Positions 1 through 64,000 of a DNA stretch of 64,000 nt are shown one piece after another. Source of the stretch: an uncultured virus (IMG/VR IMGVR_UViG_3300037067_024288). Lineage: Duplodnaviria; Heunggongvirae; Uroviricota; Caudoviricetes. The notes beneath the pieces are model-generated. The model was not told the origin of the DNA. It saw only the letters and a list, made by a program, of their open reading frames with translations, and did no database searches. The DNA lies in the IMG/VR virus record IMGVR_UViG_3300037067_024288. One strand, given 5' to 3'. A program made the position numbers and the translations under genes. Positions within the stretch are counted from its first letter, which is position 1. Every line of letters starts with the position of its first letter.

Positions 1-180
1 TTTTTTCAGATATAATCTCGATCCGATCAGTTTCATCTTCGAAAAAAAAGAATGGATCGATTGACTTTTTATAAATTTCGGTGAGTTTTTAAGCTTTTCA
101 GTGCTGCATGCATAGTATTTTCAATGATTGTACCTGTGTATTTAAGACGTTGCTGTTCTTTCTATGATCTCAGGATGAGA

Positions 181-409
181 AATAGGATTTGTTCACTCAA
201 AAAAAAGTCTCTGAAATCGCTTTAAAATGAGTTTTTATTAAAAAGGTTGATTTTAAGTATTGGGGCTATGTTTTGATTGTTTTAACATGGATCGTTATGT
301 TTATTTAATATCTTCTGCAATTAACCTGGCTTTAATGCATAAACAATCTCATCATTGGAAATAGGATCGGTTAACTCAAAAAAAAGCTTGTTAAATCGCT
401 TTAAAATGA
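181..409. repeat. Imperfect ~50 bp direct repeat (181-230 / 360-409) in a long non-coding region
   Basis: aataggat..g.t.actcaaaaaaaag...aaatcgctttaaaatga occurs twice, 179 bp apart. Confidence 0.7.
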
Positions 410-830
410 AGATTTTTGAAAGTTAAGGTCCTTTGTCTTGAGATGAAGTTTATAACTGGTTTAAAAGGTTGTATTCATACGGTGGAACAATGAGACTTTT
501 GAATTGAATGTTAGTGAGTTAGTAAAATGGTAGGAATATTTTAGGGATAATTTTGAGTGAAAAGGAAGATTCTCTGACCTGGGGCCAAGGTAAAATTAAT
601 GGAAGTTTTTATATAGTATCAATATGTTATGAAGTGATAAAGGTAAATTCACCTCTGATCCCGGGGTGATCTCTGGTAAGTGTAAAGAAGTACTTGCCTG
701 GGGTATCTCTGGGCGGTCCATGATTTGATAAGGGTTTTAGAAGAAGAGATTTTGTGGTACCATAGTTTTTGATTAATGTAGTTGGGTTTTTGACGAATGA
801 GTTTTTTTATTTAAATTGAGATGATTAAGT

Positions 831-1160
831 TTGAGGATGAGAAGTGAAGTAATATTATGTGATTGTAATGATTTTATGCCAAGTTTACCGGATAAATGGG
901 CAGATATAGCAATATGTGATGTTCCTTATGGAATAGGAGTTGGGAAAATGTCCTATTTAAAAGAAGTTAAAACTACAATTAAACAAAAGAATGGCAGTAG
1001 GTTAAATGCTAACCATAAGAAAAAACCATATACTTTTAAAGAATGGGATAGTAAAACACCGGATCAGGCATATTTTAATGAGTTATGCAGGGTAAGTAAA
1101 CATCAAATAATATTTGGGATTGATTATGTCAATTGGGGCGGAGTTGGACCGGGAAAATAG
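831..1160 (+). pseudogene. Truncated N4/N6 DNA methyltransferase (paralog of 29880..30668)
   Basis: DVPY motif; CDVPYGIGVGKMSYLKEVKTTIKQKNG closely matches the cassette MTase, but stops before the SAM-binding motif. Confidence 0.8.
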
Positions 1161-1459
1161 CTGCTGTGGAGCTACCGATCGTTAAAAGTACTTTATAAAT
1201 ATATAATAATGAGTGATAAACGAAAGCCTGTTTTTATATTCTTGCTTAAAAATTTAGGCAAAAAAAGTAATAAAATTGAGATTTTTGAAGCTATTGATTT
1301 TGAAAAGAATAAGAGTTCCAAAGATTATGTTATGGGTAAAAAATTAGAAAATGCTTATCGGATTCGGGCAAACGGCAAATGGTGGCCTCCAAAGAAAAAA
1401 CAATATTTTTGGAAATCAGAAATTAGAGATATATTATTTAAATCAATAAATTTTTAATT

Positions 1460-2164
1460 ATGTTTTCTTATTATGGCTCTAAGAGCAAGCTAATCAATCT
1501 ATACCCACCGCCCAAATACGGGAAAATAATAGAACCATTTGCCGGTAGTGCCCGATATTCCCTCAAATATTGGGATAGGGATATTCTTTTAGTAGATGTT
1601 TATGATGTAGTTATCGATACTTGGAAATGGTTACAGCAATGCAGTAAACAAGATATATTAGGGCTTCCAGATATTTCTAAAATGGAGAAAGGTTTTGATC
1701 TCAAGACCTTAAATTTGAGTAAAGGTGAAACTTATTTTTTGGGATTAAATGCTGCGGTTGCTTCAATATCGCCTAGGTTTAAAATAAGTTCGTTTGCTTC
1801 AGAACAGCATGGTACAAAAACATATCTTAAAAGAGTAGCCGATAATATTTATAAAATAAAGCATTGGGAAATCAGATTAGGAAGTTATACTGAAATAAAT
1901 AATGGGGACTTTACCTGGTTTATAGATCCTCCATATATGGTAGGTGGACACGCCTATAAACATAGTGAAATTAACTATTCTGAACTTGCTAAATGGTGCC
2001 AGGAAAGAGAAGGACAAGTTATTGTTTGTGAAAATACAAAAGCTAACTGGCTCCCCTTCAATCCTATTATTAAATCAAGAGGGGCAAATCAATTAAAAAC
2101 TACTGAAGCCATTTGGTCCAATATTCCGACAAGTTTTGATTATCAACAAACATCACTATTTTAA
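1460..2164 (+). CDS. Dam-like (D12 class) DNA adenine methyltransferase
   Basis: YYGSK, EPFAGS and DPPY motifs. Confidence 0.85.
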   Translation: MFSYYGSKSKLINLYPPPKYGKIIEPFAGSARYSLKYWDRDILLVDVYDVVIDTWKWLQQCSKQDILGLPDISKMEKGFDLKTLNLSKGETYFLGLNAAVASISPRFKISSFASEQHGTKTYLKRVADNIYKIKHWEIRLGSYTEINNGDFTWFIDPPYMVGGHAYKHSEINYSELAKWCQEREGQVIVCENTKANWLPFNPIIKSRGANQLKTTEAIWSNIPTSFDYQQTSLF

Positions 2165-2229
2165 TGAATGGATTACTTCATCGTTAAAATAAATTAAGAA
2201 TTAATTATTTCAAGATCCAAAATTATTTT

Positions 2230-2237
2230 TATATTTG
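2230..2237 (+). promoter_or_regulatory. Bacteroidota-type -7 promoter box TAnnTTTG (also at 4488, 12909, 17040, 39578, 49812, 62995; minus strand at 40108)
   Basis: TATATTTG/TAAATTTG/TATCTTTG in intergenic positions upstream of genes or short transcripts. Confidence 0.6.
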
Positions 2238-2381
2238 TTAGCGGAGGCCAAAAAAATAAAACGTATTATGAATCAGATTATTAAACAAAGATATTTACAA
2301 CACCATCCCGGATCCCGACATGAGATGGCCTCCAAAACCTCTTTTTTTGTCACCGGGATGTTTCCTTTTTATAATTAATGT

Positions 2382-3371
2382 ATGACCAAAAAGAGATCCT
2401 CAGATAAAAAGGGAAAGAAACAATCTATTCCTGAAATACCCGCCCCAAAAAGAGGCAGAGGTCGTCCAAAAGGATCAAAGAATAAATCTCATAAGCACGT
2501 TAAGAGTAAAAAAATCAAAGTTGTTAAGCCAGTAAAAGAACCTAAAATTGTTAATACCGGATACCGCCAATACCTCTCAGAATTAAGTAAGTATAATAAA
2601 GAGCATGGTATAAAACTTCATGGCCGGGGAAGTTTTCTTCGTAAAGGCTCTGAAATATGGAAGGATCTTAAAGGTAAGCCTGATGTTATTCAGAATATAG
2701 ATGTTATACTCGATTCATACCTACAGCCTGAACCAACAATAAGTGAAAGGGCAAAATTAATATCTGACGATATTTCTCTGGAACAATATATGTGGTGGAA
2801 TATCAAAAATCTTTATGGATTCTGGTCCTTAAATAAATTTGTAGATATAAAAGTTGATAGATTATTCCTTATTGATATTGATGGACTTGAAATAGATATC
2901 ACACAACAAGCAGATGCTTTTGCAATGTATAAACAATTATCTCAATACGTTGATGATGAAGTTTTAGCAAAGTATAGTTATTTAACTTTTAATCGGGTTT
3001 GGGATAATAAAGAAGGCGTTTATGTTTACTATAATATAAAAGAAGATGATGAATTTACGCTTCGGTCTCACGAAAAAAACGATCTGGATTGGAATAAAGA
3101 TATAAAGAATCGGTGGCTCAAAAAAAGGATTAAAGCAGCTAAAAAAGAAGATAAAGCCACAGCACCGAAAGTTGAGTCGGGCACAGAAAAATGGCTTCCG
3201 CAACAACCACAACAACCAGCAACATCTTCAAGATTACAAGACTTAATATCATATAAAAGTTCATTAATTCAAGATATTGAATATGCTGAAAAAAGAAAAA
3301 GATCAACAGCAGATGATGAAGCTGAATTAATAAGAGTAAAATCAGAAATTAAAAAATTAATGAATGTCTAA
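2382..3371 (+). CDS. Basic DNA-binding protein with AT-hook
   Basis: KRGRGRPKG motif in a Lys-rich N-terminus. Confidence 0.55.
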   Translation: MTKKRSSDKKGKKQSIPEIPAPKRGRGRPKGSKNKSHKHVKSKKIKVVKPVKEPKIVNTGYRQYLSELSKYNKEHGIKLHGRGSFLRKGSEIWKDLKGKPDVIQNIDVILDSYLQPEPTISERAKLISDDISLEQYMWWNIKNLYGFWSLNKFVDIKVDRLFLIDIDGLEIDITQQADAFAMYKQLSQYVDDEVLAKYSYLTFNRVWDNKEGVYVYYNIKEDDEFTLRSHEKNDLDWNKDIKNRWLKKRIKAAKKEDKATAPKVESGTEKWLPQQPQQPATSSRLQDLISYKSSLIQDIEYAEKRKRSTADDEAELIRVKSEIKKLMNV

Positions 3372-3573
3372 TTGGGATATATATAAACAATCCGTTTTAG
3401 AAGATCAACGTTTTATTAATGACTTAAAATCAATTCATTTAAGTAATTTAATTCTTTATAAAAAATCTCTAATAGATAATATTATATTTTTTAAAGAATT
3501 AGGTGAAGATTATTCGTCTGAGATAGCAGAATATCAAAATGTCAAAGAAGAAATACGTAAATTAATGAACTAA
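3364..3573 (+). CDS. Small hypothetical protein, paralogous to C-terminus of upstream gene
   Basis: LILYKKSLIDNI...EIRKLMN vs LISYKSSLIQDI...EIKKLMN. Confidence 0.6.
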   Translation: MSNWDIYKQSVLEDQRFINDLKSIHLSNLILYKKSLIDNIIFFKELGEDYSSEIAEYQNVKEEIRKLMN

Positions 3574-4430
3574 TGGAAATTAGCAATCGCGTAAAAAACG
3601 GTAATGATGATTTAAAAAACATTAAAGATTCATTAATTCATTATAAAAGTTCATTTACTATCAAATATATTGGTAGTGTAATTGAATTTAAGTTTGATAG
3701 TACCGGGAAAACTAAGAGATTAGGCGGGTTCAAACCAAAAAAAGGGATGCATATTCCTAAGATGGTTTTAGGTGATGTTAAAAAAAGGATCGAAAACGGA
3801 GATTATTTACCAATTAATTCAGATCCGTTAAAAAATGTTCCAACCATAATGTATAATCATGAAAATATCACACGAAATCTAAGACAGCATTGTGTAGCAG
3901 TAGATATTAATTATTGCTATTGGAATACAGCTAAAAATCTTGGTGTAATTAGTGATCGTATTTATAAAATGGGATTGAAGAAAGAGGCAGAGTGGAAGGA
4001 AGCTAGAAATATAAGTATTGGAAGTTTAGGTGCTGATCAATATTTTGAAAGATATGAAAATGGAGAATTAGTGAAATCTTGGGGTGAAAAAAGATTTGGG
4101 GCAACTTGTAGGTTAGATATAGTTGAATACGTTTTTAATATTGCAAATGACATTGCAGATCAGTTAGGTGATGATTTTTTAATGTTTCTAACTGATTGTT
4201 TTTTTGTACCACAATATAGATTGAAAGATTTACAGGAATATATTAAAGAAAAAGGATTCACTTCAAAATACGATGATATAGAATTCGGGCATGTTGACCG
4301 AATGATGGATAAATTAGACAGAAACGGGAAAAGAATGTACACTGACAAAGTTATTTGGTATGATGCTTCTCATGATAAATTCAAATTTCACGACTTTTCA
4401 AATAATCACTTCAAGAAAACTAATCACTAA
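3573..4430 (+). CDS. Small divergent family-B polymerase palm-like protein
   Basis: VDINYCY (motif A-like), K..RN.SIG.LG (motif B-like), LTDCFF (motif C-like) in the expected order. Confidence 0.4.
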   Translation: MEISNRVKNGNDDLKNIKDSLIHYKSSFTIKYIGSVIEFKFDSTGKTKRLGGFKPKKGMHIPKMVLGDVKKRIENGDYLPINSDPLKNVPTIMYNHENITRNLRQHCVAVDINYCYWNTAKNLGVISDRIYKMGLKKEAEWKEARNISIGSLGADQYFERYENGELVKSWGEKRFGATCRLDIVEYVFNIANDIADQLGDDFLMFLTDCFFVPQYRLKDLQEYIKEKGFTSKYDDIEFGHVDRMMDKLDRNGKRMYTDKVIWYDASHDKFKFHDFSNNHFKKTNH

Positions 4431-5007
4431 ATCAATTTCATTCGTCAAAAATATTATTCATAGTTTAACTACGTGTTAAAGTTTACGTATATTTGAAAAA
4501 TAACGAAACAAAAAACTTTATGGAAAAATTATTGAAAAATGTTACGAATCAGACTCTTAAATTAATTAAATCCAAAATTGAAGAAATGAAATCTCAAAAT
4601 GGATTTATATATCCGTCTGATCAAAAATTATTAAATGATGTTTGCTCTGAATTAGAATTTAGGAACAATCCGACATTAATTTCTGAAGATGTTTTCAATA
4701 CATTAAGTCAAATATGCAATCCAAATTTATGAACAGGATATTTAAAAACGGTACTGTTGTGGTCGCTCTGTGTCCACAATATACGGGTTGTGGAAAAACT
4801 ATAATCCATAAAGGGGCAATCTGTAAAATTAAAAATGGGAATCCTGACTATAATTCTGAAATTGAATTATGGAAATCCCTTGAACGAGAAAAAAAGGATA
4901 ACTATACTGAGGTTAAGCAGTCACATCTTCGGGAAGCAACCATAGAAGAAGTTGAAATGTTTAATGAAGGGATTCGAAATATACACACAATCTAAATATT
5001 AGGAAAA

Positions 5008-5331
5008 ATGTTAGAATTCTTCATCCTTTCATTTCTTGTAGCTTGTTTGGAGCTTTCTTTTCAGGAATACCAGGAAAAGGATATGATATTTGCTAAGTAT
5101 GGTAGGTTTCTCAATCGGTTATGGATTAAAAAGGGAATATATCGAAAATTAGCTATGGTTTTAGGAGTGTGCCCTTTCTGTAATGGCTTCTGGTTAGCTG
5201 TATTCTTTTATATCCTGTGTTACAAGGAAATATCTCTTATGATATTACTATTTACAGGGCTTAATTACTTCTGGATAAAACTTTTATCTGGAATATTTAG
5301 AAATCTTTTTAAAATGTCAACTACCCCGTAG
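5008..5331 (+). CDS. Membrane protein with CPFC motif (DUF1360-like); 3' end altered by IscB insertion
   Basis: Hydrophobic helices flanking CPFCNGFW. Confidence 0.5.
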   Translation: MLEFFILSFLVACLELSFQEYQEKDMIFAKYGRFLNRLWIKKGIYRKLAMVLGVCPFCNGFWLAVFFYILCYKEISLMILLFTGLNYFWIKLLSGIFRNLFKMSTTP

Positions 5332-5575
5332 CATAGCTACGAGGCATGAATCGCGAGGTTCATCGTAAGAATTGATTAGAGGGCTTAAAAATTAAATTTT
5401 ATGCAGAAGTTAGAACAAAGAAATACATACACACCTACGGATGCTCCACAAGTCCGTAGCAACTGTGACCTGCCATTAAACAGAGAGGAAACTCTCAGTG
5501 TGGCAAGTTTAAAAACGTGTTCTAACAACCTCGAAGTGGATCAACGGCTCACGAATAGCCGGGACTTACAGTCAT
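5316..5575 (+). ncRNA. IscB omegaRNA scaffold (guide = flank immediately upstream of 5316)
   Basis: Structured region between element end and the PLMP codons; boundaries approximate. Confidence 0.7.
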
Positions 5576-6750
5576 TAGTATTCGTATTAAATGTTGAAGG
5601 TCAACCGCTTATGCCTACTAAACCTGCTCGTGCAAGAAAAATGGTTGAAAATGGAAAAGCTAAAATCGTGAAACTTTACCCGTTCACAATTAAACTAAAT
5701 TTTGAGTGTGAAAATAAGGTGCAAAATGTGACTTTGGGAATTGATACGGGTTACAAAAACATTGGGTTTTCATGTGTTACAGAGGTTAAAGAACTTATTT
5801 CCGGGACTATTATTTTGGATGGAAGAACGTCAAGTAGATTGACTGAAAAATCAATGTACCGCCGTGTCCGTAGAAATCGCCACCGTTGGTACAGGGAACC
5901 ACGATTTTTAAACAGGGCAAAGCCGGAAGGTTGGCTTCCCCCGTCAGTTCAACGTAGGTATGATACCCATTTGAGCCTGATCAACCGGATGAAAGCTATT
6001 CTACCAGTATCCCAGGTTATCATTGAAGTTGCAAATTTTGATATTCAGAAAATTGAAAATCCTGAAATATTCGGAGAGCAGTATCAGCAAGGCGATTTAT
6101 TCGACTATCAGAATATGCGTTCATATTTAATGACTCGTGAAAAAGGTAAATGCCAGTTATGTAGTAAAGAATTCAGTAGGGGTAATCCCAGCCATATACA
6201 CCATTGTAAACAACGTAGCGAAGCCGGATCGAACCGGGCAAAAAACCTAGCATTGCTTCATAAAAAATGCCATACAAAGCTTCATAAAAAAGGCTTGAAA
6301 CTGAAATCTACAAAGCAGTACAAGCCAAGCACCTTCATGTCAATAATTCACAAAAGATTCTGGCAGGATATTCCGGGATTGAAAGTCACCTATGGTTATA
6401 TTACCTTTTTAAAACGGCAGGAAAACAATATTCCGAAATCTCATAACAATGATGCCTTTGTAATCGCTAAAGGAACTGATCAGGAAAGGTGCAAACCCGT
6501 AACTATTCAGCAAAAACATCGGAATAACCGGGCAATACAAATGAACAGAAAGGGATTCAAACCTTCAATTCGCAAACAGAGATATAATATTCAACCATTT
6601 GATATTGTTTGGATTATGGGAAAAAAACATATTGCATCCGGGATACAAAACAAAGGAAGATATTTATTGGTAAAGGGAATTAAAAGCCCTATATCAGTAA
6701 AAAATATTGAAAATCATTATAAATTCGGATCATTAGCATGGGCAATTTAA
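5401..6750 (+). CDS. iscB: IscB RNA-guided endonuclease (true start probably near 5575)
   Basis: PLMP, RuvC-I GIDTG, Arg-rich bridge helix, RuvC-II IEVANFD, HNH with CxxC, RuvC-III SHNNDA. Confidence 0.95.
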   Translation: MQKLEQRNTYTPTDAPQVRSNCDLPLNREETLSVASLKTCSNNLEVDQRLTNSRDLQSLVFVLNVEGQPLMPTKPARARKMVENGKAKIVKLYPFTIKLNFECENKVQNVTLGIDTGYKNIGFSCVTEVKELISGTIILDGRTSSRLTEKSMYRRVRRNRHRWYREPRFLNRAKPEGWLPPSVQRRYDTHLSLINRMKAILPVSQVIIEVANFDIQKIENPEIFGEQYQQGDLFDYQNMRSYLMTREKGKCQLCSKEFSRGNPSHIHHCKQRSEAGSNRAKNLALLHKKCHTKLHKKGLKLKSTKQYKPSTFMSIIHKRFWQDIPGLKVTYGYITFLKRQENNIPKSHNNDAFVIAKGTDQERCKPVTIQQKHRNNRAIQMNRKGFKPSIRKQRYNIQPFDIVWIMGKKHIASGIQNKGRYLLVKGIKSPISVKNIENHYKFGSLAWAI

Positions 6751-6876
6751 TTAAAAACCAAAAGCAAATTCATCCCCGGAGCAAGCTCACGAGGTATTCT
6801 TTGCAAAAAAATGAATTTAAGTCTACAAAAGAATTTGTGACATTAATTTTTAAATATTTAAAAACTCGTATCTAAA

Positions 6877-7392
6877 ATGATTCTACCATTTATGACTCAT
6901 TGGCCTGATGGTTCAGAAACCTATTTCATTGACAAGATATGGAATAGCATTTACGGGCTTCATATTTATTCTGAAGAAGAATTCGCCTATCAGTATAATT
7001 TTTACTTAAATGCTTATAAAGAAAAATTTGGAGTTGAATGGAGTGTCAATCAATCAAATCTAAATCCTAAAAAACATACTATACGATTGGGTAATAGATG
7101 GAGCGCAGGGGATAATATTCACATGTTCATTCATAGCCGGTCAAAAAACATGTTCCGGTTTGCCCCGGTAATTAAATGTGCTTCAACACAGATAATTGAA
7201 ATTAAATATCAAGGATTGAAACAGGAAGGTAGTATAATTCCCGCTATAAAAATTGATGGGAATTATCTTGATAGAACTGAAAATTTAAGACTTTCTCATA
7301 ATGACGGCTTTCAATCCGAGAATTATTTTTTCAATTTTTTTAATAAAGATTTTTATGGACAAATAGTGCATTGGACTAATTTAAAATATTGA
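6877..7392 (+). CDS. ASCH/PUA-like phage protein
   Basis: KKHTIR.G.RW..G motif, terminal DGF..F..FF. Confidence 0.5.
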   Translation: MILPFMTHWPDGSETYFIDKIWNSIYGLHIYSEEEFAYQYNFYLNAYKEKFGVEWSVNQSNLNPKKHTIRLGNRWSAGDNIHMFIHSRSKNMFRFAPVIKCASTQIIEIKYQGLKQEGSIIPAIKIDGNYLDRTENLRLSHNDGFQSENYFFNFFNKDFYGQIVHWTNLKY

Positions 7393-7997
7393 TTATGAAT
7401 GAAAGTTTAAAAGAAGGGTTATCAATTTTATTCTATGAAGTTTGTGCTTATTTTAAGCAAGATCCTGATAAAGCTTCCCGGAAAATAAGGAAGAGGGAAC
7501 TTATAAAGTGCAGACAAATAACCTATGCCTCATTTACACAAGTAATTCCAAAAGGATGGGTCACACTTGCTGATATTGGAGAACTTATTGCCGGGCAAGA
7601 TTATACGACAGTTATTCATGCAAAGAAATCGGTCCAAAACTCATACGATACTGATAGGCTTTTTAGAAGCGAATATGAAGATATTTTATTGATTGCCCAT
7701 AAGGTTCTTAACCCTATTATTCATAAAATCAATACAATAAATATAAATAGAAGAATAGTAAAAGAGAGTGAAGTTGTAAGAATTAAGAAATCTATGATAA
7801 ATAGAGACATACACACTAAAATTAATACCAATGAATATATTTTCAAAATTAACAAACGAGTTATCAGGGTTGCGCCAAAAAAGGAAATTCAAAAGAATCG
7901 CAATGTCTATAATCTCTCAAATAGATTTGATAGTATCCCACAGCCTAATGTCCAAAGAATCGCGCAAAGCCAACGGGATAACTATATTTACAGATGA
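7389..7997 (+). CDS. Protein with DnaA C-terminal-like HTH
   Basis: RKRELIKCRQ...TLADIGELIAGQDYTTVIHA resembles DnaA domain IV (R..RQ..IG..FGGRDHTTV.HA). Confidence 0.75.
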   Translation: MIMNESLKEGLSILFYEVCAYFKQDPDKASRKIRKRELIKCRQITYASFTQVIPKGWVTLADIGELIAGQDYTTVIHAKKSVQNSYDTDRLFRSEYEDILLIAHKVLNPIIHKINTININRRIVKESEVVRIKKSMINRDIHTKINTNEYIFKINKRVIRVAPKKEIQKNRNVYNLSNRFDSIPQPNVQRIAQSQRDNYIYR

Positions 7998-8259
7998 TTG
8001 CCCTATTTGTAAGATTGGGAAAGTTGATGGTAAAGAATGTTCTAATAGATGCTTTCTATCTACAGATCATGGCTGTCAAAAAATGGTGACAATGCCCAGA
8101 GATCCATTTAATCGTGCCCAATTATTTAAAAGGTTGAATTTTTGGATTCAAGTGATCATATTTATTGATTTTGCTGATAATTCTATCTTCACAGTAAAAA
8201 ATAGGGCACAATTACATAAAAAGCTTGTTGAAATTGACCTAAAATTTTTTTTGAAATGA
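7831..8259 (+). CDS. Hypothetical Cys-rich protein
   Basis: CPIC..C..C..C. Confidence 0.4.
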   Translation: MNIFSKLTNELSGLRQKRKFKRIAMSIISQIDLIVSHSLMSKESRKANGITIFTDDCPICKIGKVDGKECSNRCFLSTDHGCQKMVTMPRDPFNRAQLFKRLNFWIQVIIFIDFADNSIFTVKNRAQLHKKLVEIDLKFFLK

Positions 8260-8543
8260 ACTTAGGCAAAGGAATCATAGATATCTGTAACATCCGAGGA
8301 ATTTCACAGAAAGATTTGGCCGCGAAAACAGGGCTTAGTATTACTTTTCATTCTTTGTTGGAGAATAACTTAAGGAACCCTTCAATGGAAACACTTGACA
8401 AAATAGCAGAAGTTTTAAAGGTCCCTGTGCCAATAATATTCTGGTTTTCACTCACCGATAGTGATATTAAACCTGAAAGATTAAAATTTTATAATCAGTA
8501 TAAAGAGAAAATTAATTATTTAATCCACAATATTTTTATATGA
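8256..8543 (+). CDS. XRE-family HTH regulator
   Basis: SQKDLAAKTGLS...LENNLRNPSMETLDKIAEVL. Confidence 0.9.
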   Translation: MNLGKGIIDICNIRGISQKDLAAKTGLSITFHSLLENNLRNPSMETLDKIAEVLKVPVPIIFWFSLTDSDIKPERLKFYNQYKEKINYLIHNIFI

Positions 8544-9307
8544 TAAACAGGACAGGAATAGACTTCAGTAAGCACGAAGTTTTAATAACCAGACAAGAAG
8601 GATTGTTAATTCACTATCTCAAAAAACCAGATACAATTACGAATAGTATCAAATTTATTAATACTAATGGCATTTTAGCTGTAACCGGTGATTTTGGTAA
8701 CTGGATATTTTGTAGAGAATTTCATCCTTCGTCTGCCGCAGGGGTAAGTGATCATTATTGGCTTGAAAAACTTCATATTTCATCCTCTCAAAAAGGAGAA
8801 GAATATTCATCTGAGGAAACTGAAAAGGAATTAAAACGAGAAATAAGAAGCGGTCTCAGGGATTATGGTTATGAAGGTGATGAGTTAAAACAAGCAAAAG
8901 AATTTTATAAAGAATGTCTTACTCATGTTGATGAAGAATGGGATTATATTGCTTTTGCTCACGGTTATGATAAACCGAATTTTATTGATCACGAACAGAT
9001 ACCAATGGTGGAAATTACTAAACAATGGCTTAGAATAATTTTTGACGGTTTTGATGAGATTTGTAATCGAATGAAGATTTGTCATCATATTGAACAAAAA
9101 TATGATCCAGATCCTACACATAACAGATGTTGTAACTGTGATGAATTAGTAGAAACACAATCTAAACTTATTATAGAAAGTAAAAACTATTCCTTAAAAA
9201 AGAAATTCCATAATACCCATCCGGTTGTTAAAGTTTTTCTTATCCAATGTATTCTTTTAGGTATTGCTTTTATCGTATGTTATATTTTATCTCACTGCCA
9301 AAAATAA
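8540..9307 (+). CDS. Phage hypothetical protein
   Basis: Long ORF, VTGDFGNWIF..YWLEK segment. Confidence 0.5.
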   Translation: MINRTGIDFSKHEVLITRQEGLLIHYLKKPDTITNSIKFINTNGILAVTGDFGNWIFCREFHPSSAAGVSDHYWLEKLHISSSQKGEEYSSEETEKELKREIRSGLRDYGYEGDELKQAKEFYKECLTHVDEEWDYIAFAHGYDKPNFIDHEQIPMVEITKQWLRIIFDGFDEICNRMKICHHIEQKYDPDPTHNRCCNCDELVETQSKLIIESKNYSLKKKFHNTHPVVKVFLIQCILLGIAFIVCYILSHCQK

Positions 9308-9316
9308 ATAATAACC

Positions 9317-10603
9317 ATGAAAATAAAAGAATTAAAAGTAAAAAACTTTGCCAAATTCACTGATCTTCAGATAGAGTTTGATAGTCAAATTACCAGATTA
9401 GTCGGGGTAAATGGTTCCGGCAAGTCAAGTATTCTCTTAGCAATATTTACAGCCTTAAAAGGTATGGCCAGTAAGGGTGATGCCATCTGGGGCGAAAGGT
9501 TTCGATTTATGACTGCCGGAAGCGACCCGGATATTCAATTAACCCTCGTTGATGAAGTAAAAGGTGGTGCCGAAATAATAGTCCGAAATGAGCTTTCAAA
9601 AAAAGGAAATGAGATTACATTCCGGGCACCCGATGATTATCCTATTTCTCAGGAATGGCTTAGCCAATTACTTTCACTATCATTTGTATCTGCAAAAAAC
9701 TTTTGCCAGCTCTCCGGGAAAGAGCAAGCGATACTTTTAGGGATTGAGACAGATATTTACGATCGATCTATTAAAGGCTTGAAGGACGAATTTACATTAC
9801 TTGGTCGGGAATTGAAAACATTGGGCACACCAGAACCGGTTGAGAAAAAAGAAAAAGTTAGTATAACTGATTTATTGATCCAAAAGAAAGTAATTGATGA
9901 TTTTAATATTGAACAGGATAACAAACAAGTGGAGTTTGATAGATGGGCTGGAATGCTTACTAAATTTACAGCCGAAAGAGCTGAATTAGTTAAAGAATTA
10001 GCTTTATTGGATGAAAAAATATCATCTGGACAAGCTAAATTAAGTCTGATTCCTAAACCTGATCAGAAAAAAGATATAGTAGAAATTACTAAGGTTATTC
10101 AAAATTCAGAATTGATTAATCTGCAAGCTGACGCATACGAAAAATATCAAACCAAATTACAGTCTATTGAGACTAAAAAAGAAGAAATTAAAGCCAATAA
10201 AGAGAAACAAGTCCAAGCAGAGGACAATAAGATCAACTACATAAAATCATTTGACTTTGGATTTGATGGATTATCAGTGAACGATGATGGCGAATTACTT
10301 CTTAATGATGGAACAAGTTCTCGTCCAATAAAAGAACCATACTTTAGTAAAGGACAACTTGAAATTATTGTTGCCAGGCTTTATGCTTCTACTAATCCTG
10401 ATCTAAAAGTCCGGTTTCTGGATGATTTTAATCTTATTGATAATTCTAACCAAGAGAAGATAATTAACGAACTTGTCGAAGCCGGATTCCAGTTAATAGT
10501 ATCGGAAGTCGCCGAAAGTTCGACAAAGGAAAATGTTATATTGCTACGGGAATGTCGGGTCGTATCCGATGAAGAATTAAAAACAAAGAAATCATTATTA
10601 TGA
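9317..10603 (+). CDS. SMC/RecF-like ABC ATPase with coiled coil
   Basis: N-terminal IKELKVKNF, Walker A GVNGSGKS, central coiled coil, signature-like FSKGQ and Walker B FLDD. Confidence 0.8.
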   Translation: MKIKELKVKNFAKFTDLQIEFDSQITRLVGVNGSGKSSILLAIFTALKGMASKGDAIWGERFRFMTAGSDPDIQLTLVDEVKGGAEIIVRNELSKKGNEITFRAPDDYPISQEWLSQLLSLSFVSAKNFCQLSGKEQAILLGIETDIYDRSIKGLKDEFTLLGRELKTLGTPEPVEKKEKVSITDLLIQKKVIDDFNIEQDNKQVEFDRWAGMLTKFTAERAELVKELALLDEKISSGQAKLSLIPKPDQKKDIVEITKVIQNSELINLQADAYEKYQTKLQSIETKKEEIKANKEKQVQAEDNKINYIKSFDFGFDGLSVNDDGELLLNDGTSSRPIKEPYFSKGQLEIIVARLYASTNPDLKVRFLDDFNLIDNSNQEKIINELVEAGFQLIVSEVAESSTKENVILLRECRVVSDEELKTKKSLL

Positions 10604-11157
10604 GTGAAAAGTGGAAGCAACGGTGGATGTTCATTATAAAGGTGATTGTGATAATATTTATTGCACTTCACATTTACGGTACTCATGCTAGGCTACTTTA
10701 TAAAATAAACCCGGAAGCTACTGAAGCCATAAAGAACGTTGGCTTCAGTTTCTTTCGGATAAATGAGTACACAATGACCGCCCAAGCGTTTGGACTTGTT
10801 TATGGTATTATTACAGCCGGGATTATCTTTCTTTATTCAGAACACAAAAAAAAGTTTATGACCATCATAACATTCTCTATACTTGATGGTTTCGGAATGT
10901 TTGTGTATTACAGTGCCGATAGTAACAATCTTTTTATTATATTTGCTGCGATTTATTATTGTGTATACACTTTCTGTATTATAATGGCAGTAGGGTTACA
11001 CAAATCAAGTACCTCAAAATCAGAGGTTGAAACTGAAGTAGAACGAAACGAACTCATTATTAAAATGAAGGAACACGGACTATCAGGTAAGGAAATAGCT
11101 GAGATTGTTGGATTAACACCTTCCATGATATCTCGTATTATTTCTAAATCTCACTAA
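10600..11157 (+). CDS. Multi-TM protein with C-terminal HTH
   Basis: Four hydrophobic segments; GLSGKEIAEIVGLTPSMISRI. Confidence 0.65.
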   Translation: MSEKWKQRWMFIIKVIVIIFIALHIYGTHARLLYKINPEATEAIKNVGFSFFRINEYTMTAQAFGLVYGIITAGIIFLYSEHKKKFMTIITFSILDGFGMFVYYSADSNNLFIIFAAIYYCVYTFCIIMAVGLHKSSTSKSEVETEVERNELIIKMKEHGLSGKEIAEIVGLTPSMISRIISKSH

Positions 11158-11170
11158 AAATCCCAAAAAA

Positions 11171-11710
11171 ATGAAAAAGATTATTGTGATTGTCGGCTTA
11201 TTGTGCATATTCATGAGAGTAAGCACATCTGATTTTCTTAATTTCAGGGCTTTTGAAGAAAGTAAAAAGTTTGCTGAGACATTGAAAATTAATAATATTG
11301 TCTTTAAGTTAATGGTTACATTTAGCGAAATTGAATCAGGGCATAATTATACGGCCAACGGTCAATCTGGGGAAAAAGGGCGATATCAATACATGCCCCG
11401 GACGTGGAAAAGTTTGTGTAAAAAATATTTCGGTAAAGAAGTCAGTAATACTCCTGAGTATCAGGAATTAGTGACCTACAATATTTTGCACGAATATATT
11501 AAGAAAGGGTATGCTATTGACCAGATTGCAAGTATTTGGAATTGTGGATCTCCAAAGTATGAAGGCAAAATAGGTATTAACCAATTTTCTGTGGCATATA
11601 ATGTCCCAGCGTATGTTAACAAGTTTGTCAATGCTTACCGAAAAGTCTCCACTGGAATGTCAAGTACACATCTTTGTTCAATAAATCGTAGTTTATACCT
11701 AATAGGATAG
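11171..11710 (+). CDS. Lytic transglycosylase / lysozyme-like protein
   Basis: IESGHNY, GRYQYMPRTW, WNCG; N-terminal anchor. Confidence 0.8.
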   Translation: MKKIIVIVGLLCIFMRVSTSDFLNFRAFEESKKFAETLKINNIVFKLMVTFSEIESGHNYTANGQSGEKGRYQYMPRTWKSLCKKYFGKEVSNTPEYQELVTYNILHEYIKKGYAIDQIASIWNCGSPKYEGKIGINQFSVAYNVPAYVNKFVNAYRKVSTGMSSTHLCSINRSLYLIG

Positions 11711-12206
11711 GTTTTTTAGTGATATAACTTATCGAAGGTCCAAAGCCAAATTCATTTTTTGCCCGGCCAATGTTCGCGCCCAAGAACAATCCGGTATTAC
11801 TTTTTATTATGGTATTGGTAATTGTAATCTGTTTCTGTTTCAATATTTTATACTCAAATTCCCTCTCAGCAATATTATTCTGAGTAATTTGTTCCTTTAT
11901 TCTTACTTCCAACATACTATCGGCAATAATATCATCGTAGAAATTAACAGCAAAATATTTTTTCAATATAGCCATTGTATCGATCACTGTCGGAATAGTA
12001 TCAGGAACTTCAACTTTATAAGGGACGGGGATTTTTACGGGTATTTCAACCGGAATAGAATCACTTGGTAAATAAACTATGGTTGAATCGGATAATGGCT
12101 TATTTTGACAAGATTTCAGATCACGTTCTAAGATCATAACACAAATTATGAGTCCTACTATTGCGAACATAAATACACCGCAGAAATATTTATAAATGTT
12201 TGTCAT
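11628..12206 (-). CDS. Membrane-anchored lysis accessory (spanin-like) protein
   Basis: N-terminal TM, DTI repeats, C-terminal beta-strands; next to endolysin. Confidence 0.45.
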   Translation of the reverse strand: MTNIYKYFCGVFMFAIVGLIICVMILERDLKSCQNKPLSDSTIVYLPSDSIPVEIPVKIPVPYKVEVPDTIPTVIDTMAILKKYFAVNFYDDIIADSMLEVRIKEQITQNNIAEREFEYKILKQKQITITNTIIKSNTGLFLGANIGRAKNEFGFGPSISYITKKPILLGINYDLLNKDVYLTFQWRLFGKH

Positions 12207-12253
12207 GATAGTTTATTTTAAGATTTATTTTTTTAATTAATGGCATTTTATAA

Positions 12254-12880
12254 TTAAATTAATTGTGCTTTTTTAACGAATCGCAAAAGACAATCAGTAA
12301 CTCTTTCAATATATTCAGGCGTTTGTTGATATTTCCAATCTTTAGGATTATCGAAAAATAGAAGTTCAACAAGTATGGCCGGACACAATGTATGAACTAA
12401 AACATAGAATTTTTCTTCTTTGTCGAGATCTCCGTCACCAAGATCGGCGCGAAATGGAAATTCTTTAAACTCACTTTTTATTTCTTCAGCACAAATCTGG
12501 GCATATTTATCAGATAATGTTTTCCCTGGCGAGGTCCATACTTCAAAACCTGACCCATGCCCTGCATTACTGTGAATTGATAAGTAAAGTAAATCGTATC
12601 TATCTAAAAGGTGATACCAATCATTAGCGTTTTTTACCCGGTATCGTAGGGGAATATCTTCATTACCAAAACTAACGTCCAGAAAATCAATTTTTGAACT
12701 TGTTAATTTTGATTCAAGCCTATCTTTTATTTGTCTGTTAATAACACCTTCATACGCTATGGTACCATCAGTATGTTTGAACATTTTGGCGGGAGCTGTT
12801 GTATATTTACCGTTTATAAATGAACCATGTCCTGCATCAAGTATAATAAGAAGCCTTTTATCCATAATATTTTTTATCAA
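12254..12880 (-). CDS. N-acetylmuramoyl-L-alanine amidase (Amidase_3) endolysin
   Basis: ILDAGHG, E, SIHSNA, PAILVE motifs. Confidence 0.92.
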   Translation of the reverse strand: MIKNIMDKRLLIILDAGHGSFINGKYTTAPAKMFKHTDGTIAYEGVINRQIKDRLESKLTSSKIDFLDVSFGNEDIPLRYRVKNANDWYHLLDRYDLLYLSIHSNAGHGSGFEVWTSPGKTLSDKYAQICAEEIKSEFKEFPFRADLGDGDLDKEEKFYVLVHTLCPAILVELLFFDNPKDWKYQQTPEYIERVTDCLLRFVKKAQLI

Positions 12881-12951
12881 AATTAACTGAATATTTTGGA
12901 TTTATTAGTAAATTTGATTCTTAAACGTTTAAAAACTTAAATTTTACGACT

Positions 12952-13365
12952 ATGAAAACTATTTTGAAATTCTTCTCTGTAATGCTTTTTCTGCTATTTG
13001 TTCCTGTATTGGCTATTTTTGCGCAAGATCCCGCACCGCCACAGTTGGATTTAAATTCATTGTTTGCCTCATTTCCTTTGTTCTGTGCTGGCACAGTTGC
13101 AATAACGGGGCTAATTACGGCACATATTGTTAATCTTTCTGCAACCTGGCGGTCTATCCTTTCTTGGATTATAGCGGCAATTATTGGGTTTTTAGGTTGG
13201 TGGCTTAAGCTTGGAATATTTAATGACGTTGACCTTGTACAGGTTATAATTATTATTGTTTCCTTTGCCGTTGGTTCAAATGTTATTTATTCAATTACAT
13301 GGATCAGAGATTTACTTGCTGCATTAAAATTGGTAGCGAAAAAGAGCGATCCTCCAAAAAAATAA
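12952..13365 (+). CDS. Holin-like membrane protein
   Basis: Multiple TM helices, basic C-tail, adjacent to amidase. Confidence 0.55.
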   Translation: MKTILKFFSVMLFLLFVPVLAIFAQDPAPPQLDLNSLFASFPLFCAGTVAITGLITAHIVNLSATWRSILSWIIAAIIGFLGWWLKLGIFNDVDLVQVIIIIVSFAVGSNVIYSITWIRDLLAALKLVAKKSDPPKK

Positions 13366-13385
13366 GTTATAAGGAAAAAGATTTG

Positions 13386-13417
13386 GAATCCCTTTCTTAA
13401 TTGGAAGGGATTTTTTA
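13386..13417. terminator. Intrinsic terminator between convergent genes
   Basis: aatccctt..aagggatt stem followed by T-run. Confidence 0.7.
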
Positions 13418-13864
13418 TTTATCAGAATCAGAAGTTGTTTTTTCTATAGGAAAATTCTTCGTCTCTGTTTTAGTAGTGACAGTCGTTTGAACCGGTCTCT
13501 CTTTATACTTAACAAGTATAGTTCCAAAGGCCACTCCAAGTGAAATTATTAATCCTAACATTGTTACTAAAACACCTTTTAGCCATTTTGTAGTAATACT
13601 ATTTTTTTGATTGGCATTATCTTCACCTGCTTTTTCAGCATTGGAGAGCGATAACTTTTCGATTGTCACAGATAATTTTTCAATACTTTTAGTAGAATTT
13701 TCAACGTTATTATTCAGGACAATAACTGTAGATAATAACCCTGGTAATCCGGGCTTGCCTTGAATTGTATCCTCAATACGTTCCATTCTATCAACCATTA
13801 AACTTATTTCATTTTCTTTGAAGCATCTGCTATGTGATGTTCTCTTTTTTACAGTTGTCGCCAT
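13415..13864 (-). CDS. Coiled-coil protein with C-terminal TM
   Basis: Heptad region then hydrophobic helix. Confidence 0.45.
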   Translation of the reverse strand: MATTVKKRTSHSRCFKENEISLMVDRMERIEDTIQGKPGLPGLLSTVIVLNNNVENSTKSIEKLSVTIEKLSLSNAEKAGEDNANQKNSITTKWLKGVLVTMLGLIISLGVAFGTILVKYKERPVQTTVTTKTETKNFPIEKTTSDSDK

Positions 13865-14007
13865 GTCTCAAAATTTGTTTCATAAAAGTAATAAATTTAT
13901 ATACACGTACCGACATTGCGTTACATTTTTTATTAAAAATAAATTTACACTCAATTAACCATTAATATATTACATAATTATCGGAAATATTTATATAATT
14001 CACACAT

Positions 14008-14634
14008 TTAAATCTTTGTCACAGCACCACTTATAATATATTTCATCGCATCGGATGCTTGGATATTTAATGGTTTAATATTATCTGCCGGCACAATGAA
14101 AAGTTCACCCGAAAAATTGTAGGCGTGCGGAAGGTAAACGGCTACCATATTGATAACTCCAAGCTTGCTTAGGTCTGACGAAGTTAAAAACCCTATTTTG
14201 TATATAGACTCACTTTTATTCATAAGCACAAGTACTGGCTTATCAAACTTTTTATCTTGACCAACAAAAGCAGAGAGAAGGTCCTTGATAGATGAATATA
14301 ATACTTTAACAATTGGCGTTTTTTGGAATAATTTATCTACCAACCTATGTATTGGCTTGAAAATAAAGCTTTGAGCCATAAATCCGAGCAATGTAACAAG
14401 AATAATTACCGCGAATATTCCGATTCCCGGAATACGCTTCGGTAAATACTCTGTTACAAATCCCTGGATGAAATTATCAATAGCAGTAAATGAGATATAG
14501 AATATGTAAATAGTCAAGCCTACTGGAAGTAAGAAAATAAGCCCATTGAAGAAATATCGGATCAATCTCTTATACATCTGACTATTTATTTTCTTTTTTT
14601 GAAGCTCTTTTGATAGCTTTTTTCCAAGCCTCAT
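14008..14634 (-). CDS. DUF502 membrane protein (probable start near 14577)
   Basis: YFFNGL..LLP..LT, PIVKVLYSSIKD, IGFLT, VYLPHAYNFSG. Confidence 0.85.
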   Translation of the reverse strand: MRLGKKLSKELQKKKINSQMYKRLIRYFFNGLIFLLPVGLTIYIFYISFTAIDNFIQGFVTEYLPKRIPGIGIFAVIILVTLLGFMAQSFIFKPIHRLVDKLFQKTPIVKVLYSSIKDLLSAFVGQDKKFDKPVLVLMNKSESIYKIGFLTSSDLSKLGVINMVAVYLPHAYNFSGELFIVPADNIKPLNIQASDAMKYIISGAVTKI

Positions 14635-14720
14635 TTTTAAATCTAATATCTTGGGCTTTTGCTATCAAATTTTTAAAAGATTTACGTGCTGACAGTTGTT
14701 TTTTTGTTGTCATAGCAGAT

Positions 14721-15710
14721 TTATTTATTTACTATTGGATCAGTAACATCTGCTATCTGCGCTCCAGTGATATTACCATTATTAGTATTATGATCTATAT
14801 TTATCAAAGCTACGGATGTCACCCCCTGTATATATCCACCTATTCTGTTATAAGTAATTGACCCTCCTGTTGTATTTACGTCACTTATCTGTTCGCAGAT
14901 ATTTACACTGATAAGGCCAGCATTATTTCCATCAATATTTCCCGATCCTCCAAACATTATATTCATAGAGATGCCGGTAGCTACGTTACTGGCTATCCTC
15001 CCAGCTATGTTACTAGCTATCTCACCAGAGCAAACATTATTATATATTGTCGATGTACATGTGTTATCATATATATCGCCCGCAACATTATTATAGATAC
15101 CTCTACAGTTATTATTTACAAAAAGATCTCCGCTGGAGCTGTAATTCCAATCACTTATATCACAATAATTATAGACATCTCCGTAATCCGGATCATAAAC
15201 AAAAACATTGTCATTATCATCCCATTGTTTAACAGTATAATCATTAACCCAATCATATTGACAACCAAAAAGCATCTCTATGTATTCGTGGTTTGCAAAA
15301 GAAGTTTTCGGAATTACAACCCAATTAACAGCATCAAGAGTAACATTATCACTTGCCGTTCCAATTACTCCGGTTAAATTCTTCCAAACCAGCCCTCCCC
15401 AAATTGTTAGGTCATCTATCACAACACTTTTAGTATCATTCCATACACCTATCCAGTTATTTCCATAGGCATCTATTTCAATAGCATAATCGGCAGGACA
15501 AAGCATTAATCTTTGTCCGTCAGTAGCTAATTGACTTGTTGATACCGCTTGAAATAGTAACCATCGATCACCCCGGTCAGTTATTTTATAAAAAGATCCA
15601 GCAGTTAAACCGGAAGCTGCCATCAATATAATTATTTCTGCATAAGTCTTTTCAATAATACCACCTCCGGTACTACTCCCAACTGAACTGCTAAATCCAA
15701 ATCCGTCCAT
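14721..15710 (-). CDS. Putative spike/receptor-binding protein with beta-helix C-terminus
   Basis: L..GSFYKITD N-terminal segment; Asn/Ile/Gly repeats. Confidence 0.55.
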   Translation of the reverse strand: MDGFGFSSSVGSSTGGGIIEKTYAEIIILMAASGLTAGSFYKITDRGDRWLLFQAVSTSQLATDGQRLMLCPADYAIEIDAYGNNWIGVWNDTKSVVIDDLTIWGGLVWKNLTGVIGTASDNVTLDAVNWVVIPKTSFANHEYIEMLFGCQYDWVNDYTVKQWDDNDNVFVYDPDYGDVYNYCDISDWNYSSSGDLFVNNNCRGIYNNVAGDIYDNTCTSTIYNNVCSGEIASNIAGRIASNVATGISMNIMFGGSGNIDGNNAGLISVNICEQISDVNTTGGSITYNRIGGYIQGVTSVALINIDHNTNNGNITGAQIADVTDPIVNK

Positions 15711-15712
15711 GA

Positions 15713-16024
15713 CTATCCTATTATTTGTTGAAATTTAACTCCTGTTACTTCTACTGTACAACCCGAAGGTGCAGTAATTGTTAACCCAGATACAGAATTT
15801 TCGCCTGTACCTATATTAAGAGATTCCCCGGCAGCAATATCAATACCACCATTAGTTTTTCCACCGAGTGTGCCAATATAATCGCTTGTTATAGTTGCTG
15901 AAGCTGAACTTCCGGTTGTTACATGAATAGCGATGTATTTCCATCCTTCAGTACCATTTATTGTCATTGCATCGGCACCGGTGAGGGTTACAAACCCGTA
16001 TGTTTCAAAAATATAGTTTGCCAT
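15713..16024 (-). CDS. Small all-beta virion protein (penton-like candidate)
   Basis: Beta-rich, Thr/Gly-rich, directly upstream of spike gene. Confidence 0.35.
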   Translation of the reverse strand: MANYIFETYGFVTLTGADAMTINGTEGWKYIAIHVTTGSSASATITSDYIGTLGGKTNGGIDIAAGESLNIGTGENSVSGLTITAPSGCTVEVTGVKFQQIIG

Positions 16025-16406
16025 ATTATATAATTTTAGATATATCTATTTGTTTAATTGGTTTTTCACTATCGTATAGAAAGGCTTTTACTTCGCAATT
16101 CTTAATTAAAAGCATACATTTAGGGTTATCACATTCAGGTTTAAAATTTTCCAGTGAGTTGAGAATTTTTCCCTCTACCATATCATTTGTAATTAAAGCT
16201 GGGAATTTTAAATTATCAACATGAATAGTTTCTTTTACTTTATATTCACATAAAACCTGAATGTCAAGTTGTCCTTTTACATTAACAAGAAATAGCTGAA
16301 TATCTATTGAGTTATGTTTTTGAGAATAGTTCTCAATAGTATCCTTTACTACTTTATTAAATTGCGATATGATCAGGTTTTTAAACATAATGCAAAGTTA
16401 AAAAAA

Positions 16407-17096
16407 TTAAGCAAGGGTGTATCGAATAAAACCTTTTAGTCTTAAACCGGTTTTTTTGGACATTTCCCCTACGGAATGTTCTTTTTTATTCACAGTTTCC
16501 TCAGTATTACCGAGTTCTGATACATTACCCTCAATCGTTTTGAACTTATCACCCTTTACATTTGTGACCGTTCCTACGTGTCCTTTAGCAGTTGGCTTAC
16601 CTGCGGAATCATAATTCTGCCAAACAACCATATCCCCAGGTTTAGGAATACCTGTAACTTTAACCATTCCGGTTTCTTTTTCCAATTTTTGCATATTGGC
16701 ATAGGTAGTCTGACTATTTCCTGAGATATAGTCAATAATCTTTTTACCATTATGAAGTTTAGTTTTTAATTCTGGATAAACATCGGCCCACATCGCTTTT
16801 GTAAAGAATACACACCATTGGGCACCTTTTGTCCAACCAACAGATTTTAATTTTTTTTCGAATTCAGGATCTGTCCATCCCATGTTATCCCCGATTTCAT
16901 CAATACCAAGAAATTTTTTAGCATGACGTATTATACGCCTCTTTTGCCATATTGCAATACCTATGGTAAGAGCGACAAGTCCAATAGCGGGGTATAATAT
17001 ATTTTTGTTTACTTTCATTGTCAAATCAATTATTTTGTTTATCTTTGCATTGTCATTGGCGTTTAGGGCGATTAAAGAGGGGGGCTTCGGCTGCAT
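16407..17096 (-). CDS. CHAP-domain peptidoglycan hydrolase with TM anchor
   Basis: QWC, PGDMVVW, GHVG, TIEGN. Confidence 0.85.
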   Translation of the reverse strand: MQPKPPSLIALNANDNAKINKIIDLTMKVNKNILYPAIGLVALTIGIAIWQKRRIIRHAKKFLGIDEIGDNMGWTDPEFEKKLKSVGWTKGAQWCVFFTKAMWADVYPELKTKLHNGKKIIDYISGNSQTTYANMQKLEKETGMVKVTGIPKPGDMVVWQNYDSAGKPTAKGHVGTVTNVKGDKFKTIEGNVSELGNTEETVNKKEHSVGEMSKKTGLRLKGFIRYTLA

Positions 17097-17124
17097 CTAC
17101 TAAATGACGACAACCTACGGCCTA

Positions 17125-17553
17125 CTATGGAAGTAGGTTTTTCTTTATGTACATAGTTTTTATAGTTATTGTTTTATTTGGTTCTATTACCTGCTCAATC
17201 ACCCAATACTCATTTTCATACTGCTTTATAAAATAAATAGCATTTCTATTATGTGATTTTGTTTTATCCTTAGACTTAAATATAATATCTGAATGCTTAA
17301 CAATGTCTGGGATTAATATGAAATCTGATGGCAAAACTGAAATCTGTCCTCTTTTAGCCTCTTTTAACTTATCTCCATGACTATTAATTATATGCCTTAA
17401 ATCATAACTATCAATAGCTATTTTATAACCAAGAACATTTAACCCAGTCTTTTTTTTAATTGCAATAGATAATGAATCATTTACAGTACCTATTATAAAT
17501 CTAGGTAAATTTTCACCTTTTAAAGATCTTTTTATAAATTCTTTTAGTTCCAT
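17125..17553 (-). CDS. PBECR (barnase/EndoU/colicin/RelE-like) RNase
   Basis: LRHIINSHGD..E..RGQI, IPDIV, C-terminal KTMY. Confidence 0.7.
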   Translation of the reverse strand: MELKEFIKRSLKGENLPRFIIGTVNDSLSIAIKKKTGLNVLGYKIAIDSYDLRHIINSHGDKLKEAKRGQISVLPSDFILIPDIVKHSDIIFKSKDKTKSHNRNAIYFIKQYENEYWVIEQVIEPNKTITIKTMYIKKNLLP

Positions 17554-17562
17554 AATTTTATG

Positions 17563-18063
17563 TTACTTATCAGGTAAAGCAGATATAGCAGCAATTATTT
17601 TTGGAAGATCAGGAGTCCCCATTTTAATACCTCCAAGTGTATAATCAATAGTTTTTAAATCTTCGGCAAGGCTTATATTATAAGTGCGTTGATAAGCACC
17701 GGCCAATTGTGATACTTCCGTTTTTGCCCGAACTTTACTAAAGAAATTTATCAAAGCATCTTCATCGGATCCAAGCAAACCATGAATATATCCATGTATC
17801 TTTTTTACAGCAGCAGCTACCCCTGCACTTGTAATAACTTTTTTAGGTGAAGAAACGGAATCAACATAACCAGGATCAAGTGCCCCTCCCTTTTTTGTCA
17901 GTGTCCCCATTTCCTGATATGCATCGCCAGATTTAGCACCTGTTTCAAGATCAGCAAGCAATTGATTGTACAATTTCTTTTTCTTGACTCGATTTACGAT
18001 AATCCATGTAGCAGTTCCGGCAATGATTAATCCTGGGATTATTATACCTAATTTACTTCTCAT
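17563..18063 (-). CDS. Membrane-anchored annexin-repeat-like protein
   Basis: G.LGSDEDAL....SQL..AY..TY..SL.EDL fits the annexin GxGTDE repeat. Confidence 0.6.
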   Translation of the reverse strand: MRSKLGIIIPGLIIAGTATWIIVNRVKKKKLYNQLLADLETGAKSGDAYQEMGTLTKKGGALDPGYVDSVSSPKKVITSAGVAAAVKKIHGYIHGLLGSDEDALINFFSKVRAKTEVSQLAGAYQRTYNISLAEDLKTIDYTLGGIKMGTPDLPKIIAAISALPDK

Positions 18064-18070
18064 ATCGAGA

Positions 18071-18436
18071 TTATTTAAGAGCGTTTAATGTCATAGGTCC
18101 CGCAATGCCATCAACAGTTAAATTTTTTGCTTTCTGAAATGCTTTTACGGCAGTTTCGGTATTTGTACCAAAAATTCCATCAATAGTTCCAACTTTATAG
18201 CCAAGTTTCGATAACTTAGTTTGTAATGTTTTTACAGCATCACCTTTACTACCTTTTTTTAATGTAGAACTTGTCGATGAAGATGAAGCTGGAGCAGAGA
18301 CATAACCTTGTTCTATTGATTTATCCAGTTCAGCAAATGCGGCGGCTGTCTTTTTTCTTCTTTGTAAAAAGAATACAATACCGGATATCACAGCAATTGC
18401 TACAACTCCGATTATAATTTTAGTTTTTGTTTTCAT
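18071..18436 (-). CDS. TM + peptidoglycan-binding domain (PG_binding_1)
   Basis: LKKGSKGDAVKTLQTKL..DGIFG..T..AVKAFQ..LTVDGIAG. Confidence 0.93.
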   Translation of the reverse strand: MKTKTKIIIGVVAIAVISGIVFFLQRRKKTAAAFAELDKSIEQGYVSAPASSSSTSSTLKKGSKGDAVKTLQTKLSKLGYKVGTIDGIFGTNTETAVKAFQKAKNLTVDGIAGPMTLNALK

Positions 18437-18460
18437 GATTGGTTACGATTATGTTTTATA

Positions 18461-18853
18461 TTAATTTCCTTTTACTGCTCTTACTGCTTCAATTGGCTTT
18501 CGTGCAATATTTATTACTAACATCCCGACCGCAATCGCTAACACGGCTACTAATCCAATAGCGGCATATTTACCAACTTTTAATACATCGCCTAATCCAT
18601 CAACAACATCGTAAGCAGAATCAACGACCCCACTTAATATTTGTCCGTCTACCTTTATTCCCTGACTTTTTGCATAACTACGCAATTCATTTGTATTTGC
18701 TTTAAATGTTGTTCCACTCCTCTTACTCCAAAACTTAACAAATAATGAATTGGCCGTTTTCTTTCCGAAAACACTTTTTAGGTCCTTATGCCATTGTATC
18801 CACTCACTATCCGAAGATGTTACTGAAGGCTCGTTTAATATCGGATTTTTCAT
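18461..18853 (-). CDS. Virion membrane protein
   Basis: C-terminal TM within structural module. Confidence 0.45.
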   Translation of the reverse strand: MKNPILNEPSVTSSDSEWIQWHKDLKSVFGKKTANSLFVKFWSKRSGTTFKANTNELRSYAKSQGIKVDGQILSGVVDSAYDVVDGLGDVLKVGKYAAIGLVAVLAIAVGMLVINIARKPIEAVRAVKGN

Positions 18854-18855
18854 TT

Positions 18856-19410
18856 TTAAAATTCTTTAGGACAAATAAGTTTATCATTTTCTTTTGCGGG
18901 ATCTGCCGGGGCTGTTAATTCTTTAAAATTGCTTTGATAATTTATCGGCAGTTTAATCTTTATGAAATTAGTTTGGGCAAATAAGTTCCCCATTACTTTA
19001 ATAACAATTCGTGACTGATCTATTAAATAATAAGTAACCAAATCAAGTAATAATTGACCTTTTAAAATATTTGCTGGTTTAATTGAAAGATTAACCTTTA
19101 TAATATTAACACTTTGTGGATTAATTATAGTATCCTGGTCATTCTCAATCTTGCTTATAAAATTATTGTTGAGAAAAATATCGAAAGAATATGACTTTAT
19201 TATTAAGGCAAATGTTGAACGGTTAAGAATCTTCATCCAAATTTCCATTGAGATATTATCCTTTGTAAATGATTTTGGGATTATCTTTTGCAGTTTATAG
19301 CAGTATTGCATGGCCATATAAATCTGTCTACGGTATAATGCATAAATTCCAAAACCGATTCCAGCTAATCCGGCTATTAATCCTACTATCATTAAACCTT
19401 TGCCACGCAT
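18856..19410 (-). CDS. LEA_2/WHy-like domain membrane protein
   Basis: TM then I.N.S.F.L.I..Y.FDIFLNN pattern. Confidence 0.6.
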   Translation of the reverse strand: MRGKGLMIVGLIAGLAGIGFGIYALYRRQIYMAMQYCYKLQKIIPKSFTKDNISMEIWMKILNRSTFALIIKSYSFDIFLNNNFISKIENDQDTIINPQSVNIIKVNLSIKPANILKGQLLLDLVTYYLIDQSRIVIKVMGNLFAQTNFIKIKLPINYQSNFKELTAPADPAKENDKLICPKEF

Positions 19411-19411
19411 A

Positions 19412-20461
19412 TTACCAGTTTAAAAGTAATCTTCCTAAAATGCCTAATCCAAAAGTATCTGAAGATAATTCCTTTTGAGCAGATTGTAATTCCGAATCTT
19501 TTGTTTCGGCAGGTTCTTCCTCTGCATTTTCTCCCCCAGACATATCCCCTACGCCTCCAATTGAACCACCGCCGCCAACACTTCCTCCTGAACTTGTTTG
19601 AGTAGGTTCTTCTTCAGATATGTCACTTCCTCTGCTACCTGAACTTTCTCTCGAACTTATTTCAGCAGGTTCTTCTTCAATTTCTTCACTTTTTTTTGAT
19701 CTCTCTACATTAACTTCTATATTCTCTTTCTGAGGTTTTTCAGCATAAGGATCTGTTTGAGTTGGAGAAGGCATCATAACAGGAGAGGAAATTGGTTCAT
19801 CTTCTATTTGTTCAGGCTGAGTTTGTCTTGGTTCTGGCATTTGCACAGGCATTTCATCTTCATAAACATTCTGTTGAATGTCTTGTGCTTCCTGTTCATC
19901 GTATTGCTGTTGTTCATCTTGTTCTACTTCTTGCCTGTTTTGTTCCTCTTCAGCAGCCTTTTCCTGTCTATCTTTTTCCATAGCAAGTCTTTCGGCTTCT
20001 TTTTGCTTAAGATCGGCTTCCGCCGCTGCTTTTGCTCTTTTTATTTCAGCAACTTTTTTAGCGGCTGCGGCTTTATCGGCAGCAGCTTTCTGATCAGCAG
20101 CTTTTTTAGCGGCTGCGGCTTTATCGGCAGCAGCTTTCTGATCAGCAGCTTTTTTAGCGGCTGCGGCTTTATCGGCAGCAGCTTTCTGATCAGCAGCTTT
20201 TTTAGCGGCTGCGGCTTTATCGGCAGCAGCTTTTTTAACAGCAGCAACTTGCTTTGATCCAAAAATAGGGTTAGAAGTAGTTTGTTTTGTAGTACTTGGT
20301 TTAGTTACTACTTTCGCAGCAACTACAGCAGGTTTTGAAATAGTTTTGACGGCAGCTTTTATAACAGCTTTTGGTTTAGAAACAGCTTTAATAACTTTTT
20401 TTAATCCACCAGCTTCTAAGTACCCATCGGCTGATAATCCTTGTAATTCATCGAAGTTCAT
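19412..20461 (-). CDS. Ala/Lys-repeat then acidic low-complexity protein
   Basis: AADKAAAAKKAADQK repeats; acidic C-half. Confidence 0.6.
   Translation of the reverse strand: MNFDELQGLSADGYLEAGGLKKVIKAVSKPKAVIKAAVKTISKPAVVAAKVVTKPSTTKQTTSNPIFGSKQVAAVKKAAADKAAAAKKAADQKAAADKAAAAKKAADQKAAADKAAAAKKAADQKAAADKAAAAKKVAEIKRAKAAAEADLKQKEAERLAMEKDRQEKAAEEEQNRQEVEQDEQQQYDEQEAQDIQQNVYEDEMPVQMPEPRQTQPEQIEDEPISSPVMMPSPTQTDPYAEKPQKENIEVNVERSKKSEEIEEEPAEISSRESSGSRGSDISEEEPTQTSSGGSVGGGGSIGGVGDMSGGENAEEEPAETKDSELQSAQKELSSDTFGLGILGRLLLNW
20055..20236. repeat. 45-bp tandem repeat, about 4 copies, coding
   Basis: ttttttagcggctgcggctttatcggcagcagctt recurs every 45 bp. Confidence 0.9.
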
Positions 20462-20859
20462 TATTTTTTCTTTTTGATTTTATAAATAACAAGGGCAATT
20501 ATGCCAACTAAAATAACTCCACCGCCTATCATAAACCATTTCTTTTTATTATTGGTTTCTGGAAGTGATGAAGGAGGAAGTATTTCTGAGTTAGTAATAG
20601 GTGCAAGATTTGAATCTTTTTTAACTATTTTACTTAAAATCCCAGATGTTTTAGCTTTTTGAGAAGCTGTTTTTAATTTCTCCTTTAAACCTTTAAGCTT
20701 TGTAGCAAATAATCCTGCGGCATTTAATTCTTCATCAGTAAAATTAAGTTCGTTGATGAAATTTATATTATCACCATCAGTATTATGTCTCACGACTCTT
20801 TTACGTTTTTTAGAACGTATAGGCCCAGTGATATTTTCTTGCATATTTGTAAGTTCCAT
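20461..20859 (-). CDS. Virion membrane protein (C-terminal TM + Lys tail)
   Basis: WFMIGGGVILVGIIALVIYKIKKKK. Confidence 0.6.
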   Translation of the reverse strand: MELTNMQENITGPIRSKKRKRVVRHNTDGDNINFINELNFTDEELNAAGLFATKLKGLKEKLKTASQKAKTSGILSKIVKKDSNLAPITNSEILPPSSLPETNNKKKWFMIGGGVILVGIIALVIYKIKKKK

Positions 20860-20877
20860 ATATGTAGATTTTAATTA

Positions 20878-21165
20878 TTACCTGTATTTCTTAATTATAA
20901 GAACAATTAATCCAACTCCTACAATTGCACCTCCAATAATAAACAGTTTTTTCTTATTTTCTGAAAACCATCCTTTAGTTTCCATAGGAGGAATAATCTT
21001 AGCAGCCTTTTCCTGTCTATCTTTTTCCATAGCAAGTCTTTCGGCTTCTTTTTGCTTAAGATCGGCTTCTGCAATCTTTTTATTTGCAGCTAATTGCGAT
21101 GGAGTCATGCTTGTTTTTTTTGCTGGTCCCGTAGCATTACGCTCTTGCATTAAATTTGGACTCAT
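20878..21165 (-). CDS. Small membrane protein carrying a 69-bp copy from 19412..20461
   Basis: EADLKQKEAERLAMEKDRQEKAA identical in both. Confidence 0.65.
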   Translation of the reverse strand: MSPNLMQERNATGPAKKTSMTPSQLAANKKIAEADLKQKEAERLAMEKDRQEKAAKIIPPMETKGWFSENKKKLFIIGGAIVGVGLIVLIIKKYR

Positions 21166-21327
21166 GTTTTTTTATTTTAAATGTATATTGTATAAGTATT
21201 TGTTTAGGATCTCTGTCAATTCTGTCAATTCTTTTGACAATAGTACCCCCAAGAGATTTAATTTTATCCTCGTGATCATTAGCTGCTTTTATATCGCTAT
21301 GTATCTTAGAATAAATTTTGGCTTTCA

Positions 21328-22302
21328 TTATTTCTTTTTTCTAAATAATAAGAAACCAATTACTGCTAATCCAAGAACACTACCTCCAACAATATACCAT
21401 GTCTTATTAGACATTCCTCCTACTTCTTCTATATCTAAATCACGTTCACTTTCTGGTATATTTGCAGCTTGTTCGGCTGCCATTCCTTCCTGAAGTGCCT
21501 GAGAATCCTTAGCAGCTTGAGCAGTTACTTGAGCTTCTGTCGTAGCATCCATCTGTGGAGGTTTTTTCCCGATTATTCCTTTGACAGAACCGACAACAGC
21601 AGCAGCAGCTAATAACATTGCTGCCACTTCTTCAACACCAGTTGGATATTCCCAACTTCCATCAGCTCCTTTTTTTAAAAAAGGTTTTTTCTTTGAACCT
21701 TTCTTAATTGTATCTGCAAATTTGGTTCTATTACCTCCCATTTTGTACCAAAAAGTTGTGACTTTATCCCATTTATCTTTTGCCTCTTTATTTCCTTTAT
21801 CGGCGGCATCTTTAAATTCTTGCAACTGACTTGCAATACCGAAAGCATTTAATCTTGCAAGTCCTAAATAAGCTCCACGTACCGGTGCAAGGTTAAAAGT
21901 TTTAAAAACTTGCATAGCTTTACTATCCATTACTTTTTTCTCAACTTTTTTCCCGGCTTTTGTTAAGGAAAGTCCCCCAGACATTACTGCACGTACACCC
22001 TTTTCAGATACACCACCAGTTAAAATAGCTTTTGCAACTCTCCCAGGAGGAATTTTTTTTACAACTTTTTTTCCAAGTTTTGTTTCCGACATTCCCCCGG
22101 AAACGATAGCTTTTCCTAATCTTTTTAAAGAGAAATTTAGATATTCTTGACTGCCTTCGAAATTATCAGAAACATTTTCTACTTGTTCACCAAAAGCATC
22201 TGTAGCCATATCCTGATTTTGTTCTGACATAAGATTGCTCATGTTGTCAGTACTTACACTTGTACCGTCCGAATTAATTTCTTGAATATCAGTTAATGCC
22301 AT
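21328..22302 (-). CDS. Virion membrane protein, acidic N-terminus, basic core, C-terminal TM
   Basis: Three GG(M/V/L)S repeats; TM + RKKK. Confidence 0.55.
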   Translation of the reverse strand: MALTDIQEINSDGTSVSTDNMSNLMSEQNQDMATDAFGEQVENVSDNFEGSQEYLNFSLKRLGKAIVSGGMSETKLGKKVVKKIPPGRVAKAILTGGVSEKGVRAVMSGGLSLTKAGKKVEKKVMDSKAMQVFKTFNLAPVRGAYLGLARLNAFGIASQLQEFKDAADKGNKEAKDKWDKVTTFWYKMGGNRTKFADTIKKGSKKKPFLKKGADGSWEYPTGVEEVAAMLLAAAAVVGSVKGIIGKKPPQMDATTEAQVTAQAAKDSQALQEGMAAEQAANIPESERDLDIEEVGGMSNKTWYIVGGSVLGLAVIGFLLFRKKK

Positions 22303-22306
22303 GACT

Positions 22307-23104
22307 TTATTTTTTAAATGGAAATAATAGTTTCTTATCGATACCTACTGCTATAACTAAAACAGTAGTGATTGCTGCTAAAAATACAACAAAACCGATG
22401 TTGTATTGATTAACATTTTGAGGTTTGTTTTCAACTTTTTGAATAATATTCTGTGAAATATTGCCGGAAAAACTTAAGGTTTCATCTACTGGGCCGGGTT
22501 CTGTTATCTGTTTTTCTTCCGATTCTAATAAACTATCGTAGTAATCGTTAATATTCTGCTCATAAAAATCGGAATTTTCCTGCTCATGGATCATTTCATC
22601 CCGGTTAATAGAATCTAAAATAATACCTTTCCCGGAAGCTTCTTCAAGTATTGTAAGATTAGAAAGGTTTGCTTTAACTTTTTCTTTATCAGATACAGAA
22701 ACAGTAAGTTTAAGAACGGTATTCGGCAGTACCGTATATATTATTTTAGAATCTCCGTCAAGTTCATAGCCATCTGTTGGAAGATCTATTTTTCCTTGAA
22801 ATGAATAACTATCGACATCTGGGGTGAGGGAATTATTTGTGATATTCCCATCTGCACCGCTTTTTACTAATATAAAACCTTGCTGAATTTGATCTGGGTT
22901 ACTTGACCAAACTTTCAAACTATCCATTACATATTTTTCATTACCTATATTATTCAATAGCAAAGCCATACCATTGTCAGTACTTTCCTGAATAGTAACA
23001 TTACTGTTACCGATCAGGTTTGCTTCTATTATTGAAAAGGTATAAACCATTATGAATATTTGTAAATTAAATCGATTAAACCTGAAATACTTCCACAAAC
23101 CCAT
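22307..23104 (-). CDS. Capsid-protein paralog with C-terminal TM
   Basis: ADGN...TPDVDSYSFQ resembles DPNGN...IPDYDSYQFR in 27908..28642. Confidence 0.5.
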   Translation of the reverse strand: MGLWKYFRFNRFNLQIFIMVYTFSIIEANLIGNSNVTIQESTDNGMALLLNNIGNEKYVMDSLKVWSSNPDQIQQGFILVKSGADGNITNNSLTPDVDSYSFQGKIDLPTDGYELDGDSKIIYTVLPNTVLKLTVSVSDKEKVKANLSNLTILEEASGKGIILDSINRDEMIHEQENSDFYEQNINDYYDSLLESEEKQITEPGPVDETLSFSGNISQNIIQKVENKPQNVNQYNIGFVVFLAAITTVLVIAVGIDKKLLFPFKK

Positions 23105-24267
23105 CCATTATTTTGACTCGTAAAATAAAGTCCATTTAATATCTCAGTGCCGGCACCAAGCGTTTCACTTGTCCACGTAGTGCCTCCATTAATAGTATGT
23201 AAAACTTCTTGATTTTCTCCACATGACCATCCGTTATTTAAATCAGTAAAGAACATAGCATATAGATCATTAACCGTACCGGAAACCTGGGGTGTCCAGT
23301 TTACACCACCATCCGTACTAACTAATAAAGTTCCTGACAATCCGCAAGCCCATCCATTATTTGAATCAATGAAGAAAATGGAATAAAGATCAATAATTGT
23401 CCCTGAAGTTCCGGCATTCCAGTTAGCTCCACCGTCGGTTGTGTATAATATTGTACCAAACGTACCGCAAGCCCATCCATTATTTGAATCAATGAAGAAA
23501 ATGGAAAGTAAAGTATTACTTGTCCCGGATACTTGTGGATTCCAATTTGTTCCACCGTTGACAGTAGCTCGTATTTCCCCAGTATTGCCACATACCCAAC
23601 CTGTGTTGTCATCAATAAAGTTTATTGAATTCAAATTTTCAATAGATCCAGATACTTGGGATATCCATGTCCCTCCATTAATATTTGGAGTTTTATGAAT
23701 ATTACCTGAGAGACCGCTAGAATAACCTACTCCGCTAGAAAGCACTTTTACTGCTAAATTTAATGATCCACTACCGTCAGTTATAACATTCCATGTTGCC
23801 CCACCATCATTAGTAAAATAACATCCTCCTAATGACGTAGCAATGCCTTCCAAGCTATTTTTAAATGAAATATTATATATGCCATAATATGATGTATTAA
23901 GTTGTTCAACCCATTGAACAATTGATAAGTTAATTTCTAACTCAATAAATGAATAAGGGCTTACTATTTCATAAACAGTTCCATCTATCGCGTTATTGGC
24001 AAATAGTGAAACATCGCCAATATCAAATTGGTTATTAAATTGATTTACAATATCTTGCGGAGTAGTTATTATTTGTGGTTGATATGTATAGACAGTATCA
24101 TTGGTACGGAAAATAAATGTTGAGTTTGCAGGATAAGAGGTAGCATAAGGAGTTACAGCCCTAAATTTTGTACTCTTTTGAGAGTTTAACTCAATAGGGC
24201 TTAATATTCCAACTTGAGATTCGGTTGCTGTTGAATTTGTAAGTACAAAATCGAATTCCTGTGCCAT
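23050..24267 (-). CDS. YCF48/BNR-repeat beta-propeller protein
   Basis: Repeated F.D.NNGW.CG..G.I..T.DGG.NW units. Confidence 0.9.
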   Translation of the reverse strand: MAQEFDFVLTNSTATESQVGILSPIELNSQKSTKFRAVTPYATSYPANSTFIFRTNDTVYTYQPQIITTPQDIVNQFNNQFDIGDVSLFANNAIDGTVYEIVSPYSFIELEINLSIVQWVEQLNTSYYGIYNISFKNSLEGIATSLGGCYFTNDGGATWNVITDGSGSLNLAVKVLSSGVGYSSGLSGNIHKTPNINGGTWISQVSGSIENLNSINFIDDNTGWVCGNTGEIRATVNGGTNWNPQVSGTSNTLLSIFFIDSNNGWACGTFGTILYTTDGGANWNAGTSGTIIDLYSIFFIDSNNGWACGLSGTLLVSTDGGVNWTPQVSGTVNDLYAMFFTDLNNGWSCGENQEVLHTINGGTTWTSETLGAGTEILNGLYFTSQNNGWVCGSISGLIDLIYKYS

Positions 24268-24273
24268 AATAAT

Positions 24274-25047
24274 CTAGCTCCCATATTTTATGCTTTTTAT
24301 ATTAATGTCAAACTCATTGACAAATTGTTCTAATTTTTGAAGCCTTAATTTATTCAGATCAGTAGATGCCCCATAAAAAACTTTAGAAAATACTTGTAAA
24401 AGTTCTACCCTGGGATAACCGAGGGCGCAATATATTTGTGCTGCATGAAAATCAGCTTCGATTTCCGAATGAATATCTCCGTTTTTAAAAATGTGACAGA
24501 ATTCGTGAAGAAGTATGGCCATGCGACCAGGTATAGTATATTTTCTGAAAATCTTGGCAGATACTTGGACTATTCCGGTTCCTGAATTTATCCGAGCTGG
24601 GGTATTAAGTTCTTTTCCTGTTTGATCTGAAGTAATCGAAGGAAGATATGTGATTTCATATTTCCCGGTATCGTCTAAATATTTTCCGGTAGATATATAA
24701 CCAGCATTATCAGCAAATTTCTGGCAGAATATTACAAATGCGGCAACATCTTTATTTTTGAAGTCCCAAGCATCCATTTGTGTCTGCAATGGCGTAACTT
24801 CTTTCTTAATAAGTTGGATAGGGGATCCGTTTTTTGAACTTAATTCAATAGTTAATAGTTCGGGAGATTGCGGAAGCCGGATAAGAAAATTTTGATTACC
24901 TTGAAATTCGTGATACCGGTCTATATATGCCGTGTTTCGCCTTGCCCCATCATACGCTTTAAGAATTACTGTATTACGTTTTGGGGTACATATATCAAGG
25001 CTTATACATATCTGTCGGTTATTTGACCGGTATTTTAGTTTAATCAT
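24274..25047 (-). CDS. Zinc metalloprotease (HEXXH + downstream E)
   Basis: ILLHEFCH...EIEAD. Confidence 0.75.
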   Translation of the reverse strand: MIKLKYRSNNRQICISLDICTPKRNTVILKAYDGARRNTAYIDRYHEFQGNQNFLIRLPQSPELLTIELSSKNGSPIQLIKKEVTPLQTQMDAWDFKNKDVAAFVIFCQKFADNAGYISTGKYLDDTGKYEITYLPSITSDQTGKELNTPARINSGTGIVQVSAKIFRKYTIPGRMAILLHEFCHIFKNGDIHSEIEADFHAAQIYCALGYPRVELLQVFSKVFYGASTDLNKLRLQKLEQFVNEFDINIKSIKYGS

Positions 25048-25310
25048 ATCAATTTTTAAATAACCAAAATGCCGGGATTTCTCCCGACACTGGTATATTT
25101 AGGCCATTAAGCAGATTTGTAATACTTCATTGCTAAATATCCGGCAGCTATACCTACACCAAGACTAATAGCAAGGGCTTTTTTGTCAAGTCCTATTTTA
25201 GAATTTGTGTAAATACTTTTAGCAGCCACATTAGCGGCAGTAGCAACAACAAAAATTCCCGCACTAATGGCGATCATTTTTACAATCGGTTTCATAAAAC
25301 AATTTTTTAA

Positions 25311-25597
25311 TTAGACCACAGGTTTCGCAGCAGGAACAACTACTTTCGCAGCTTTCTTCTTCTGTATCATTCCTTTAATGTCCTTTATACCTTGCCATGC
25401 ACCGTAGCCAGCAAGTATAAGAACAACTACACTAAGGATTTTCTTTCCCATTTTTTTAATTTTTGAAGGTTAAACAATTATTTTTTTAGGCCAAGAGCTT
25501 GCATAACACCGCCTTTGGCTTTGATATTTTTGTAGCCTTTATAAGCACCGTATATGGCAAGTGCTACAACTGTCCAAGTAAAAATTTTCTGTTTCAT
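25311..25597 (-). CDS. Two small paralogous membrane peptides (25478..25597, 39 aa; 25311..25451, 46 aa)
   Basis: Read directly: MKQKIFTWTVVALAIYGAYKGYKNIK / MGKKILSVVVLILAGYGAWQGIKDIK. Confidence 0.65.
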
Positions 25598-25607
25598 ATT
25601 CTCAAAT

Positions 25608-25775
25608 TTAAAGTTTTATTTTTTTGTTGACATCGGACCGGTTTGGCCGGTCTTCAGTATATTTTCTGCCTGACTTTGATTTTCTTTTGCCAGGATATTT
25701 AGCTTTTCTTTTTTTATCAGCTTTAATAGCTGACTTACTACGTCCTTTTAATTGGCTTGACAGTGTCTTTTTCAT
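25608..25775 (-). CDS. Small highly basic protein (55 aa), possible DNA-condensing virion protein
   Basis: Read directly: MKKTLSSQLKGRSKSAIKADKKRKAKYPGKRKSKSGRKYTEDRPNRSD. Confidence 0.6.
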   Translation of the reverse strand: MKKTLSSQLKGRSKSAIKADKKRKAKYPGKRKSKSGRKYTEDRPNRSDVNKKIKL

Positions 25776-27843
25776 TTTTTTGTCATTTTATAAATTAGCA
25801 ATCCCGTCACTAATATAATAGCTCCTGTAACTGAGTAAAAGACGATAGGGTTCATGCCTAAAATGGTTTTTTTAACCGGAGTAGGTATCATATTGCCAGA
25901 CTGTGTGTTAGTTTGTTCTTTTAATTTATCAGTTGTTTGTTTAAGTAAGTCTAAAATAGTTTTACTTTTTTTTGCATCTGCATTTTCATTTTCACCAGTT
26001 ATACCAAGATGTTTTTGATATCGATGGTTTAGAAATGTTTCAAAATCCATCCCTCGAACAACCTTTGCACTTCTACCATCTCTTTTTTTAGCATCAAAAA
26101 AAGTTTTTTCATCATTAATAAACTGATTTAATGGTTTTTCAGTTTTTGTAAGTTTATGAATTTTAGAAACACTTAGATTTTCCATCTATTTAATTTTTTT
26201 ATTCAAAATGTTTAATAATACAATCCCTGCAATTGCCCCGATTATCGTATTTGTTACAATCTTATCATTTCTCTTGTCGAGAAGTGAAAAACCAGCACCC
26301 ATTGTGCCGCCTATAATGATCCCTTTTAAGAATACACTTTTCATTTTTTGAAAAATTCATAGGTTACAATAATAAATGAAGCAAACATAGCACCTATGAG
26401 TACTCCGCCTACGCCCCTTTTAATAGGATTAATCTCACTACCATCGGGTAGTTGTATCTTCTTTGAATAATAAAATGCACCACTGGCAACGGCCATTGAA
26501 GATAAAAGTATTATTTTAGTCTTGTTGGTCATAATATTTAAGTTTGACGTGACTTATATAGTTTAATTGCTAATATTCCGATCAATGTTGTTACACCAAT
26601 AATTATAAGGATAACTTTAACATTCACCTTTTTCTTTGTTTTTGAGGCTTGATTCATCTTCAGCCTTTCGGTCATGTTTGCAGTGTTTTTAGCGGTAGTT
26701 GTAGGGTTCTTTTTATCAAAAGCTTTCTTTAAACCAAGAGCAGCAACCGTGCTTACAGAATCCTGAACCACTGGATTACTTAATACTTTATTAACATTTT
26801 CAAGAAATTTAGTCGCTTTTCCATCCGCTGATAATTTTCCTGAAAATGATTTATATGATTCCGAATTAAACTGACTTTTAGCAATAAGATCAGCAATACC
26901 TTTTGTTATTTTATCGTTGCCTTTGCTTATTTCATTAGTAATGATATTTGCAATGACTATATCATTATCTTTTACAGAAACATTTATATCATTGTCTCTG
27001 AGTAATTTTACAACATCTGTTTTCTCATCAACAATTAACCGGGATAATTCATCCAGAATAATGTCTTTCATCATCCCTTCATCATTGTAACCAATTGCGT
27101 TACAAAAATTTTCTGTGAAATTATGGTCTTTATATATCATTTTACTGCTAATTGTTTAATGAACTTACCATTCCTTTGTAAATTAAAAGTAGTCGTTTTA
27201 TCTGGGTTCATTATGGTTTTCATTTCCCATCCAAATCTACCACCTTGCGTTACTGTACTATTACCAAAATGATTAATAACACCACCGAACTCAACTTCAC
27301 CTGAATGTGTAGATGGAATATATGAACGAATTAAAAAAGAAGGTGGAACAAAATATCTATATGCTAAAATGCCACCAATAATAATTACTGTTGCTGATGA
27401 AATACCGATTAAAAATCCTTTGCTCATTATAAATTATTTAATGATTAAACTTTACTTTATCTGGTTTTTCGGATCAATATAACAATTGCTGTAAGAGTAA
27501 ATATCAATGCGCCAGATACTATCATTATATTGATATTATTTTCTGAAAGAGCAAATTTTTTACCTTCTTGTTTTGGAGCATCTGCATTTAGTTTTTCGCA
27601 GCCATCGCAGTTGCTTAATATAGGTTGTAATGGTTGAACTTCAGGTTGAAATAATTCTTTATCAGGATGGATTTTAGCTAATTCAGCAAGTGCTGTCTCC
27701 TGATTTTTAGTAACATAATCTGCTAAAGCCACAGCAATGACTTGCGGATCTTTCTTCATTTTATTATACCCTTTTTCAGCAAGAAAATTAAAAGCTTCTC
27801 TGGGATTTCGATCAGCTATTGTAGTATATAGTGTCTGTTTCAT
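25772..27843 (-). CDS. Run of small TM-anchored virion proteins (25772..26185, 26341..26532, 26538..27140, 27137..27427, 27457..27843)
   Basis: Tightly packed co-oriented ORFs, each with a terminal TM helix. Confidence 0.6.
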
Positions 27844-27860
27844 TGCCTAAAGTATAAAGA

Positions 27861-27883
27861 GATGAGGGGAACATCCCCTCATC
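27861..27883 (-). terminator. Hairpin downstream of candidate major capsid gene
   Basis: gatgagggga-aca-tcccctcatc perfect 10-bp stem. Confidence 0.7.
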
Positions 27884-27907
27884 GCAATTATTATGAAAAA
27901 GCAGCCA

Positions 27908-28642
27908 TTATTTCTTTGCAGAAAGGGCTTTATTTACTTTTGGATTTGCATAATTGCTAACCCCTGTTTTACCACGTAAAGTAGCAAACTGATTGATTTT
28001 ACTTGCAGGGAACATCCTAATTTTCAAGGTTGTACTTGCATACAAAGTTGCAATGGTAATGGTTGTCAGCGCATCAACATTAAACTTGTAGTAAATATCA
28101 GTCTGATTGCTACGGAACTGGTAAGAGTCATAGTCAGGGATGAAGCTCATTCCAACTGTATTACCGTTCGGATCCTTAGTTGCTATGGCAACAGAAGTCA
28201 ACACTTGCTGTTCAACAATAGACGATGTTACGTTTGAGGCGATCAAACGAAGTTGACCAACCTGGAAGATTTTTCCTGATACGATATTTGCCAAAAATTC
28301 CCCATACGTCATATTGGTAGGTTCATACCCAAATGTTACACCAGTGACTGCAAACCCAGAAATCAGGGCAAGACCAGCACCAAGGATAGACACGTTTGAA
28401 ATATCAGTCGTAGTTGTGTTAGCCAATACAATTGTGTAAGGCTGAGACTGACCTGAATTCATTTTTTTTGCAGGGGCAGGACCGGCAGCTTCAAGTTCAT
28501 CACCGAAGGCATAAGAATAATCATCGGCTCCTTGATCATCGGCAGATTCAAAATTATCCTCTGCATTTTCCCAAGCATCGGCACTCAGGTAATTTTGATT
28601 AATCGCGTCATTAGCATCAGCGAAATACTGTGATTTTTTCAT
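27908..28642 (-). CDS. Candidate major capsid protein (single jelly-roll-like) with acidic propeptide
   Basis: First large gene of the structural operon, beta-rich core, has a paralog, followed by terminator; no TM. Confidence 0.5.
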   Translation of the reverse strand: MKKSQYFADANDAINQNYLSADAWENAEDNFESADDQGADDYSYAFGDELEAAGPAPAKKMNSGQSQPYTIVLANTTTTDISNVSILGAGLALISGFAVTGVTFGYEPTNMTYGEFLANIVSGKIFQVGQLRLIASNVTSSIVEQQVLTSVAIATKDPNGNTVGMSFIPDYDSYQFRSNQTDIYYKFNVDALTTITIATLYASTTLKIRMFPASKINQFATLRGKTGVSNYANPKVNKALSAKK

Positions 28643-28875
28643 GTTTTTATAGTTTTTAAAAAGTTATTTATTAGGTTGAGGATTATCTTTTTTAACCATC
28701 TTTGCAAAAAGATAGTTTCCAACTACAACACCTGTCACAATTATTAAAAATGTGACTGAGTAACTTAGAATTTGTTTATAATCCAAACCATTTTTCACCT
28801 TTTATAATATTTGTGTTAAAAATAAATTAGTACTCGTCAAAAAATATCATGTATTAATCAAATTGTTTTCAATCT

Positions 28876-29400
28876 TTGAGTGATTTTTTTGTGAAAAAGT
28901 TTATTTTTATTAAAAAAATGAAAACAGAAATTGTTATTAATGCCTTGCATTACGCTACAAAATGCCTTGTGGATAAAATAAATGATTTAGAAATAGAAAA
29001 GAGAGTATGGATTAAACAAGGACATAAAGATGTTGTAAAAAAGATTAATTATGAGATAGACTCTTTAAAAAAAGTTACAATAATTCATTCGGAAATCGAA
29101 GCTGATTTTCATGCAGCACAAATATATTGCGCCTTCGGTTATTCCAGGGTAGTGGGCGAAGCGAAACCTTTATTGGTTAAATCTGTTTGTTCTACTTGCT
29201 CCAATTTTGAGAAGCCAGATTACCGTCCGAAACATACAAAAATAGGATATTGTAAAAAATTAAAGGACGATCATTTTAAATTTTGTAAATTGGATCATAA
29301 AAGTATGTTTGAAATTTTTACGCAAATTGATCTTGAAAATGATGATTTTGAAATAGAAGTTTCAGAAGATTTCGGTTGTGTTTTACACAATAAGGCTTAA
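28876..29400 (+). CDS. Chimeric hypothetical ORF containing 70 bp of the protease gene
   Basis: IHSEIEADFHAAQIYCA.GY.RV shared with 24274..25047; C-terminal CxxC/C..C..H. Confidence 0.55.
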   Translation: MSDFFVKKFIFIKKMKTEIVINALHYATKCLVDKINDLEIEKRVWIKQGHKDVVKKINYEIDSLKKVTIIHSEIEADFHAAQIYCAFGYSRVVGEAKPLLVKSVCSTCSNFEKPDYRPKHTKIGYCKKLKDDHFKFCKLDHKSMFEIFTQIDLENDDFEIEVSEDFGCVLHNKA

Positions 29401-29495
29401 CGGACGGATGTAGTCCCAGTTTGTGAAATAGGAATTAAATCACTATCAAAATACTAAAATGGAACAAGAAATTATAAACCAACAAAATACTAATA

Positions 29496-29768
29496 ATGAT
29501 GAAAATTGTAAAAATGTTCAAAAACCTACTGCAACAGGCATTACGTATGTTTGTTGTTCTATGCAGTTTTTTTAGCCGCATAGATAAAATTCAGTTATTA
29601 ACCTCAGAATGGTCAACCTGCAGAAAAACGTGGGGAATATCGCTTCTATCAATCGGAATGCAACTGCCTTGGAATGGCGTGTCAAATTACACGACAAAAA
29701 CATTCGCATGGATAAGCTATTATAATAAGTCGTGGCATTGCGGATTCTTGTTTTTTAAAATTGCATAG
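29496..29768 (+). CDS. Cassette hypothetical protein
   Basis: ORF ends at the cassette AAC boundary. Confidence 0.45.
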   Translation: MMKIVKMFKNLLQQALRMFVVLCSFFSRIDKIQLLTSEWSTCRKTWGISLLSIGMQLPWNGVSNYTTKTFAWISYYNKSWHCGFLFFKIA

Positions 29769-29879
29769 AACGGTGAGGCTTATAAGCTTGTCAGGTTCCG
29801 TTCGCTTCGCGAGAGATAAAATAAGTATATAACTTGCCTAATGGCTATACGCCTCTGAATTTTAAACGAATAACGAAAC

Positions 29880-30668
29880 ATGAATAACACGCTTACACAT
29901 CCTACGAGAACTGAACCGGAAATGCCGTATGACCGCTTGTTGGCAGCATGTACGGTATTTAATGCGCATTATTCTGATGTTATGTGTTTATTCCCTGATA
30001 AATATTTCGACTGGGCTGTTTGCGATATTCCTTATGGTATTGGAGTTGCTAAAATGGCTTATTTAAAGGAAACAAAAACAACTGTAAAGCAAAAAAATGG
30101 CAATAGAATAAACCCTAATCGAAATAAGAAGAAACATACTTTTAAAGATTGGGACAATGAAACGCCTCCACAAGCCTATTTTGATGAATTAAGACGCATA
30201 AGCAAAAACCAAATAATATTTGGGGCTGATTATACCGACTGGACAGGATTAGGCAAAGGGCGTATTAAATGGAATAAGGGATTTTCGGAAGGTGTAAGTT
30301 TTAACCAATTTGAATATGCTTACTGCAGTTGCATAGATGATGAAATTGAAATACCTCTTTTATGGGCTGGAATGATGCAGGCTAAAAGCCTAAGTGAACC
30401 TATGGTACAGCAAGGAAATAAAAAGCTAAATGAAAAAAGAATACACCCTTGCCATAAACCTGTGATGCTTTACGATGCCATTTTTAAAAGATTTGGCATA
30501 TATAAAATGAAAGTAATTGATACCCATTTAGGCTCTGGAAGCAGCCGAATTACTGCAGATAAATTTGAATGTGAATTTGTCGGTGCTGAAATTGATTCAG
30601 AATATTTTCAAGACCAAGAAAATAGATGGTTCAATTATAAACGAAACTTGAAACTGGCACTTTGGTAG
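29880..30668 (+). CDS. N4/N6 DNA methyltransferase (beta class), cassette-borne
   Basis: DIPY, HPCHKP, DTHLGSGS, GAEID. Confidence 0.9.
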   Translation: MNNTLTHPTRTEPEMPYDRLLAACTVFNAHYSDVMCLFPDKYFDWAVCDIPYGIGVAKMAYLKETKTTVKQKNGNRINPNRNKKKHTFKDWDNETPPQAYFDELRRISKNQIIFGADYTDWTGLGKGRIKWNKGFSEGVSFNQFEYAYCSCIDDEIEIPLLWAGMMQAKSLSEPMVQQGNKKLNEKRIHPCHKPVMLYDAIFKRFGIYKMKVIDTHLGSGSSRITADKFECEFVGAEIDSEYFQDQENRWFNYKRNLKLALW

Positions 30669-30722
30669 TATTGCTGCGGTTAAAGGAGTAGAATATTACC
30701 TGACTACTTCTCCCGCTTGTTG

Positions 30723-30848
30723 CTAACGGCGGCGGTAAGGTGTCGTGCCGTAATTAAACGAACAAAATTATCGAAATATGAATAACACTTATAAACAGCA
30801 GGAACTTTGGCAAAGCACTGAACAGGCATGCACTTTACCGCATGTTAG
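30723..30848. repeat. attC-like recombination hairpin
   Basis: ctaac-ggcg-gcggtaaggtgtcgtgcc ... ggcatgcactttaccgc-at-gttag. Confidence 0.8.
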
Positions 30849-31374
30849 TAACTGGTGCTTGCAGGACCTTTCGAGCGGGGCTAAATTATTGGCTTTATCT
30901 TGGAAAGAACCATTTGCTAGTTTAATGTTGTATGGTAAAATTGAAACAAGGGTTTGGCCTACTAAATATAGAGGGCTGGTACTTATCTGCACGTCAAAGA
31001 AAGCTTATAATCATGAGCAACTTTATAATATTTCTGGAAATTTAGTTAATGATTTTACCCGGAAAGTAATTGGTAGAAATTATGACCATTGGCAAAATAA
31101 TATAATCAAACAAGGTTACGCAATTGCGGTTGGAAGATTAGTTGATTGCAGACTTATGACTAAAGATGATGAAAGCAAGTGTTTTGTTAAATATAGAGAA
31201 CCTTGGAAAGAAGAAAGGATTAGTAAAAAAACTGGCAAAAAAAAGATAGTTGAAGTAAAACTATACTGTCATGTTTATGAGGACGTAAAGCCAATAAAGC
31301 CAATAATTTGGGACGGCAAACAAGGGTGGACTAATGTTTCACAAGATTTAATTCGAAGCATTGAACTTCGATAG
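30778..31374 (+). CDS. ASCH-domain protein, cassette-borne
   Basis: ALSWKEPFASL..GKIETR.W.TKYRG..LI. Confidence 0.85.
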   Translation: MNNTYKQQELWQSTEQACTLPHVSNWCLQDLSSGAKLLALSWKEPFASLMLYGKIETRVWPTKYRGLVLICTSKKAYNHEQLYNISGNLVNDFTRKVIGRNYDHWQNNIIKQGYAIAVGRLVDCRLMTKDDESKCFVKYREPWKEERISKKTGKKKIVEVKLYCHVYEDVKPIKPIIWDGKQGWTNVSQDLIRSIELR

Positions 31375-31383
31375 CACTTGTTG

Positions 31384-31508
31384 CTAACGTTGACGGTATG
31401 AGCTGAAACCGATTTGAAACACAACACTATCAACACGATATGAATTTGATTAGAACTACATACTTTCATTTACGCACCGAGACGGTTTTTGCTTATACCG
31501 TGTGTTGT
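31384..31508. repeat. attC-like recombination hairpin
   Basis: aac-gttg-acggtatgagctgaaaccg ... cggtttttgcttataccgt-gt-gtt. Confidence 0.8.
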
Positions 31509-31661
31509 GTGCATGTAGCTTCCACAAAATTACCTTCGAAGTACTGAACCTTTTTGTTTTATTTTTTAGGGAGGGTATTTTTTTCTTCTTTTTATATTAG
31601 GATATGTTATAAAATAATATTATTTTTACAGTGTTAAATTTTTAATTTAAAAACAAAAATT

Positions 31662-32021
31662 ATGGAAAACGAAAAATTAGAACAAGCAGTTCAAAATGAA
31701 GGAGCTTTTTTCGGCTCTTTAAAACGCAACAACAAACAGATACGGGATGACCGTGCGATTGCTATTGCCGAAGATACTCAGTTGGTTTACAAACGCAAAA
31801 TTGAGGATTTGGATTTGAGTATTAAAAAAATGAAACGGGAACAAGAAAATATGCTTGACCTTTCACCCACAAATGCCCAAAGCCTTATTCTTGCCAGTGA
31901 TTTTGATTCGGCAATATATACCGAAAAAGACATTGATTTGGGTGTAAAAATTCGTAACGCTGAAATTACACTGGAAATTGCCAAAAAGCGGTATGATTAT
32001 TTATTTGGAGGAATTGAATAA
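31662..32021 (+). CDS. Coiled-coil hypothetical protein, first gene of multi-gene cassette
   Basis: ORF translationally coupled to the VWA gene. Confidence 0.55.
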   Translation: MENEKLEQAVQNEGAFFGSLKRNNKQIRDDRAIAIAEDTQLVYKRKIEDLDLSIKKMKREQENMLDLSPTNAQSLILASDFDSAIYTEKDIDLGVKIRNAEITLEIAKKRYDYLFGGIE

Positions 32022-32875
32022 TGGGAGGCGGTAGTTATTCTTTTGTAAGCCGTTCGGCTAGAGAGGAAGATTTAGGATATAAAACTAAATCAACTCAGGA
32101 AATTTTCAAACAACGTTCCATTAATAATGCAATGAACCCTTCTGGAATTGTTGTAAGAGAATCGAGGGATTCTAAAGAACACCCAAATGTTGTTTCTATT
32201 ATTTTGGCTTTGGATGTTACCGGCTCTATGGGGACTATTCCACACTTTCTTGTAAAAGAAGGATTGCCTAATATTATGGCAAGTATTATTAATGGTGGAA
32301 TTAATGACCCGCAATTATTATTCCTTGCTATCGGAGACCACGAATGCGATAATTCGCCTTTACAGGTAGCTCAATTTGAAAGTAGTGATGAATTGCTTGA
32401 TAAATGGCTTACTGACGTATATTTAGAAGGTGGCGGAGGAGGTAATTCTGGTGAAAGTTATTTACTTGCTTGGTATTTTGCCGGATTTCATACTTCAATT
32501 GATTGCTTTGAAAAAAGAGGCCAAAAAGGATTTTTATTTACCATCGGTGATGAACCTACATTAAAAAGTGTACCCAAAAGAGCCTTACAAAACATTATGG
32601 GAGATGGGCAGTATGATGAGTTTTCGGCTGATATGCTTTTAGAAAAGGCAAGAGAAAAATACCATTGCTTCCATTTGCACATAAAACAAACAGGTGCAGG
32701 AAGTAGACAGGAAACTATGGATGGTTGGAAACAACTAATGGGTGAAGGGCTTATAATTGTTGATAATAAAAATGATGTTTCGAGAATTATTTCAGAAACT
32801 ATTATTAAAACTCAACCTTCAAAAGCCAAAACAAAAGAAGAAGTTATTAATGTTAAACCTAATATTATTTTGTAA
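32021..32875 (+). CDS. VWA-domain protein
   Basis: MIDAS DVTGS, EGGGGGN.GESY, IGDE. Confidence 0.85.
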   Translation: MGGGSYSFVSRSAREEDLGYKTKSTQEIFKQRSINNAMNPSGIVVRESRDSKEHPNVVSIILALDVTGSMGTIPHFLVKEGLPNIMASIINGGINDPQLLFLAIGDHECDNSPLQVAQFESSDELLDKWLTDVYLEGGGGGNSGESYLLAWYFAGFHTSIDCFEKRGQKGFLFTIGDEPTLKSVPKRALQNIMGDGQYDEFSADMLLEKAREKYHCFHLHIKQTGAGSRQETMDGWKQLMGEGLIIVDNKNDVSRIISETIIKTQPSKAKTKEEVINVKPNIIL

Positions 32876-32986
32876 AATGGGACAAATTGGTTATTCAGAA
32901 CCCGTATCTTTTGAAGATATGGAACAAAAACAAGAAGAAGCTACTAAAACAGTAGAAAGTACCGAACCTGAAAAAACAGAACAGGA

Positions 32987-34093
32987 ATGAACTCAAAGGC
33001 TGTAATAGGCTTAGGATTTGGGGACGAAGGGAAAGGTATAACAACTGATTACCTTTGTTCTCATTCTGAAAATCCATTAGTAATAAGATTTTCTGGTGGA
33101 CAACAAGCTGGACATACTGTTGTATTAGATGAAAAAAGGCATGTATTCTCAAATTTCGGCTCAGGAACATTGCGTGGAATTTCTTCATATTGGGCTAAAT
33201 ATTGTACGGTTGAGCCTATTGGTTTAACAAATGAATTAAATAGTTTGATAAAAAGAGGAATAAGCCCAACGTTATTTATTGACGAACGATGCCCGGTAAC
33301 TACCCCCTATGATATTTTTAGTAACCAGAAAACAGAAGAAAGCAACCAACACGGGAGCTGTGGGGTTGGAATAGGGACAACAATAAATAGAGAGGAAAAT
33401 TACTATTCATTACTTTTTGGGGATTTATTTTATCCTTCCGTTTTATCAATTAAACTAAATGCTATAAAACAATTTTATGGATTTAAAGAATCAATTGTTT
33501 TAGATAGATTTTACGAATGTGTTGAACAGATTTTAAATTGCAAAAACATAAAACCTACATATAACTTCCCTTCTGGATTTGATAATATTATATTTGAAGG
33601 TTCTCAGGGACTTTTATTAGACAAAAATATAGGATTTTTCCCAAATGTTACAAGGGCAAATACTGGAAGTAAAAATATTTTAGATGCTGGATTTAAACCT
33701 GAATTATTTTTAATTACAAGAGCTTACCAGACAAGACATGGTAACGGACAAATGACAAACGAAAGTATTCCGAACAATATATTTTTAGACGCAAACGAAA
33801 CTAATATTTACAATAAATATCAAGGCAATTTTAGACGTTCATTGCTTGATTTAGACCTTTTACTATATGGAATGAATAAGGACGAATATATTAGGAATAA
33901 TGAAAATAAAGCCTTAGTTATTACCTGCCTTGACCATGTATGTGATGAGCATAGATTTACTTATAAAGGAGAAATTATATATTGCTCAAATGAGAATGAA
34001 TTTATTGCAAAAATTGGGAGCATCCTGAAAATTAAAGACATTTACATAAGCAATACAAACGAATCAAAAAATATAATAAAATGGGAAAAGTAA
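32987..34093 (+). CDS. Adenylosuccinate synthetase-like protein
   Basis: GFGDEGKG, RFSGG.QAGHTV, FEGSQGLLLD, TRAYQTRHG.G. Confidence 0.88.
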   Translation: MNSKAVIGLGFGDEGKGITTDYLCSHSENPLVIRFSGGQQAGHTVVLDEKRHVFSNFGSGTLRGISSYWAKYCTVEPIGLTNELNSLIKRGISPTLFIDERCPVTTPYDIFSNQKTEESNQHGSCGVGIGTTINREENYYSLLFGDLFYPSVLSIKLNAIKQFYGFKESIVLDRFYECVEQILNCKNIKPTYNFPSGFDNIIFEGSQGLLLDKNIGFFPNVTRANTGSKNILDAGFKPELFLITRAYQTRHGNGQMTNESIPNNIFLDANETNIYNKYQGNFRRSLLDLDLLLYGMNKDEYIRNNENKALVITCLDHVCDEHRFTYKGEIIYCSNENEFIAKIGSILKIKDIYISNTNESKNIIKWEK

Positions 34094-34242
34094 ACAAAAG
34101 TATTACAATGGATGAAACAATAGCCAATGAGGGTGAAAAACAGGCAACGATTGAACGCCGTTCGTTTAGTTCGTTGATTGAATATTTACTGAACAATTAC
34201 TTAATGGCTTTGAAAAAGCCAAAGAGCGTGGGGAAAAAATAA
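34081..34242 (+). CDS. Small ribbon-helix-helix-like regulator (53 aa)
   Basis: Read directly: MGKVNKSITMDETIANEGEKQATIERRSFSSLIEYLL. Confidence 0.6.
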   Translation: MGKVNKSITMDETIANEGEKQATIERRSFSSLIEYLLNNYLMALKKPKSVGKK

Positions 34243-34295
34243 AAACAAAAAGACTTATTAAGCAGTAACCCTGCTACGAAGAAAGGCTATTGCAC

Positions 34296-34421
34296 ACAAC
34301 GTTGGTGGTATGGTTAGTTGCCGATTGCAGGCGACTTTCCTATCAAAATACACAGAATTACAAGCGGGTGGTAACGCTTCAAATTAGTACTAACACGGCA
34401 ATTAACTATACCACGGGTTAT
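34296..34421. repeat. attC-like recombination hairpin
   Basis: aac-gttg-gtggtatggttagttgccg ... cggcaattaactataccac-gg-gtt. Confidence 0.85.
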
Positions 34422-34440
34422 AGCCAGTATTTTATTTATC

Positions 34441-35028
34441 ATGGAAAATCAAGAAATAATATTTGAAGGCAAAAAGATAAAACCTACGAAAACAGGTATT
34501 TGGAGATGTCCGTTTGGTTGTCATACCGATAATAGATTTGCTGCACCAAAATGGAAGACTGAAAAAGGATTTATGAGGCATTTAGAAAACTGTTACATGA
34601 GACCTTCTGCTGTTGAAAAACGAAATAATGAAAAACAGCAAAAATATAACGAGCAAATTGAACGCAATAACATTCTGGAAAAATTAAAGGATTCATTTAT
34701 TGCAACATTGAAATATAAAATTGGTGATGAAATTTGCTATGTTAAAAAAATTGTTGTAAAAGATACGCATGAATGGCGAGGCAACAGAAGCGTAAAAGTA
34801 AGATATGAACCAGTGCTTAGATTTGATGCAGTTAAAACAAATGTTTCATCAATTAATTTTGAAGAACCTGATATTATTCCAACTATTGAAAACATGAACC
34901 GATTTGTTTATTTCAATAATGGAATAAAACTCTCTGACATTATGAAATATGAAGATGCTGTCAAAATTGCAAAAGAAAAAACAATAGCTGATGAACAATA
35001 CAGGCACGAAAGTTCGATGCTGCGTTAA
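34441..35028 (+). CDS. Cassette hypothetical protein with zinc-finger-like N-terminus
   Basis: CPFGC...H...C. Confidence 0.55.
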   Translation: MENQEIIFEGKKIKPTKTGIWRCPFGCHTDNRFAAPKWKTEKGFMRHLENCYMRPSAVEKRNNEKQQKYNEQIERNNILEKLKDSFIATLKYKIGDEICYVKKIVVKDTHEWRGNRSVKVRYEPVLRFDAVKTNVSSINFEEPDIIPTIENMNRFVYFNNGIKLSDIMKYEDAVKIAKEKTIADEQYRHESSMLR

Positions 35029-35093
35029 TATTGGCTATAACGGTTGAGTAAAGTCAAGCGCGATTATTTTATTGTAAATCAGATTATTGAGTT

Positions 35094-35903
35094 ATGAATA
35101 ACTTGAAGTATGTTTCTTTACTTAAAGATGAAATGTCTTTAAAAAATTATAGTAAAAATTCCATAAAGTCTTATTGTGGGTGCATATCTGTATTTTTTAA
35201 TTTTTTTGTAAAAAAAGACATGCCGGAACATATATCAGTTGAAGAAATTAAGAAATATTTACTTACAATTTCACCATCTTATCGGAAGCAAATGATTGGC
35301 AGTCTGTCAATATTTTATAAATTAATAGGACAACCTAAAAAATTTGATCACATAGAATATCCAAGAAAAGAGAATCATTTTCCAATTATTTTAAGTAAAG
35401 ATGAAATTAAAAAAATTCTTAAAAACACAGTTAATTTAAAGCATAAAATTATTTTATCAACAATTTATTTTCACGGATTACGAATATCTGAATTGATTAA
35501 TTTAAAAATAACAGATATAGATTTTAGTAGAAATCTTTTAATAATACAACAATCTAAAGGTAATAAAGACCGTGTAGTTCCAATAAATAAAGATTGGATT
35601 ATTGTTGTTAATAGATATATTTCTATTTATAAACCAATAGAATTTTTAATAAATGGACAGTTATCTCCACAATATTCGGCAACATCAATCAGAAATATTC
35701 TTAATAATAGTTGCAAAATTTCAGGAATAAATAAAAGTATTAAAATTCACTCATTAAGGCACTCTTATGCCACACACCTATTAGAACAAGGAGTTTCTCT
35801 TAGATATATTCAGAATTTACTTGGACACGAAAATAGCCGGACCACCGAACGTTATACACATGTCAGTAATATCCATTTACAAAATATCCAAATACAATTA
35901 TAA
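35094..35903 (+). CDS. Tyrosine recombinase (integron-integrase-like, no IntI insertion)
   Basis: SAM-like N-terminus; GLRISE, KGNKDR, HSLRH, LGH, TERYTH catalytic motifs. Confidence 0.92.
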   Translation: MNNLKYVSLLKDEMSLKNYSKNSIKSYCGCISVFFNFFVKKDMPEHISVEEIKKYLLTISPSYRKQMIGSLSIFYKLIGQPKKFDHIEYPRKENHFPIILSKDEIKKILKNTVNLKHKIILSTIYFHGLRISELINLKITDIDFSRNLLIIQQSKGNKDRVVPINKDWIIVVNRYISIYKPIEFLINGQLSPQYSATSIRNILNNSCKISGINKSIKIHSLRHSYATHLLEQGVSLRYIQNLLGHENSRTTERYTHVSNIHLQNIQIQL

Positions 35904-36592
35904 TGTCGCCATATAAAATATTAATAGCATCTCCAACTAGTAAACATAAAGATTATTGTTTTAAAGAATGGTCAGATCATTTAAAAGAACTGACTTATCC
36001 TGTTGATATTCTGATTGTAGATAATACAAACGATTCTGGACAATATGCCAAACAAGTACTTTCAAAACATTTTAAAACTATTCATGTTGATTGGAAACAA
36101 GACGATAATTTTTATTCTATAATCACAAAATCTCAAAATATTATTCGAAAGTACACCTTATATTATAAGTATGAATTCCTATTTTTATTAGAAAGCGACC
36201 AAATGCCTAATTATAATGTAATTGAATATTTATTGAGCTTAAATAAAAGAGTTTGTTCCCTTCCCTATTTTACTTATACAGCCTTTCAGTCAAAGGTTTT
36301 ACAGTTTGATACCGAAGATTTTAGTCAAATAAGAGAGGGTCATTGTATGAATTTAGACAAATCTTTCTTAAATTGGGACGGAATTACTAAACCAAAAATG
36401 CAATCAGGGTTAGGATGTATTCTAATTCATAGATCAATACTTGAAAAGATTAAATTCAGATGTGATGAAGATCATGCTTCCGATACTTACTTTCATGAGG
36501 ATCTTAATAAATTAGGAATTCAGTGTTATGTCTCAGAGCTTTATTTTTCAAAACATCAAAATAGTAATTGGTTCAAAATATTGAAAAAATGA
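35903..36592 (+). CDS. GT-A fold glycosyltransferase
   Basis: IVDN, LESD, GLGCILIHR, SDTYF. Confidence 0.75.
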   Translation: MSPYKILIASPTSKHKDYCFKEWSDHLKELTYPVDILIVDNTNDSGQYAKQVLSKHFKTIHVDWKQDDNFYSIITKSQNIIRKYTLYYKYEFLFLLESDQMPNYNVIEYLLSLNKRVCSLPYFTYTAFQSKVLQFDTEDFSQIREGHCMNLDKSFLNWDGITKPKMQSGLGCILIHRSILEKIKFRCDEDHASDTYFHEDLNKLGIQCYVSELYFSKHQNSNWFKILKK

Positions 36593-37320
36593 AACTTACA
36601 AATTTACGACCTGCCTCAAATTATGAAGTAAGAGAATGGTTAGAGAAAACCATTAAAGAGCTTACTCCATATCAAAAAGAATGGATAAGAAATGAAGAAA
36701 TAATAAGATTTGCTCCTTTTAAATTCTATAAAAGACGAAAAACCGAGAAAGTATCTATTTTGTGGCGATTTACTATAATTGCATTCCCGATATACTTGGT
36801 TATTATATTCTCATTTTTACCTATTAAAATGATCATAACCGGTGAATGGGGATATGGCCAGAAATTTTACGATAATTTTCACGCCGCATGGCTTCATAAA
36901 CTTAATTTAAATGACTAAAATAGATTTAACTACCAAAAAAGAAATAAATCGTTCCTTTCTTGAACTGTTTGAAGAAAAACTGATTGCATTAGAAAATAGA
37001 ATTAAATTCGCTAATGATCAGCTAAATAAGGTAGATTATGAGATTGAAAAGTTTTATCTGGAAGAGGACATATTTGCCGGGCAGCAGGAAATAACAATAC
37101 ATAAAATTAAATCAAATGAACTTATTGATCGTAAAATACTGAGATACAAAATAATTCTGGGATTAGTCAGCGAAAAATATAAGATACTTCAAGAACGTGT
37201 TAAATCAGGCGTATATATCGATGCTTACGAGTTAGCGGATAAAAAGATTGATCTATTCCGGCTTCAGATTGAAATTTATGCAAAAAAGGAGTTTCTGATA
37301 AATTACGATAAACGAAAAGT

Positions 37321-38178
37321 TTAGTTCCCGTAATATTTTTGAAATAAATCATTTTCAGATTGAATAAGTGCCCTTTCATAATTATATAATAACTTGCCAG
37401 TTCTATCTTTGCGTTTCAGGAGTTTACCTATGGTTGATCCCTCATTTTCTTGGATATATTGGGTAATCGATTCTTTAAATTCTTCTTTTGAGAAAGGACC
37501 ATAAATTTTATTACGATTAAAATCTATATAGACAAAAAAGTCAAAATAACTACGAAGATTACTATTTCCTCTTTTATTCATTTCAATCGAATACCTATTC
37601 CATACTAAATTTTCTGCTATTTGTAATATTTCAGCATAATCCAGAAATTTTGATATATGTTTTTGAACTTTATCCGTTGTTTTATGCATCCGAAGAATAT
37701 TCATATTACTTACAATGCTTGAAGTACCCGCCCTACCAATACTTTGATAATGTATAATAATGTCACAGTCAACGTGCCTTTGAGTACAGAGAGAGCCTAT
37801 TAATTCCATACTCATGTTTGGTGAAACATATTTTGAAATATCTTCAATAACCAATAAACCACCCCTATAAAATTTTAAAATATATGCCAATGCTTCCTGA
37901 ATCTCACCCAAAGACATTTTATTACCATCGGGCTTAATAATACGAACCCTACGACATTCAACCTTTGGATGATAGGTAAATTTTCTGACATCTTTAAGTG
38001 CAATAGCTTTAAAATCACGATATTCGTCATTTACATCCAATATTAACACACGCCTAGCAGGAGCACCGGTTAAAACATTTCCTACGATATATTGCTTAAT
38101 AATTTTAATAGTGGTATATGTTTTGCCTACCCCTTTACTTCCACAAGCTATTGTTAATAATGGTTCGCGCTCTTTCAT
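37321..38178 (-). CDS. A32/FtsK-HerA-like genome packaging ATPase
   Basis: Walker A GSKGVGKT near N-terminus, Walker B LLVIED, QRH..DIIIHYQ (Arg finger + Q motif). Confidence 0.7.
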   Translation of the reverse strand: MKEREPLLTIACGSKGVGKTYTTIKIIKQYIVGNVLTGAPARRVLILDVNDEYRDFKAIALKDVRKFTYHPKVECRRVRIIKPDGNKMSLGEIQEALAYILKFYRGGLLVIEDISKYVSPNMSMELIGSLCTQRHVDCDIIIHYQSIGRAGTSSIVSNMNILRMHKTTDKVQKHISKFLDYAEILQIAENLVWNRYSIEMNKRGNSNLRSYFDFFVYIDFNRNKIYGPFSKEEFKESITQYIQENEGSTIGKLLKRKDRTGKLLYNYERALIQSENDLFQKYYGN

Positions 38179-38182
38179 AATT

Positions 38183-39064
38183 TTATTTTTCCCCTGGCTC
38201 GTTAAACTGTGCTACTTTAGCAATTTCAATATCTTTATTTTTTTTCCGGTAAGGTCCTCTTTTTTTACGTTGTACTCTTACATAAGTAGTACCATCATCG
38301 GTAGGATGTGCATTTTGCATGTTATTAATAGCTTCATCCGGTGTCGGGGCTTCTTCGGCATGTGCAACTCTATATTCCGGTTGCATAACTGTTAATTTTT
38401 CGAGAAATGCAGCCTGAAACATTTTTAATTGCAAGTGAGTTTCGAAACCAATTTTGCCCAATACTACAAGTAATTGTGCTTCAGGAGACATTTTTATATC
38501 ATGCTTTTTTGATAAAATGGTAACAATTTTTTTGATCTGGTTTTTATCCTTTGCACTAATATTTATTTCATCAATTGCAGCATTGACTTGCTCAGAGAAC
38601 TGTCCAACGGTCATTCTTTCACCTTCAATTTCTATCCTATATTTGAAGGTTTCAGGATCCAGTTCATATTTTTCGAGGGTTTTAGCACCTATCTTATATT
38701 GCTCTTTGAAAAGTTTATAAAGGAAATCCAGAAGATAGACAGCCGTCTCCCCGTTTAACTCAAAACCAAAATCATCATCATCGTCCTCTTCTTTTGATTT
38801 TTTAGGTTTATCAACGGTTAAATCCTGATCAGCATCTTGAAATTGAGTAGCATCAATAGGCTCATCAAAGTTAGGAGGTATAATAATTGGTTCCGGGATC
38901 TCGCCAAGTGGCCCATTAATTATATTAGGATCGACATTTGCGCCAGAATGCCCTCTGTCAACTGTTTTTGCGGCCATTATCGGATCAAGTATTTCTTCAT
39001 GACTGACATTAATTATGTCATTCACTTCTTCCGGTTCGTTGAATTGATTATTCTGTTTTCCCAT
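38183..39064 (-). CDS. Hypothetical protein upstream of packaging ATPase
   Basis: Acidic N-terminus, basic C-terminus. Confidence 0.5.
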   Translation of the reverse strand: MGKQNNQFNEPEEVNDIINVSHEEILDPIMAAKTVDRGHSGANVDPNIINGPLGEIPEPIIIPPNFDEPIDATQFQDADQDLTVDKPKKSKEEDDDDDFGFELNGETAVYLLDFLYKLFKEQYKIGAKTLEKYELDPETFKYRIEIEGERMTVGQFSEQVNAAIDEINISAKDKNQIKKIVTILSKKHDIKMSPEAQLLVVLGKIGFETHLQLKMFQAAFLEKLTVMQPEYRVAHAEEAPTPDEAINNMQNAHPTDDGTTYVRVQRKKRGPYRKKNKDIEIAKVAQFNEPGEK

Positions 39065-39608
39065 GATTATTATTTATAATGAAGTATTTTTCAAAGATTC
39101 TTTTAGATTCCACTTCTATTTCAGTGACTATTTGCTTTAAATGTAATTCCTGGGGTATGCTCTCAGAAAGGTTTAAGACATATTCAAACATTTCATTTAC
39201 CCGGATTGTATAATCAGTAAAATAAGAACGTATTTTGTTTGAATTAATCCCGTTTTTTCGTAAAACATAGACTATTGTTGAAAGTAAGTCAGTTTTAACC
39301 CGATTATTTTTTACTTTAAGGAATGATTTATTAATGTCAAGCTTTTTACAACAGAGATCAACAACTTCATCCATGACTATTAAATCTCTTTTTGTCAGAG
39401 ATTCAAGAATATTATTGACTTCTTTTTCGCCTATTGTTTCAACGGCTTTGATGAGATTTGTTAAAGTATTTGACGAAATGTCCATATTATTTGACTAATG
39501 ATACAAATGTAATATATTTTTCAACTATTAATTAAAGTATTTATGAAAACAAATTTCAGGATGAGCGATAAAATTGTTAAATTTGTGAGTATTAAAAAAT
39601 AACTTACA

Positions 39609-40013
39609 ATGGTTAGTGACTTTGGAACAATCTATACTCAATTTAAAGACAAACCAAAAGAGGCTATAAAGCATCTTAAAAAAGTCAGGGAAGGGGAATG
39701 TGTCTCTGCTTTATACCGAAAAGAAGTAGGTTATATTGATATTGTCTGGGGTAAAAATGATCCGAAAACTAATATTGGATTTGGGTTGAAGCATATTATT
39801 GAAAAACACGGAAAAGAAATAAAACAACTTGGATTTGAGATAGAGGATTTTATCCCCATTGTCATACAGTTTGGAAATTTAAATGCTAAAAAATCAATTG
39901 ATGGAAAGGTTGTTTTTGAGTCTAATATGTTCCGAGTTATAATTCAGACAGCATATTTAGGGAAAAAGAAAGTTTGGCTGTTATCTGCATTTGATTTGCG
40001 TAAAATAAAATAG
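39609..40013 (+). CDS. PBECR (barnase/colicin E5-like) RNase
   Basis: IDIVWG...GFGLKHIIEKH; WLLSAF. Confidence 0.7.
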   Translation: MVSDFGTIYTQFKDKPKEAIKHLKKVREGECVSALYRKEVGYIDIVWGKNDPKTNIGFGLKHIIEKHGKEIKQLGFEIEDFIPIVIQFGNLNAKKSIDGKVVFESNMFRVIIQTAYLGKKKVWLLSAFDLRKIK

Positions 40014-40551
40014 GACTTATTTCTAAGCCCTACTTTATTTTTGGAAACTGCCAAAACCGTACACGCTGGAAGTTTTACAAATCAGACGCTGCCTGAAATA
40101 ACCAAGACAAAGATAAGCAAATAAATTGGAATTATAAATAAAATTATGACCGATAACCAGACAAAAATATTATATGCTACTCTACTTGGTGCAATTGGGG
40201 CGAGTCTTACTCCAAATCCTAGCGATATAATCTATTGGAATTATCATAAAAAAATACGTGATAAATGGATGAAAGGCGAAATTTCAAGTAAAGAATATTG
40301 GAAACATCAAGCCATAGCACAATATGGTGCGAGTTCTGTATATTGGATAACTCTTTTAGGAATAGCTTATCTTATACCAGGAAAATATAAAAATAAACTT
40401 GGTATAGTATTAGGAATAGCAACAGTCGGGGCAATAGGTACAATGATTTATAAATTTTACCGACAAGATGAGAATGATAATATTGCTGAAGTCAATGCTA
40501 TTAAACAAAAACTGTATGAAAGCATTGACAATAATGATAAAAAATTAACAA

Positions 40552-42750
40552 ATGGCTAAAAATTTAATTCGTAGAAATACCGGATATAAAGGAATGGCTA
40601 AATTAGGTAAATCAGGCGTGGTTAAATCGTTACCTATTACTCAATCATTTGAAAATATAAATATTAATAATAAATTTGTAGAACAAATAATAAATCAAGA
40701 TTATGACATTTCAGGAATTAGCAATAGTATCGAAGCAAGCTCTATCAAATCAGTTGCCAGTTTCATACAAAGAAGCTATTCAACAAGTAAAAGACTTGAA
40801 AATCCAGAGCAACAAAGGAATAAAGAAGCTAAAGAATTAAAAATATTTATTACCGAAAACAACTTATGGTTTGATGATTCAGTTCTTAAAAATTATCTGG
40901 ATGAAGGAGCTGAACAAAAAGTCTACTACATAGATAATAATGTAATTAAACTGAATGATGCCGGGTTCTATTCTAGTTGGGTTGATTATTTTGTGAGTTT
41001 ATTACTTCATAATTATTATTTTCCTCAAACAAAATATAAGATAGTTGGATTCTTAGAAAATGACAATAAATTATATTTGGTAGTAAAACAAAACTACGTT
41101 AAAAAAACAACTGAAACGGATTTATCAGAAGTTAAAGAATTTATGTCCGAAAACGGGTTTGTTAACACGAGAAATAATGATTACATAAATAAAGAAATAG
41201 GAATAATATTGGAAGATTTGCACGAAGAAAATGTACTAACAAAAGATGGTATTTTATATTTTATAGATACCGTTTTTTATTATAAAGAAAAATCATATTC
41301 AGATATGGAAATCAGTAATTTAGAATTAGCCAAAGGATCAGTCCACGAAGAAGAACATCGGGAAACCCTTGAAAAAGTCGCTTCTGGTGAAATCTCAGTT
41401 GATGAAGCTATTACACAGACCGCCAAAACTCATATTGTCGATGATCCTAACTATTATGAAAAATTGGAAGAAATGGAAAATAAAACATTAAAACTCTCTG
41501 ATATTCCTAATTCTGTTAAACAATTCATGCCGGAATTCCAACAGAAACTTATTATTGGCTCAGTTGAACATTGGGATATATTAAAAAGATTGGAGAGTAT
41601 TATTGATTCTATGCCAAAAGTTTACGGTACTGATAATATTAAATCTGAAGATAAGATTATTCAGCTTCATTATTTTTATGGTAGTTCCGATTGGTATATA
41701 GTAGAGAAAGATAGTGAAGTTGAACAATTACAAGCTTATGGATATGCTGTTTTAAATGGGGATTATGAAATGGCAGAATGGGGATATATTAATTTAGAAG
41801 AAATAAAATCTTCAGGTAAAATTGAACTTGACTTTTTCTGGGATCCCAAAAAATTTTCAGAATTGGAGTTTAATAAAACAGAAGAAAATCCTATTTCCAA
41901 AGAAGCGCAGATCATTATTAAACCTGAATTCAATAAAATGAAAGAATTCATTGAACAAACCGAAAAAGAGATTAAACCTGTATCTACATTGATCGGCCAA
42001 GATAAAATAAATTCTGAAATTCGCATACTTCTTAAATCAAAAGGACTCAACCGTTATCTTTATACTAAATCTGACTTTAATTTACTCTCTCAATATACTG
42101 GCGACAGCAAAACACAGGAAGAAAAATCAGATGGTTATCTTTGGGATTATTTCACCCCGGACGAAGCTGTTAAACTTTGTTGGCAATTAGCATATAAATA
42201 TGGATTCAGGGCAACAGAAAGTAAAAGAATTTGTGAACCCGCTTCAGGTTCCGGGAGATTCCTTCGCTATGCACCGGACTATTGTCAGGTTACGGCTTAT
42301 GAGATTGACGAAACATCTTATATGATTTGCAAACTCCTTTATCCTAATTTCAATATAATAAATAAAAGCTTTGAAAGTGCTTTTTATGTTGAATCCGGGC
42401 TTCGTGGGATAGCTTACAAACCAGTTTACGATACTTATAATCTGGTTATCGGCAATCCTCCATACATGTACCCTTATACCTCTGTTTATAAGGATAAAGA
42501 GAAAATAGTTTATCCTTTTATTCAAAGTTTAGAACAGCTCTTTATAATAAGGGGTGTTGATTCACTTGAAAAAAATGGACTGCTTATTTATATAATCCCC
42601 GCTTCGATAATTGATAATAATTCAAGTTATCAGGAGTTTAAAGATGCATTATTTAAAAAATGTGTAATGTTAGATGCCATTCGATTACCTTCGGGTACAT
42701 TTAAAGGTACTGATATTACGACCGATATAATTGTGGTTCAAAAACGCTAA
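40552..42750 (+). CDS. Polyvalent protein: kinase-like + DUF2958-like + N6-adenine MTase
   Basis: GAEQKVY/DLHEENV/FID; HYFYGSSDWYIVE..EWGYI..ELDFFW; YFTP, EPASGSG, NPPY. Confidence 0.75.
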   Translation: MAKNLIRRNTGYKGMAKLGKSGVVKSLPITQSFENININNKFVEQIINQDYDISGISNSIEASSIKSVASFIQRSYSTSKRLENPEQQRNKEAKELKIFITENNLWFDDSVLKNYLDEGAEQKVYYIDNNVIKLNDAGFYSSWVDYFVSLLLHNYYFPQTKYKIVGFLENDNKLYLVVKQNYVKKTTETDLSEVKEFMSENGFVNTRNNDYINKEIGIILEDLHEENVLTKDGILYFIDTVFYYKEKSYSDMEISNLELAKGSVHEEEHRETLEKVASGEISVDEAITQTAKTHIVDDPNYYEKLEEMENKTLKLSDIPNSVKQFMPEFQQKLIIGSVEHWDILKRLESIIDSMPKVYGTDNIKSEDKIIQLHYFYGSSDWYIVEKDSEVEQLQAYGYAVLNGDYEMAEWGYINLEEIKSSGKIELDFFWDPKKFSELEFNKTEENPISKEAQIIIKPEFNKMKEFIEQTEKEIKPVSTLIGQDKINSEIRILLKSKGLNRYLYTKSDFNLLSQYTGDSKTQEEKSDGYLWDYFTPDEAVKLCWQLAYKYGFRATESKRICEPASGSGRFLRYAPDYCQVTAYEIDETSYMICKLLYPNFNIINKSFESAFYVESGLRGIAYKPVYDTYNLVIGNPPYMYPYTSVYKDKEKIVYPFIQSLEQLFIIRGVDSLEKNGLLIYIIPASIIDNNSSYQEFKDALFKKCVMLDAIRLPSGTFKGTDITTDIIVVQKR

Positions 42751-42959
42751 TCATCATGGAAAATTTACTTAGAGAAAAAATCACAGAATTTCTGATCGGA
42801 TTAGATCGGGATGAATTCATTAACATTACCAATATGATGTCAAATGAAACAGGAAAACAACGTATTATTGATACTGTCATTGACAAAGTACTTAAAGATA
42901 AATTAAAAATTGAAGATGCAGTAACAGACATTGAATTATCACTTTATCAATAGCCAATT

Positions 42960-45900
42960 ATGGAAACGAAAACCGCTGCCTTAGAGAATATCTTATTGAT
43001 TGCCAAGAATAGTCGGGATATTGTTGATTTTTCAACAAAACTTTTCAAATACGCTCAAGAAAGCGAAGATTCTGAACTTTGGCAACAAATAATGTTCATA
43101 TACAAACAGTTGATGGAATATAACGTTAAGTTAGTTACCAATCCGTCACCAGGAGTTTATGATATTGTCGGAGGCGGGGATATTAAAGATTATTTACAAG
43201 ATATTGATAAGGCTTTATCTGGATCGGCTGGATTTTATACATCCAAACTGAATATGATGTTTCTTAGTTCAAATGCTGAAGATATTGAAATAACTGCTCT
43301 AAAATGGGATGGAATTGATGCTTACATGCTTAAACAAAATTTCATGTTAGCCTTTATTGCAATATATGCCCATGAAAGCATACATGCAATACTTAATAAT
43401 CAGAATATCCCAAATAATCCAGATATTTATGAAGTTAATGCTTTAAAAAACCTCATCTCAAAAGCTGCAAAAATTAATAACTTGGACTATTTAAAGATCA
43501 TTGATGCAAACTGGCAAGAAATGATTTGTCACATTGTTTCAGGTAAAAAGTATTACAACTACATTATTGACAATAACTTATCATTTGAACTTTCAAAAGT
43601 CATATCCAAAACAGTTCTTGATGAGACTATAAGAGTAACTTTAATCGGTTTTATTAATTCATGGACCAAGTTATTCTTTAATGTCACAACTGATATAGTT
43701 TACGATATACCAGATTATTCAAACAAGAAAAATTTCCTTTCAAGAAACTTCTTTTCTGATAACCCTCAAAAAATTTTGGGATCTGAAATTGAAACCACAA
43801 ATCGTTGGGGAAAATTTGTTTACAAAACAAAACGGTTTGAAAAAGATCATTCTATTGACGATATTTTAGGGCATGTTAAAGATTTGCCGGCAATTGACTT
43901 TAGTTCATTTGACAACCTCGCAAAAGTTGATCAATATGATACTTCTTTTGAGGTTGAGCAAGCCATTGAATCAATAACCCAATCCATTGAAAAGCAAAAA
44001 TTACAGCCAAAAGAAGATGTTACCAATGATCTTATTTCATTTGCCGATTCTGTAAGGATTTATAATACTGAAGGTGAGTTCGCTCATCTTACCTGGTTGG
44101 AAATCGAAGCTTACCTTTATTGTAACCCTGGCGAAAACAAACTTATTTGGCGGGAAAACCTTGAATATTCCGAAACCGATATACTTGGTTCAATGTCCAA
44201 AATCACGCTGAATAAGCAAATGGATAATGAATGTGAGATTGAAATCCCGACAGTAATATTCGATGGCGAAAATAATTACTTTGCTACATTTTTACATGGT
44301 GACGTTTATCAAAAAACCCAGAATATTAAGTCTAATAAGGATTTAATAATTGAGTCTAGGGGCGAAAATTATTATAATAAACTCATGGCCGGACTTGATA
44401 GTATCCGGTTTGTAAGTGTATCATTTGATAATGAAGAATTTTCAAAAAGGCCATTTGTAAGCCCTGTTTCAACAACATCTCAGGAGTTTTATATCAATTC
44501 ATTTGTTGGCGATAGCCGAAATAATAAAGGCGAAATAACATTAATAGAAGCATTTCTATATTGTATTGGCAGCCGTGAATCTGCATGGTATAAAGCAAGC
44601 CGTTACGGTGGAGTGATACCAAGTGATATTTATAAGGTAATGAGAGGACAGAGATTGATCGAACGCCCTCACCGGGGCAAAGATTTAACTGGTCCTGAAA
44701 AAGCAGCCAATGATGAAGCGGATAATCGCAATGCCATAAAATTTGACAATATATTTGAACAAACCTGTATTTGTTTCTCAGACTTCATCCGTGAATGTAT
44801 TGATGAAGAAAGCAAAAAAAGACTTGAAGAAGATATTTCCGGGTTCTATAATAAATTCTGCTTTACAGAACTTGAAAAAATACCAGTTGGGTTTACTCAT
44901 TCGAGTAGATTTAAGAGATCGAAATTCAGGCTTAAATCTATTCAGAGAAATAGTATTGCTTTTGTAAATATTAGTAAATCCGGTTTACTTGCACACGAGA
45001 TTGGTACAGGCAAGACAACTTCCTCATTATCAGCTATTTCCAACGCTTTTGATACAGGTAGGGCAAATAAAGCATTAGTAGTTGTTCCTACTACTGTTTA
45101 TGAAAAATGGATAAACGAATGTCAGAATCACACTGAAAAAATTATTGATTCAGTTACCGGAGAAGAAAAAGTTATCCAATTATATGGCATGTTACCTCAT
45201 CTTAACATAGTAGGATTGAGCAATTTGTCAAATAAGGTATTGATGGAATTAAAAGAATATTCCGGTGATGAAAAGAAACGGATTGAAAAAGCTAAATCCG
45301 GCTATTTTGAATTTTATGATAAACTTAAAAAAGCCATTAAAGATATTGACGTGACTGATGAAGAACCGGACGAAGATAACGAAGTTCTTGATGGTGTCGA
45401 AGAACAAAGGGAAGCCAAAAAGTCAACTCTTAAAATATTACTTCCGACAAACTATTCCGGTTCGATTGAATTTCTTAATAATATTTTGAAGCTTGTAGAT
45501 ATTGAGGTTTTAAGTGGGTTTGGGATTACCAATGCTGAGAATAAAAATTATAATGCCCTTTATTCTATACTCTCATCTCAATTTCAAAATAGCACATTAT
45601 CCTTTGTGATCAAGCAATTATATATTGAAGCTATTCCAAAGATTGAAAAAATCCGTTATTTTTATGAGATACCTGAATATGTTCATGTTTCGGTTATTTT
45701 ATCGTACATAGTTGATAATTACAAGAAACTTGAAAGCCATTTAATCGCTTCATTGGGTACATTCCGGGAATTCCCTGATAAGACTATATTCTTTACTTCT
45801 TATACAGGACTTGCCAGACTTGGATTTAAAGATGATACAATTCAATTAATGTCTCAAAGGCTTTTAGAAATACTGAAAGGTTCTGATTTAGAAGGTGCGG

Positions 45901-48900
45901 ACCAAGCTAAGATTGAAAAGAATATCGAAAGTTTACTTCTTAAATCTGAACTTGAAGCAAAAGTTTATTTTGAAGACTTAGGATTTGATTATATTGTGAT
46001 CGATGAAGCTCACAGATTGAAAAATCTTATTACCAGCATTACGGCCAAAGAGGGTACAAATGATCTTTACCCTGGCAACAAATCTCAGATCAAAACTATT
46101 AAAGGCGGATCTCAAAGTAAAGCTGCACTTACCGGATTTATGAGTACAATGTATATTCAGATGAAAAATGGAGGCCGGAATACCTTATTATTAACAGCTA
46201 CCCCATTTACAAATAGTCCTCTGGAAATTTACTCAATGCTTTGTTTGACAAGTTATAACTATCTTAAAAGCATGGGTTATGACGATGTTCTGAAATTCGC
46301 CCAGGATTTTATTAAAATCAAATCTCAATTATCAATCTCAGTTGAGGGTACTGTTAAGACAAAGATTGAACCGGTTGGTTATACTAACCTTCAGTTACTT
46401 CGTAGGATCATTTATACTATTATTGACTTTCGGTCTGCCGAAGAATCAAGTATTGTCAGACCATGTAAGATTGTACTTCCGATCCGGGAAAAATCTACTT
46501 TGTGTGATTCCAGAAAGTCACACGGTTTTAGCGTTATTCGCCCGGTTTCAACTATTGTTATTCCTACCAGACAGCAACAATTTATATTTGATGCACTTCA
46601 GGTTTACCTTTCAAGCCAACTGAATAATAAAACAGTTGACGATGTGTTTATGAAATATATTCTCAAAAAAGGCGAAGAATATTATAAGAGGGTTTCTTTT
46701 AGTGATTCAGGACTTGACTATAATGAGTACATGCAAAGTGTAGGTTCATTGGCTAATCTTATACAAGATAAATTCAATATCACAAGAACCGGTGAATATG
46801 TTGATAAATTATTCCCGGCAGTTGCCATATTGAAAACTCTTATGGCCATGAGAAATGTAAGTATAAGCCCATATATGTTCCGACCATACGTCACCGATTA
46901 TTTAGGAATAACAGATCAGGATATTGACCCTTATCAAGTAATCGAACAATCCTCAAAATTGATGTATGTTACTGCCTGTATTAAGAAGGTAAACTCTTTT
47001 CAAAAATCAGTCGGTAAAGATTTGAAAGGGATTGTTATTTACTCGAATTTAGGCACGCGACCAGGTAAGAATTCACCTGTTTCACTCCTTAAAATTCTTA
47101 AACAATATTTACTTGACGAGTCTAAAGGCTTCGGTTACAGCTCAAACAGTATTGAATATGAAGGTTTCCGTAAGAAATTCGATCAGGTAGAAATACTTGA
47201 CGGTACTACCGCTGCCGATCCTAAAAAGAAAAATGCTTTAATGAACCTATTTAATAAAGGTGAAATTAAAGTAATAATAACAACAATCCGGGAAGGGGTG
47301 GACCTCAATGGAGATACAATCGCTTTATTCAACCTTTCTGTTGACTGGAACCCTACCGATGCTAAACAGATTGAAGGCCGGGCATGGAGACAAGGGAATA
47401 AAAACGCATATTGCATGATGATTTACCCGCTTACTGCCAATGGTAGTGATATGGCCATTTATCAGAAATTACAAGATAAAACATATCGATTAAAAGCACT
47501 ATGGGATAAATCTTCAACTTTAAAAAGTGCGTTCGATCTGGATGAATTCGATCCTGAAGAATTAAAAATGCAAATGATTAGCAGGGTTGAAAAATTGGCT
47601 CCGTTCAAGTTTAATGAAGAAACAACGGCCAAAAGGTACGAATATGACATGCTCAAATCTAAAAAAACAGAGGACGAGCAAGTTATAAACAATTACAATA
47701 ATTTTCAGGCAAAAGAAATGCAGTTGCGATATGCAATGATGCTTTATTCGAGGCTTCCTAAGATACTGGAACGCGAAAATAAAATCCGCGAGATCCAGAA
47801 TAATATTGATAGTTCTGAACGGGCGGTAAAACAATATGAAAGGACTATTCAGGAAGAAAAATATAATATTTCGGAATATCAGGATTTACAAACACTCATT
47901 AATAACATAGCCAGCAAAACAACTGAGAAAAAAATGAAAGCTGGGGAATATGGAATAGCCCTTTCAGATGATCAAACAAGTGAGGCAGCTGCTTTGAAAA
48001 AAGAAATTGATTTATTAAATGTTGAGATTAAAAAGTTAGAAGCTGAAAAGCCAAAACTTGAAAAAGAAGTTGATAAAAAGGCTGCTGAATCCATTAAAGA
48101 GTTTGAAAAGGAACTTTCTAAAGAACAAAAAGAACTGGCCAAGCTTAAAAAGTCAATTGAAGGATATCAGACAGATCCTATTTTTATTAATGATACAAAA
48201 GAGTTAGAATTCAACCCAGATGATCAAGTCAGAGGTAATTATTTTATAAAATCTGAGACAGGGGGGGTAATCTATAAAGACAAAGGATTATCACTTGATA
48301 AAATCGATTGGTTGAAGGCTACTATTTATGATTTAATGGAAGGATTGACAAGGATTGTAGAAATGTACACCAATATTAATTCAATGTTTAGTGTGGCATT
48401 TTCCGAATATCGTAGTGAAACCATTGATTTAACTGATATAAATAATAGGTATTCAATACTTCCAATAGAATATTTTAATCAATTTGTCGATTATACCGGT
48501 GCTTATAATGGTGAAAGTATTTATGTCCGAACTATTTTAAATCTTGTCAGGGATTTTAATTCTCGTGGCTATACTAAAGAATACTGGAACTTATTCTATG
48601 CAGCACAATTAAAAGTATCTATTTTACGGTCACTTCGAGATTATGCTTCAATTCTTGAAGGTCAGGACCCGGATAAATATCTCAATGACTTGGATGAAAA
48701 GCTTAATTTACTTTACCAGGAAATCGGAGCAACTGAAAACATGCTCGAAATACCAGAATCAGTACTTGAAAAGTATATTGAGAAAGCTTACGAAGAAATT
48801 TCTAAAAGGCGTAAAGAATATTCAAGTTATATTAATTTAGTAGATGGTTTTGCCGGGTTCTCTGACTTATTCAATATAGAGCTTGAAAGTGTATTTATTA

Positions 48901-49118
48901 ACAATAATATCACAAAAGAACTGGCAGAAGAAGCCACTATTCAATTAACCGAAGAAGTGGTAAGCCAAAATGAAGCCAAAGAAATTATTCAGGCTTATTC
49001 TGATAAGATCGAAGTTTATCGTGAAATGGTCTTAGAAATAGAATCTGAAACCGATAAACAGGCTTTCCTTGATAAGATTGAAGTGTATGAGGAAATGATG
49101 CAAGAAATTCAAAAATAA
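42960..49118 (+). CDS. Large SNF2-family helicase (DarB-like) with N-terminal HEXXH zincin domain
   Basis: HESIH; HEIGTGKT, DEAH, TATP, EGVDL, QIEGRAWRQG. Confidence 0.85.
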   Translation: METKTAALENILLIAKNSRDIVDFSTKLFKYAQESEDSELWQQIMFIYKQLMEYNVKLVTNPSPGVYDIVGGGDIKDYLQDIDKALSGSAGFYTSKLNMMFLSSNAEDIEITALKWDGIDAYMLKQNFMLAFIAIYAHESIHAILNNQNIPNNPDIYEVNALKNLISKAAKINNLDYLKIIDANWQEMICHIVSGKKYYNYIIDNNLSFELSKVISKTVLDETIRVTLIGFINSWTKLFFNVTTDIVYDIPDYSNKKNFLSRNFFSDNPQKILGSEIETTNRWGKFVYKTKRFEKDHSIDDILGHVKDLPAIDFSSFDNLAKVDQYDTSFEVEQAIESITQSIEKQKLQPKEDVTNDLISFADSVRIYNTEGEFAHLTWLEIEAYLYCNPGENKLIWRENLEYSETDILGSMSKITLNKQMDNECEIEIPTVIFDGENNYFATFLHGDVYQKTQNIKSNKDLIIESRGENYYNKLMAGLDSIRFVSVSFDNEEFSKRPFVSPVSTTSQEFYINSFVGDSRNNKGEITLIEAFLYCIGSRESAWYKASRYGGVIPSDIYKVMRGQRLIERPHRGKDLTGPEKAANDEADNRNAIKFDNIFEQTCICFSDFIRECIDEESKKRLEEDISGFYNKFCFTELEKIPVGFTHSSRFKRSKFRLKSIQRNSIAFVNISKSGLLAHEIGTGKTTSSLSAISNAFDTGRANKALVVVPTTVYEKWINECQNHTEKIIDSVTGEEKVIQLYGMLPHLNIVGLSNLSNKVLMELKEYSGDEKKRIEKAKSGYFEFYDKLKKAIKDIDVTDEEPDEDNEVLDGVEEQREAKKSTLKILLPTNYSGSIEFLNNILKLVDIEVLSGFGITNAENKNYNALYSILSSQFQNSTLSFVIKQLYIEAIPKIEKIRYFYEIPEYVHVSVILSYIVDNYKKLESHLIASLGTFREFPDKTIFFTSYTGLARLGFKDDTIQLMSQRLLEILKGSDLEGADQAKIEKNIESLLLKSELEAKVYFEDLGFDYIVIDEAHRLKNLITSITAKEGTNDLYPGNKSQIKTIKGGSQSKAALTGFMSTMYIQMKNGGRNTLLLTATPFTNSPLEIYSMLCLTSYNYLKSMGYDDVLKFAQDFIKIKSQLSISVEGTVKTKIEPVGYTNLQLLRRIIYTIIDFRSAEESSIVRPCKIVLPIREKSTLCDSRKSHGFSVIRPVSTIVIPTRQQQFIFDALQVYLSSQLNNKTVDDVFMKYILKKGEEYYKRVSFSDSGLDYNEYMQSVGSLANLIQDKFNITRTGEYVDKLFPAVAILKTLMAMRNVSISPYMFRPYVTDYLGITDQDIDPYQVIEQSSKLMYVTACIKKVNSFQKSVGKDLKGIVIYSNLGTRPGKNSPVSLLKILKQYLLDESKGFGYSSNSIEYEGFRKKFDQVEILDGTTAADPKKKNALMNLFNKGEIKVIITTIREGVDLNGDTIALFNLSVDWNPTDAKQIEGRAWRQGNKNAYCMMIYPLTANGSDMAIYQKLQDKTYRLKALWDKSSTLKSAFDLDEFDPEELKMQMISRVEKLAPFKFNEETTAKRYEYDMLKSKKTEDEQVINNYNNFQAKEMQLRYAMMLYSRLPKILERENKIREIQNNIDSSERAVKQYERTIQEEKYNISEYQDLQTLINNIASKTTEKKMKAGEYGIALSDDQTSEAAALKKEIDLLNVEIKKLEAEKPKLEKEVDKKAAESIKEFEKELSKEQKELAKLKKSIEGYQTDPIFINDTKELEFNPDDQVRGNYFIKSETGGVIYKDKGLSLDKIDWLKATIYDLMEGLTRIVEMYTNINSMFSVAFSEYRSETIDLTDINNRYSILPIEYFNQFVDYTGAYNGESIYVRTILNLVRDFNSRGYTKEYWNLFYAAQLKVSILRSLRDYASILEGQDPDKYLNDLDEKLNLLYQEIGATENMLEIPESVLEKYIEKAYEEISKRRKEYSSYINLVDGFAGFSDLFNIELESVFINNNITKELAEEATIQLTEEVVSQNEAKEIIQAYSDKIEVYREMVLEIESETDKQAFLDKIEVYEEMMQEIQK

Positions 49119-49123
49119 CTATT

Positions 49124-50112
49124 ATGGAACTACAGGAATTAAAACAGGAACTTGACAAAAGAATAAGGCAGTTAAAAAATGCCGATCCAGAACAGATAGG
49201 ATTTTTAAAAAAGAAAATTGCTCGTCTGGAAGAAGAAATACAGTCTTTAGAACCGCAGGAACAACCTGAAGTACTAAAAGAATTTGTATTAACTGTTTCT
49301 GGGAAGAAAATTAAGTTTAATAAAGCTGGTGTTTGTAACCTGGAATATGGCAGTCTGTTAAAAAGAGTAGACCAATCCCATTATATCATAATGTATGGTT
49401 CCAAAACGGATAAAGATGCAGAATTGATCTATAATGATAGAAAATGGCAAATAAGTTGTTGTGATGCTGCATCATTCCCTACATTCAAGTATGAGGATTT
49501 AGGATTGGCAATTACTTACTTGCTCGATTTTATGCACGATAAATATTCTGGTGTTCCTCAAGAAATAGTGGTTCCTGTTACTCAAATTAAGGCTGAAATA
49601 CCTATTGATATTATCGAAGAAGTTCAAAAAAAACCTCGGAAAAAGAAAATGAGTGCTGAAATGGAGGACGTGGATGAGCTTAAAAGATATTTGATCATTT
49701 TGGATGAAATTCTGGCAACTTCTAAAAGTACTTCCGTGAAAAATCAAATTGAAAGTGAAAAAATTGAGGTTCAGGAATTAATTAACGAAATTGAATCCCA
49801 AAAATAATTTGTATATTTGAAAAATAAAATTCACTCATTATGAATAAAGCAGGTATTAAAGCGAAAATTGCAGAGTACGAATTAATCAAATCAAAGAGTA
49901 CAGAACCAAGTGAAATTCAGTTTTGCGATGCTAAAATCGTAAGACTTCAATCCCAGCTTAAAACACCCATTAAAAAGGCTGTACCCAAGAAACCACAGTA
50001 TGTTGATGATTTTGATTATGACTTTGAAAAGCCTAATGACAAGAAATTAGTCGAGGCCAAAAAAAGGCATTTGAAAAAGTCAATAATTGATGAGTTTGCT
50101 GATATTTTTTAA
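49124..50112 (+). CDS. Two hypothetical proteins (49124..49807, 49840..50112) with related N-terminal helices
   Basis: DPEQIGFLKKKIARL vs EPSEIQFCDAKIVRL. Confidence 0.45.
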
Positions 50113-50121
50113 TTCGTACTT

Positions 50122-50541
50122 ATGATAATCAATCTCGAAATTCCGGGCAATCCTAAAGCCCTGAAACGTCACCGGCATACAAATAAAGATGGCGTTCATC
50201 GTAATTACGATCCTTCAGCAGATGATAAAAGAACATTTCTTGATCTTGCTTTTGAAAAAAGACCAGATAAACCTTTAGATTGTCCTATACGTTTAGAAGT
50301 AACATTTATTTTTGATAGACCAAAGTCTCACTTTGGAACTGGGAAAAATAAAGATGTTTTAAAACCAAATGCAATTAACTATCATATTGTTACTCCTGAT
50401 ATTGATAATCTTTGCAAATTTATTTTTGATTCTTTTAATGGAGTATTTTGGAGAGATGATTCTTTAATTTGTACTTTATTATCTGAAAAAGTTTATTCTA
50501 ATAATCCTCGAACAATAATATCAATTCAAACTATTGAATAA
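50122..50541 (+). CDS. rusA: RusA-family Holliday junction resolvase
   Basis: IPGNP, RPKS, PDIDNL.K...D, W.DDS. Confidence 0.9.
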   Translation: MIINLEIPGNPKALKRHRHTNKDGVHRNYDPSADDKRTFLDLAFEKRPDKPLDCPIRLEVTFIFDRPKSHFGTGKNKDVLKPNAINYHIVTPDIDNLCKFIFDSFNGVFWRDDSLICTLLSEKVYSNNPRTIISIQTIE

Positions 50542-51415
50542 TGGCAAAGAGAATTACTATAACTCAAGGATTAAAGAACGAACTTAATCAAATTTGCGGA
50601 TTTGTTCAAGCCTCACTATCAAAAGATAATAAGAAAATATCAATACAATTTCCTGAATTCACTGATTTTATAATTAAAATAAATGACAAATAAATACACC
50701 TATGATGGTATATGGCTTATGAAAGATGGCCAACCTTCAATATGTCCACGTTTACCAGGCACATTGGCTCCAACATCTTCACTTACAATAAAAGGTAATA
50801 ATCCTGTTAATCTCGAAATTCGATATTTAACATGTAATAAACAATGTCCTTTTCACCGTGATGCAGTAAGGAAAGAAGAAGGTAAACCAGATATTAAAGG
50901 TATTGCTTTAATGTGCATGGAGAAGCAATTATTCCTTGAAATATCTGAAGCTGAAAAAACTGAAATTTCTACAAAATTAACGATTAGTCAAAAATAGTTT
51001 TGAAATTTCACTAAAATATCATTAATTTACAGTTAATTAAAAAATATCATCATGGCAACATTACTCGATAAATTAAACGAAAAAATTTCATCACTTGGGA
51101 TTCAAGTTAGTGAATTACCTGCAAAAACACAGCGTAAAATTGCTGAGTTAAAAAGACTGTATGAATGTAAACTTCCAACGGTACGAGATAAAGCAACGGG
51201 TACTTTTACACCAAAATCAAAAGAGAAAATTCAGGATTTAATTGAGGACATCATCGCCGATGCTGAAGCATTTGCAGATATTAAAAATGAAGGTACGCCT
51301 CCACCGCCACCGCCTCCTACTGATCCACCAAATCCACCAGCACCAAAAGATCCTCCTGTTAAAAAGAAATCAGGACTATTTGATTATCTCTTTGATTAGT
51401 TGTTAATTGCTTCAT

Positions 51416-52642
51416 TTTTTTAGGCAAGGATACCCCGTGAGCTTGCTCCGGGGAGGAATTGCCAGTTCTTTTTTAAGTTAATATTCAAATATAAGAAATT
51501 TAATTGTATATTTACAGCATGAAATTGACTTTGAAAATAAAGCTTTTGCCAGATAATCAGCAAGCTAATGTTTTGCTTGATACCATTAAAGAAGCCAATT
51601 ATGCATGTAATTATATTTCTGAAATAGCTTGGAAAAGCAAGGTTTTCAACCAGTTTAAAATCCACAAACTTTGCTATTACGAAGTTAAAAAGCGATTTAA
51701 TCTTTCTTCTCAGGTTATCGTCCGCTGCATCTCCAAAGTTACTGATGCTTATAAACTTGACCGGAAAATTAAAAGGGAATTTAGGGATTTTGGTGCCATA
51801 ACTTACGATCCCAGAATCCTCACCTACAAAGGAAATTCCGTTTCTATCTGGACTATTAAAAAACGTGTAAATATTCCATTTATCTGCCATAACCGAAACT
51901 ATTTGCCTTATATTAAGGGCGAAGCAGATTTGGTTTATAAAAAGGGTAAATTTTATCTTTTCCAGACGGTAGAAATCCCTGAAGAAGATGTTCAAGATGT
52001 TGAAGAATTTATAGGTGTAGACTTTGGCCAGACTGATATTGCCGTACTTTCTGACGGCACAAATTATAATTCCGAACAGCTTAAAAATGTTCGTAAAAAA
52101 TATTCTAAAGTGCGAGCGAGTGTTCAATCCAAAGGCACAAAAAGCAGTAAAAAGCTTTTGAAACGGCTTTCCGGGAAAGAAAAACGCTTCGTTTCTATTA
52201 ACAATCATGCGATTAGCAAACAAATAATAGCAAAGGCCAAAGAAGAAAATAAAGGCATAGCTATTGAGGATCTGAGCCATATCCGAAGGACGGCCAAGCC
52301 AAAAAGCAAGCGACAAAAGACAGAGTTGAACCGATGGAGTTTCTTTCAATTGAGACAATTCCTGACTTATAAAGCTAAACTTAAAGGGGTGAAACTGGCG
52401 GTTATCCCTCCGGCTTATACCTCTCAAACTTGCAGTGTTTGTAACCATATTGGTATCAGAAATGGAAAACATTTTAGATGTGAAAATTGTGGCAATATAG
52501 CGGATGCAGATCACAATGCAGCCATAAATATTGCTACATGGGGCTGTCTTATAAACCAGCCTGAAAAACCATCTATGTTGTACTGTCAAGTGCATTATTC
52601 TTAGGTTTAATACCTCGTCAGCTCTGCTGCGGGGTAGTTTAT
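51416..52642 (+). mobile_element. Non-autonomous IS200/IS605-superfamily TnpB element
   Basis: TTCAT then left-end hairpin accccgtgagcttgctccgggg; right-end hairpin cctcgtcagc..gctgcgggg tagtttat. Confidence 0.85.
51504..52604 (+). CDS. tnpB: TnpB RNA-guided endonuclease
   Basis: GVDFG, IAIEDL, YTSQTCSVC, CENC, ADHNAAINI. Confidence 0.95.
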   Translation: MYIYSMKLTLKIKLLPDNQQANVLLDTIKEANYACNYISEIAWKSKVFNQFKIHKLCYYEVKKRFNLSSQVIVRCISKVTDAYKLDRKIKREFRDFGAITYDPRILTYKGNSVSIWTIKKRVNIPFICHNRNYLPYIKGEADLVYKKGKFYLFQTVEIPEEDVQDVEEFIGVDFGQTDIAVLSDGTNYNSEQLKNVRKKYSKVRASVQSKGTKSSKKLLKRLSGKEKRFVSINNHAISKQIIAKAKEENKGIAIEDLSHIRRTAKPKSKRQKTELNRWSFFQLRQFLTYKAKLKGVKLAVIPPAYTSQTCSVCNHIGIRNGKHFRCENCGNIADADHNAAINIATWGCLINQPEKPSMLYCQVHYS

Positions 52643-52647
52643 TGATA

Positions 52648-52768
52648 TATCCATTGGTGTAATCTCTTTTGTATTGACTCTTTGGCCGCAACCAAAGAGG
52701 GGTTGAAATCCCGGAGAGAGTTGACAGCATACCGAAAGGAGGTCCCGGTTAAAGTCCGGGATGGGTTT
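52648..52768 (+). ncRNA. Unusual tRNA-like RNA with nested insertion and no anticodon loop
   Basis: Acceptor atccat/atgggt, T-arm cccgg-ttaaagt-ccggg, D-arm tggtgtaa..cagcat interrupted by a structured insert, cc-gaaa-gg in place of the anticodon arm. Confidence 0.45.
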
Positions 52769-52789
52769 TTAAAAGCTTTTTGAAGAAAT

Positions 52790-53053
52790 TAAGTTCATTG
52801 ACATGATTATTAAAGTGTTCTGGACGTCCGGGCGGAGCGGACCGGGTCCACCAATTTCGCCAATTGATGGCTTCTTTATAATTCTAGCCTAAACAAAAAA
52901 GAATTATAATATGGGCCCGAATTTAGTTTTGACAGGACATAAGTACGAATCATTGAGAACTTAATAACGCCATAAACGGCAAACAAATTGAAAGGAATGT
53001 GCCTCAGTTAAGAATTGCGGCATAATCAGCTCACCGGGGTGCTATATCCCCGG
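52790..53053 (+). ncRNA. ssrA: Circularly permuted (two-piece) tmRNA; tag (A)GKQIERNVPQLRIAA
   Basis: 3' piece cgggtccACCA ends 52853; 5' piece gggcccg starts 52913 giving G3.U70; gtgttctg/caggacat helix; tag 52978-53025 ends in AA-stop. Confidence 0.85.
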
Positions 53054-53057
53054 ACAT

Positions 53058-53130
53058 TGCAGGTTATGGAAGTGGTCATCCGCTTGGTCTCATAAACCGA
53101 GAATCAGTAGTTCGAATCTACTACCTGCTA
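53058..53130 (+). tRNA. tRNA-Met(CAT), 1:72 mismatch (initiator-like)
   Basis: gcaggt/acctgc acceptor, ttggt-ctCATaa-accga, agtag-ttcgaat-ctact. Confidence 0.85.
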
Positions 53131-53188
53131 CAAGGAATCAGCACCCATGTCACATACGTAGTGACCTTTTTTGCTGCATAGTTGAAGA

Positions 53189-53220
53189 AAGAGTACTCAG
53201 GTTTAATGCTTGAGTACTCT
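53189..53220 (+). terminator. Hairpin closing the RNA gene cluster
   Basis: agagtactca...tgagtactct. Confidence 0.6.
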
Positions 53221-53244
53221 AATTGAAATAATAATCTAATTATC

Positions 53245-53946
53245 ATGAAAATTTTTATTGTTGTTCATAATCAAGATATTATTTTAAAATTTAAACAAGA
53301 TTATTATGATTATACTGATTATCAATTTATCCTCGTTGGAGAGAATCCGTTAAAATATGCAAGTCATAAATATGTAACTCTTGTTCCTGCTTTTAATGAT
53401 GATAATATTGAGCGATATCCAAATCTATTAACATTTACAGCATGGTATTTTTTAGCTCAAAATTATGATTTTAGAAATATTGACTACATAGGAATATTTG
53501 AATATGATATTAAAATTTACAAACCATTATCCGAATTAGAACCTTTATGTCAACCTGATAGGATTATATCATTTTCTGAATTATCTGTTAATCATCCTTA
53601 TTCATTCAATAAAACAGATGGATTAAAGGCTGCCATTCGTAAAATTTATCATATTGATTTAGATGAGGTTATTTTAAATAATTACCGAGATACCAAAGAT
53701 AATCTCTGGGCACCAACTACAAATCATATTATGCCAGTTAAATTTTTAAAAGGCTTCGTGGATTGGTATATGAAACTTATCCCGGAAATATTCCAATATC
53801 CTAATTATCCTCACTTCCACGAGAGGGCTTTAAAAATCTATTCTATACTTAACGGATATCACAATATTTATAAGCCTGATTATATTACCCATGAACAATT
53901 GGGAAGCCATAGAATACCATTATTCCCTGAACAATTTAATCCTTAA
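53245..53946 (+). CDS. Glycosyltransferase-like protein
   Basis: YIGIFEYD, HFHER; cluster context. Confidence 0.5.
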   Translation: MKIFIVVHNQDIILKFKQDYYDYTDYQFILVGENPLKYASHKYVTLVPAFNDDNIERYPNLLTFTAWYFLAQNYDFRNIDYIGIFEYDIKIYKPLSELEPLCQPDRIISFSELSVNHPYSFNKTDGLKAAIRKIYHIDLDEVILNNYRDTKDNLWAPTTNHIMPVKFLKGFVDWYMKLIPEIFQYPNYPHFHERALKIYSILNGYHNIYKPDYITHEQLGSHRIPLFPEQFNP

Positions 53947-54110
53947 ATCATGAAAGAGCGATTTTCAATTTTTTTGGCCATATTTGTTTTTTTTGTTTTA
54001 GTAGTTTTAGCGATTTTAATGGTTAAATCAAACTATCCATTATATGCCCTGATTGTGGGTATTCTTTTAGGATTAATGATTTTTGGGATATATATATCAA
54101 AGAAAATAGG

Positions 54111-54809
54111 ATGGTAACTTGTGAATTTTTGCATCGTACCGGAAACAATTTGTTTCAAATCGCCATGACCTACGCAATGGCCGAAAAGTATAATGATGTA
54201 GCTGAATTTCCACCGTATCCTTATTTTAATCTTCCAAAAAGGACAAAACCTGTCCAAAATAAATTTGAAGAACCGGTTGGTAAGAATCTTTTAATTGATA
54301 TTCCTTATCGTCCAAATATGGTACTTATAGGATGGTTTCAGCGGCATGAGAGATTTGATTTTATCCGGGAAAAGCTTATCAAAGATGTTTTCAAAATACC
54401 GGATAAACCAATGCCTGAAACAATAGGCATTCAAGTTCGTAGGGGTGATTTTTTGCAGGATCCCGTAAACTTCCCGACACAACCCGACCAATACTACCTA
54501 AATGCCTTAAATGAAATAGGTTATAAAGGAAAAAGAATAGTATTTTGTTCTGATGATATACCTTACTGTCGGAAACATTTCGGACATTTACCTAATGTAT
54601 CATTTAGAACCGGATTCACCCCAGTACAAGATATAGAGTTTATGGCTAATTGTGAATCGCTTATTATTTCTAATAGTACTATGGGATTCTGGGGAGGATA
54701 CCTATCACTCAGGGAACGCCTTATTATTTATCCGCATAATTGGTTTGCAAAAAACTCAGGGAGGTTCGGAAATGAGATCTGTATGATATTAGAATGGAGG
54801 GAAAGATGA
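54111..54809 (+). CDS. Alpha-1,2-fucosyltransferase (GT11)
   Basis: GNNLFQ, QVRRGDF, SDD, NSTMGFWG. Confidence 0.9.
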   Translation: MVTCEFLHRTGNNLFQIAMTYAMAEKYNDVAEFPPYPYFNLPKRTKPVQNKFEEPVGKNLLIDIPYRPNMVLIGWFQRHERFDFIREKLIKDVFKIPDKPMPETIGIQVRRGDFLQDPVNFPTQPDQYYLNALNEIGYKGKRIVFCSDDIPYCRKHFGHLPNVSFRTGFTPVQDIEFMANCESLIISNSTMGFWGGYLSLRERLIIYPHNWFAKNSGRFGNEICMILEWRER

Positions 54810-55258
54810 TGGATTTTCAAACACCAAAACAAGTTTGCAATTATATGGCTTTACTATTACCAGATAATGCAGGAGATATACTTGAACCGACAAAAGGTTC
54901 AGGTAATCTAGTAGAAGCCTTGAAAAATAAAGGCAATGTTATTGCCCCAGATGATTTTTTTACAATGTTTAAAAGACAATTTGATTGGATCGTAATGAAC
55001 CCTCCATTTAGTCCAATGGCGCAAGGATACAAAATTCTTTATGAATGTATGGAAATGAGTAATAATATCATTGCATTAATGCCTTGGTTAACATTAATTA
55101 ATGGACAAAAAAGAACATCCGATATAATGAATTTCGGTTTAAAAAGCATAACTCATTTACCTCGAAGTATATTCAATGGGGCAAGAGTTCAGACATGTAT
55201 ATTAGAGATGCATAAAGGTTATACTGGTGATACTCTTTTTCAAACTTATAATATATGA
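54794..55258 (+). CDS. Small DNA adenine methyltransferase
   Basis: FQTP, EPTKGSG, NPPF. Confidence 0.8.
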   Translation: MEGKMMDFQTPKQVCNYMALLLPDNAGDILEPTKGSGNLVEALKNKGNVIAPDDFFTMFKRQFDWIVMNPPFSPMAQGYKILYECMEMSNNIIALMPWLTLINGQKRTSDIMNFGLKSITHLPRSIFNGARVQTCILEMHKGYTGDTLFQTYNI

Positions 55259-56007
55259 TAACGTGTGAAGAAAAAGGTCGGTTCGGGAATTATCTATTTC
55301 AGATTGCAGCTACAATGGGCTTGGCTGAAAAATATGGTGATACTGCCGAATTTGATGATTATGTAAATAGCCAAGAATTCAAAAATCATTATACTGCCGG
55401 GGTTGATGTAAGTTGGTTTCCCGATTTTGAACTTCCAAAAAGATCACACGAAATTGAGAATGTTTACGAAGAAATCGGGCATGGATACCAAGAAATACCG
55501 TATTCACCTAACCTTTGTATTAAAGGATTTTGGCAGTCAGAAAAGTACTTTTCCCATATTCGGGAAAAACTACAAACTACATTTCGGATCCCAAACGAGA
55601 CTATTTCCGGCACCATCGCGATTCATTATCGCAGAGGAGACTTTTATCTTTACCCAGACTTATTTCCTATATTACCTTCAAGTTATTTTATTCAAGCTTT
55701 AGGAATGCATTATGATTTTAATGAACATCAAAGAGTTATTGTGTTTTCAGATGAGATAGAAAGTTGCAAAAAAATATTTTCGAAGTATAACTTTGAATAT
55801 TCTGAAAATAAGAATCCCATTCAAGATTTTTACGCTATGTGCCGATGTGAGAACTTCATAATAAGTAATTCGGCCTTTTCTTGGATGGCTGCCTGGTTAT
55901 CTCGATCTCAGAAAAAAATTGTAATTTGCCCAGAAGAAAGTAAATGGTATGGTAAAAGCGGGATGGACACAAAAGATTTATTGCCTGATGAATGGATAAA
56001 AATTTAA
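55255..56007 (+). CDS. Alpha-1,2-fucosyltransferase (GT11)
   Basis: GRFGNYLFQ, GFWQSEKYF, HYRRGDF, NSAFSW. Confidence 0.92.
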   Translation: MITCEEKGRFGNYLFQIAATMGLAEKYGDTAEFDDYVNSQEFKNHYTAGVDVSWFPDFELPKRSHEIENVYEEIGHGYQEIPYSPNLCIKGFWQSEKYFSHIREKLQTTFRIPNETISGTIAIHYRRGDFYLYPDLFPILPSSYFIQALGMHYDFNEHQRVIVFSDEIESCKKIFSKYNFEYSENKNPIQDFYAMCRCENFIISNSAFSWMAAWLSRSQKKIVICPEESKWYGKSGMDTKDLLPDEWIKI

Positions 56008-56218
56008 AAATGAGAGATTTATCGCAAATTTTAATTGACTGTAAAGTAGGATTATTAAAAATTGAAGATGCAAAACAGGAAATACACAAATTGTTTAAAA
56101 ATCTCTTTGTTTTTAAATCGGGATACGAAATAGGTCATAGAAAAGGAGAAGCGGGAAGACTATTTAACGAAAAAACTATAAAAATTGATTTTGATAACTG
56201 GATTAACACCTTAGAAAA

Positions 56219-56902
56219 ATGACTGAAGAACAAATTCACCAAAACGAATATCGTAAAGTTGAAGACCACGTAAAAGAGGTCATTCGCAGTACAAACATTA
56301 ATTACAGCCCTTACTACCATGTATTGCCTGAATTAATTAATCAACGAGGATATGAATATGGTATCGAATTGGGCGTGTTTACGTTTGGGCATAGTCAGTC
56401 TATTCTTGATAAAACTAATATTAAATTAGTGATCGGAATTGATCCATATAAAGAATATCCATCAGATGCTATAAATATGGGTACAATCGTCAGCCAAACT
56501 GAATTTGACATACTTTATAGGTTGGTTAAAGAAGAATCGGCAAAATATAGCAATAGGTTTGAATTGTTTCGCATGTCAAGTGATGAAGGATTTAAATATA
56601 TTACTGAAACCGATAAATACATTGATGAATTGTATTTTACATTGATGAACAAAACTCTTGAATCAAAAGATAAATTTGATTTTTTTTTCGCGGATGGGTT
56701 ACATACTGCCGATCAATTACAAAGAGATTTATATAATTATAGTCAATTAATCAACAAAGGCGGTATATGCGCTGGCCATGATATTGATCACGGAACATTT
56801 CCGTTTTTAACTCCAGTAATTGAAAATTTCGCAAAAGTACATTCTCAAAATGTTATAAGAGGACCCTTCCATTCATGGTATATTGAAAAAAATTGGGACT
56901 AA
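56219..56902 (+). CDS. Class I SAM methyltransferase (Methyltransf_24-like)
   Basis: ELGVF.., IDPY, ADGLH, GG..AGHD. Confidence 0.8.
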   Translation: MTEEQIHQNEYRKVEDHVKEVIRSTNINYSPYYHVLPELINQRGYEYGIELGVFTFGHSQSILDKTNIKLVIGIDPYKEYPSDAINMGTIVSQTEFDILYRLVKEESAKYSNRFELFRMSSDEGFKYITETDKYIDELYFTLMNKTLESKDKFDFFFADGLHTADQLQRDLYNYSQLINKGGICAGHDIDHGTFPFLTPVIENFAKVHSQNVIRGPFHSWYIEKNWD

Positions 56903-57291
56903 TGGTAGAGCAAAAATTCCACTTCGTAAAAGGTTATTTTAATTACCGAATAGTCAGAAAATGCCCGAATAACCATTTTGAATTAGTATGCAAGATTCCT
57001 GTATTTTGTAGTGATGCAAAGGAATTTACTGAGAAAATAACTAACTTTTTAAATAATTAAAAGCTATGTGGCCATTCACAAAAAATGTAAAGATGGGTTT
57101 TAAAATAGAGAATCACCCGCAAGACAGAAAATGTATATTAATTTCAATAAAAGGAACCGGGTTGAATATGAATAATCCTGTACATTTGGAATGTGTAGAG
57201 GTCATAATTAAGGATAATATTCAGGAAATGTTTTGTGTCGGACATAACTTGCCTTCTCCACAGAAAAATATTTAATTAAAACTATAAAGCC

Positions 57292-58956
57292 ATGATGTTA
57301 GATTTTAAAGTATTAGTAAAAAAATACGACCTGAAAATTTCGGGTATTTTACAAATCGGTAGCCATTTTTGGCAAGAACGCGATGTATTATTGGATTTAG
57401 GAGTAAAGAAATTTGTACTTGTAGAGCCACAGAAACACGCTTTTAAGATTACTGAAGAAAGAAGTAAGGGTTTGGATGTCCAATTATTTAATTGCGCCCT
57501 GTCTGATAAAAAAGGTACTGCAAAGCTATTTACAAATACAAACAATGAAGGCCAAAGTTCTTCATTATTAAAACCGGCACTTCATTTACAAAAATATCCC
57601 GATGTTACTTTTGAAGGGGAAGAAACTGTTGAAGTAAAACTTTTAGATTTTCTGAAATTTGACAGATCAGCTATAAATACTATTTTGGTTGATGTGCAGG
57701 GTGCTGAAGGAAAAGTTTTTGCCGGTGGTGAAAATACTTTGGATGATATTGATATAATATATTCAGAAATCAACTTTGTTGAAATGTATGAAGGATGTAT
57801 TCTAGTAACTGAACTTGATAAATTACTTGGAAAATCTGGATTTGTAAGAGTAGAAACAGGACCAGAGAATGCAGGATGGTCCGATGCTTTATATCTCAAA
57901 AAATCGATTCTCGAAAAACCAAAATCTATACCTATGAAAGCTCAAATACCTGAAACTATTTCTGCGGATTCGGAAGGAGAATATCTGAAAAAATATCCCG
58001 ATGTTGCAATGGCTATAATGAGAGGCTCTTTTAAATCTGGCCGGGAACATTATGATCGTTATGGTCGTAGCGAAGGCCGGGAATGGGGTGGTGGAAAAAT
58101 TATTTCGGTAAATCCCTCAAATACCATAGTTAAAGTTAATAAAATTGATGTGCCACTTAAATATCGTCCAAATCAGTCGATTGTATATCCGAATGGAAAT
58201 AATACGCCCTTTGAAAAATGGTTTTATCAATGGCATTTGGAACACAATCCTAAAACTATCAGGACTTATTTACCTATCTACTGGACAGCCTTTTACGTGA
58301 ATCACCAATATGGCCAGGATAAAAAAGCAATTGCTGAACTTCAGAAATATATTGATAAGCTCGATAAGTCAAAAAAATACTTTACCATAGTCCAATATGA
58401 CGACAATATCCTAAACTCATTGGATGGACTTGATATAATTGTTTACGCTTCCGGCAATAATAAACCCGGATGTTATCCTATTCCCCTTCTCTCCGAAACC
58501 ATGAAAGTAGAACCTATTGACTATTCTATTAAAGATATTTTTATGAGTTTTCGGGGTGTAAATACTCACCCGATACGTAAAAAAATGGTTGATGAACTGA
58601 GTAAACATGCACCTATTTCATTTGATGTCGTTCCCTGGGATGAATATATTGACGAGCTTAAACACTCGATTTTTGCATTGTGTCCTCGCGGGTACGGGGT
58701 GACTTCCTTCCGGCTTTATGAAGCTATGCAATACGGGGCTATTCCCGTGTATATCTCTACAGGTGCAGACTTCTGGGACCCATTTAATTTACCTCCTGAA
58801 TTTTATGTGAAAATTCGCGAAGATGAAATTAATCTCATCCCTGATATACTTGGAAAAGTTAATCCTATTGATATGCGTAAAAAAGTAGAAGATTACTTCG
58901 GAAAGTATTTTACTTTTGAAAAGTGTGCTGAGAATATAATTTTTACATTGTCTTAA
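57292..58956 (+). CDS. FkbM methyltransferase fused to exostosin (GT47)-like domain
   Basis: QIGSH, VEP, DVQGAE; FALCPRG.G..SFRLYEA..GAIPVYI. Confidence 0.85.
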   Translation: MMLDFKVLVKKYDLKISGILQIGSHFWQERDVLLDLGVKKFVLVEPQKHAFKITEERSKGLDVQLFNCALSDKKGTAKLFTNTNNEGQSSSLLKPALHLQKYPDVTFEGEETVEVKLLDFLKFDRSAINTILVDVQGAEGKVFAGGENTLDDIDIIYSEINFVEMYEGCILVTELDKLLGKSGFVRVETGPENAGWSDALYLKKSILEKPKSIPMKAQIPETISADSEGEYLKKYPDVAMAIMRGSFKSGREHYDRYGRSEGREWGGGKIISVNPSNTIVKVNKIDVPLKYRPNQSIVYPNGNNTPFEKWFYQWHLEHNPKTIRTYLPIYWTAFYVNHQYGQDKKAIAELQKYIDKLDKSKKYFTIVQYDDNILNSLDGLDIIVYASGNNKPGCYPIPLLSETMKVEPIDYSIKDIFMSFRGVNTHPIRKKMVDELSKHAPISFDVVPWDEYIDELKHSIFALCPRGYGVTSFRLYEAMQYGAIPVYISTGADFWDPFNLPPEFYVKIREDEINLIPDILGKVNPIDMRKKVEDYFGKYFTFEKCAENIIFTLS

Positions 58957-58993
58957 TGTCTGAATCATATCATTATTAATTAAATAGTCTAAA

Positions 58994-59737
58994 ATGATTG
59001 AACACTGGAATATACCCGAAATATTAAGAGAACAATATTTGGGTTTCATTAGATTATGTTTAGTGGATGAAAATGAATTTGCATATTTCAAAAGGCATCC
59101 TGCTATTAAGGTTATTATTGAGAATACAGATGTTGAAAGCGGATATGAGTGTTTAGAAAAGGCAAACGCAATAATTATGCGTATTGACTATCCTCGCCAT
59201 TTCAATGAAATTGAATCTATTTCTGACCATGAGAAAATAGGAAATCCTGATATTTTTAATAATATTTTCGGCGTAACTATTAGCCCGACAACCTCACGTT
59301 ATTTAATGCATTTAAGTCAAATATACGAATGGTTTGATGATTTGAACGAGTTAGTTATTGGAGAAATTGGAGCTGGGTATGGTGGACTTTGTACAATCAT
59401 TCATGAATATTTTGATCCAAAAGAGTATATTCTCTTTGACCTTCCTGAAGTAATGGATTTTCAGGTCAAATACATCAAAAAATTCAATCCTGACATTAAT
59501 GTAAGTAGAAATGTTAAAAAAGACACTAAACTTGACTTGATATTAGCATTTTGTTCATGGTCCGAACTTGACTACGACTTAAAAATGGATTATTTAGTAA
59601 ATGTTATCAGTAAAGCCAAGAAAGGTGTATTAGCAATTAACTATGACTATGAATTGAATGTTGAACTCGTCAGAAATGTTTTACTTGACAAGAAAATTAC
59701 TGAGCGTATTCCGGGATTTATAATAACATTTGAATAA
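58994..59737 (+). CDS. Putative sugar O-methyltransferase
   Basis: EIGAGYGG, DLPEV, SWSEL. Confidence 0.75.
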   Translation: MIEHWNIPEILREQYLGFIRLCLVDENEFAYFKRHPAIKVIIENTDVESGYECLEKANAIIMRIDYPRHFNEIESISDHEKIGNPDIFNNIFGVTISPTTSRYLMHLSQIYEWFDDLNELVIGEIGAGYGGLCTIIHEYFDPKEYILFDLPEVMDFQVKYIKKFNPDINVSRNVKKDTKLDLILAFCSWSELDYDLKMDYLVNVISKAKKGVLAINYDYELNVELVRNVLLDKKITERIPGFIITFE

Positions 59738-60489
59738 TGCGAAAAATATTTATTACATATTGCGATTACCCTTTGGGACATTTGCGAAGGGAAATCTATG
59801 AGAAATACACAAAGCCAAGATTTATAGCTTATTGTGATAAGCATGGTTTTGAATTTATTCCTATTATGGAAAATATCGCTACTCCGCGAAATTTAGGCTT
59901 TGCAAAAGTATTTTGGATAAAACAGAATATGGCAAACTTGGCCGATGGTGATGTAATTACCTACATGGATATTGATTGTTGCATTATGGATGGTAGGGTT
60001 TCGGCAATATTTGATGCAGATTTTTCTATTGTCAGGGAATCTACCGGATGTCTTTGCATGGGTGGTACATGGAGTGTAAAAATTTCAGATTGGAGTCGTA
60101 AGTTTATCGAAGAAATGTGTTCTGAAGAAAGACATCAAAAAAGTTGTCATTTAGGATCATGGAACGTCTGGCATGAAAATGATGCTGTTTATCACGTTCT
60201 TGGCCTTAATTGGGGACAGGAAATGACTGAAATGGGAACCAGAGATACGACTCCTTTTACCAAAGAAGAAATATTTAAGCATGTTAAAATATTGCCGGTA
60301 GAATGGGGAGTTACCTATAATCCAAATGATACAAATAACCCACCCAATTATTATAAAACAATCGCTCAATATTTTAGACCTGAAAATTATCGATCTATTG
60401 ATGATACTATTGTACGGCATTTATCTGCCAGTTCTATGTTGGAAGATTGGGCAGAAGAAAAATATTTTAAAATACCTATGAAAATATGA
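59737..60489 (+). CDS. GT34-like glycosyltransferase
   Basis: AYCDKHG, AKV.WI, YMDID, W.E. Confidence 0.65.
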   Translation: MRKIFITYCDYPLGHLRREIYEKYTKPRFIAYCDKHGFEFIPIMENIATPRNLGFAKVFWIKQNMANLADGDVITYMDIDCCIMDGRVSAIFDADFSIVRESTGCLCMGGTWSVKISDWSRKFIEEMCSEERHQKSCHLGSWNVWHENDAVYHVLGLNWGQEMTEMGTRDTTPFTKEEIFKHVKILPVEWGVTYNPNDTNNPPNYYKTIAQYFRPENYRSIDDTIVRHLSASSMLEDWAEEKYFKIPMKI

Positions 60490-61196
60490 TGAATGATCCC
60501 CGTAGAATAAGTGTTGTTTGCCCTTATTTTAATAGGAGTGATAAGATTATGGATATGCTTGAGCCATTACTTCCAGATAACCGTATTGATCAGATCGTTC
60601 TTTGTGATGATAGAAGCCCAGACGATGATTTCTATAAATTAATTGACATCGTAAAAGACTTCAAAAAAGTAGTTGTTTACCGGAATGTTATCAATTTATA
60701 TATTCAACAAAACAAAAGAACGGCCATATCTTTTTCTAAAAATGATTTTTTGGCTGTTGTAGATAATGATAACCGCATGGATAAGGATTTCTTTGATAAG
60801 ATTTTTGCTATTCCAGATTGGCAACCTAATATCCTTTATTCACCGGCCTTTGGGTTTCCAAATTTCAATTATTGTCATTTAAACGGACAAACCATTACAA
60901 AACAAAATATCTCATCATATACAGGAGATAAATCAATAATAACATTTTGCAATTTAAATAATTATTTTGTCAATCGAAACCAATTCCTGAACACTTATAT
61001 TCATGATGATAATGTAAGGGGTGCGGATGGTCTCGCAACATATTTTAATTGGCTAAAAGCAGGTAATTCAATATATGTAGTCCCGGACCTTACTTATCAG
61101 CATAGAATAAGTCCTGATTCAGTATTTCTTTCTGAGACTGATTCAAATATGCAGAAAGTTTATTTGTGGTTTGAGAAATTGAAAGAACTGAAATAG
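60486..61196 (+). CDS. GT2 glycosyltransferase
   Basis: ISVVCPYFNR, DDRS, VDND. Confidence 0.85.
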   Translation: MMNDPRRISVVCPYFNRSDKIMDMLEPLLPDNRIDQIVLCDDRSPDDDFYKLIDIVKDFKKVVVYRNVINLYIQQNKRTAISFSKNDFLAVVDNDNRMDKDFFDKIFAIPDWQPNILYSPAFGFPNFNYCHLNGQTITKQNISSYTGDKSIITFCNLNNYFVNRNQFLNTYIHDDNVRGADGLATYFNWLKAGNSIYVVPDLTYQHRISPDSVFLSETDSNMQKVYLWFEKLKELK

Positions 61197-61462
61197 TTAC
61201 GAAATAGCTAATATTTTTGACTAAAAGTTTTGCATATATCTCATAAATTACTAATATTGAGTATCTAAAATAATTAAGCCGTGAGAATCAAACCTTTAAA
61301 TAATAAATTAGCATTTTGGCTATTTGTAATACTTACTATCATTGATATTGGCATAGTAATTTTTCATCCATTGATGTTTATAGGAAAAATTTTTATTGGG
61401 GCAAGCTTAGCTCTCTCAGTTGTCAATATCCCTTTGTTGTGGAAATATAAATTCTAAAAAAA

Positions 61463-61912
61463 ATGAAAACTTTATTAATTTCAATCCTGATTTTTATTTC
61501 ATTTGAAATATTCTCTCAAAGTTCATCATCTATAATAATTAGCCCTGAAGATGTCGGTATTGGTCCATTGGGTTCTTATAAATTTGGTAAATCAATTGTG
61601 TCAGCCGGGGTATCCTACGGAAATTATTATAATACTTCATTCTTACGCGATCATTGGAAAACATATACTTCCTATGGTTATTTTTTTGGGGATCATTCAT
61701 ACCTTTTAGTTGATATTCATTATAACCAGTTTAACATTATTAGGGAAGTTCCATCTTGGTTTAATGAAAAAGCACTAACCAAATGGACTTATTCAATAGG
61801 AGGGGGGATCATTCTTGATCAATTTCATTCTACACTTCAAGTTGATCTTATACAGCATATTGGAACGGTCAGTTTTGGCTATTATTTTGGCAGGGATTTA
61901 ATTTATAAATAA
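61463..61912 (+). CDS. Small outer-membrane beta-barrel-like protein
   Basis: Signal peptide, alternating aromatic strands, terminal FGYYF. Confidence 0.45.
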   Translation: MKTLLISILIFISFEIFSQSSSSIIISPEDVGIGPLGSYKFGKSIVSAGVSYGNYYNTSFLRDHWKTYTSYGYFFGDHSYLLVDIHYNQFNIIREVPSWFNEKALTKWTYSIGGGIILDQFHSTLQVDLIQHIGTVSFGYYFGRDLIYK

Positions 61913-62107
61913 CCGTGCATAAAACAGTTGTAGATTATGATTAAGAATGTATGTAAAAACGGGAAAAGCGAGTTGCATTTGTTAATTAATATTAATGAAA
62001 AATGAGTCTGCAACATCCATTAGTAGGAATAGCATTAACCTTACTTGTATTAGTAATTATAGGCTTTACAGAGCATAGAAAGGCTAAGAAACAAGCAAAA
62101 AAAATGA

Positions 62108-62482
62108 ATGATGGTAAATCAAAGAATAACTGATCTCAGGAAAGTTATTAATATCCCAAATCATTTTAATCCAGGCATATTAGGGATACTTATTTATGAA
62201 CCATATATGCGAAAACAATATTATATGGATTCATTGAAATACTTTACCAATATTGAGATTAAGCAAGCAATTGTTTTTACCGATAATCCTACAATAGCTA
62301 AAAAATATCTGTGTTACTCAATAATTGAATCTAATAATACAATTGATGAGTTTTTAAAGATTTGCATGTGTGAACATCTGATTATTGATAAGTCTCAATA
62401 TGCTTATTTAGCAGCTATTCTCAATCCAAATAAAGATAAAATTATTGTCCATCCGGGCGATATTGATTTAATAATCACTTAA
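62108..62482 (+). CDS. Degenerate GT11 C-terminal fragment
   Basis: VFTDN, CEHLII..S.YAY.AA.L. Confidence 0.55.
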   Translation: MMVNQRITDLRKVINIPNHFNPGILGILIYEPYMRKQYYMDSLKYFTNIEIKQAIVFTDNPTIAKKYLCYSIIESNNTIDEFLKICMCEHLIIDKSQYAYLAAILNPNKDKIIVHPGDIDLIIT

Positions 62483-62492
62483 ATTTTTAATT

Positions 62493-62759
62493 ATGACAAA
62501 AGCAGAATTAGTAGCTAGTATAGCTGCAAAAACAGGAAAAACAAAGATTGAAGCAGAACAATTTATTGAAGCATTTCAATCTGTAGTAAAAGAAAACATC
62601 AGTGCCGGGATTACCATTCGTGGTTTTGGTACATTTTTACTTAAAGATCGTGCCGCTAAACCTGCGAGAAATATCAAGACAGGAGAAACTATTCAAATTC
62701 CAGCTCATAAGGCTCCTCTGTTAAAATTCGCAAAGGAATTCAAAGAAGAAGTTCGATAA
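62493..62759 (+). CDS. hup: HU histone-like DNA-binding protein
   Basis: MTKAEL, GFGTF, RAAK.ARN.KTGE.IQIPA. Confidence 0.95.
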   Translation: MTKAELVASIAAKTGKTKIEAEQFIEAFQSVVKENISAGITIRGFGTFLLKDRAAKPARNIKTGETIQIPAHKAPLLKFAKEFKEEVR

Positions 62760-62792
62760 GTCGCGCCCTGTATTGGGTGTGTGGATTGAAAC
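62760..62792 (+). CRISPR. Solitary type I-C-like CRISPR repeat (no array)
   Basis: GTCGCGCCCTGTATTGGGTGTGTGGATTGAAAC: GTCGC start, internal hairpin, ATTGAAAC end. Confidence 0.75.
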
Positions 62793-62833
62793 GATAATAA
62801 GTAGGTAGATTGTTGTTGATTTTCCTTTTGTGA

Positions 62834-62864
62834 GGACCGGGGATTTACTTCCCGGTCTTTTTTA
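62834..62864 (+). terminator. Intrinsic terminator after HU and the solitary repeat
   Basis: gaccggg..cccggtc then T-run. Confidence 0.8.
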
Positions 62865-63104
62865 TTGCATAGGAAATTTCATATTCAATTATTTAGTTGA
62901 ATCGATTGAATGCAAAAAATTTGTAGTTCATCGTTCTATAAATCATACAATTACAAATTAATAAAAATATCAGAAATTGATCAGAAAAAGAACTATCTTT
63001 GAATCCTAATTGGTTATCAATCCAAACTACAACACCAAAAAGAAAAAGCCCCAAGACTTGTTTCTGCAAACAATCTGGGGCTTTTCGATTTAAACCTGTT
63101 AATA

Positions 63105-63986
63105 TTAATGATTATCGGGATTCTGGGCGTAGCTCTCTTTAATATCATTAATCCCTTCTTTTGATTCCTGTTTGATCCCAAATAATTCATCTACTGATAT
63201 CTCTGAATCCGCTATCTGATTTATGAGACTGATCATTTCAATAATATCAAATTTATTGAATAGAAAAATGTCCTTTTTGAAGTATTCAGAAATTTTCGTG
63301 TCTGAAATGCCATAGGATGCAAAAACTTGAATCAACTCATCTCGCTTAGAAATTAATTTTTCTGTTGTGCTTATGTCCCCAGTTAAAATATCCGATGCCG
63401 TTTTAAGAAGGGTATCGATTAAAGAGGCTGGAACAATAGAAAGAATGGCTTTTCGCGTAGCTTTAGCAGTGGCAAAATTTCCAGCTTCAATAATCATTTG
63501 ATCAAAACTTTTAGTCTTATCTGCATTGTAAATTGCCTGTACACCTTCCGATTTTATGATAAGCATTGACTCTAAATCTATGATTACGCAATCAGATGTT
63601 ATAAATTGTCTCCTTTGTTCTCTCACCCGACTTTCTATCCTGAGATTATGATATGACTGTGAAATTAATTTTGCCAGGTAAATAGTAGGGATCATTACCT
63701 TTTCATTACCTGGATCATTTATGATATAAAAACATTTTGAAGCCGTATTAATATCAATACCCGCTAGGCAATTATCAGTTACAACCTGTAAATTTCTGGG
63801 GTATTTCCGGGCCACGTCAACCGATGTCATCATTTGTAAACTTGCCTCTTGCTCTGGAATTAGTTTAGGAGGTAAACTTTTTACACTCTTTTTTATAGAG
63901 TCCCGTGTAAATTTCTTCATGTCTTGCATATCAATCGTATTTAGAAGGTTCATTTCAACACTCAACAAAACCATACTATTTACCAA
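63105..63986 (-). CDS. Phage hypothetical protein
   Basis: Long ORF; A.KYPRN, RKAIL..VP. Confidence 0.5.
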   Translation of the reverse strand: MVNSMVLLSVEMNLLNTIDMQDMKKFTRDSIKKSVKSLPPKLIPEQEASLQMMTSVDVARKYPRNLQVVTDNCLAGIDINTASKCFYIINDPGNEKVMIPTIYLAKLISQSYHNLRIESRVREQRRQFITSDCVIIDLESMLIIKSEGVQAIYNADKTKSFDQMIIEAGNFATAKATRKAILSIVPASLIDTLLKTASDILTGDISTTEKLISKRDELIQVFASYGISDTKISEYFKKDIFLFNKFDIIEMISLINQIADSEISVDELFGIKQESKEGINDIKESYAQNPDNH

Positions 63987-64000
63987 TACCCTCAGCTTTT

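Follow-up and report, generated by a model that had tools for sequence, protein, structure and literature searches.

A candidate integron-like system of hairpin-headed gene cassettes beside an Xer-type recombinase in an uncultured phage

A row of gene units with complementary ends lies directly upstream of a tyrosine recombinase gene in an uncultured virus, which raises the question as to whether these units are mobile cassettes and, if so, whether they move as integron cassettes do. The locus occupies part of a 64-kb stretch of DNA (IMG/VR record IMGVR_UViG_3300037067_024288), here called the window. An initial annotation had described a virus-borne, integron-like cassette array with a non-IntI recombinase. 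Both elements of that description hold, while its break site, its view of sequence conservation and two weak spacers need correction. Its assignment of the carrier to a virus agrees with the phage genes that we find there, namely, endolysins, an HNH endonuclease, RusA, a polyvalent DarB-like protein, and a tmRNA. In our favored reading, which we hold to be probable though far from certain, positions 29399-35903 comprise five mobile cassettes ending at a docking site and a recombinase, as an integron-like system of phages of Bacteroidota-type bacteria. Such a phage would hold accessory genes as swappable, hairpin-separated units beside a short Xer-type recombinase, in a system that is integron-like but differently built.

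Anatomy of the array

All ten arm strings of the five proposed GTT...AAC units were located where they had been reported (head/tail arm starts 29556/29757, 29939/30718, 30844/31373, 31504/34291, and 34417/35027), and the complementarity of each unit's own ends was confirmed in 5/5. Of the cassettes, three are unambiguous; a fourth has an arm pair that is short yet anchored, and the remaining one has decayed. The features, all on the + strand, are as follows.

S0, 29399..29558, +: weak head hairpin of cassette 1; basal duplex -13.3 kcal/mol, background level
Unit 1, 29556..29771, +: 216-nt body; GTTC...GAAC arms, 15 bp paired, one G.T at position 11
S1, 29769..29941, +: degenerate head of cassette 2; internal 10-bp hairpin, without terminal stem
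Unit 2, 29939..30727, +: 10-nt arm pairing that includes two G.T; weakest of the five units
S2, 30725..30846, +: strong head hairpin of cassette 3; basal duplex -30.4 kcal/mol
Unit 3, 30844..31388, +: arms 15/16 paired; T.T at position 10, G.T at 11, one further wobble
S3, 31386..31506, +: strong head hairpin of cassette 4; basal duplex -27.9 kcal/mol
Unit 4, 31504..34300, +: 2.8-kb multi-gene cassette; 10-bp arms, perfectly paired
S4, 34298..34419, +: strongest head hairpin; basal duplex -32.4 kcal/mol; 19-bp stem, two conserved G.T
Unit 5, 34417..35041, +: arms 15 bp paired, G.T at position 11
Terminal TAAC and 52-nt recombinase leader, 35038..35093, +: candidate docking site (attI analogue)
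Tyrosine recombinase, 35094..35903, +: 269 aa, intact, Xer-like; Pfam PF00589 and PF13495

Each 16-nt tail arm ending in AAC was scored against every one of 3964 upstream positions, and the claimed head arm was the top complement for all five. Units 1, 3, and 5 reached 14.5, 14.0, and 14.5 of 16 (runners-up 12, 12, and 13.5) and are clear outliers from a background with a mean of ~5 and a standard deviation of 1.7. The scores of unit 2 (11.5 versus 10.5 for the runner-up) and unit 4 (11 versus 10.5) are marginal. The unit 4 head arm is independently anchored because its start is the GTT of hairpin S3; no hairpin end anchors that of unit 2. There are seven mismatches across the arms, and on the + strand all but one of them read as G.T pairs.

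The cargo is varied. Another phage contig (L038, 2671-2904) holds an equally long unit that matches unit 1 at 80% identity over 235 nt, and unit 2 carries an N6/N4 DNA methyltransferase (ORF 29880-30668; Pfam PF01555, PHROG 23224). The 198-aa ORF of unit 3 (30778-31374) belongs to PHROG 3193, of unknown function. Unit 4 holds four ORFs (31662-32021; 32021-32875, PHROG 2971; 32987-34093; 34081-34242), the third of which is a PurA/PurZ-like adenylosuccinate synthetase. A family search with the 195-aa ORF of unit 5 (34441-35028) returned no match, and the arm type of this unit also flanks unrelated ORFs in other contigs.

S2, S3, and S4 are the only strong AAC...GTT hairpins on either strand of the window, the next best + strand candidate in a basal duplex scan reaching -17.9 kcal/mol; at a threshold of -13, the window yields 26 candidates versus 26-34 in six shuffles. 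S2 folds as TAAC, a 4x2 internal loop, and then a long stem, with the ATG (30778) of the 198-aa ORF in its loop. The annotation's claim that spacer ends fold into a stem therefore applies to these three and fails for S0, which is at background level and starts at an AAC that overlaps the stop codon of the preceding ORF (28876-29400), and for S1, whose whole-spacer fold has a z score of +0.9. The methyltransferase ATG (29880) falls within S1, and a start context, ..TATGAATAAC, is common to S1, S2, and the recombinase leader.

The spacers had been thought unrelated in sequence and conserved in structure only. Instead, they share TAACG...GGTAT...ATACC...GTTA, and the hairpins form a sequence family. 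At least 16 other phage contigs have copies of S4 with ~90% identity that extends through the loop (16 copies aligned), and a 462-kb uncultured phage has one with 88% identity; an exact 17-mer of S4 matched 25 viral loci, of which 3 were GC-rich matches by chance. Judged by these alignments, S4 belongs to a widespread, sequence-conserved subfamily.

The same family builds one-directional arrays in many uncultured phage contigs. Among 130 distinct strong elements from low-GC loci, T precedes AAC in 88%, G follows it in 94%, and A follows GTT in 92%; G occupies arm position 11 in 74% and faces T in 91%. Lengths are 80-89 nt in 27 elements and 110-129 nt in 92. Across 41 pairs of consecutive elements, own-end pairing averaged 13.0 of 18, versus 10.5 (standard deviation 2.0) for non-cognate ends and 10.9 for the two flanks of one hairpin. 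The top strand is the more stable in 121/130 elements, with G.T pairs at 231 versus 27, a preference that is partly circular because element strand was assigned by energy. Independent support for the strand comes from the 47 elements found upstream of recombinases, all of which lie on the strand of the gene.

Whole units are exchanged at TAAC

Two contigs, L003 and L016, match at 99.8% identity over 2116 nt, with TAAC at both ends of the match and different sequence beyond. Overall, 10/16 internal alignment ends (at least 95% identity) sit on a TAAC↓ boundary, for which chance predicts 0.3% per end; these 10 include two counted after correction of the element strand (initially scored as GTT). 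The TAAC breaks between contigs all stem from a single cluster of four related contigs and represent three distinct events. Another 4/16 ends lie far from any element.

Metagenome reads and contigs mark the same boundary in the window itself, where the mismatch of the flanks sets in precisely at positions 31385, 34297/8, and 34300/1; two or three runs, taken from different studies, show this. At S3, depth rises ~10-fold, and contigs that differ upstream start matching at 31385, the T of TAAC. At S4, depth is up to 40-fold higher, and contigs that match as far as 34300/34301 continue into other sequence. Because contigs diverge exactly at TAAC, the 5' foot of the hairpin, the mobile unit consists of hairpin, GTTA arm, cargo, and arm-TAAC. 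The break thus falls at TAAC↓ and not, as in integrons, at G↓TT, and each hairpin heads the unit that follows it, which is why ORFs 29880 and 30778 start inside a spacer.

Related contigs accordingly differ by whole units with breaks at TAAC, as the annotation would have it. At the present locus, however, the order is unchanged in the other assemblies that contain it, X2 and L203: L203 matches at 99.7% identity over 5064 nt in the same order, and contigs of X2 show units 1-3, and likewise unit 4, in unchanged form. This holds as far as the contigs reach, S3 being bridged by none of those listed and S4 by L203 only. The annotation had named constant order in related genomes as evidence against mobility, and the order in X2 and L203 is in part such evidence.

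We propose that each cassette opens with a head hairpin of ~85 or 120 nt after a conserved TAAC (a 10- to 20-bp stem, a loop, and a GTTA end), followed by a 10- to 15-nt head arm that opens with the hairpin's GTTA, by cargo of one to several ORFs, some starting in the hairpin loop, and by a tail arm, the complement of the head arm, which ends in TAAC. The recombinase, presumably that of the window, would cut and rejoin at TAAC↓. Recombination of the TAAC preceding a cassette with the cassette's own terminal TAAC would release a circle. There, the tail arm and its TAAC would adjoin the hairpin, its GTTA, and the head arm, and together they would fold into one long imperfect hairpin of the coding strand: an arm duplex with the conserved G.T, then a small asymmetric internal loop, and finally the stem of the head hairpin. 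So folded, the circle's site may mimic a two-arm core site, as folded attC does, the likely substrate being single stranded. The circle could then reenter at any TAAC, probably with a preference for the one that precedes the recombinase gene by 52 nt.

Joined to its own tail arm, the site is predicted to form one hairpin 4.7-10 kcal/mol more stable than in the array for 4/5 cassettes (S0, for example, at -18.4 versus -12.9), while the fifth gains merely 0.8 kcal/mol. Downstream of the S4-type hairpin stand at least six classes of arm, as well as unrelated ORFs, a diversity that a lone crossover point at TAAC↓ does not by itself explain.

The recombinase and its link to the arrays

As first described, the recombinase gene is intact, downstream of the array, and co-directional with it; the last TAAC ends 52 nt before its ATG (53 bp in the annotation). 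The candidate docking site aligns with the 5' part of S2, without the GTTA end. The enzyme also lacks the IntI insertion, as had been noted: 23 residues stand where IntI structure 2a3v, with which it was also aligned, has 66. This is the segment by which IntI reads folded attC, and its absence counts against integron-like action. All NCBIfam scores fall under their cutoffs, the best being NF040815 (XerA-type; 193.9 bits versus 220), with 163.5 versus 265 on TIGR02249 and 163.2 versus 329.6 and 147.8 versus 335.15 on two further models. End to end, the protein aligns with the XerA-type structures 4a8e and 5hxy. Among 20 homologues, H219, R222, H245, and Y254 are invariant and R130 is nearly so; we take these five to be the catalytic residues.

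We surveyed low-GC phage loci in which a homologue reaches at least 36% identity; for the upstream set, at least 2500 nt of sequence had to precede it. Co-directional strong elements lie within 2500 nt upstream of the homologue in 19/23 loci (47 elements, none on the opposite strand), versus a same-strand element downstream in 3/32 and an opposite-strand one in 1/32. Homologous recombinases are thus associated with such spacers, as the annotation had predicted. The last TAAC (CAAC in one case) lies ~35-60 nt before the recombinase ATG in 14/21 loci and further upstream in two more, and a conserved TA[CT]TATAT motif follows it in most of these. That the array is "driven by" its neighbor is, in these genomic comparisons, a correlation.

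It is accordingly possible, if unlikely, that the cassettes move at TAAC through another enzyme, either host encoded, as for attC clusters without an integrase, or as yet unrecognized, and that the neighboring recombinase serves integration or dimer resolution and merely tends to adjoin arrays. PF00589 was absent from all five array-bearing phage records searched, three of them complete (14/14 control genomes were positive), and none of the five matched the window recombinase, so arrays do not need a phage-encoded tyrosine recombinase. Bacteroidota hold thousands of homologues at ~45% identity, with hairpins downstream on the opposite strand in 9/19 chromosomal loci, so the enzyme could be provided in trans by the host cell. 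The polar arrangement in phages is nevertheless hard to account for without a functional link, as is the regular distance from the last TAAC to the ATG. The leader of the window recombinase is itself hairpin-like, which also speaks against this alternative.

We give a somewhat lower probability to the hairpins and arm pairs being RNA structures of a polycistronic transcript, acting in processing, stability, or translational control, with exchange as a by-product. Start codons in hairpin loops, the conserved S4 loop sequence, the constant agreement of element and gene orientation, and mismatches that are nearly all G.U compatible on the coding strand would suit this explanation, and the G.T bias would fit an RNA structure equally well. 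It does not predict breaks exactly at TAAC even where different hairpins lie on the two sides, nor the association of the elements with a DNA recombinase and with a conserved docking motif. Pairing across 2.8 kb, as in unit 4, is unusual for mRNA, and an Rfam search matched no family at E values up to 5.

Very improbable is shuffling by homologous recombination between repeated hairpins, some ~90% identical between genomes, as proposed for the promoter-stem-loop repeats of T4-type phages, or by a single-strand HUH (IS200/IS605-type) transposase: at the right-hand L003/L016 break, the hairpins past the shared TAAC are of different types and so offer no homology to recombine on, homologous exchange accounts for neither own-end complementarity nor the conserved G.T, and Y1_Tnp, present in one array-bearing record (G009, 60433-60795), is missing from the other four of the five.

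Integrons, Xer systems, and published phage arrays

The cassette system works like an integron yet departs from several integron criteria. Shared with integrons are one-orientation rows of mostly promoter-poor gene units, imperfect hairpin sites between them with outer boxes ending ..AAC and beginning GTT..., own-end complementarity such as an integrated circle would give, a docking site adjoining a tyrosine recombinase of the Xer/IntI group, and the occurrence of some arrays without a recombinase. The site length of ~120 nt also recalls the homogeneous attC of sedentary chromosomal integrons; Vibrio repeats are of similar length. Unlike in integrons, the enzyme lacks the IntI insertion, the break lies at the hairpin's 5' foot so that the site heads the cassette instead of trailing it, own ends pair over 10-15 bp with a conserved G.T rather than through a 7-bp box, and the recombinase is downstream of and co-directional with the array. 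The coding strand of the phage arrays folds better, whereas integrons use the bottom strand.

Like XerA and XerC/D, the enzyme is short and two-domain, without an extra arm-binding domain, and its top family and structure matches are XerA-type. It differs from Xer recombinases at dif-type sites in scoring under every curated cutoff and in its setting: instead of resolving chromosome dimers, it is encoded where hairpin arrays of phages end. No dif-like duplex site was found.

Insertion-less relatives of IntI had already been seen as sequences, in an "integron-like" subgroup of simple tyrosine recombinases (Smyshlyaev et al. 2021, PMC8138268), for which the available text of that paper describes no sites, arrays, or function. 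The phage cassette system is apparently undescribed in print, with just a glimpse in a report of CALINs, attC clusters without an integrase, in virulent phages (Qi et al. 2023, PMC9892861), which include Polaribacter phage P12002L and its methyltransferase cargo. In its available text, that report takes the sites as ordinary attC of classical integrons, states bottom-strand use for its attC assay, and names no dedicated recombinase; "Xer" does not occur in it, nor does a TAAC breakpoint or a head-attached site. P12002L_attC1 was, as given there, the sole site of six without a verified IntI1 junction, and its primer (table S3) has the TAAC-stem-GTTA layout of the present family. Our hairpin scan of P12002L found ~10 weak to moderate elements of this family on the gene strand.

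Paired arms and hairpins of the array

All ten arm strings that the initial annotation had described as complementary unit ends are present where it placed them. Taken with the hairpins that precede the units, the evidence supports well a real cassette array of an integron-like system, in which units 1 to 5 each run from a head arm (GTT..) to a tail arm (..AAC) and are preceded by spacers S0 to S4. The features of the window referred to here are as follows.

29399-35903, plus strand: cassette array
34203-34300: last ~100 nt of unit 4
35094-35903, plus strand: gene for a 269-amino-acid Xer-like tyrosine recombinase, just after unit 5
14395-14455, minus strand: isolated AAC...GTT hairpin (-23.9 kcal/mol) that passes the scan and stands alone
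63031-63100, minus strand: isolated AAC...GTT hairpin (-20.0 kcal/mol) that passes the scan and stands alone

When each 16-nt tail arm was scored at 3964 positions over the 4 kb upstream, the claimed head arm was the best complement for all five. The arms of units 1, 3, and 5 (14 to 14.5 of 16) are clear outliers against a background mean of ~5 (SD, 1.7) and runners-up of 12 to 13.5, and those of units 2 and 4 are best by a small margin (11.5 versus 10.5 and 11 versus 10.5, respectively). The unit 4 head arm is independently anchored, because it starts at the GTT of hairpin S3; the unit 2 head arm has no hairpin anchor. Six of the seven arm mismatches are G.T pairs on the plus strand. The end of unit 4 (34203-34300) is highly repeated in metagenomes and 86% identical to a stretch of contig L022; it has an inner ..GCAGTAAC that may be a remnant of another cassette end.

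Hairpins were sought as AAC...GTT segments separated by 45 to 230 nt whose inner ends form a duplex, at a threshold of -13. This gave 26 candidates per strand in the window versus 26 to 34 in six shuffles, and only S2 (-30.4 kcal/mol), S3 (-27.9 kcal/mol), and S4 (-32.4 kcal/mol) lie far above the rest. S0, at -13.3, is at background level, and S1 has an internal hairpin alone, its whole-spacer fold giving a z score of +0.9. The initial claim that the spacer ends fold into a stem thus stands for S2 to S4 and falls short for the other two, and the array observation is confirmed, its spacers being strong in three cases, weak in one (S0), and degenerate in one (S1). A generic inverted-repeat list for the window was dominated by AT-rich noise, and a stricter ungapped scan recovered S4 alone. 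An Rfam search of 28500-36500 with E values up to 5 returned two chance-level matches and no family, and no tRNA genes were found in the array region.

Elements of the S2-S4 type recur in other phage contigs. A 462-kb uncultured phage has, between unrelated ORFs, an element with 88% identity to S4. Viral contigs matched an exact S4 17-mer at 25 loci, of which 3 are chance matches in GC-rich sequence. The 19-bp stem, the two G.T pairs in it, and the greater part of the loop are retained across an alignment of 16 S4 copies; the sequence 5' of TAAC differs in each copy, and that 3' of GTTA falls into about six classes. On contigs with S4-type copies, the same scan finds the elements clustered and all on one strand.

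We drew family statistics from 130 distinct strong elements at low-GC loci. T precedes AAC in 88%, G follows AAC in 94%, and A follows GTT in 92%; lengths fall into classes of 80 to 89 nt (n = 27) and 110 to 129 nt (n = 92). The usual arm pattern is ten pairs, one G.T, and four further pairs, with G at head-arm position 11 in 74% of elements and T opposite it in the tail arm in 91%. Own-end pairing averaged 13.0 of 18 across 41 consecutive element pairs, versus 10.5 (SD, 2.0) for noncognate ends and 10.9 for the two flanks of one hairpin; several low "cognate" values arose from weaker elements that the scan had overlooked between two strong ones. With strands assigned by energy, the coding (top) strand fold is the more stable in 121 of the 130 elements, and the stems contain 231 G.T pairs when read on the top strand and 27 when read on the bottom. 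This preference is partly circular because of that assignment, and it gains independent support from the uniform orientation of the elements relative to genes. The wobble pairs are themselves strongly asymmetric, in window hairpins S2 to S4 as in the 130 elements: of the 231, 212 carry G in the 5' arm opposite T in the 3' arm, and this polarity recurs at position 11 of the long-range arms.

Exchange of units and the position of the break

At four related loci (L003, L016, L019, and L020), shared blocks of 99.8 to 100% identity terminate at the TAAC marking the 5' base of a hairpin. The sequences flanking the blocks are unrelated, and one of the block ends is followed by a hairpin of a different type. 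Across 68 low-GC viral loci, 10 of 16 internal alignment ends (at least 95% identity) fall at the proposed crossover, TAAC|, where chance predicts 0.3% per end; the ten represent three distinct events, because all come from one cluster of four contigs, and two of them were counted as TAAC| (previously GTT) after the element strand was reassigned. Of the remaining ends, two lie near elements and four far from any.

We also compared contigs of three metagenome runs with the window. At S3 and S4, metagenome depth increases 10- to 40-fold and the listed contigs end at or inside the hairpin. Flanks that no longer fit the window start precisely at positions 31385, 34297/8, and 34300/1, as seen in two or three runs of different studies. 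Since both the identity blocks and these flanks break at TAAC, the mobile unit comprises a hairpin, its GTTA arm, the cargo, and an arm ending in TAAC. A hairpin that heads the mobile unit also accounts for the ORFs at 29880 and 30778, which begin within the preceding spacer. Contigs of all three runs additionally join 34320 to 34399 within the S4 loop; these are short-loop versions of S4 with an unchanged stem, fitting the 80- to 89-nt class.

The predicted circle junctions, in which a cassette's own tail arm is added to the hairpin, fold as one continuous imperfect hairpin. This fold is 4.7 to 10 kcal/mol more stable than the in-array site in four of five cassettes, and the decayed cassette 2 gains 0.8. 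The joints listed in Logan contigs, with short sides of 18 to 65 nt and a likeness threshold of 85, probably stem from repeats or from other organisms; such contigs cannot show rare junctions.

A comparison of cassettes between related viruses, the check that the initial annotation had proposed, bore it out in part: whole-unit differences with breaks at TAAC occur among related contigs, but cassette order at the window locus is constant as far as the contigs reach. No variation was seen there in L203, a 5064-nt metagenome contig covering part of the array (99.7% identical, order unchanged), or in contigs of X1 and X2, two metagenome assemblies of which X1 may be the source of this DNA, where these cover the window; those of the second study (X2) match units 1 to 3 and unit 4 unaltered. 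The remaining metagenome relatives (L204-L212) reach no more than 45% identity, and among them L204 alone has hairpins below -24 kcal/mol, which lie downstream on the opposite strand, as in bacterial chromosomes.

A Xer-like recombinase beside the array

The window recombinase has the catalytic domain and R..K..H-x-x-R..H..Y signature of the tyrosine recombinase superfamily and matches PF00589 (Phage_integrase) at 1e-38 and PF13495 (SAM-like domain). In an alignment of 20 homologues, H219, R222, H245, and Y254 are invariant and R130 is nearly so; we take these to be the catalytic residues. The protein scores below the curated cutoff of every Xer equivalog model and of the integron-integrase model. 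The closest is the XerA-type model NF040815 (193.9 bits versus a cutoff of 220), followed by integron integrase TIGR02249 (163.5 bits, in two stretches, versus 265), TIGR02225 (XerD; 163.2 versus 329.6), and TIGR02224 (147.8 versus 335.15). Two archaeal Xer structures align with the protein end to end. The match to VchIntIA (2a3v) splits, with 23 query residues (173 to 195) opposite 66 chain residues (178 to 243), and the IntI insertion is therefore absent, as the initial annotation had maintained. Homologues at ~45% identity number in the thousands, mostly in Bacteroidota. In viral contigs, homologues were reached with an alignment-based search, and a single-protein scan found no close relatives. 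Such recombinases are currently annotated as XerD or "integron integrase."

To place the enzyme in its neighborhood, we examined 80 phage loci with homologues and kept those in which the GC content was under 0.42, the homologue shared 36% identity or more, and the upstream sequence extended for 2500 nt or more; loci with a GC content of 0.42 or more (phage) or 0.48 or more (bacterial) were left out because high GC yields false hairpins on both strands. Strong codirectional elements lie within 2500 nt upstream of the recombinase at 19 of 23 phage loci (47 elements, versus 0 on the opposite strand) and at 1 of 8 loci whose homologues fall below 36% identity. Downstream, a same-strand element was found at 3 of 32 phage loci and an opposite-strand element at 1 of 32. 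The association first described in the window, an array with a codirectional recombinase downstream, thus extends to related phages. In Bacteroidota chromosomes, elements lie 0.8 to 2.9 kb downstream on the opposite strand at 9 of 19 loci (L122, L126, L130, L134, L139, and others).

The end of the array nearest the recombinase is a candidate docking site. In 14 of 21 related phage loci the last TAAC (CAAC in one) lies ~35 to 60 nt 5' of the recombinase ATG, with two further upstream, and a conserved TA[CT]TATAT motif follows it in most of those loci. In the window, TAAC lies 52 nt before the ATG and the leader differs from that of other loci; it aligns with the 5' part of S2, and the start-codon context is common to both.

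Alternative explanations and relation to integrons

In the model that we favor and judge moderately probable, cassettes would move at TAAC| through a folded coding strand and a circle intermediate, with catalysis by the window recombinase. This enzyme does not accompany every array: in five phage records with arrays, three of which are complete as judged from end repeats or CheckV, we found neither PF00589 (0 of 5; control, 14 of 14 genomes) nor a homologue of the window recombinase (0 of 5). The cassettes may instead be moved by another enzyme, which, with these absences set beside the recombinases that adjoin arrays in phages, we consider unlikely. A Y1/HUH transposase (PF01797, IS200/IS605-type) was rejected for this role, being found in one of the five records and in none of the scanned window ORFs. 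That one record (G009, locus L202), a complete 72-kb phage, has the IS200-type Y1 transposase at 60433-60795, 7 kb from its hairpin array.

That RNA structure is the primary role of the hairpins and arms is less probable again; the strand preference and the excess of top-strand G.T pairs are also compatible with such a role, and the breaks at TAAC point to a mobile unit. It counts against the simple form of the favored model that a single TAAC| crossover does not explain the occurrence of S4 with several arm classes and unrelated cargo. Other recombination routes are very improbable.

Integrons provide the textbook example of recombination that acts on folded single strands of DNA, a reaction that an extra helix of the integrase is held to enable. 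Like integrons, the window system has one-directional cassettes, ..AAC/GTT.. hairpin sites, ends that mark integrated circles, and a docking site adjoining a tyrosine recombinase, and in both, arrays without the enzyme occur. attC sites are imperfect palindromes with inverse core boxes (consensus, RYYYAAC/GTTRRRY), with which may be compared the stem, the internal loop, and the TAAC and GTTA boxes of window-type elements.

The two differ in several respects. In integrons, crossover takes place at the G|TT of the 3' box and attC lies at the 3' end of its cassette, whereas window-type identity blocks start or end with the TAAC that lies 5' of a hairpin, and the site therefore heads its cassette. 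The intI gene lies upstream of its array, usually divergent, with attI and a promoter into the cassettes (an inverted-integrase group exists), whereas the recombinase is downstream and codirectional here and in 19 of 23 phage loci. A further difference may lie in the folded strand: integrons use the bottom strand, marked by extrahelical bases, as substrate, and in window-type elements it is the coding strand that folds better, with strands assigned by energy. The recombinase, in turn, has no IntI insertion and falls below the IntI cutoff. A CALIN is defined as at least two model-recognized attC sites without a nearby integrase; in the window, a recombinase lies 52 nt from the array. Enzyme, site polarity, and layout set the system apart from integrons.

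Smyshlyaev et al. 2021 (PMC8138268) state, citing MacDonald et al. 2006, that reading of folded attC depends on the catalytic-domain insertion specific to IntI, and they describe this insertion as not fully conserved in an "integron-like" recombinase subgroup. Qi et al. 2023 (PMC9892861) give G|TTRRRY for integron cassette sites and report integrase-less attC clusters in virulent phages; a site with the present layout, from a Polaribacter phage, is the only one of their six without a verified IntI1 junction. In our scan, that phage has about ten weak to moderate elements of this kind, adjoining methyltransferase genes. In a full-text literature search, no account of a cassette system of the Xer type came to light, either for phages or for Bacteroidota.

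We see an even chance that these arrays represent a second integron-type system, independently evolved or ancestral, in Bacteroidota-type hosts and their phages, in which an insertion-less Xer-type recombinase takes up and reorders cassettes by way of coding-strand hairpins at their heads, with a TAAC crossover. If so, the IntI insertion would not be required to recombine folded DNA, and a plain Xer-like enzyme giving the same cassette logic would change the view of how integrons arose from Xer recombinases. Viral methyltransferase, nucleotide-metabolism, and antidefense genes would form a freely exchangeable cassette pool, explaining how phages swap methyltransferases and other counterdefense genes as ready-made units, and the enzyme and its site would offer a simple new pair for testing. 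For annotation, both the XerD and "integron integrase" labels and the breaking of metagenome assemblies by the hairpins are of consequence.

Among the cargo, unit 4 encodes at 32987-34093 a PurA/PurZ-like adenylosuccinate synthetase (PF00709 at 5e-43; PHROG 1211, a family whose name refers to the aminoadenine pathway, at 1e-52; NCBIfam PurZ at 34 bits versus a cutoff of 300). Elsewhere in the window, two neighboring giant ORFs (732 and 2052 amino acids) at 40552-49118 correspond to a polyvalent DarB-like protein that combines parts of kinase, N6-methylase, and helicase type, and a tmRNA gene at 52761-53131, with a tag peptide ending in ...LRIAA, overlaps a tRNA-Met gene.

Follow-up and report, generated by a model that had tools for sequence, protein, structure and literature searches.

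A solitary type I-C CRISPR repeat of 33 nt abuts the gene for an HU-family DNA-binding protein on a phage-like element, and we tentatively read it as a competitive RNA anti-CRISPR of the Racr type that would form the 3′ part of the HU transcript. The stretch analyzed, referred to here as the window, is 64,000 nucleotides long. The repeat belongs to the already known solitary repeat units, or RNA anti-CRISPR candidates, and adds one more type I-C example, in a deeply novel phage-like element. Its identity, solitary state, sense orientation, co-linearity with HU and a terminator, and intact Cas5c determinants are directly observed.

The repeat and its type I-C family

The repeat occupies positions 62760-62792 (+) and reads GTCGCGCCCTGTATTGGGTGTGTGGATTGAAAC. 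It starts at the base after the TAA stop codon (62757-62759) of the HU gene (62493-62759, +; 88 aa; PF00216, E 2e-25; phrog_379, E 1.6e-23), leaving a gap of 0 nt, and is in the sense orientation relative to HU transcription. The predicted folds contain a repeat hairpin at 62762-62781 (+), with a 7-bp stem (62762-62768 with 62775-62781) and a 6-nt loop. Two of the stem pairs are G-U (G4-U21 and G6-U19), and the first 23 nt of the repeat fold at a predicted -11.8 kcal/mol. By analogy to the biochemistry reported for Cas5c (PMC8524198), the cut is predicted between 62781 and 62782, and the predicted 11-nt crRNA 5′ handle, UGGAUUGAAAC, would span 62782-62792 (+); it is the same as the 3′ 11 nt that are invariant in 27/27 array repeats. 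Behind the repeat lies a tail, or pseudo-spacer, of 39 nt (62793-62831, +; 42 nt to the G-C core of the terminator stem), followed by a Rho-independent terminator (62832-62863, +) that consists of a hairpin at 62832-62860 (12 pairs, 6 of them G-C, loop of 5) and a T run to 62863. An earlier note on this DNA had described a single 33-nt type I-C-like repeat directly adjoining the HU stop codon, with a terminator some 40 nt further on, and the coordinates agree with this description in every element.

The region 62750-62880 as a whole has a predicted folding energy of -46.3 kcal/mol (z = -5.2). In this fold the last HU codons, UUCGAU (62752-62757), are paired with AUUGAA of the repeat handle (62785-62790). 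According to the folding model, such pairing could hinder recognition of the handle, which counts against the Racr reading; termination of translation at the abutting stop codon would open both the HU-handle helix and the repeat stem.

The window contains one copy of the repeat at up to three mismatches, and shuffled sequences give 0 matches in 100. Local alignment to the 130 nt on each side yields no second repeat, with scores no better than those of shuffles (p = 0.36 downstream, 0.87 upstream), and no CRISPR-like direct or spaced repeats are present anywhere in the window. None of the window's 87 ORFs of at least 60 aa matches a Cas family in Pfam. Alignment, spaced-repeat, covariance-model and Pfam searches therefore all uphold the earlier statement that the window holds neither a second repeat nor a cas gene, and the locus has one repeat only, not the two or more repeats with spacers that define a CRISPR array or a viral mini-array. 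Positions 61578-63166 are present with 0 differences in a contig from a sequencing run of another study (X2), so the repeat is not an assembly artefact of a single sample.

The subtype was assigned with a covariance model built from 27 distinct I-C array repeats, all from other organisms and with the window repeat excluded. The repeat scores 39.1 bits over model positions 1-33 of 33 (E ~2e-8 by a rough calibration), and the next-best match in the 64 kb reaches 12.2 bits (E 0.58). At gathering thresholds Rfam places no CRISPR family at the site; at a loose threshold CRISPR-DR9 matches at 15.8 bits, below its gathering score of 45. The repeat displays the hallmarks by which I-C repeats are recognized, namely 5′ GTCGC and 3′ GTGGATTGAAAC around a G-C-rich hairpin of 7-8 bp. 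Its 5′ 9 nt and 3′ 12 nt agree with columns that are invariant in the 27 array repeats, apart from G/A at position 6. The pattern GTCGCRCCC-N6-GGGYGYGTGGATTGAAAC occurs in regularly spaced arrays in at least 123 genome loci from many phyla, and also in IMG/VR. Arrays of this family adjoin Cas3, Cas_Cas5d, Cas_Csd1 (cas8c), Cas_Cas7, Cas4 and Cas1 in L083, L102 and L088, which are all (3/3) of the loci with a cas-side flank to inspect. Together with the covariance model, these cas-adjacent arrays now show the subtype that the earlier note had proposed from likeness. The cas genes lie on the strand of GTCGC...GAAAC; HU transcription would thus yield the repeat in sense.

Some features of the repeat set it apart from the array repeats. 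It has at least four mismatches to every sampled array repeat among the matches listed, the closest of these being a minor variant in L006 with four mismatches and the same GTAT loop. The identity to this variant is 29/33, or 87.9%, at full coverage among the matches listed, against a cut-off of 90% in SRUFinder (PMC10651486), and the figure rests on the sampled array repeats rather than on the 17,823-repeat database of that study. Relative to the L006 variant, C10T and G15T open the apical, loop-closing pair, and C19T and C21T convert two G-C pairs to G-U. No change touches the first 9 or the last 12 nt of the repeat, and all seven lower stem pairs are retained. The apical pair is non-Watson-Crick in 10/103 sampled array loci as well. 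G-U at the two wobble pairs is found in 0/103 of these loci, though the search pattern allowed it, and the G-U form of the repeat has no match in 185,579 species-representative genomes.

With two G-U pairs the stem is weaker, and a particular Cas5c might fail to recognize the repeat, which again speaks against the Racr reading. As reported, Cas5c needs the stem, the cut site, the UGG just behind the cut and the 3′ overhang, whereas the loop and the 5′ overhang can vary; cleavage yields an 11-nt 5′ handle, to which the enzyme stays bound in Cascade (PMC8524198). The parts that Cas5c reportedly reads (stem, UGG and 11-nt handle) are intact in the sequence of the window repeat. G-U pairs were also considered as a mark of function or of solitary repeats in general. 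This idea was dropped, as they are not clearly commoner in the solitary (25/63) than in the array repeats (7/29) of viral contigs, the difference being not significant.

The carrier element and its likely host

The HU gene closes a long run of genes on the + strand, and the gene that follows is convergent. The nearest HU relatives are 65-67% identical, followed by Bacteroidota-type HU/IHF proteins of 96 aa at 44-51%. In IMG/VR, HU relatives were found at 3 and 14 loci with no more than 50% identity, and those checked (L015-L017) have no repeat behind HU. There is no acr-like neighbor: a 124-aa ORF upstream gives only sub-threshold matches (DUF7695, E 0.0056; GT11, E 0.039). The downstream ORF of 293 aa has no relatives in IMG/VR, and blastn of positions 60000-64000 against 50,697 phage records returned no match. 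A metagenome scan returned only one contig (L018), which is identical to the window.

The window has a GC content of 33% and phage-like content that includes PHROG matches, a polyvalent protein, PBECR nucleases, RusA, a PurZ-like enzyme and lysis-type domains. We call the element phage-like because neither a capsid nor a terminase family was detected among the ORFs scanned. It encodes a tyrosine integrase (35094-35903). The polyvalent proteins are encoded at 40552-49118 (+) and comprise a 732-aa protein with kinase-PolyVal and N6 methylase domains, followed by a 2,052-aa SNF2/helicase protein. An adenylosuccinate-synthetase homologue (32987-34093, +) matches phrog_1211, a PurZ-type family, with E 1.3e-52; the match raises the possibility of 2-aminoadenine in place of adenine in the element's DNA. 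In a 349-aa ORF, tandem coding repeats of 15, 18 and 33 nt (19998-20285, -) are rich in GCN and AAR codons and hence in alanine and lysine.

Structured RNAs are also present. A HEARO RNA (RF02033, 108.8 bits) lies just before, and overlaps the start of, an IscB-type ORF of 449 aa with RRXRR and HNH domains in Pfam (5401-6750, +), the two together covering 5316-6750 (+). This ORF encodes the sole Cas-related protein in the window, and HEARO RNA plus IscB is an RNA-guided nuclease module on the same element that bears the repeat. At 52761-53131 (+), a permuted tmRNA (RF04321, 61.5 bits; ARAGORN tag GKQIERNVPQLRIAA) precedes a tRNA-Met.

A Shine-Dalgarno-like core precedes 5/87 ORFs, against a background of 6.8%. 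Since these cores are at background level and the HU/IHF relatives are of the type noted above, the host is likely one without Shine-Dalgarno sequences, such as a member of the Bacteroidota. The permuted tmRNA is unexpected if this is so, and regions upstream of genes show no enrichment of the Bacteroidota -7 promoter motif (5 occurrences in 4.2 kb versus 0.94 per kb overall). Among the matches listed, the I-C arrays of the repeat family are carried by genomes titled Bacteroidales, Prevotella, Porphyromonadaceae and Polaribacter, and 57/401 sampled genomes from the phylum of the Polaribacter-titled genome hold repeats of the I-C family.

Flanking duplication and rival explanations

The anatomy given in the earlier note stands, but a duplication at the flanks had been overlooked, as had the triplet ahead of it. 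GATAA is found directly before the repeat (62755-62759, +, taking in the HU stop codon) and again directly behind it (62793-62797, +). The upstream copy is preceded by TTC (62752-62754, +), which is reported as the type I-C PAM (PMC8406640) and may be the PAM of a pre-insertion target; the downstream copy has the AAC of the repeat ahead of it instead. Measured in the window, the chance of a 5-nt duplication across a 33-nt gap is 0.0018 per position (0.18%), and that of such a duplication with TTC ahead is 6.3e-5 per position (0.006%). The simplest reading of these sequences suggests a 38-nt insertion (repeat plus GATAA) into ...GTTC|GATAATAAG..., and the GATAA copies together with the TTC place this insertion at a former TTC-protospacer junction. 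The tail would then be the element's own former protospacer, now with AAC ahead of it.

A protospacer check of the downstream stretch gave no match in the searched loci, the window or IMG/VR: no target with a seed of at least 10 nt and TTC exists in 1.27 Mb of loci, including I-C operons of Bacteroidota and others, or in the window, and the tail sequence has no match in IMG/VR. Given the duplication and the TTC, the downstream ~35 nt seem to represent sequence of the element that was once a protospacer, rather than a spacer with some other target. Conversely, none of the 2,622 spacers of the array loci matches the window beyond 17 nt. The 17-nt match is that of an I-C array spacer on a viral contig (L014, 461-496) to the conserved start of HU (window 62493-62509). 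This spacer was rejected as a targeting element, since only 20/36 positions match overall.

Other lone repeats were compared. A flanking match of 2 nt or less is seen in 77/87 other lone units among the matches listed, so the signature is not general; duplications of at least 5 nt occur in 3/87 (3.4%), versus 1.2% in a permutation null, among the same matches. One IMG/VR contig (L265, ~583-650) has the same layout as the window, with TTC + TAAT | repeat | TAAT and the lone I-C repeat directly at an ORF stop. Its insert-free relatives were sought, and the search returned the same contig only. A further lone I-C repeat (L198/L276) is a 47-nt insertion that consists of a 32-nt repeat and a 15-nt duplication. 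Four contigs (L275, L277, L278 and L279) are without the 32-nt repeat and one 15-nt copy and are otherwise 100% identical (438 + 773 nt); the insertion is thus absent from 4/5 IMG/VR contigs. The triplet before this insertion site is TTT, not TTC. From this polymorphism it is clear that recent insertion with target duplication can give rise to lone I-C repeats, and by analogy the same origin becomes plausible for the window repeat. For the window's element, no insert-free relative was found in IMG/VR or the metagenome scan, and none of the sequencing-run contigs joins across the 38-nt skip, those of X3-X5 not reaching the repeat. Microhomology to an array leader was considered as the cause of the left junction and was rejected, as the leader ends of 52 arrays have no ATAA-like consensus.

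The duplication with TTC and the L198 polymorphism together supply a concrete origin for solitary repeats, that of capture at a targeted site. Within a limited literature search, neither this origin nor any description of target duplications at solitary repeats was found; the main text of PMC10651486 does not mention flanking duplications or PAM junctions (the word "duplication" occurs 0 times). Recombination between spacers and protospacers of arrays and phages is on record (Varble 2019, as cited in the review PMC8616872).

If the repeat was captured in this way, it could still be at work as a guide. It would then be a piece of a host I-C array, inserted exactly at the element's own TTC-protospacer junction with a 5-nt target duplication; removal of the PAM would have allowed escape, and placement in the HU 3′ UTR would have produced a crRNA with one repeat and a terminator cap, its tail serving as a full-length guide against insert-free siblings (TTC + GATAATAAG...). 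The carrier would be safe from its own guide because AAC, not TTC, stands before its full copy. Such a protein-free cassette would borrow the host I-C Cascade-Cas3 against competitors, serving competition between phages or its own selfish spread. We regard this as an unlikely account, and equally the extension that many viral solitary I-C repeats may arise likewise and not as purpose-built decoys. The flanking GATAA copies and TTC, with their low chance values, agree with it, as do the L198/L276 insertion that is missing from otherwise identical contigs, the matching layout of L265, the crRNA-like geometry of handle, 39-42 nt and hairpin, and the recorded recombination of spacers with protospacers. 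It is weakened by the failure of IMG/VR and the metagenome to return an insert-free relative, by the rarity of flanking duplications among other lone units, by the TTT in place of TTC at the L198 site and by the lack of a second repeat that would fix the 3′ end of the guide; moreover, the four substitutions relative to the sampled arrays argue against a recent capture. The same flank signature would also be left by an inert scar with no present function, stemming from an event in which the element recombined with a host I-C array or escaped it as the insertion moved the PAM off the protospacer. The distance of at least four mismatches from every sampled array repeat among the matches listed fits a scar, and all four differences from the L006 variant are changes to T, as drift in a genome of 33% GC predicts; neither a partner gene nor a target was found. 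Even so, none of the changes hits the 21 flanking positions or breaks one of the seven lower stem pairs, a placement with a probability of ~(25/99)^4 = 0.004 under uniform mutation and ~0.1 if only GC-to-AT transitions are considered, with the ancestor chosen post hoc. The exact 11-nt handle is also kept, at a site that would be a transcribed 3′ UTR, and we judge a functionless scar to be rather improbable.

Two further explanations have considerably less in their favor. In a Cracr-type regulatory guide, the tail would pair partially with the promoter of a host cas gene or of a CRISPR-guarding toxin, and the host Cascade would repress its own expression. Viral crRNA-like regulators are reported for type I-C (bioRxiv 10.1101/2024.10.29.618823), and the RNA geometry is crRNA-like here too. 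We nevertheless think this role very unlikely. Cracr RNAs are marked by a degenerate second repeat together with at least nine PAM-proximal matches in the promoter of a cas or toxin gene. Here no such repeat lies within 130 nt, and seeds of at least 10 nt next to a TTC PAM are absent from the 1.27 Mb of loci with their Bacteroidota I-C operons; the flank duplication also suggests that the tail is the element's own sequence. An attP-like site for integration of the element into a host CRISPR array seems more remote still and highly improbable. Array integration has been named as an alternative role of repeat-like sequences (PMC10651486), and the window does encode a tyrosine integrase. This enzyme is not adjacent to the repeat, as it is encoded 27 kb away, and in place of DNA identity to a host repeat core we find at least four mismatches to the sampled repeats among the matches listed. 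Two of the C-to-T changes keep RNA pairing and reduce DNA identity to array repeats, and the site falls inside a predicted transcription unit, where it separates the HU stop codon from the terminator.

Proposed mechanism and known systems

The Racr-type decoy that we tentatively prefer would work as follows. The HU mRNA would run on through the repeat to the terminator; co-transcription is implied by the 0-nt gap to the stop codon and by the + strand terminator 39 nt behind the repeat. Host Cas5c would cleave between 62781 and 62782, where the repeat hairpin ends on its 3′ side. The small RNA set free would be ~82 nt long, with an 11-nt 5′ handle, a 39-42-nt tail and a terminator hairpin as its cap. 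This product would have the layout of a crRNA, in which the terminator hairpin occupies the place of the next repeat's hairpin. Cas5c would keep the handle, Cas7 and Cas8c would assemble on the tail, and the resulting complexes would occupy host Cascade proteins without directing them against the element. Inference begins with transcription and extends to cleavage, Cascade loading and the benefit to the phage. The active product should be the handle with the downstream tail and not the upstream part, because Cas5c is reported to stay on the 5′ handle (PMC8524198).

The idea of a Racr decoy, put forward in the earlier note, fits the precedent of RacrIC1 (PMC10651486) and is plausible by analogy; its logic has to be amended in that the active product in type I-C should be the downstream rather than the upstream one. 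Since the type I-C processing enzyme keeps the downstream product, a lone repeat with a terminator would amount to a complete crRNA look-alike, making decoy and guide hard to separate. The two readings are compatible, as a guide-loaded Cascade without a target also competes.

Lone I-C repeats are common in viral contigs. Among the IMG/VR matches listed, 81 single matches have sufficient flanking sequence; 78 of them proved truly solitary, and in 21 of these 78 an ORF stop lies at most 15 nt ahead of the repeat. By eye, none of the upstream genes of 24 other gene-abutting lone repeats is HU-like. In one IMG/VR contig of 115 kb and 37% GC (L012), the 3′ end of a tRNA-like sequence is followed after ~13 nt by a lone I-C repeat.

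Solitary repeat units (SRUs) of viruses are reported to act as RNA anti-CRISPRs (Camara-Wilpert et al. 2023, PMC10651486). In the SRU table of that study "I-C" occurs 2,014 times, at two per row, so that there are apparently about a thousand I-C entries, and I-C appears to be the commonest subtype; for 83% of SRUs the host is reported to carry a matching subtype. To count as an SRU in SRUFinder, a sequence has to match a known repeat with identity and coverage of 90% or more each, be intergenic, have no full or partial repeat within 100 bp, and lie on a virus or plasmid (PMC10651486). The context of the window repeat corresponds to this definition: it lies between the HU stop and a terminator, has no neighboring repeat and is found on a phage-like contig.

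RacrIC1 is the closest counterpart. As described, it lies 11 nt behind an acrIC5 homologue, is bicistronic with acrIC5 and inhibits I-C interference, and a non-targeting crRNA likewise lowered interference (PMC10651486). Like RacrIC1 and other SRUs, the window repeat is a single I-C repeat mimic, carried by a mobile element that has neither cas genes nor an array. Both are placed directly behind a protein gene, at 11 nt from acrIC5 and 0 nt from HU, respectively, and co-transcription, reported for RacrIC1 with acrIC5, would apply to the window repeat with HU. They differ in that the upstream gene here belongs to the HU family and is not a known Acr, and in the two G-U stem pairs. With RacrIF1 the window repeat would share the competitive sequestration of Cascade subunits by a repeat mimic. 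In that type I-F case, however, the reported inhibitor is the upstream cleavage product, which lacks a handle and to which Cas6f and a Cas7f filament bind (PMC10651486), whereas the downstream tail of the I-C repeat should carry the proteins, by analogy to PMC8524198, and could form a complete guide-bearing complex.

Cracr RNAs (Liu et al., bioRxiv 10.1101/2024.10.29.618823), for which I-C examples are listed, resemble the candidate in being phage-borne and crRNA-like and in using host Cas proteins. They are described as having a pseudo-spacer that matches a host cas or toxin promoter and a degenerate second repeat, neither of which was found for the window repeat in the loci and flanks searched. 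Viral mini-CRISPR arrays are reported to be used in conflicts between viruses (PMC11656645, PMC8616872), and the tail, if it served as a guide, would likewise target close relatives of its carrier. Mini-arrays have at least two repeats around a spacer; the window has one, with a terminator hairpin in the place of the second.
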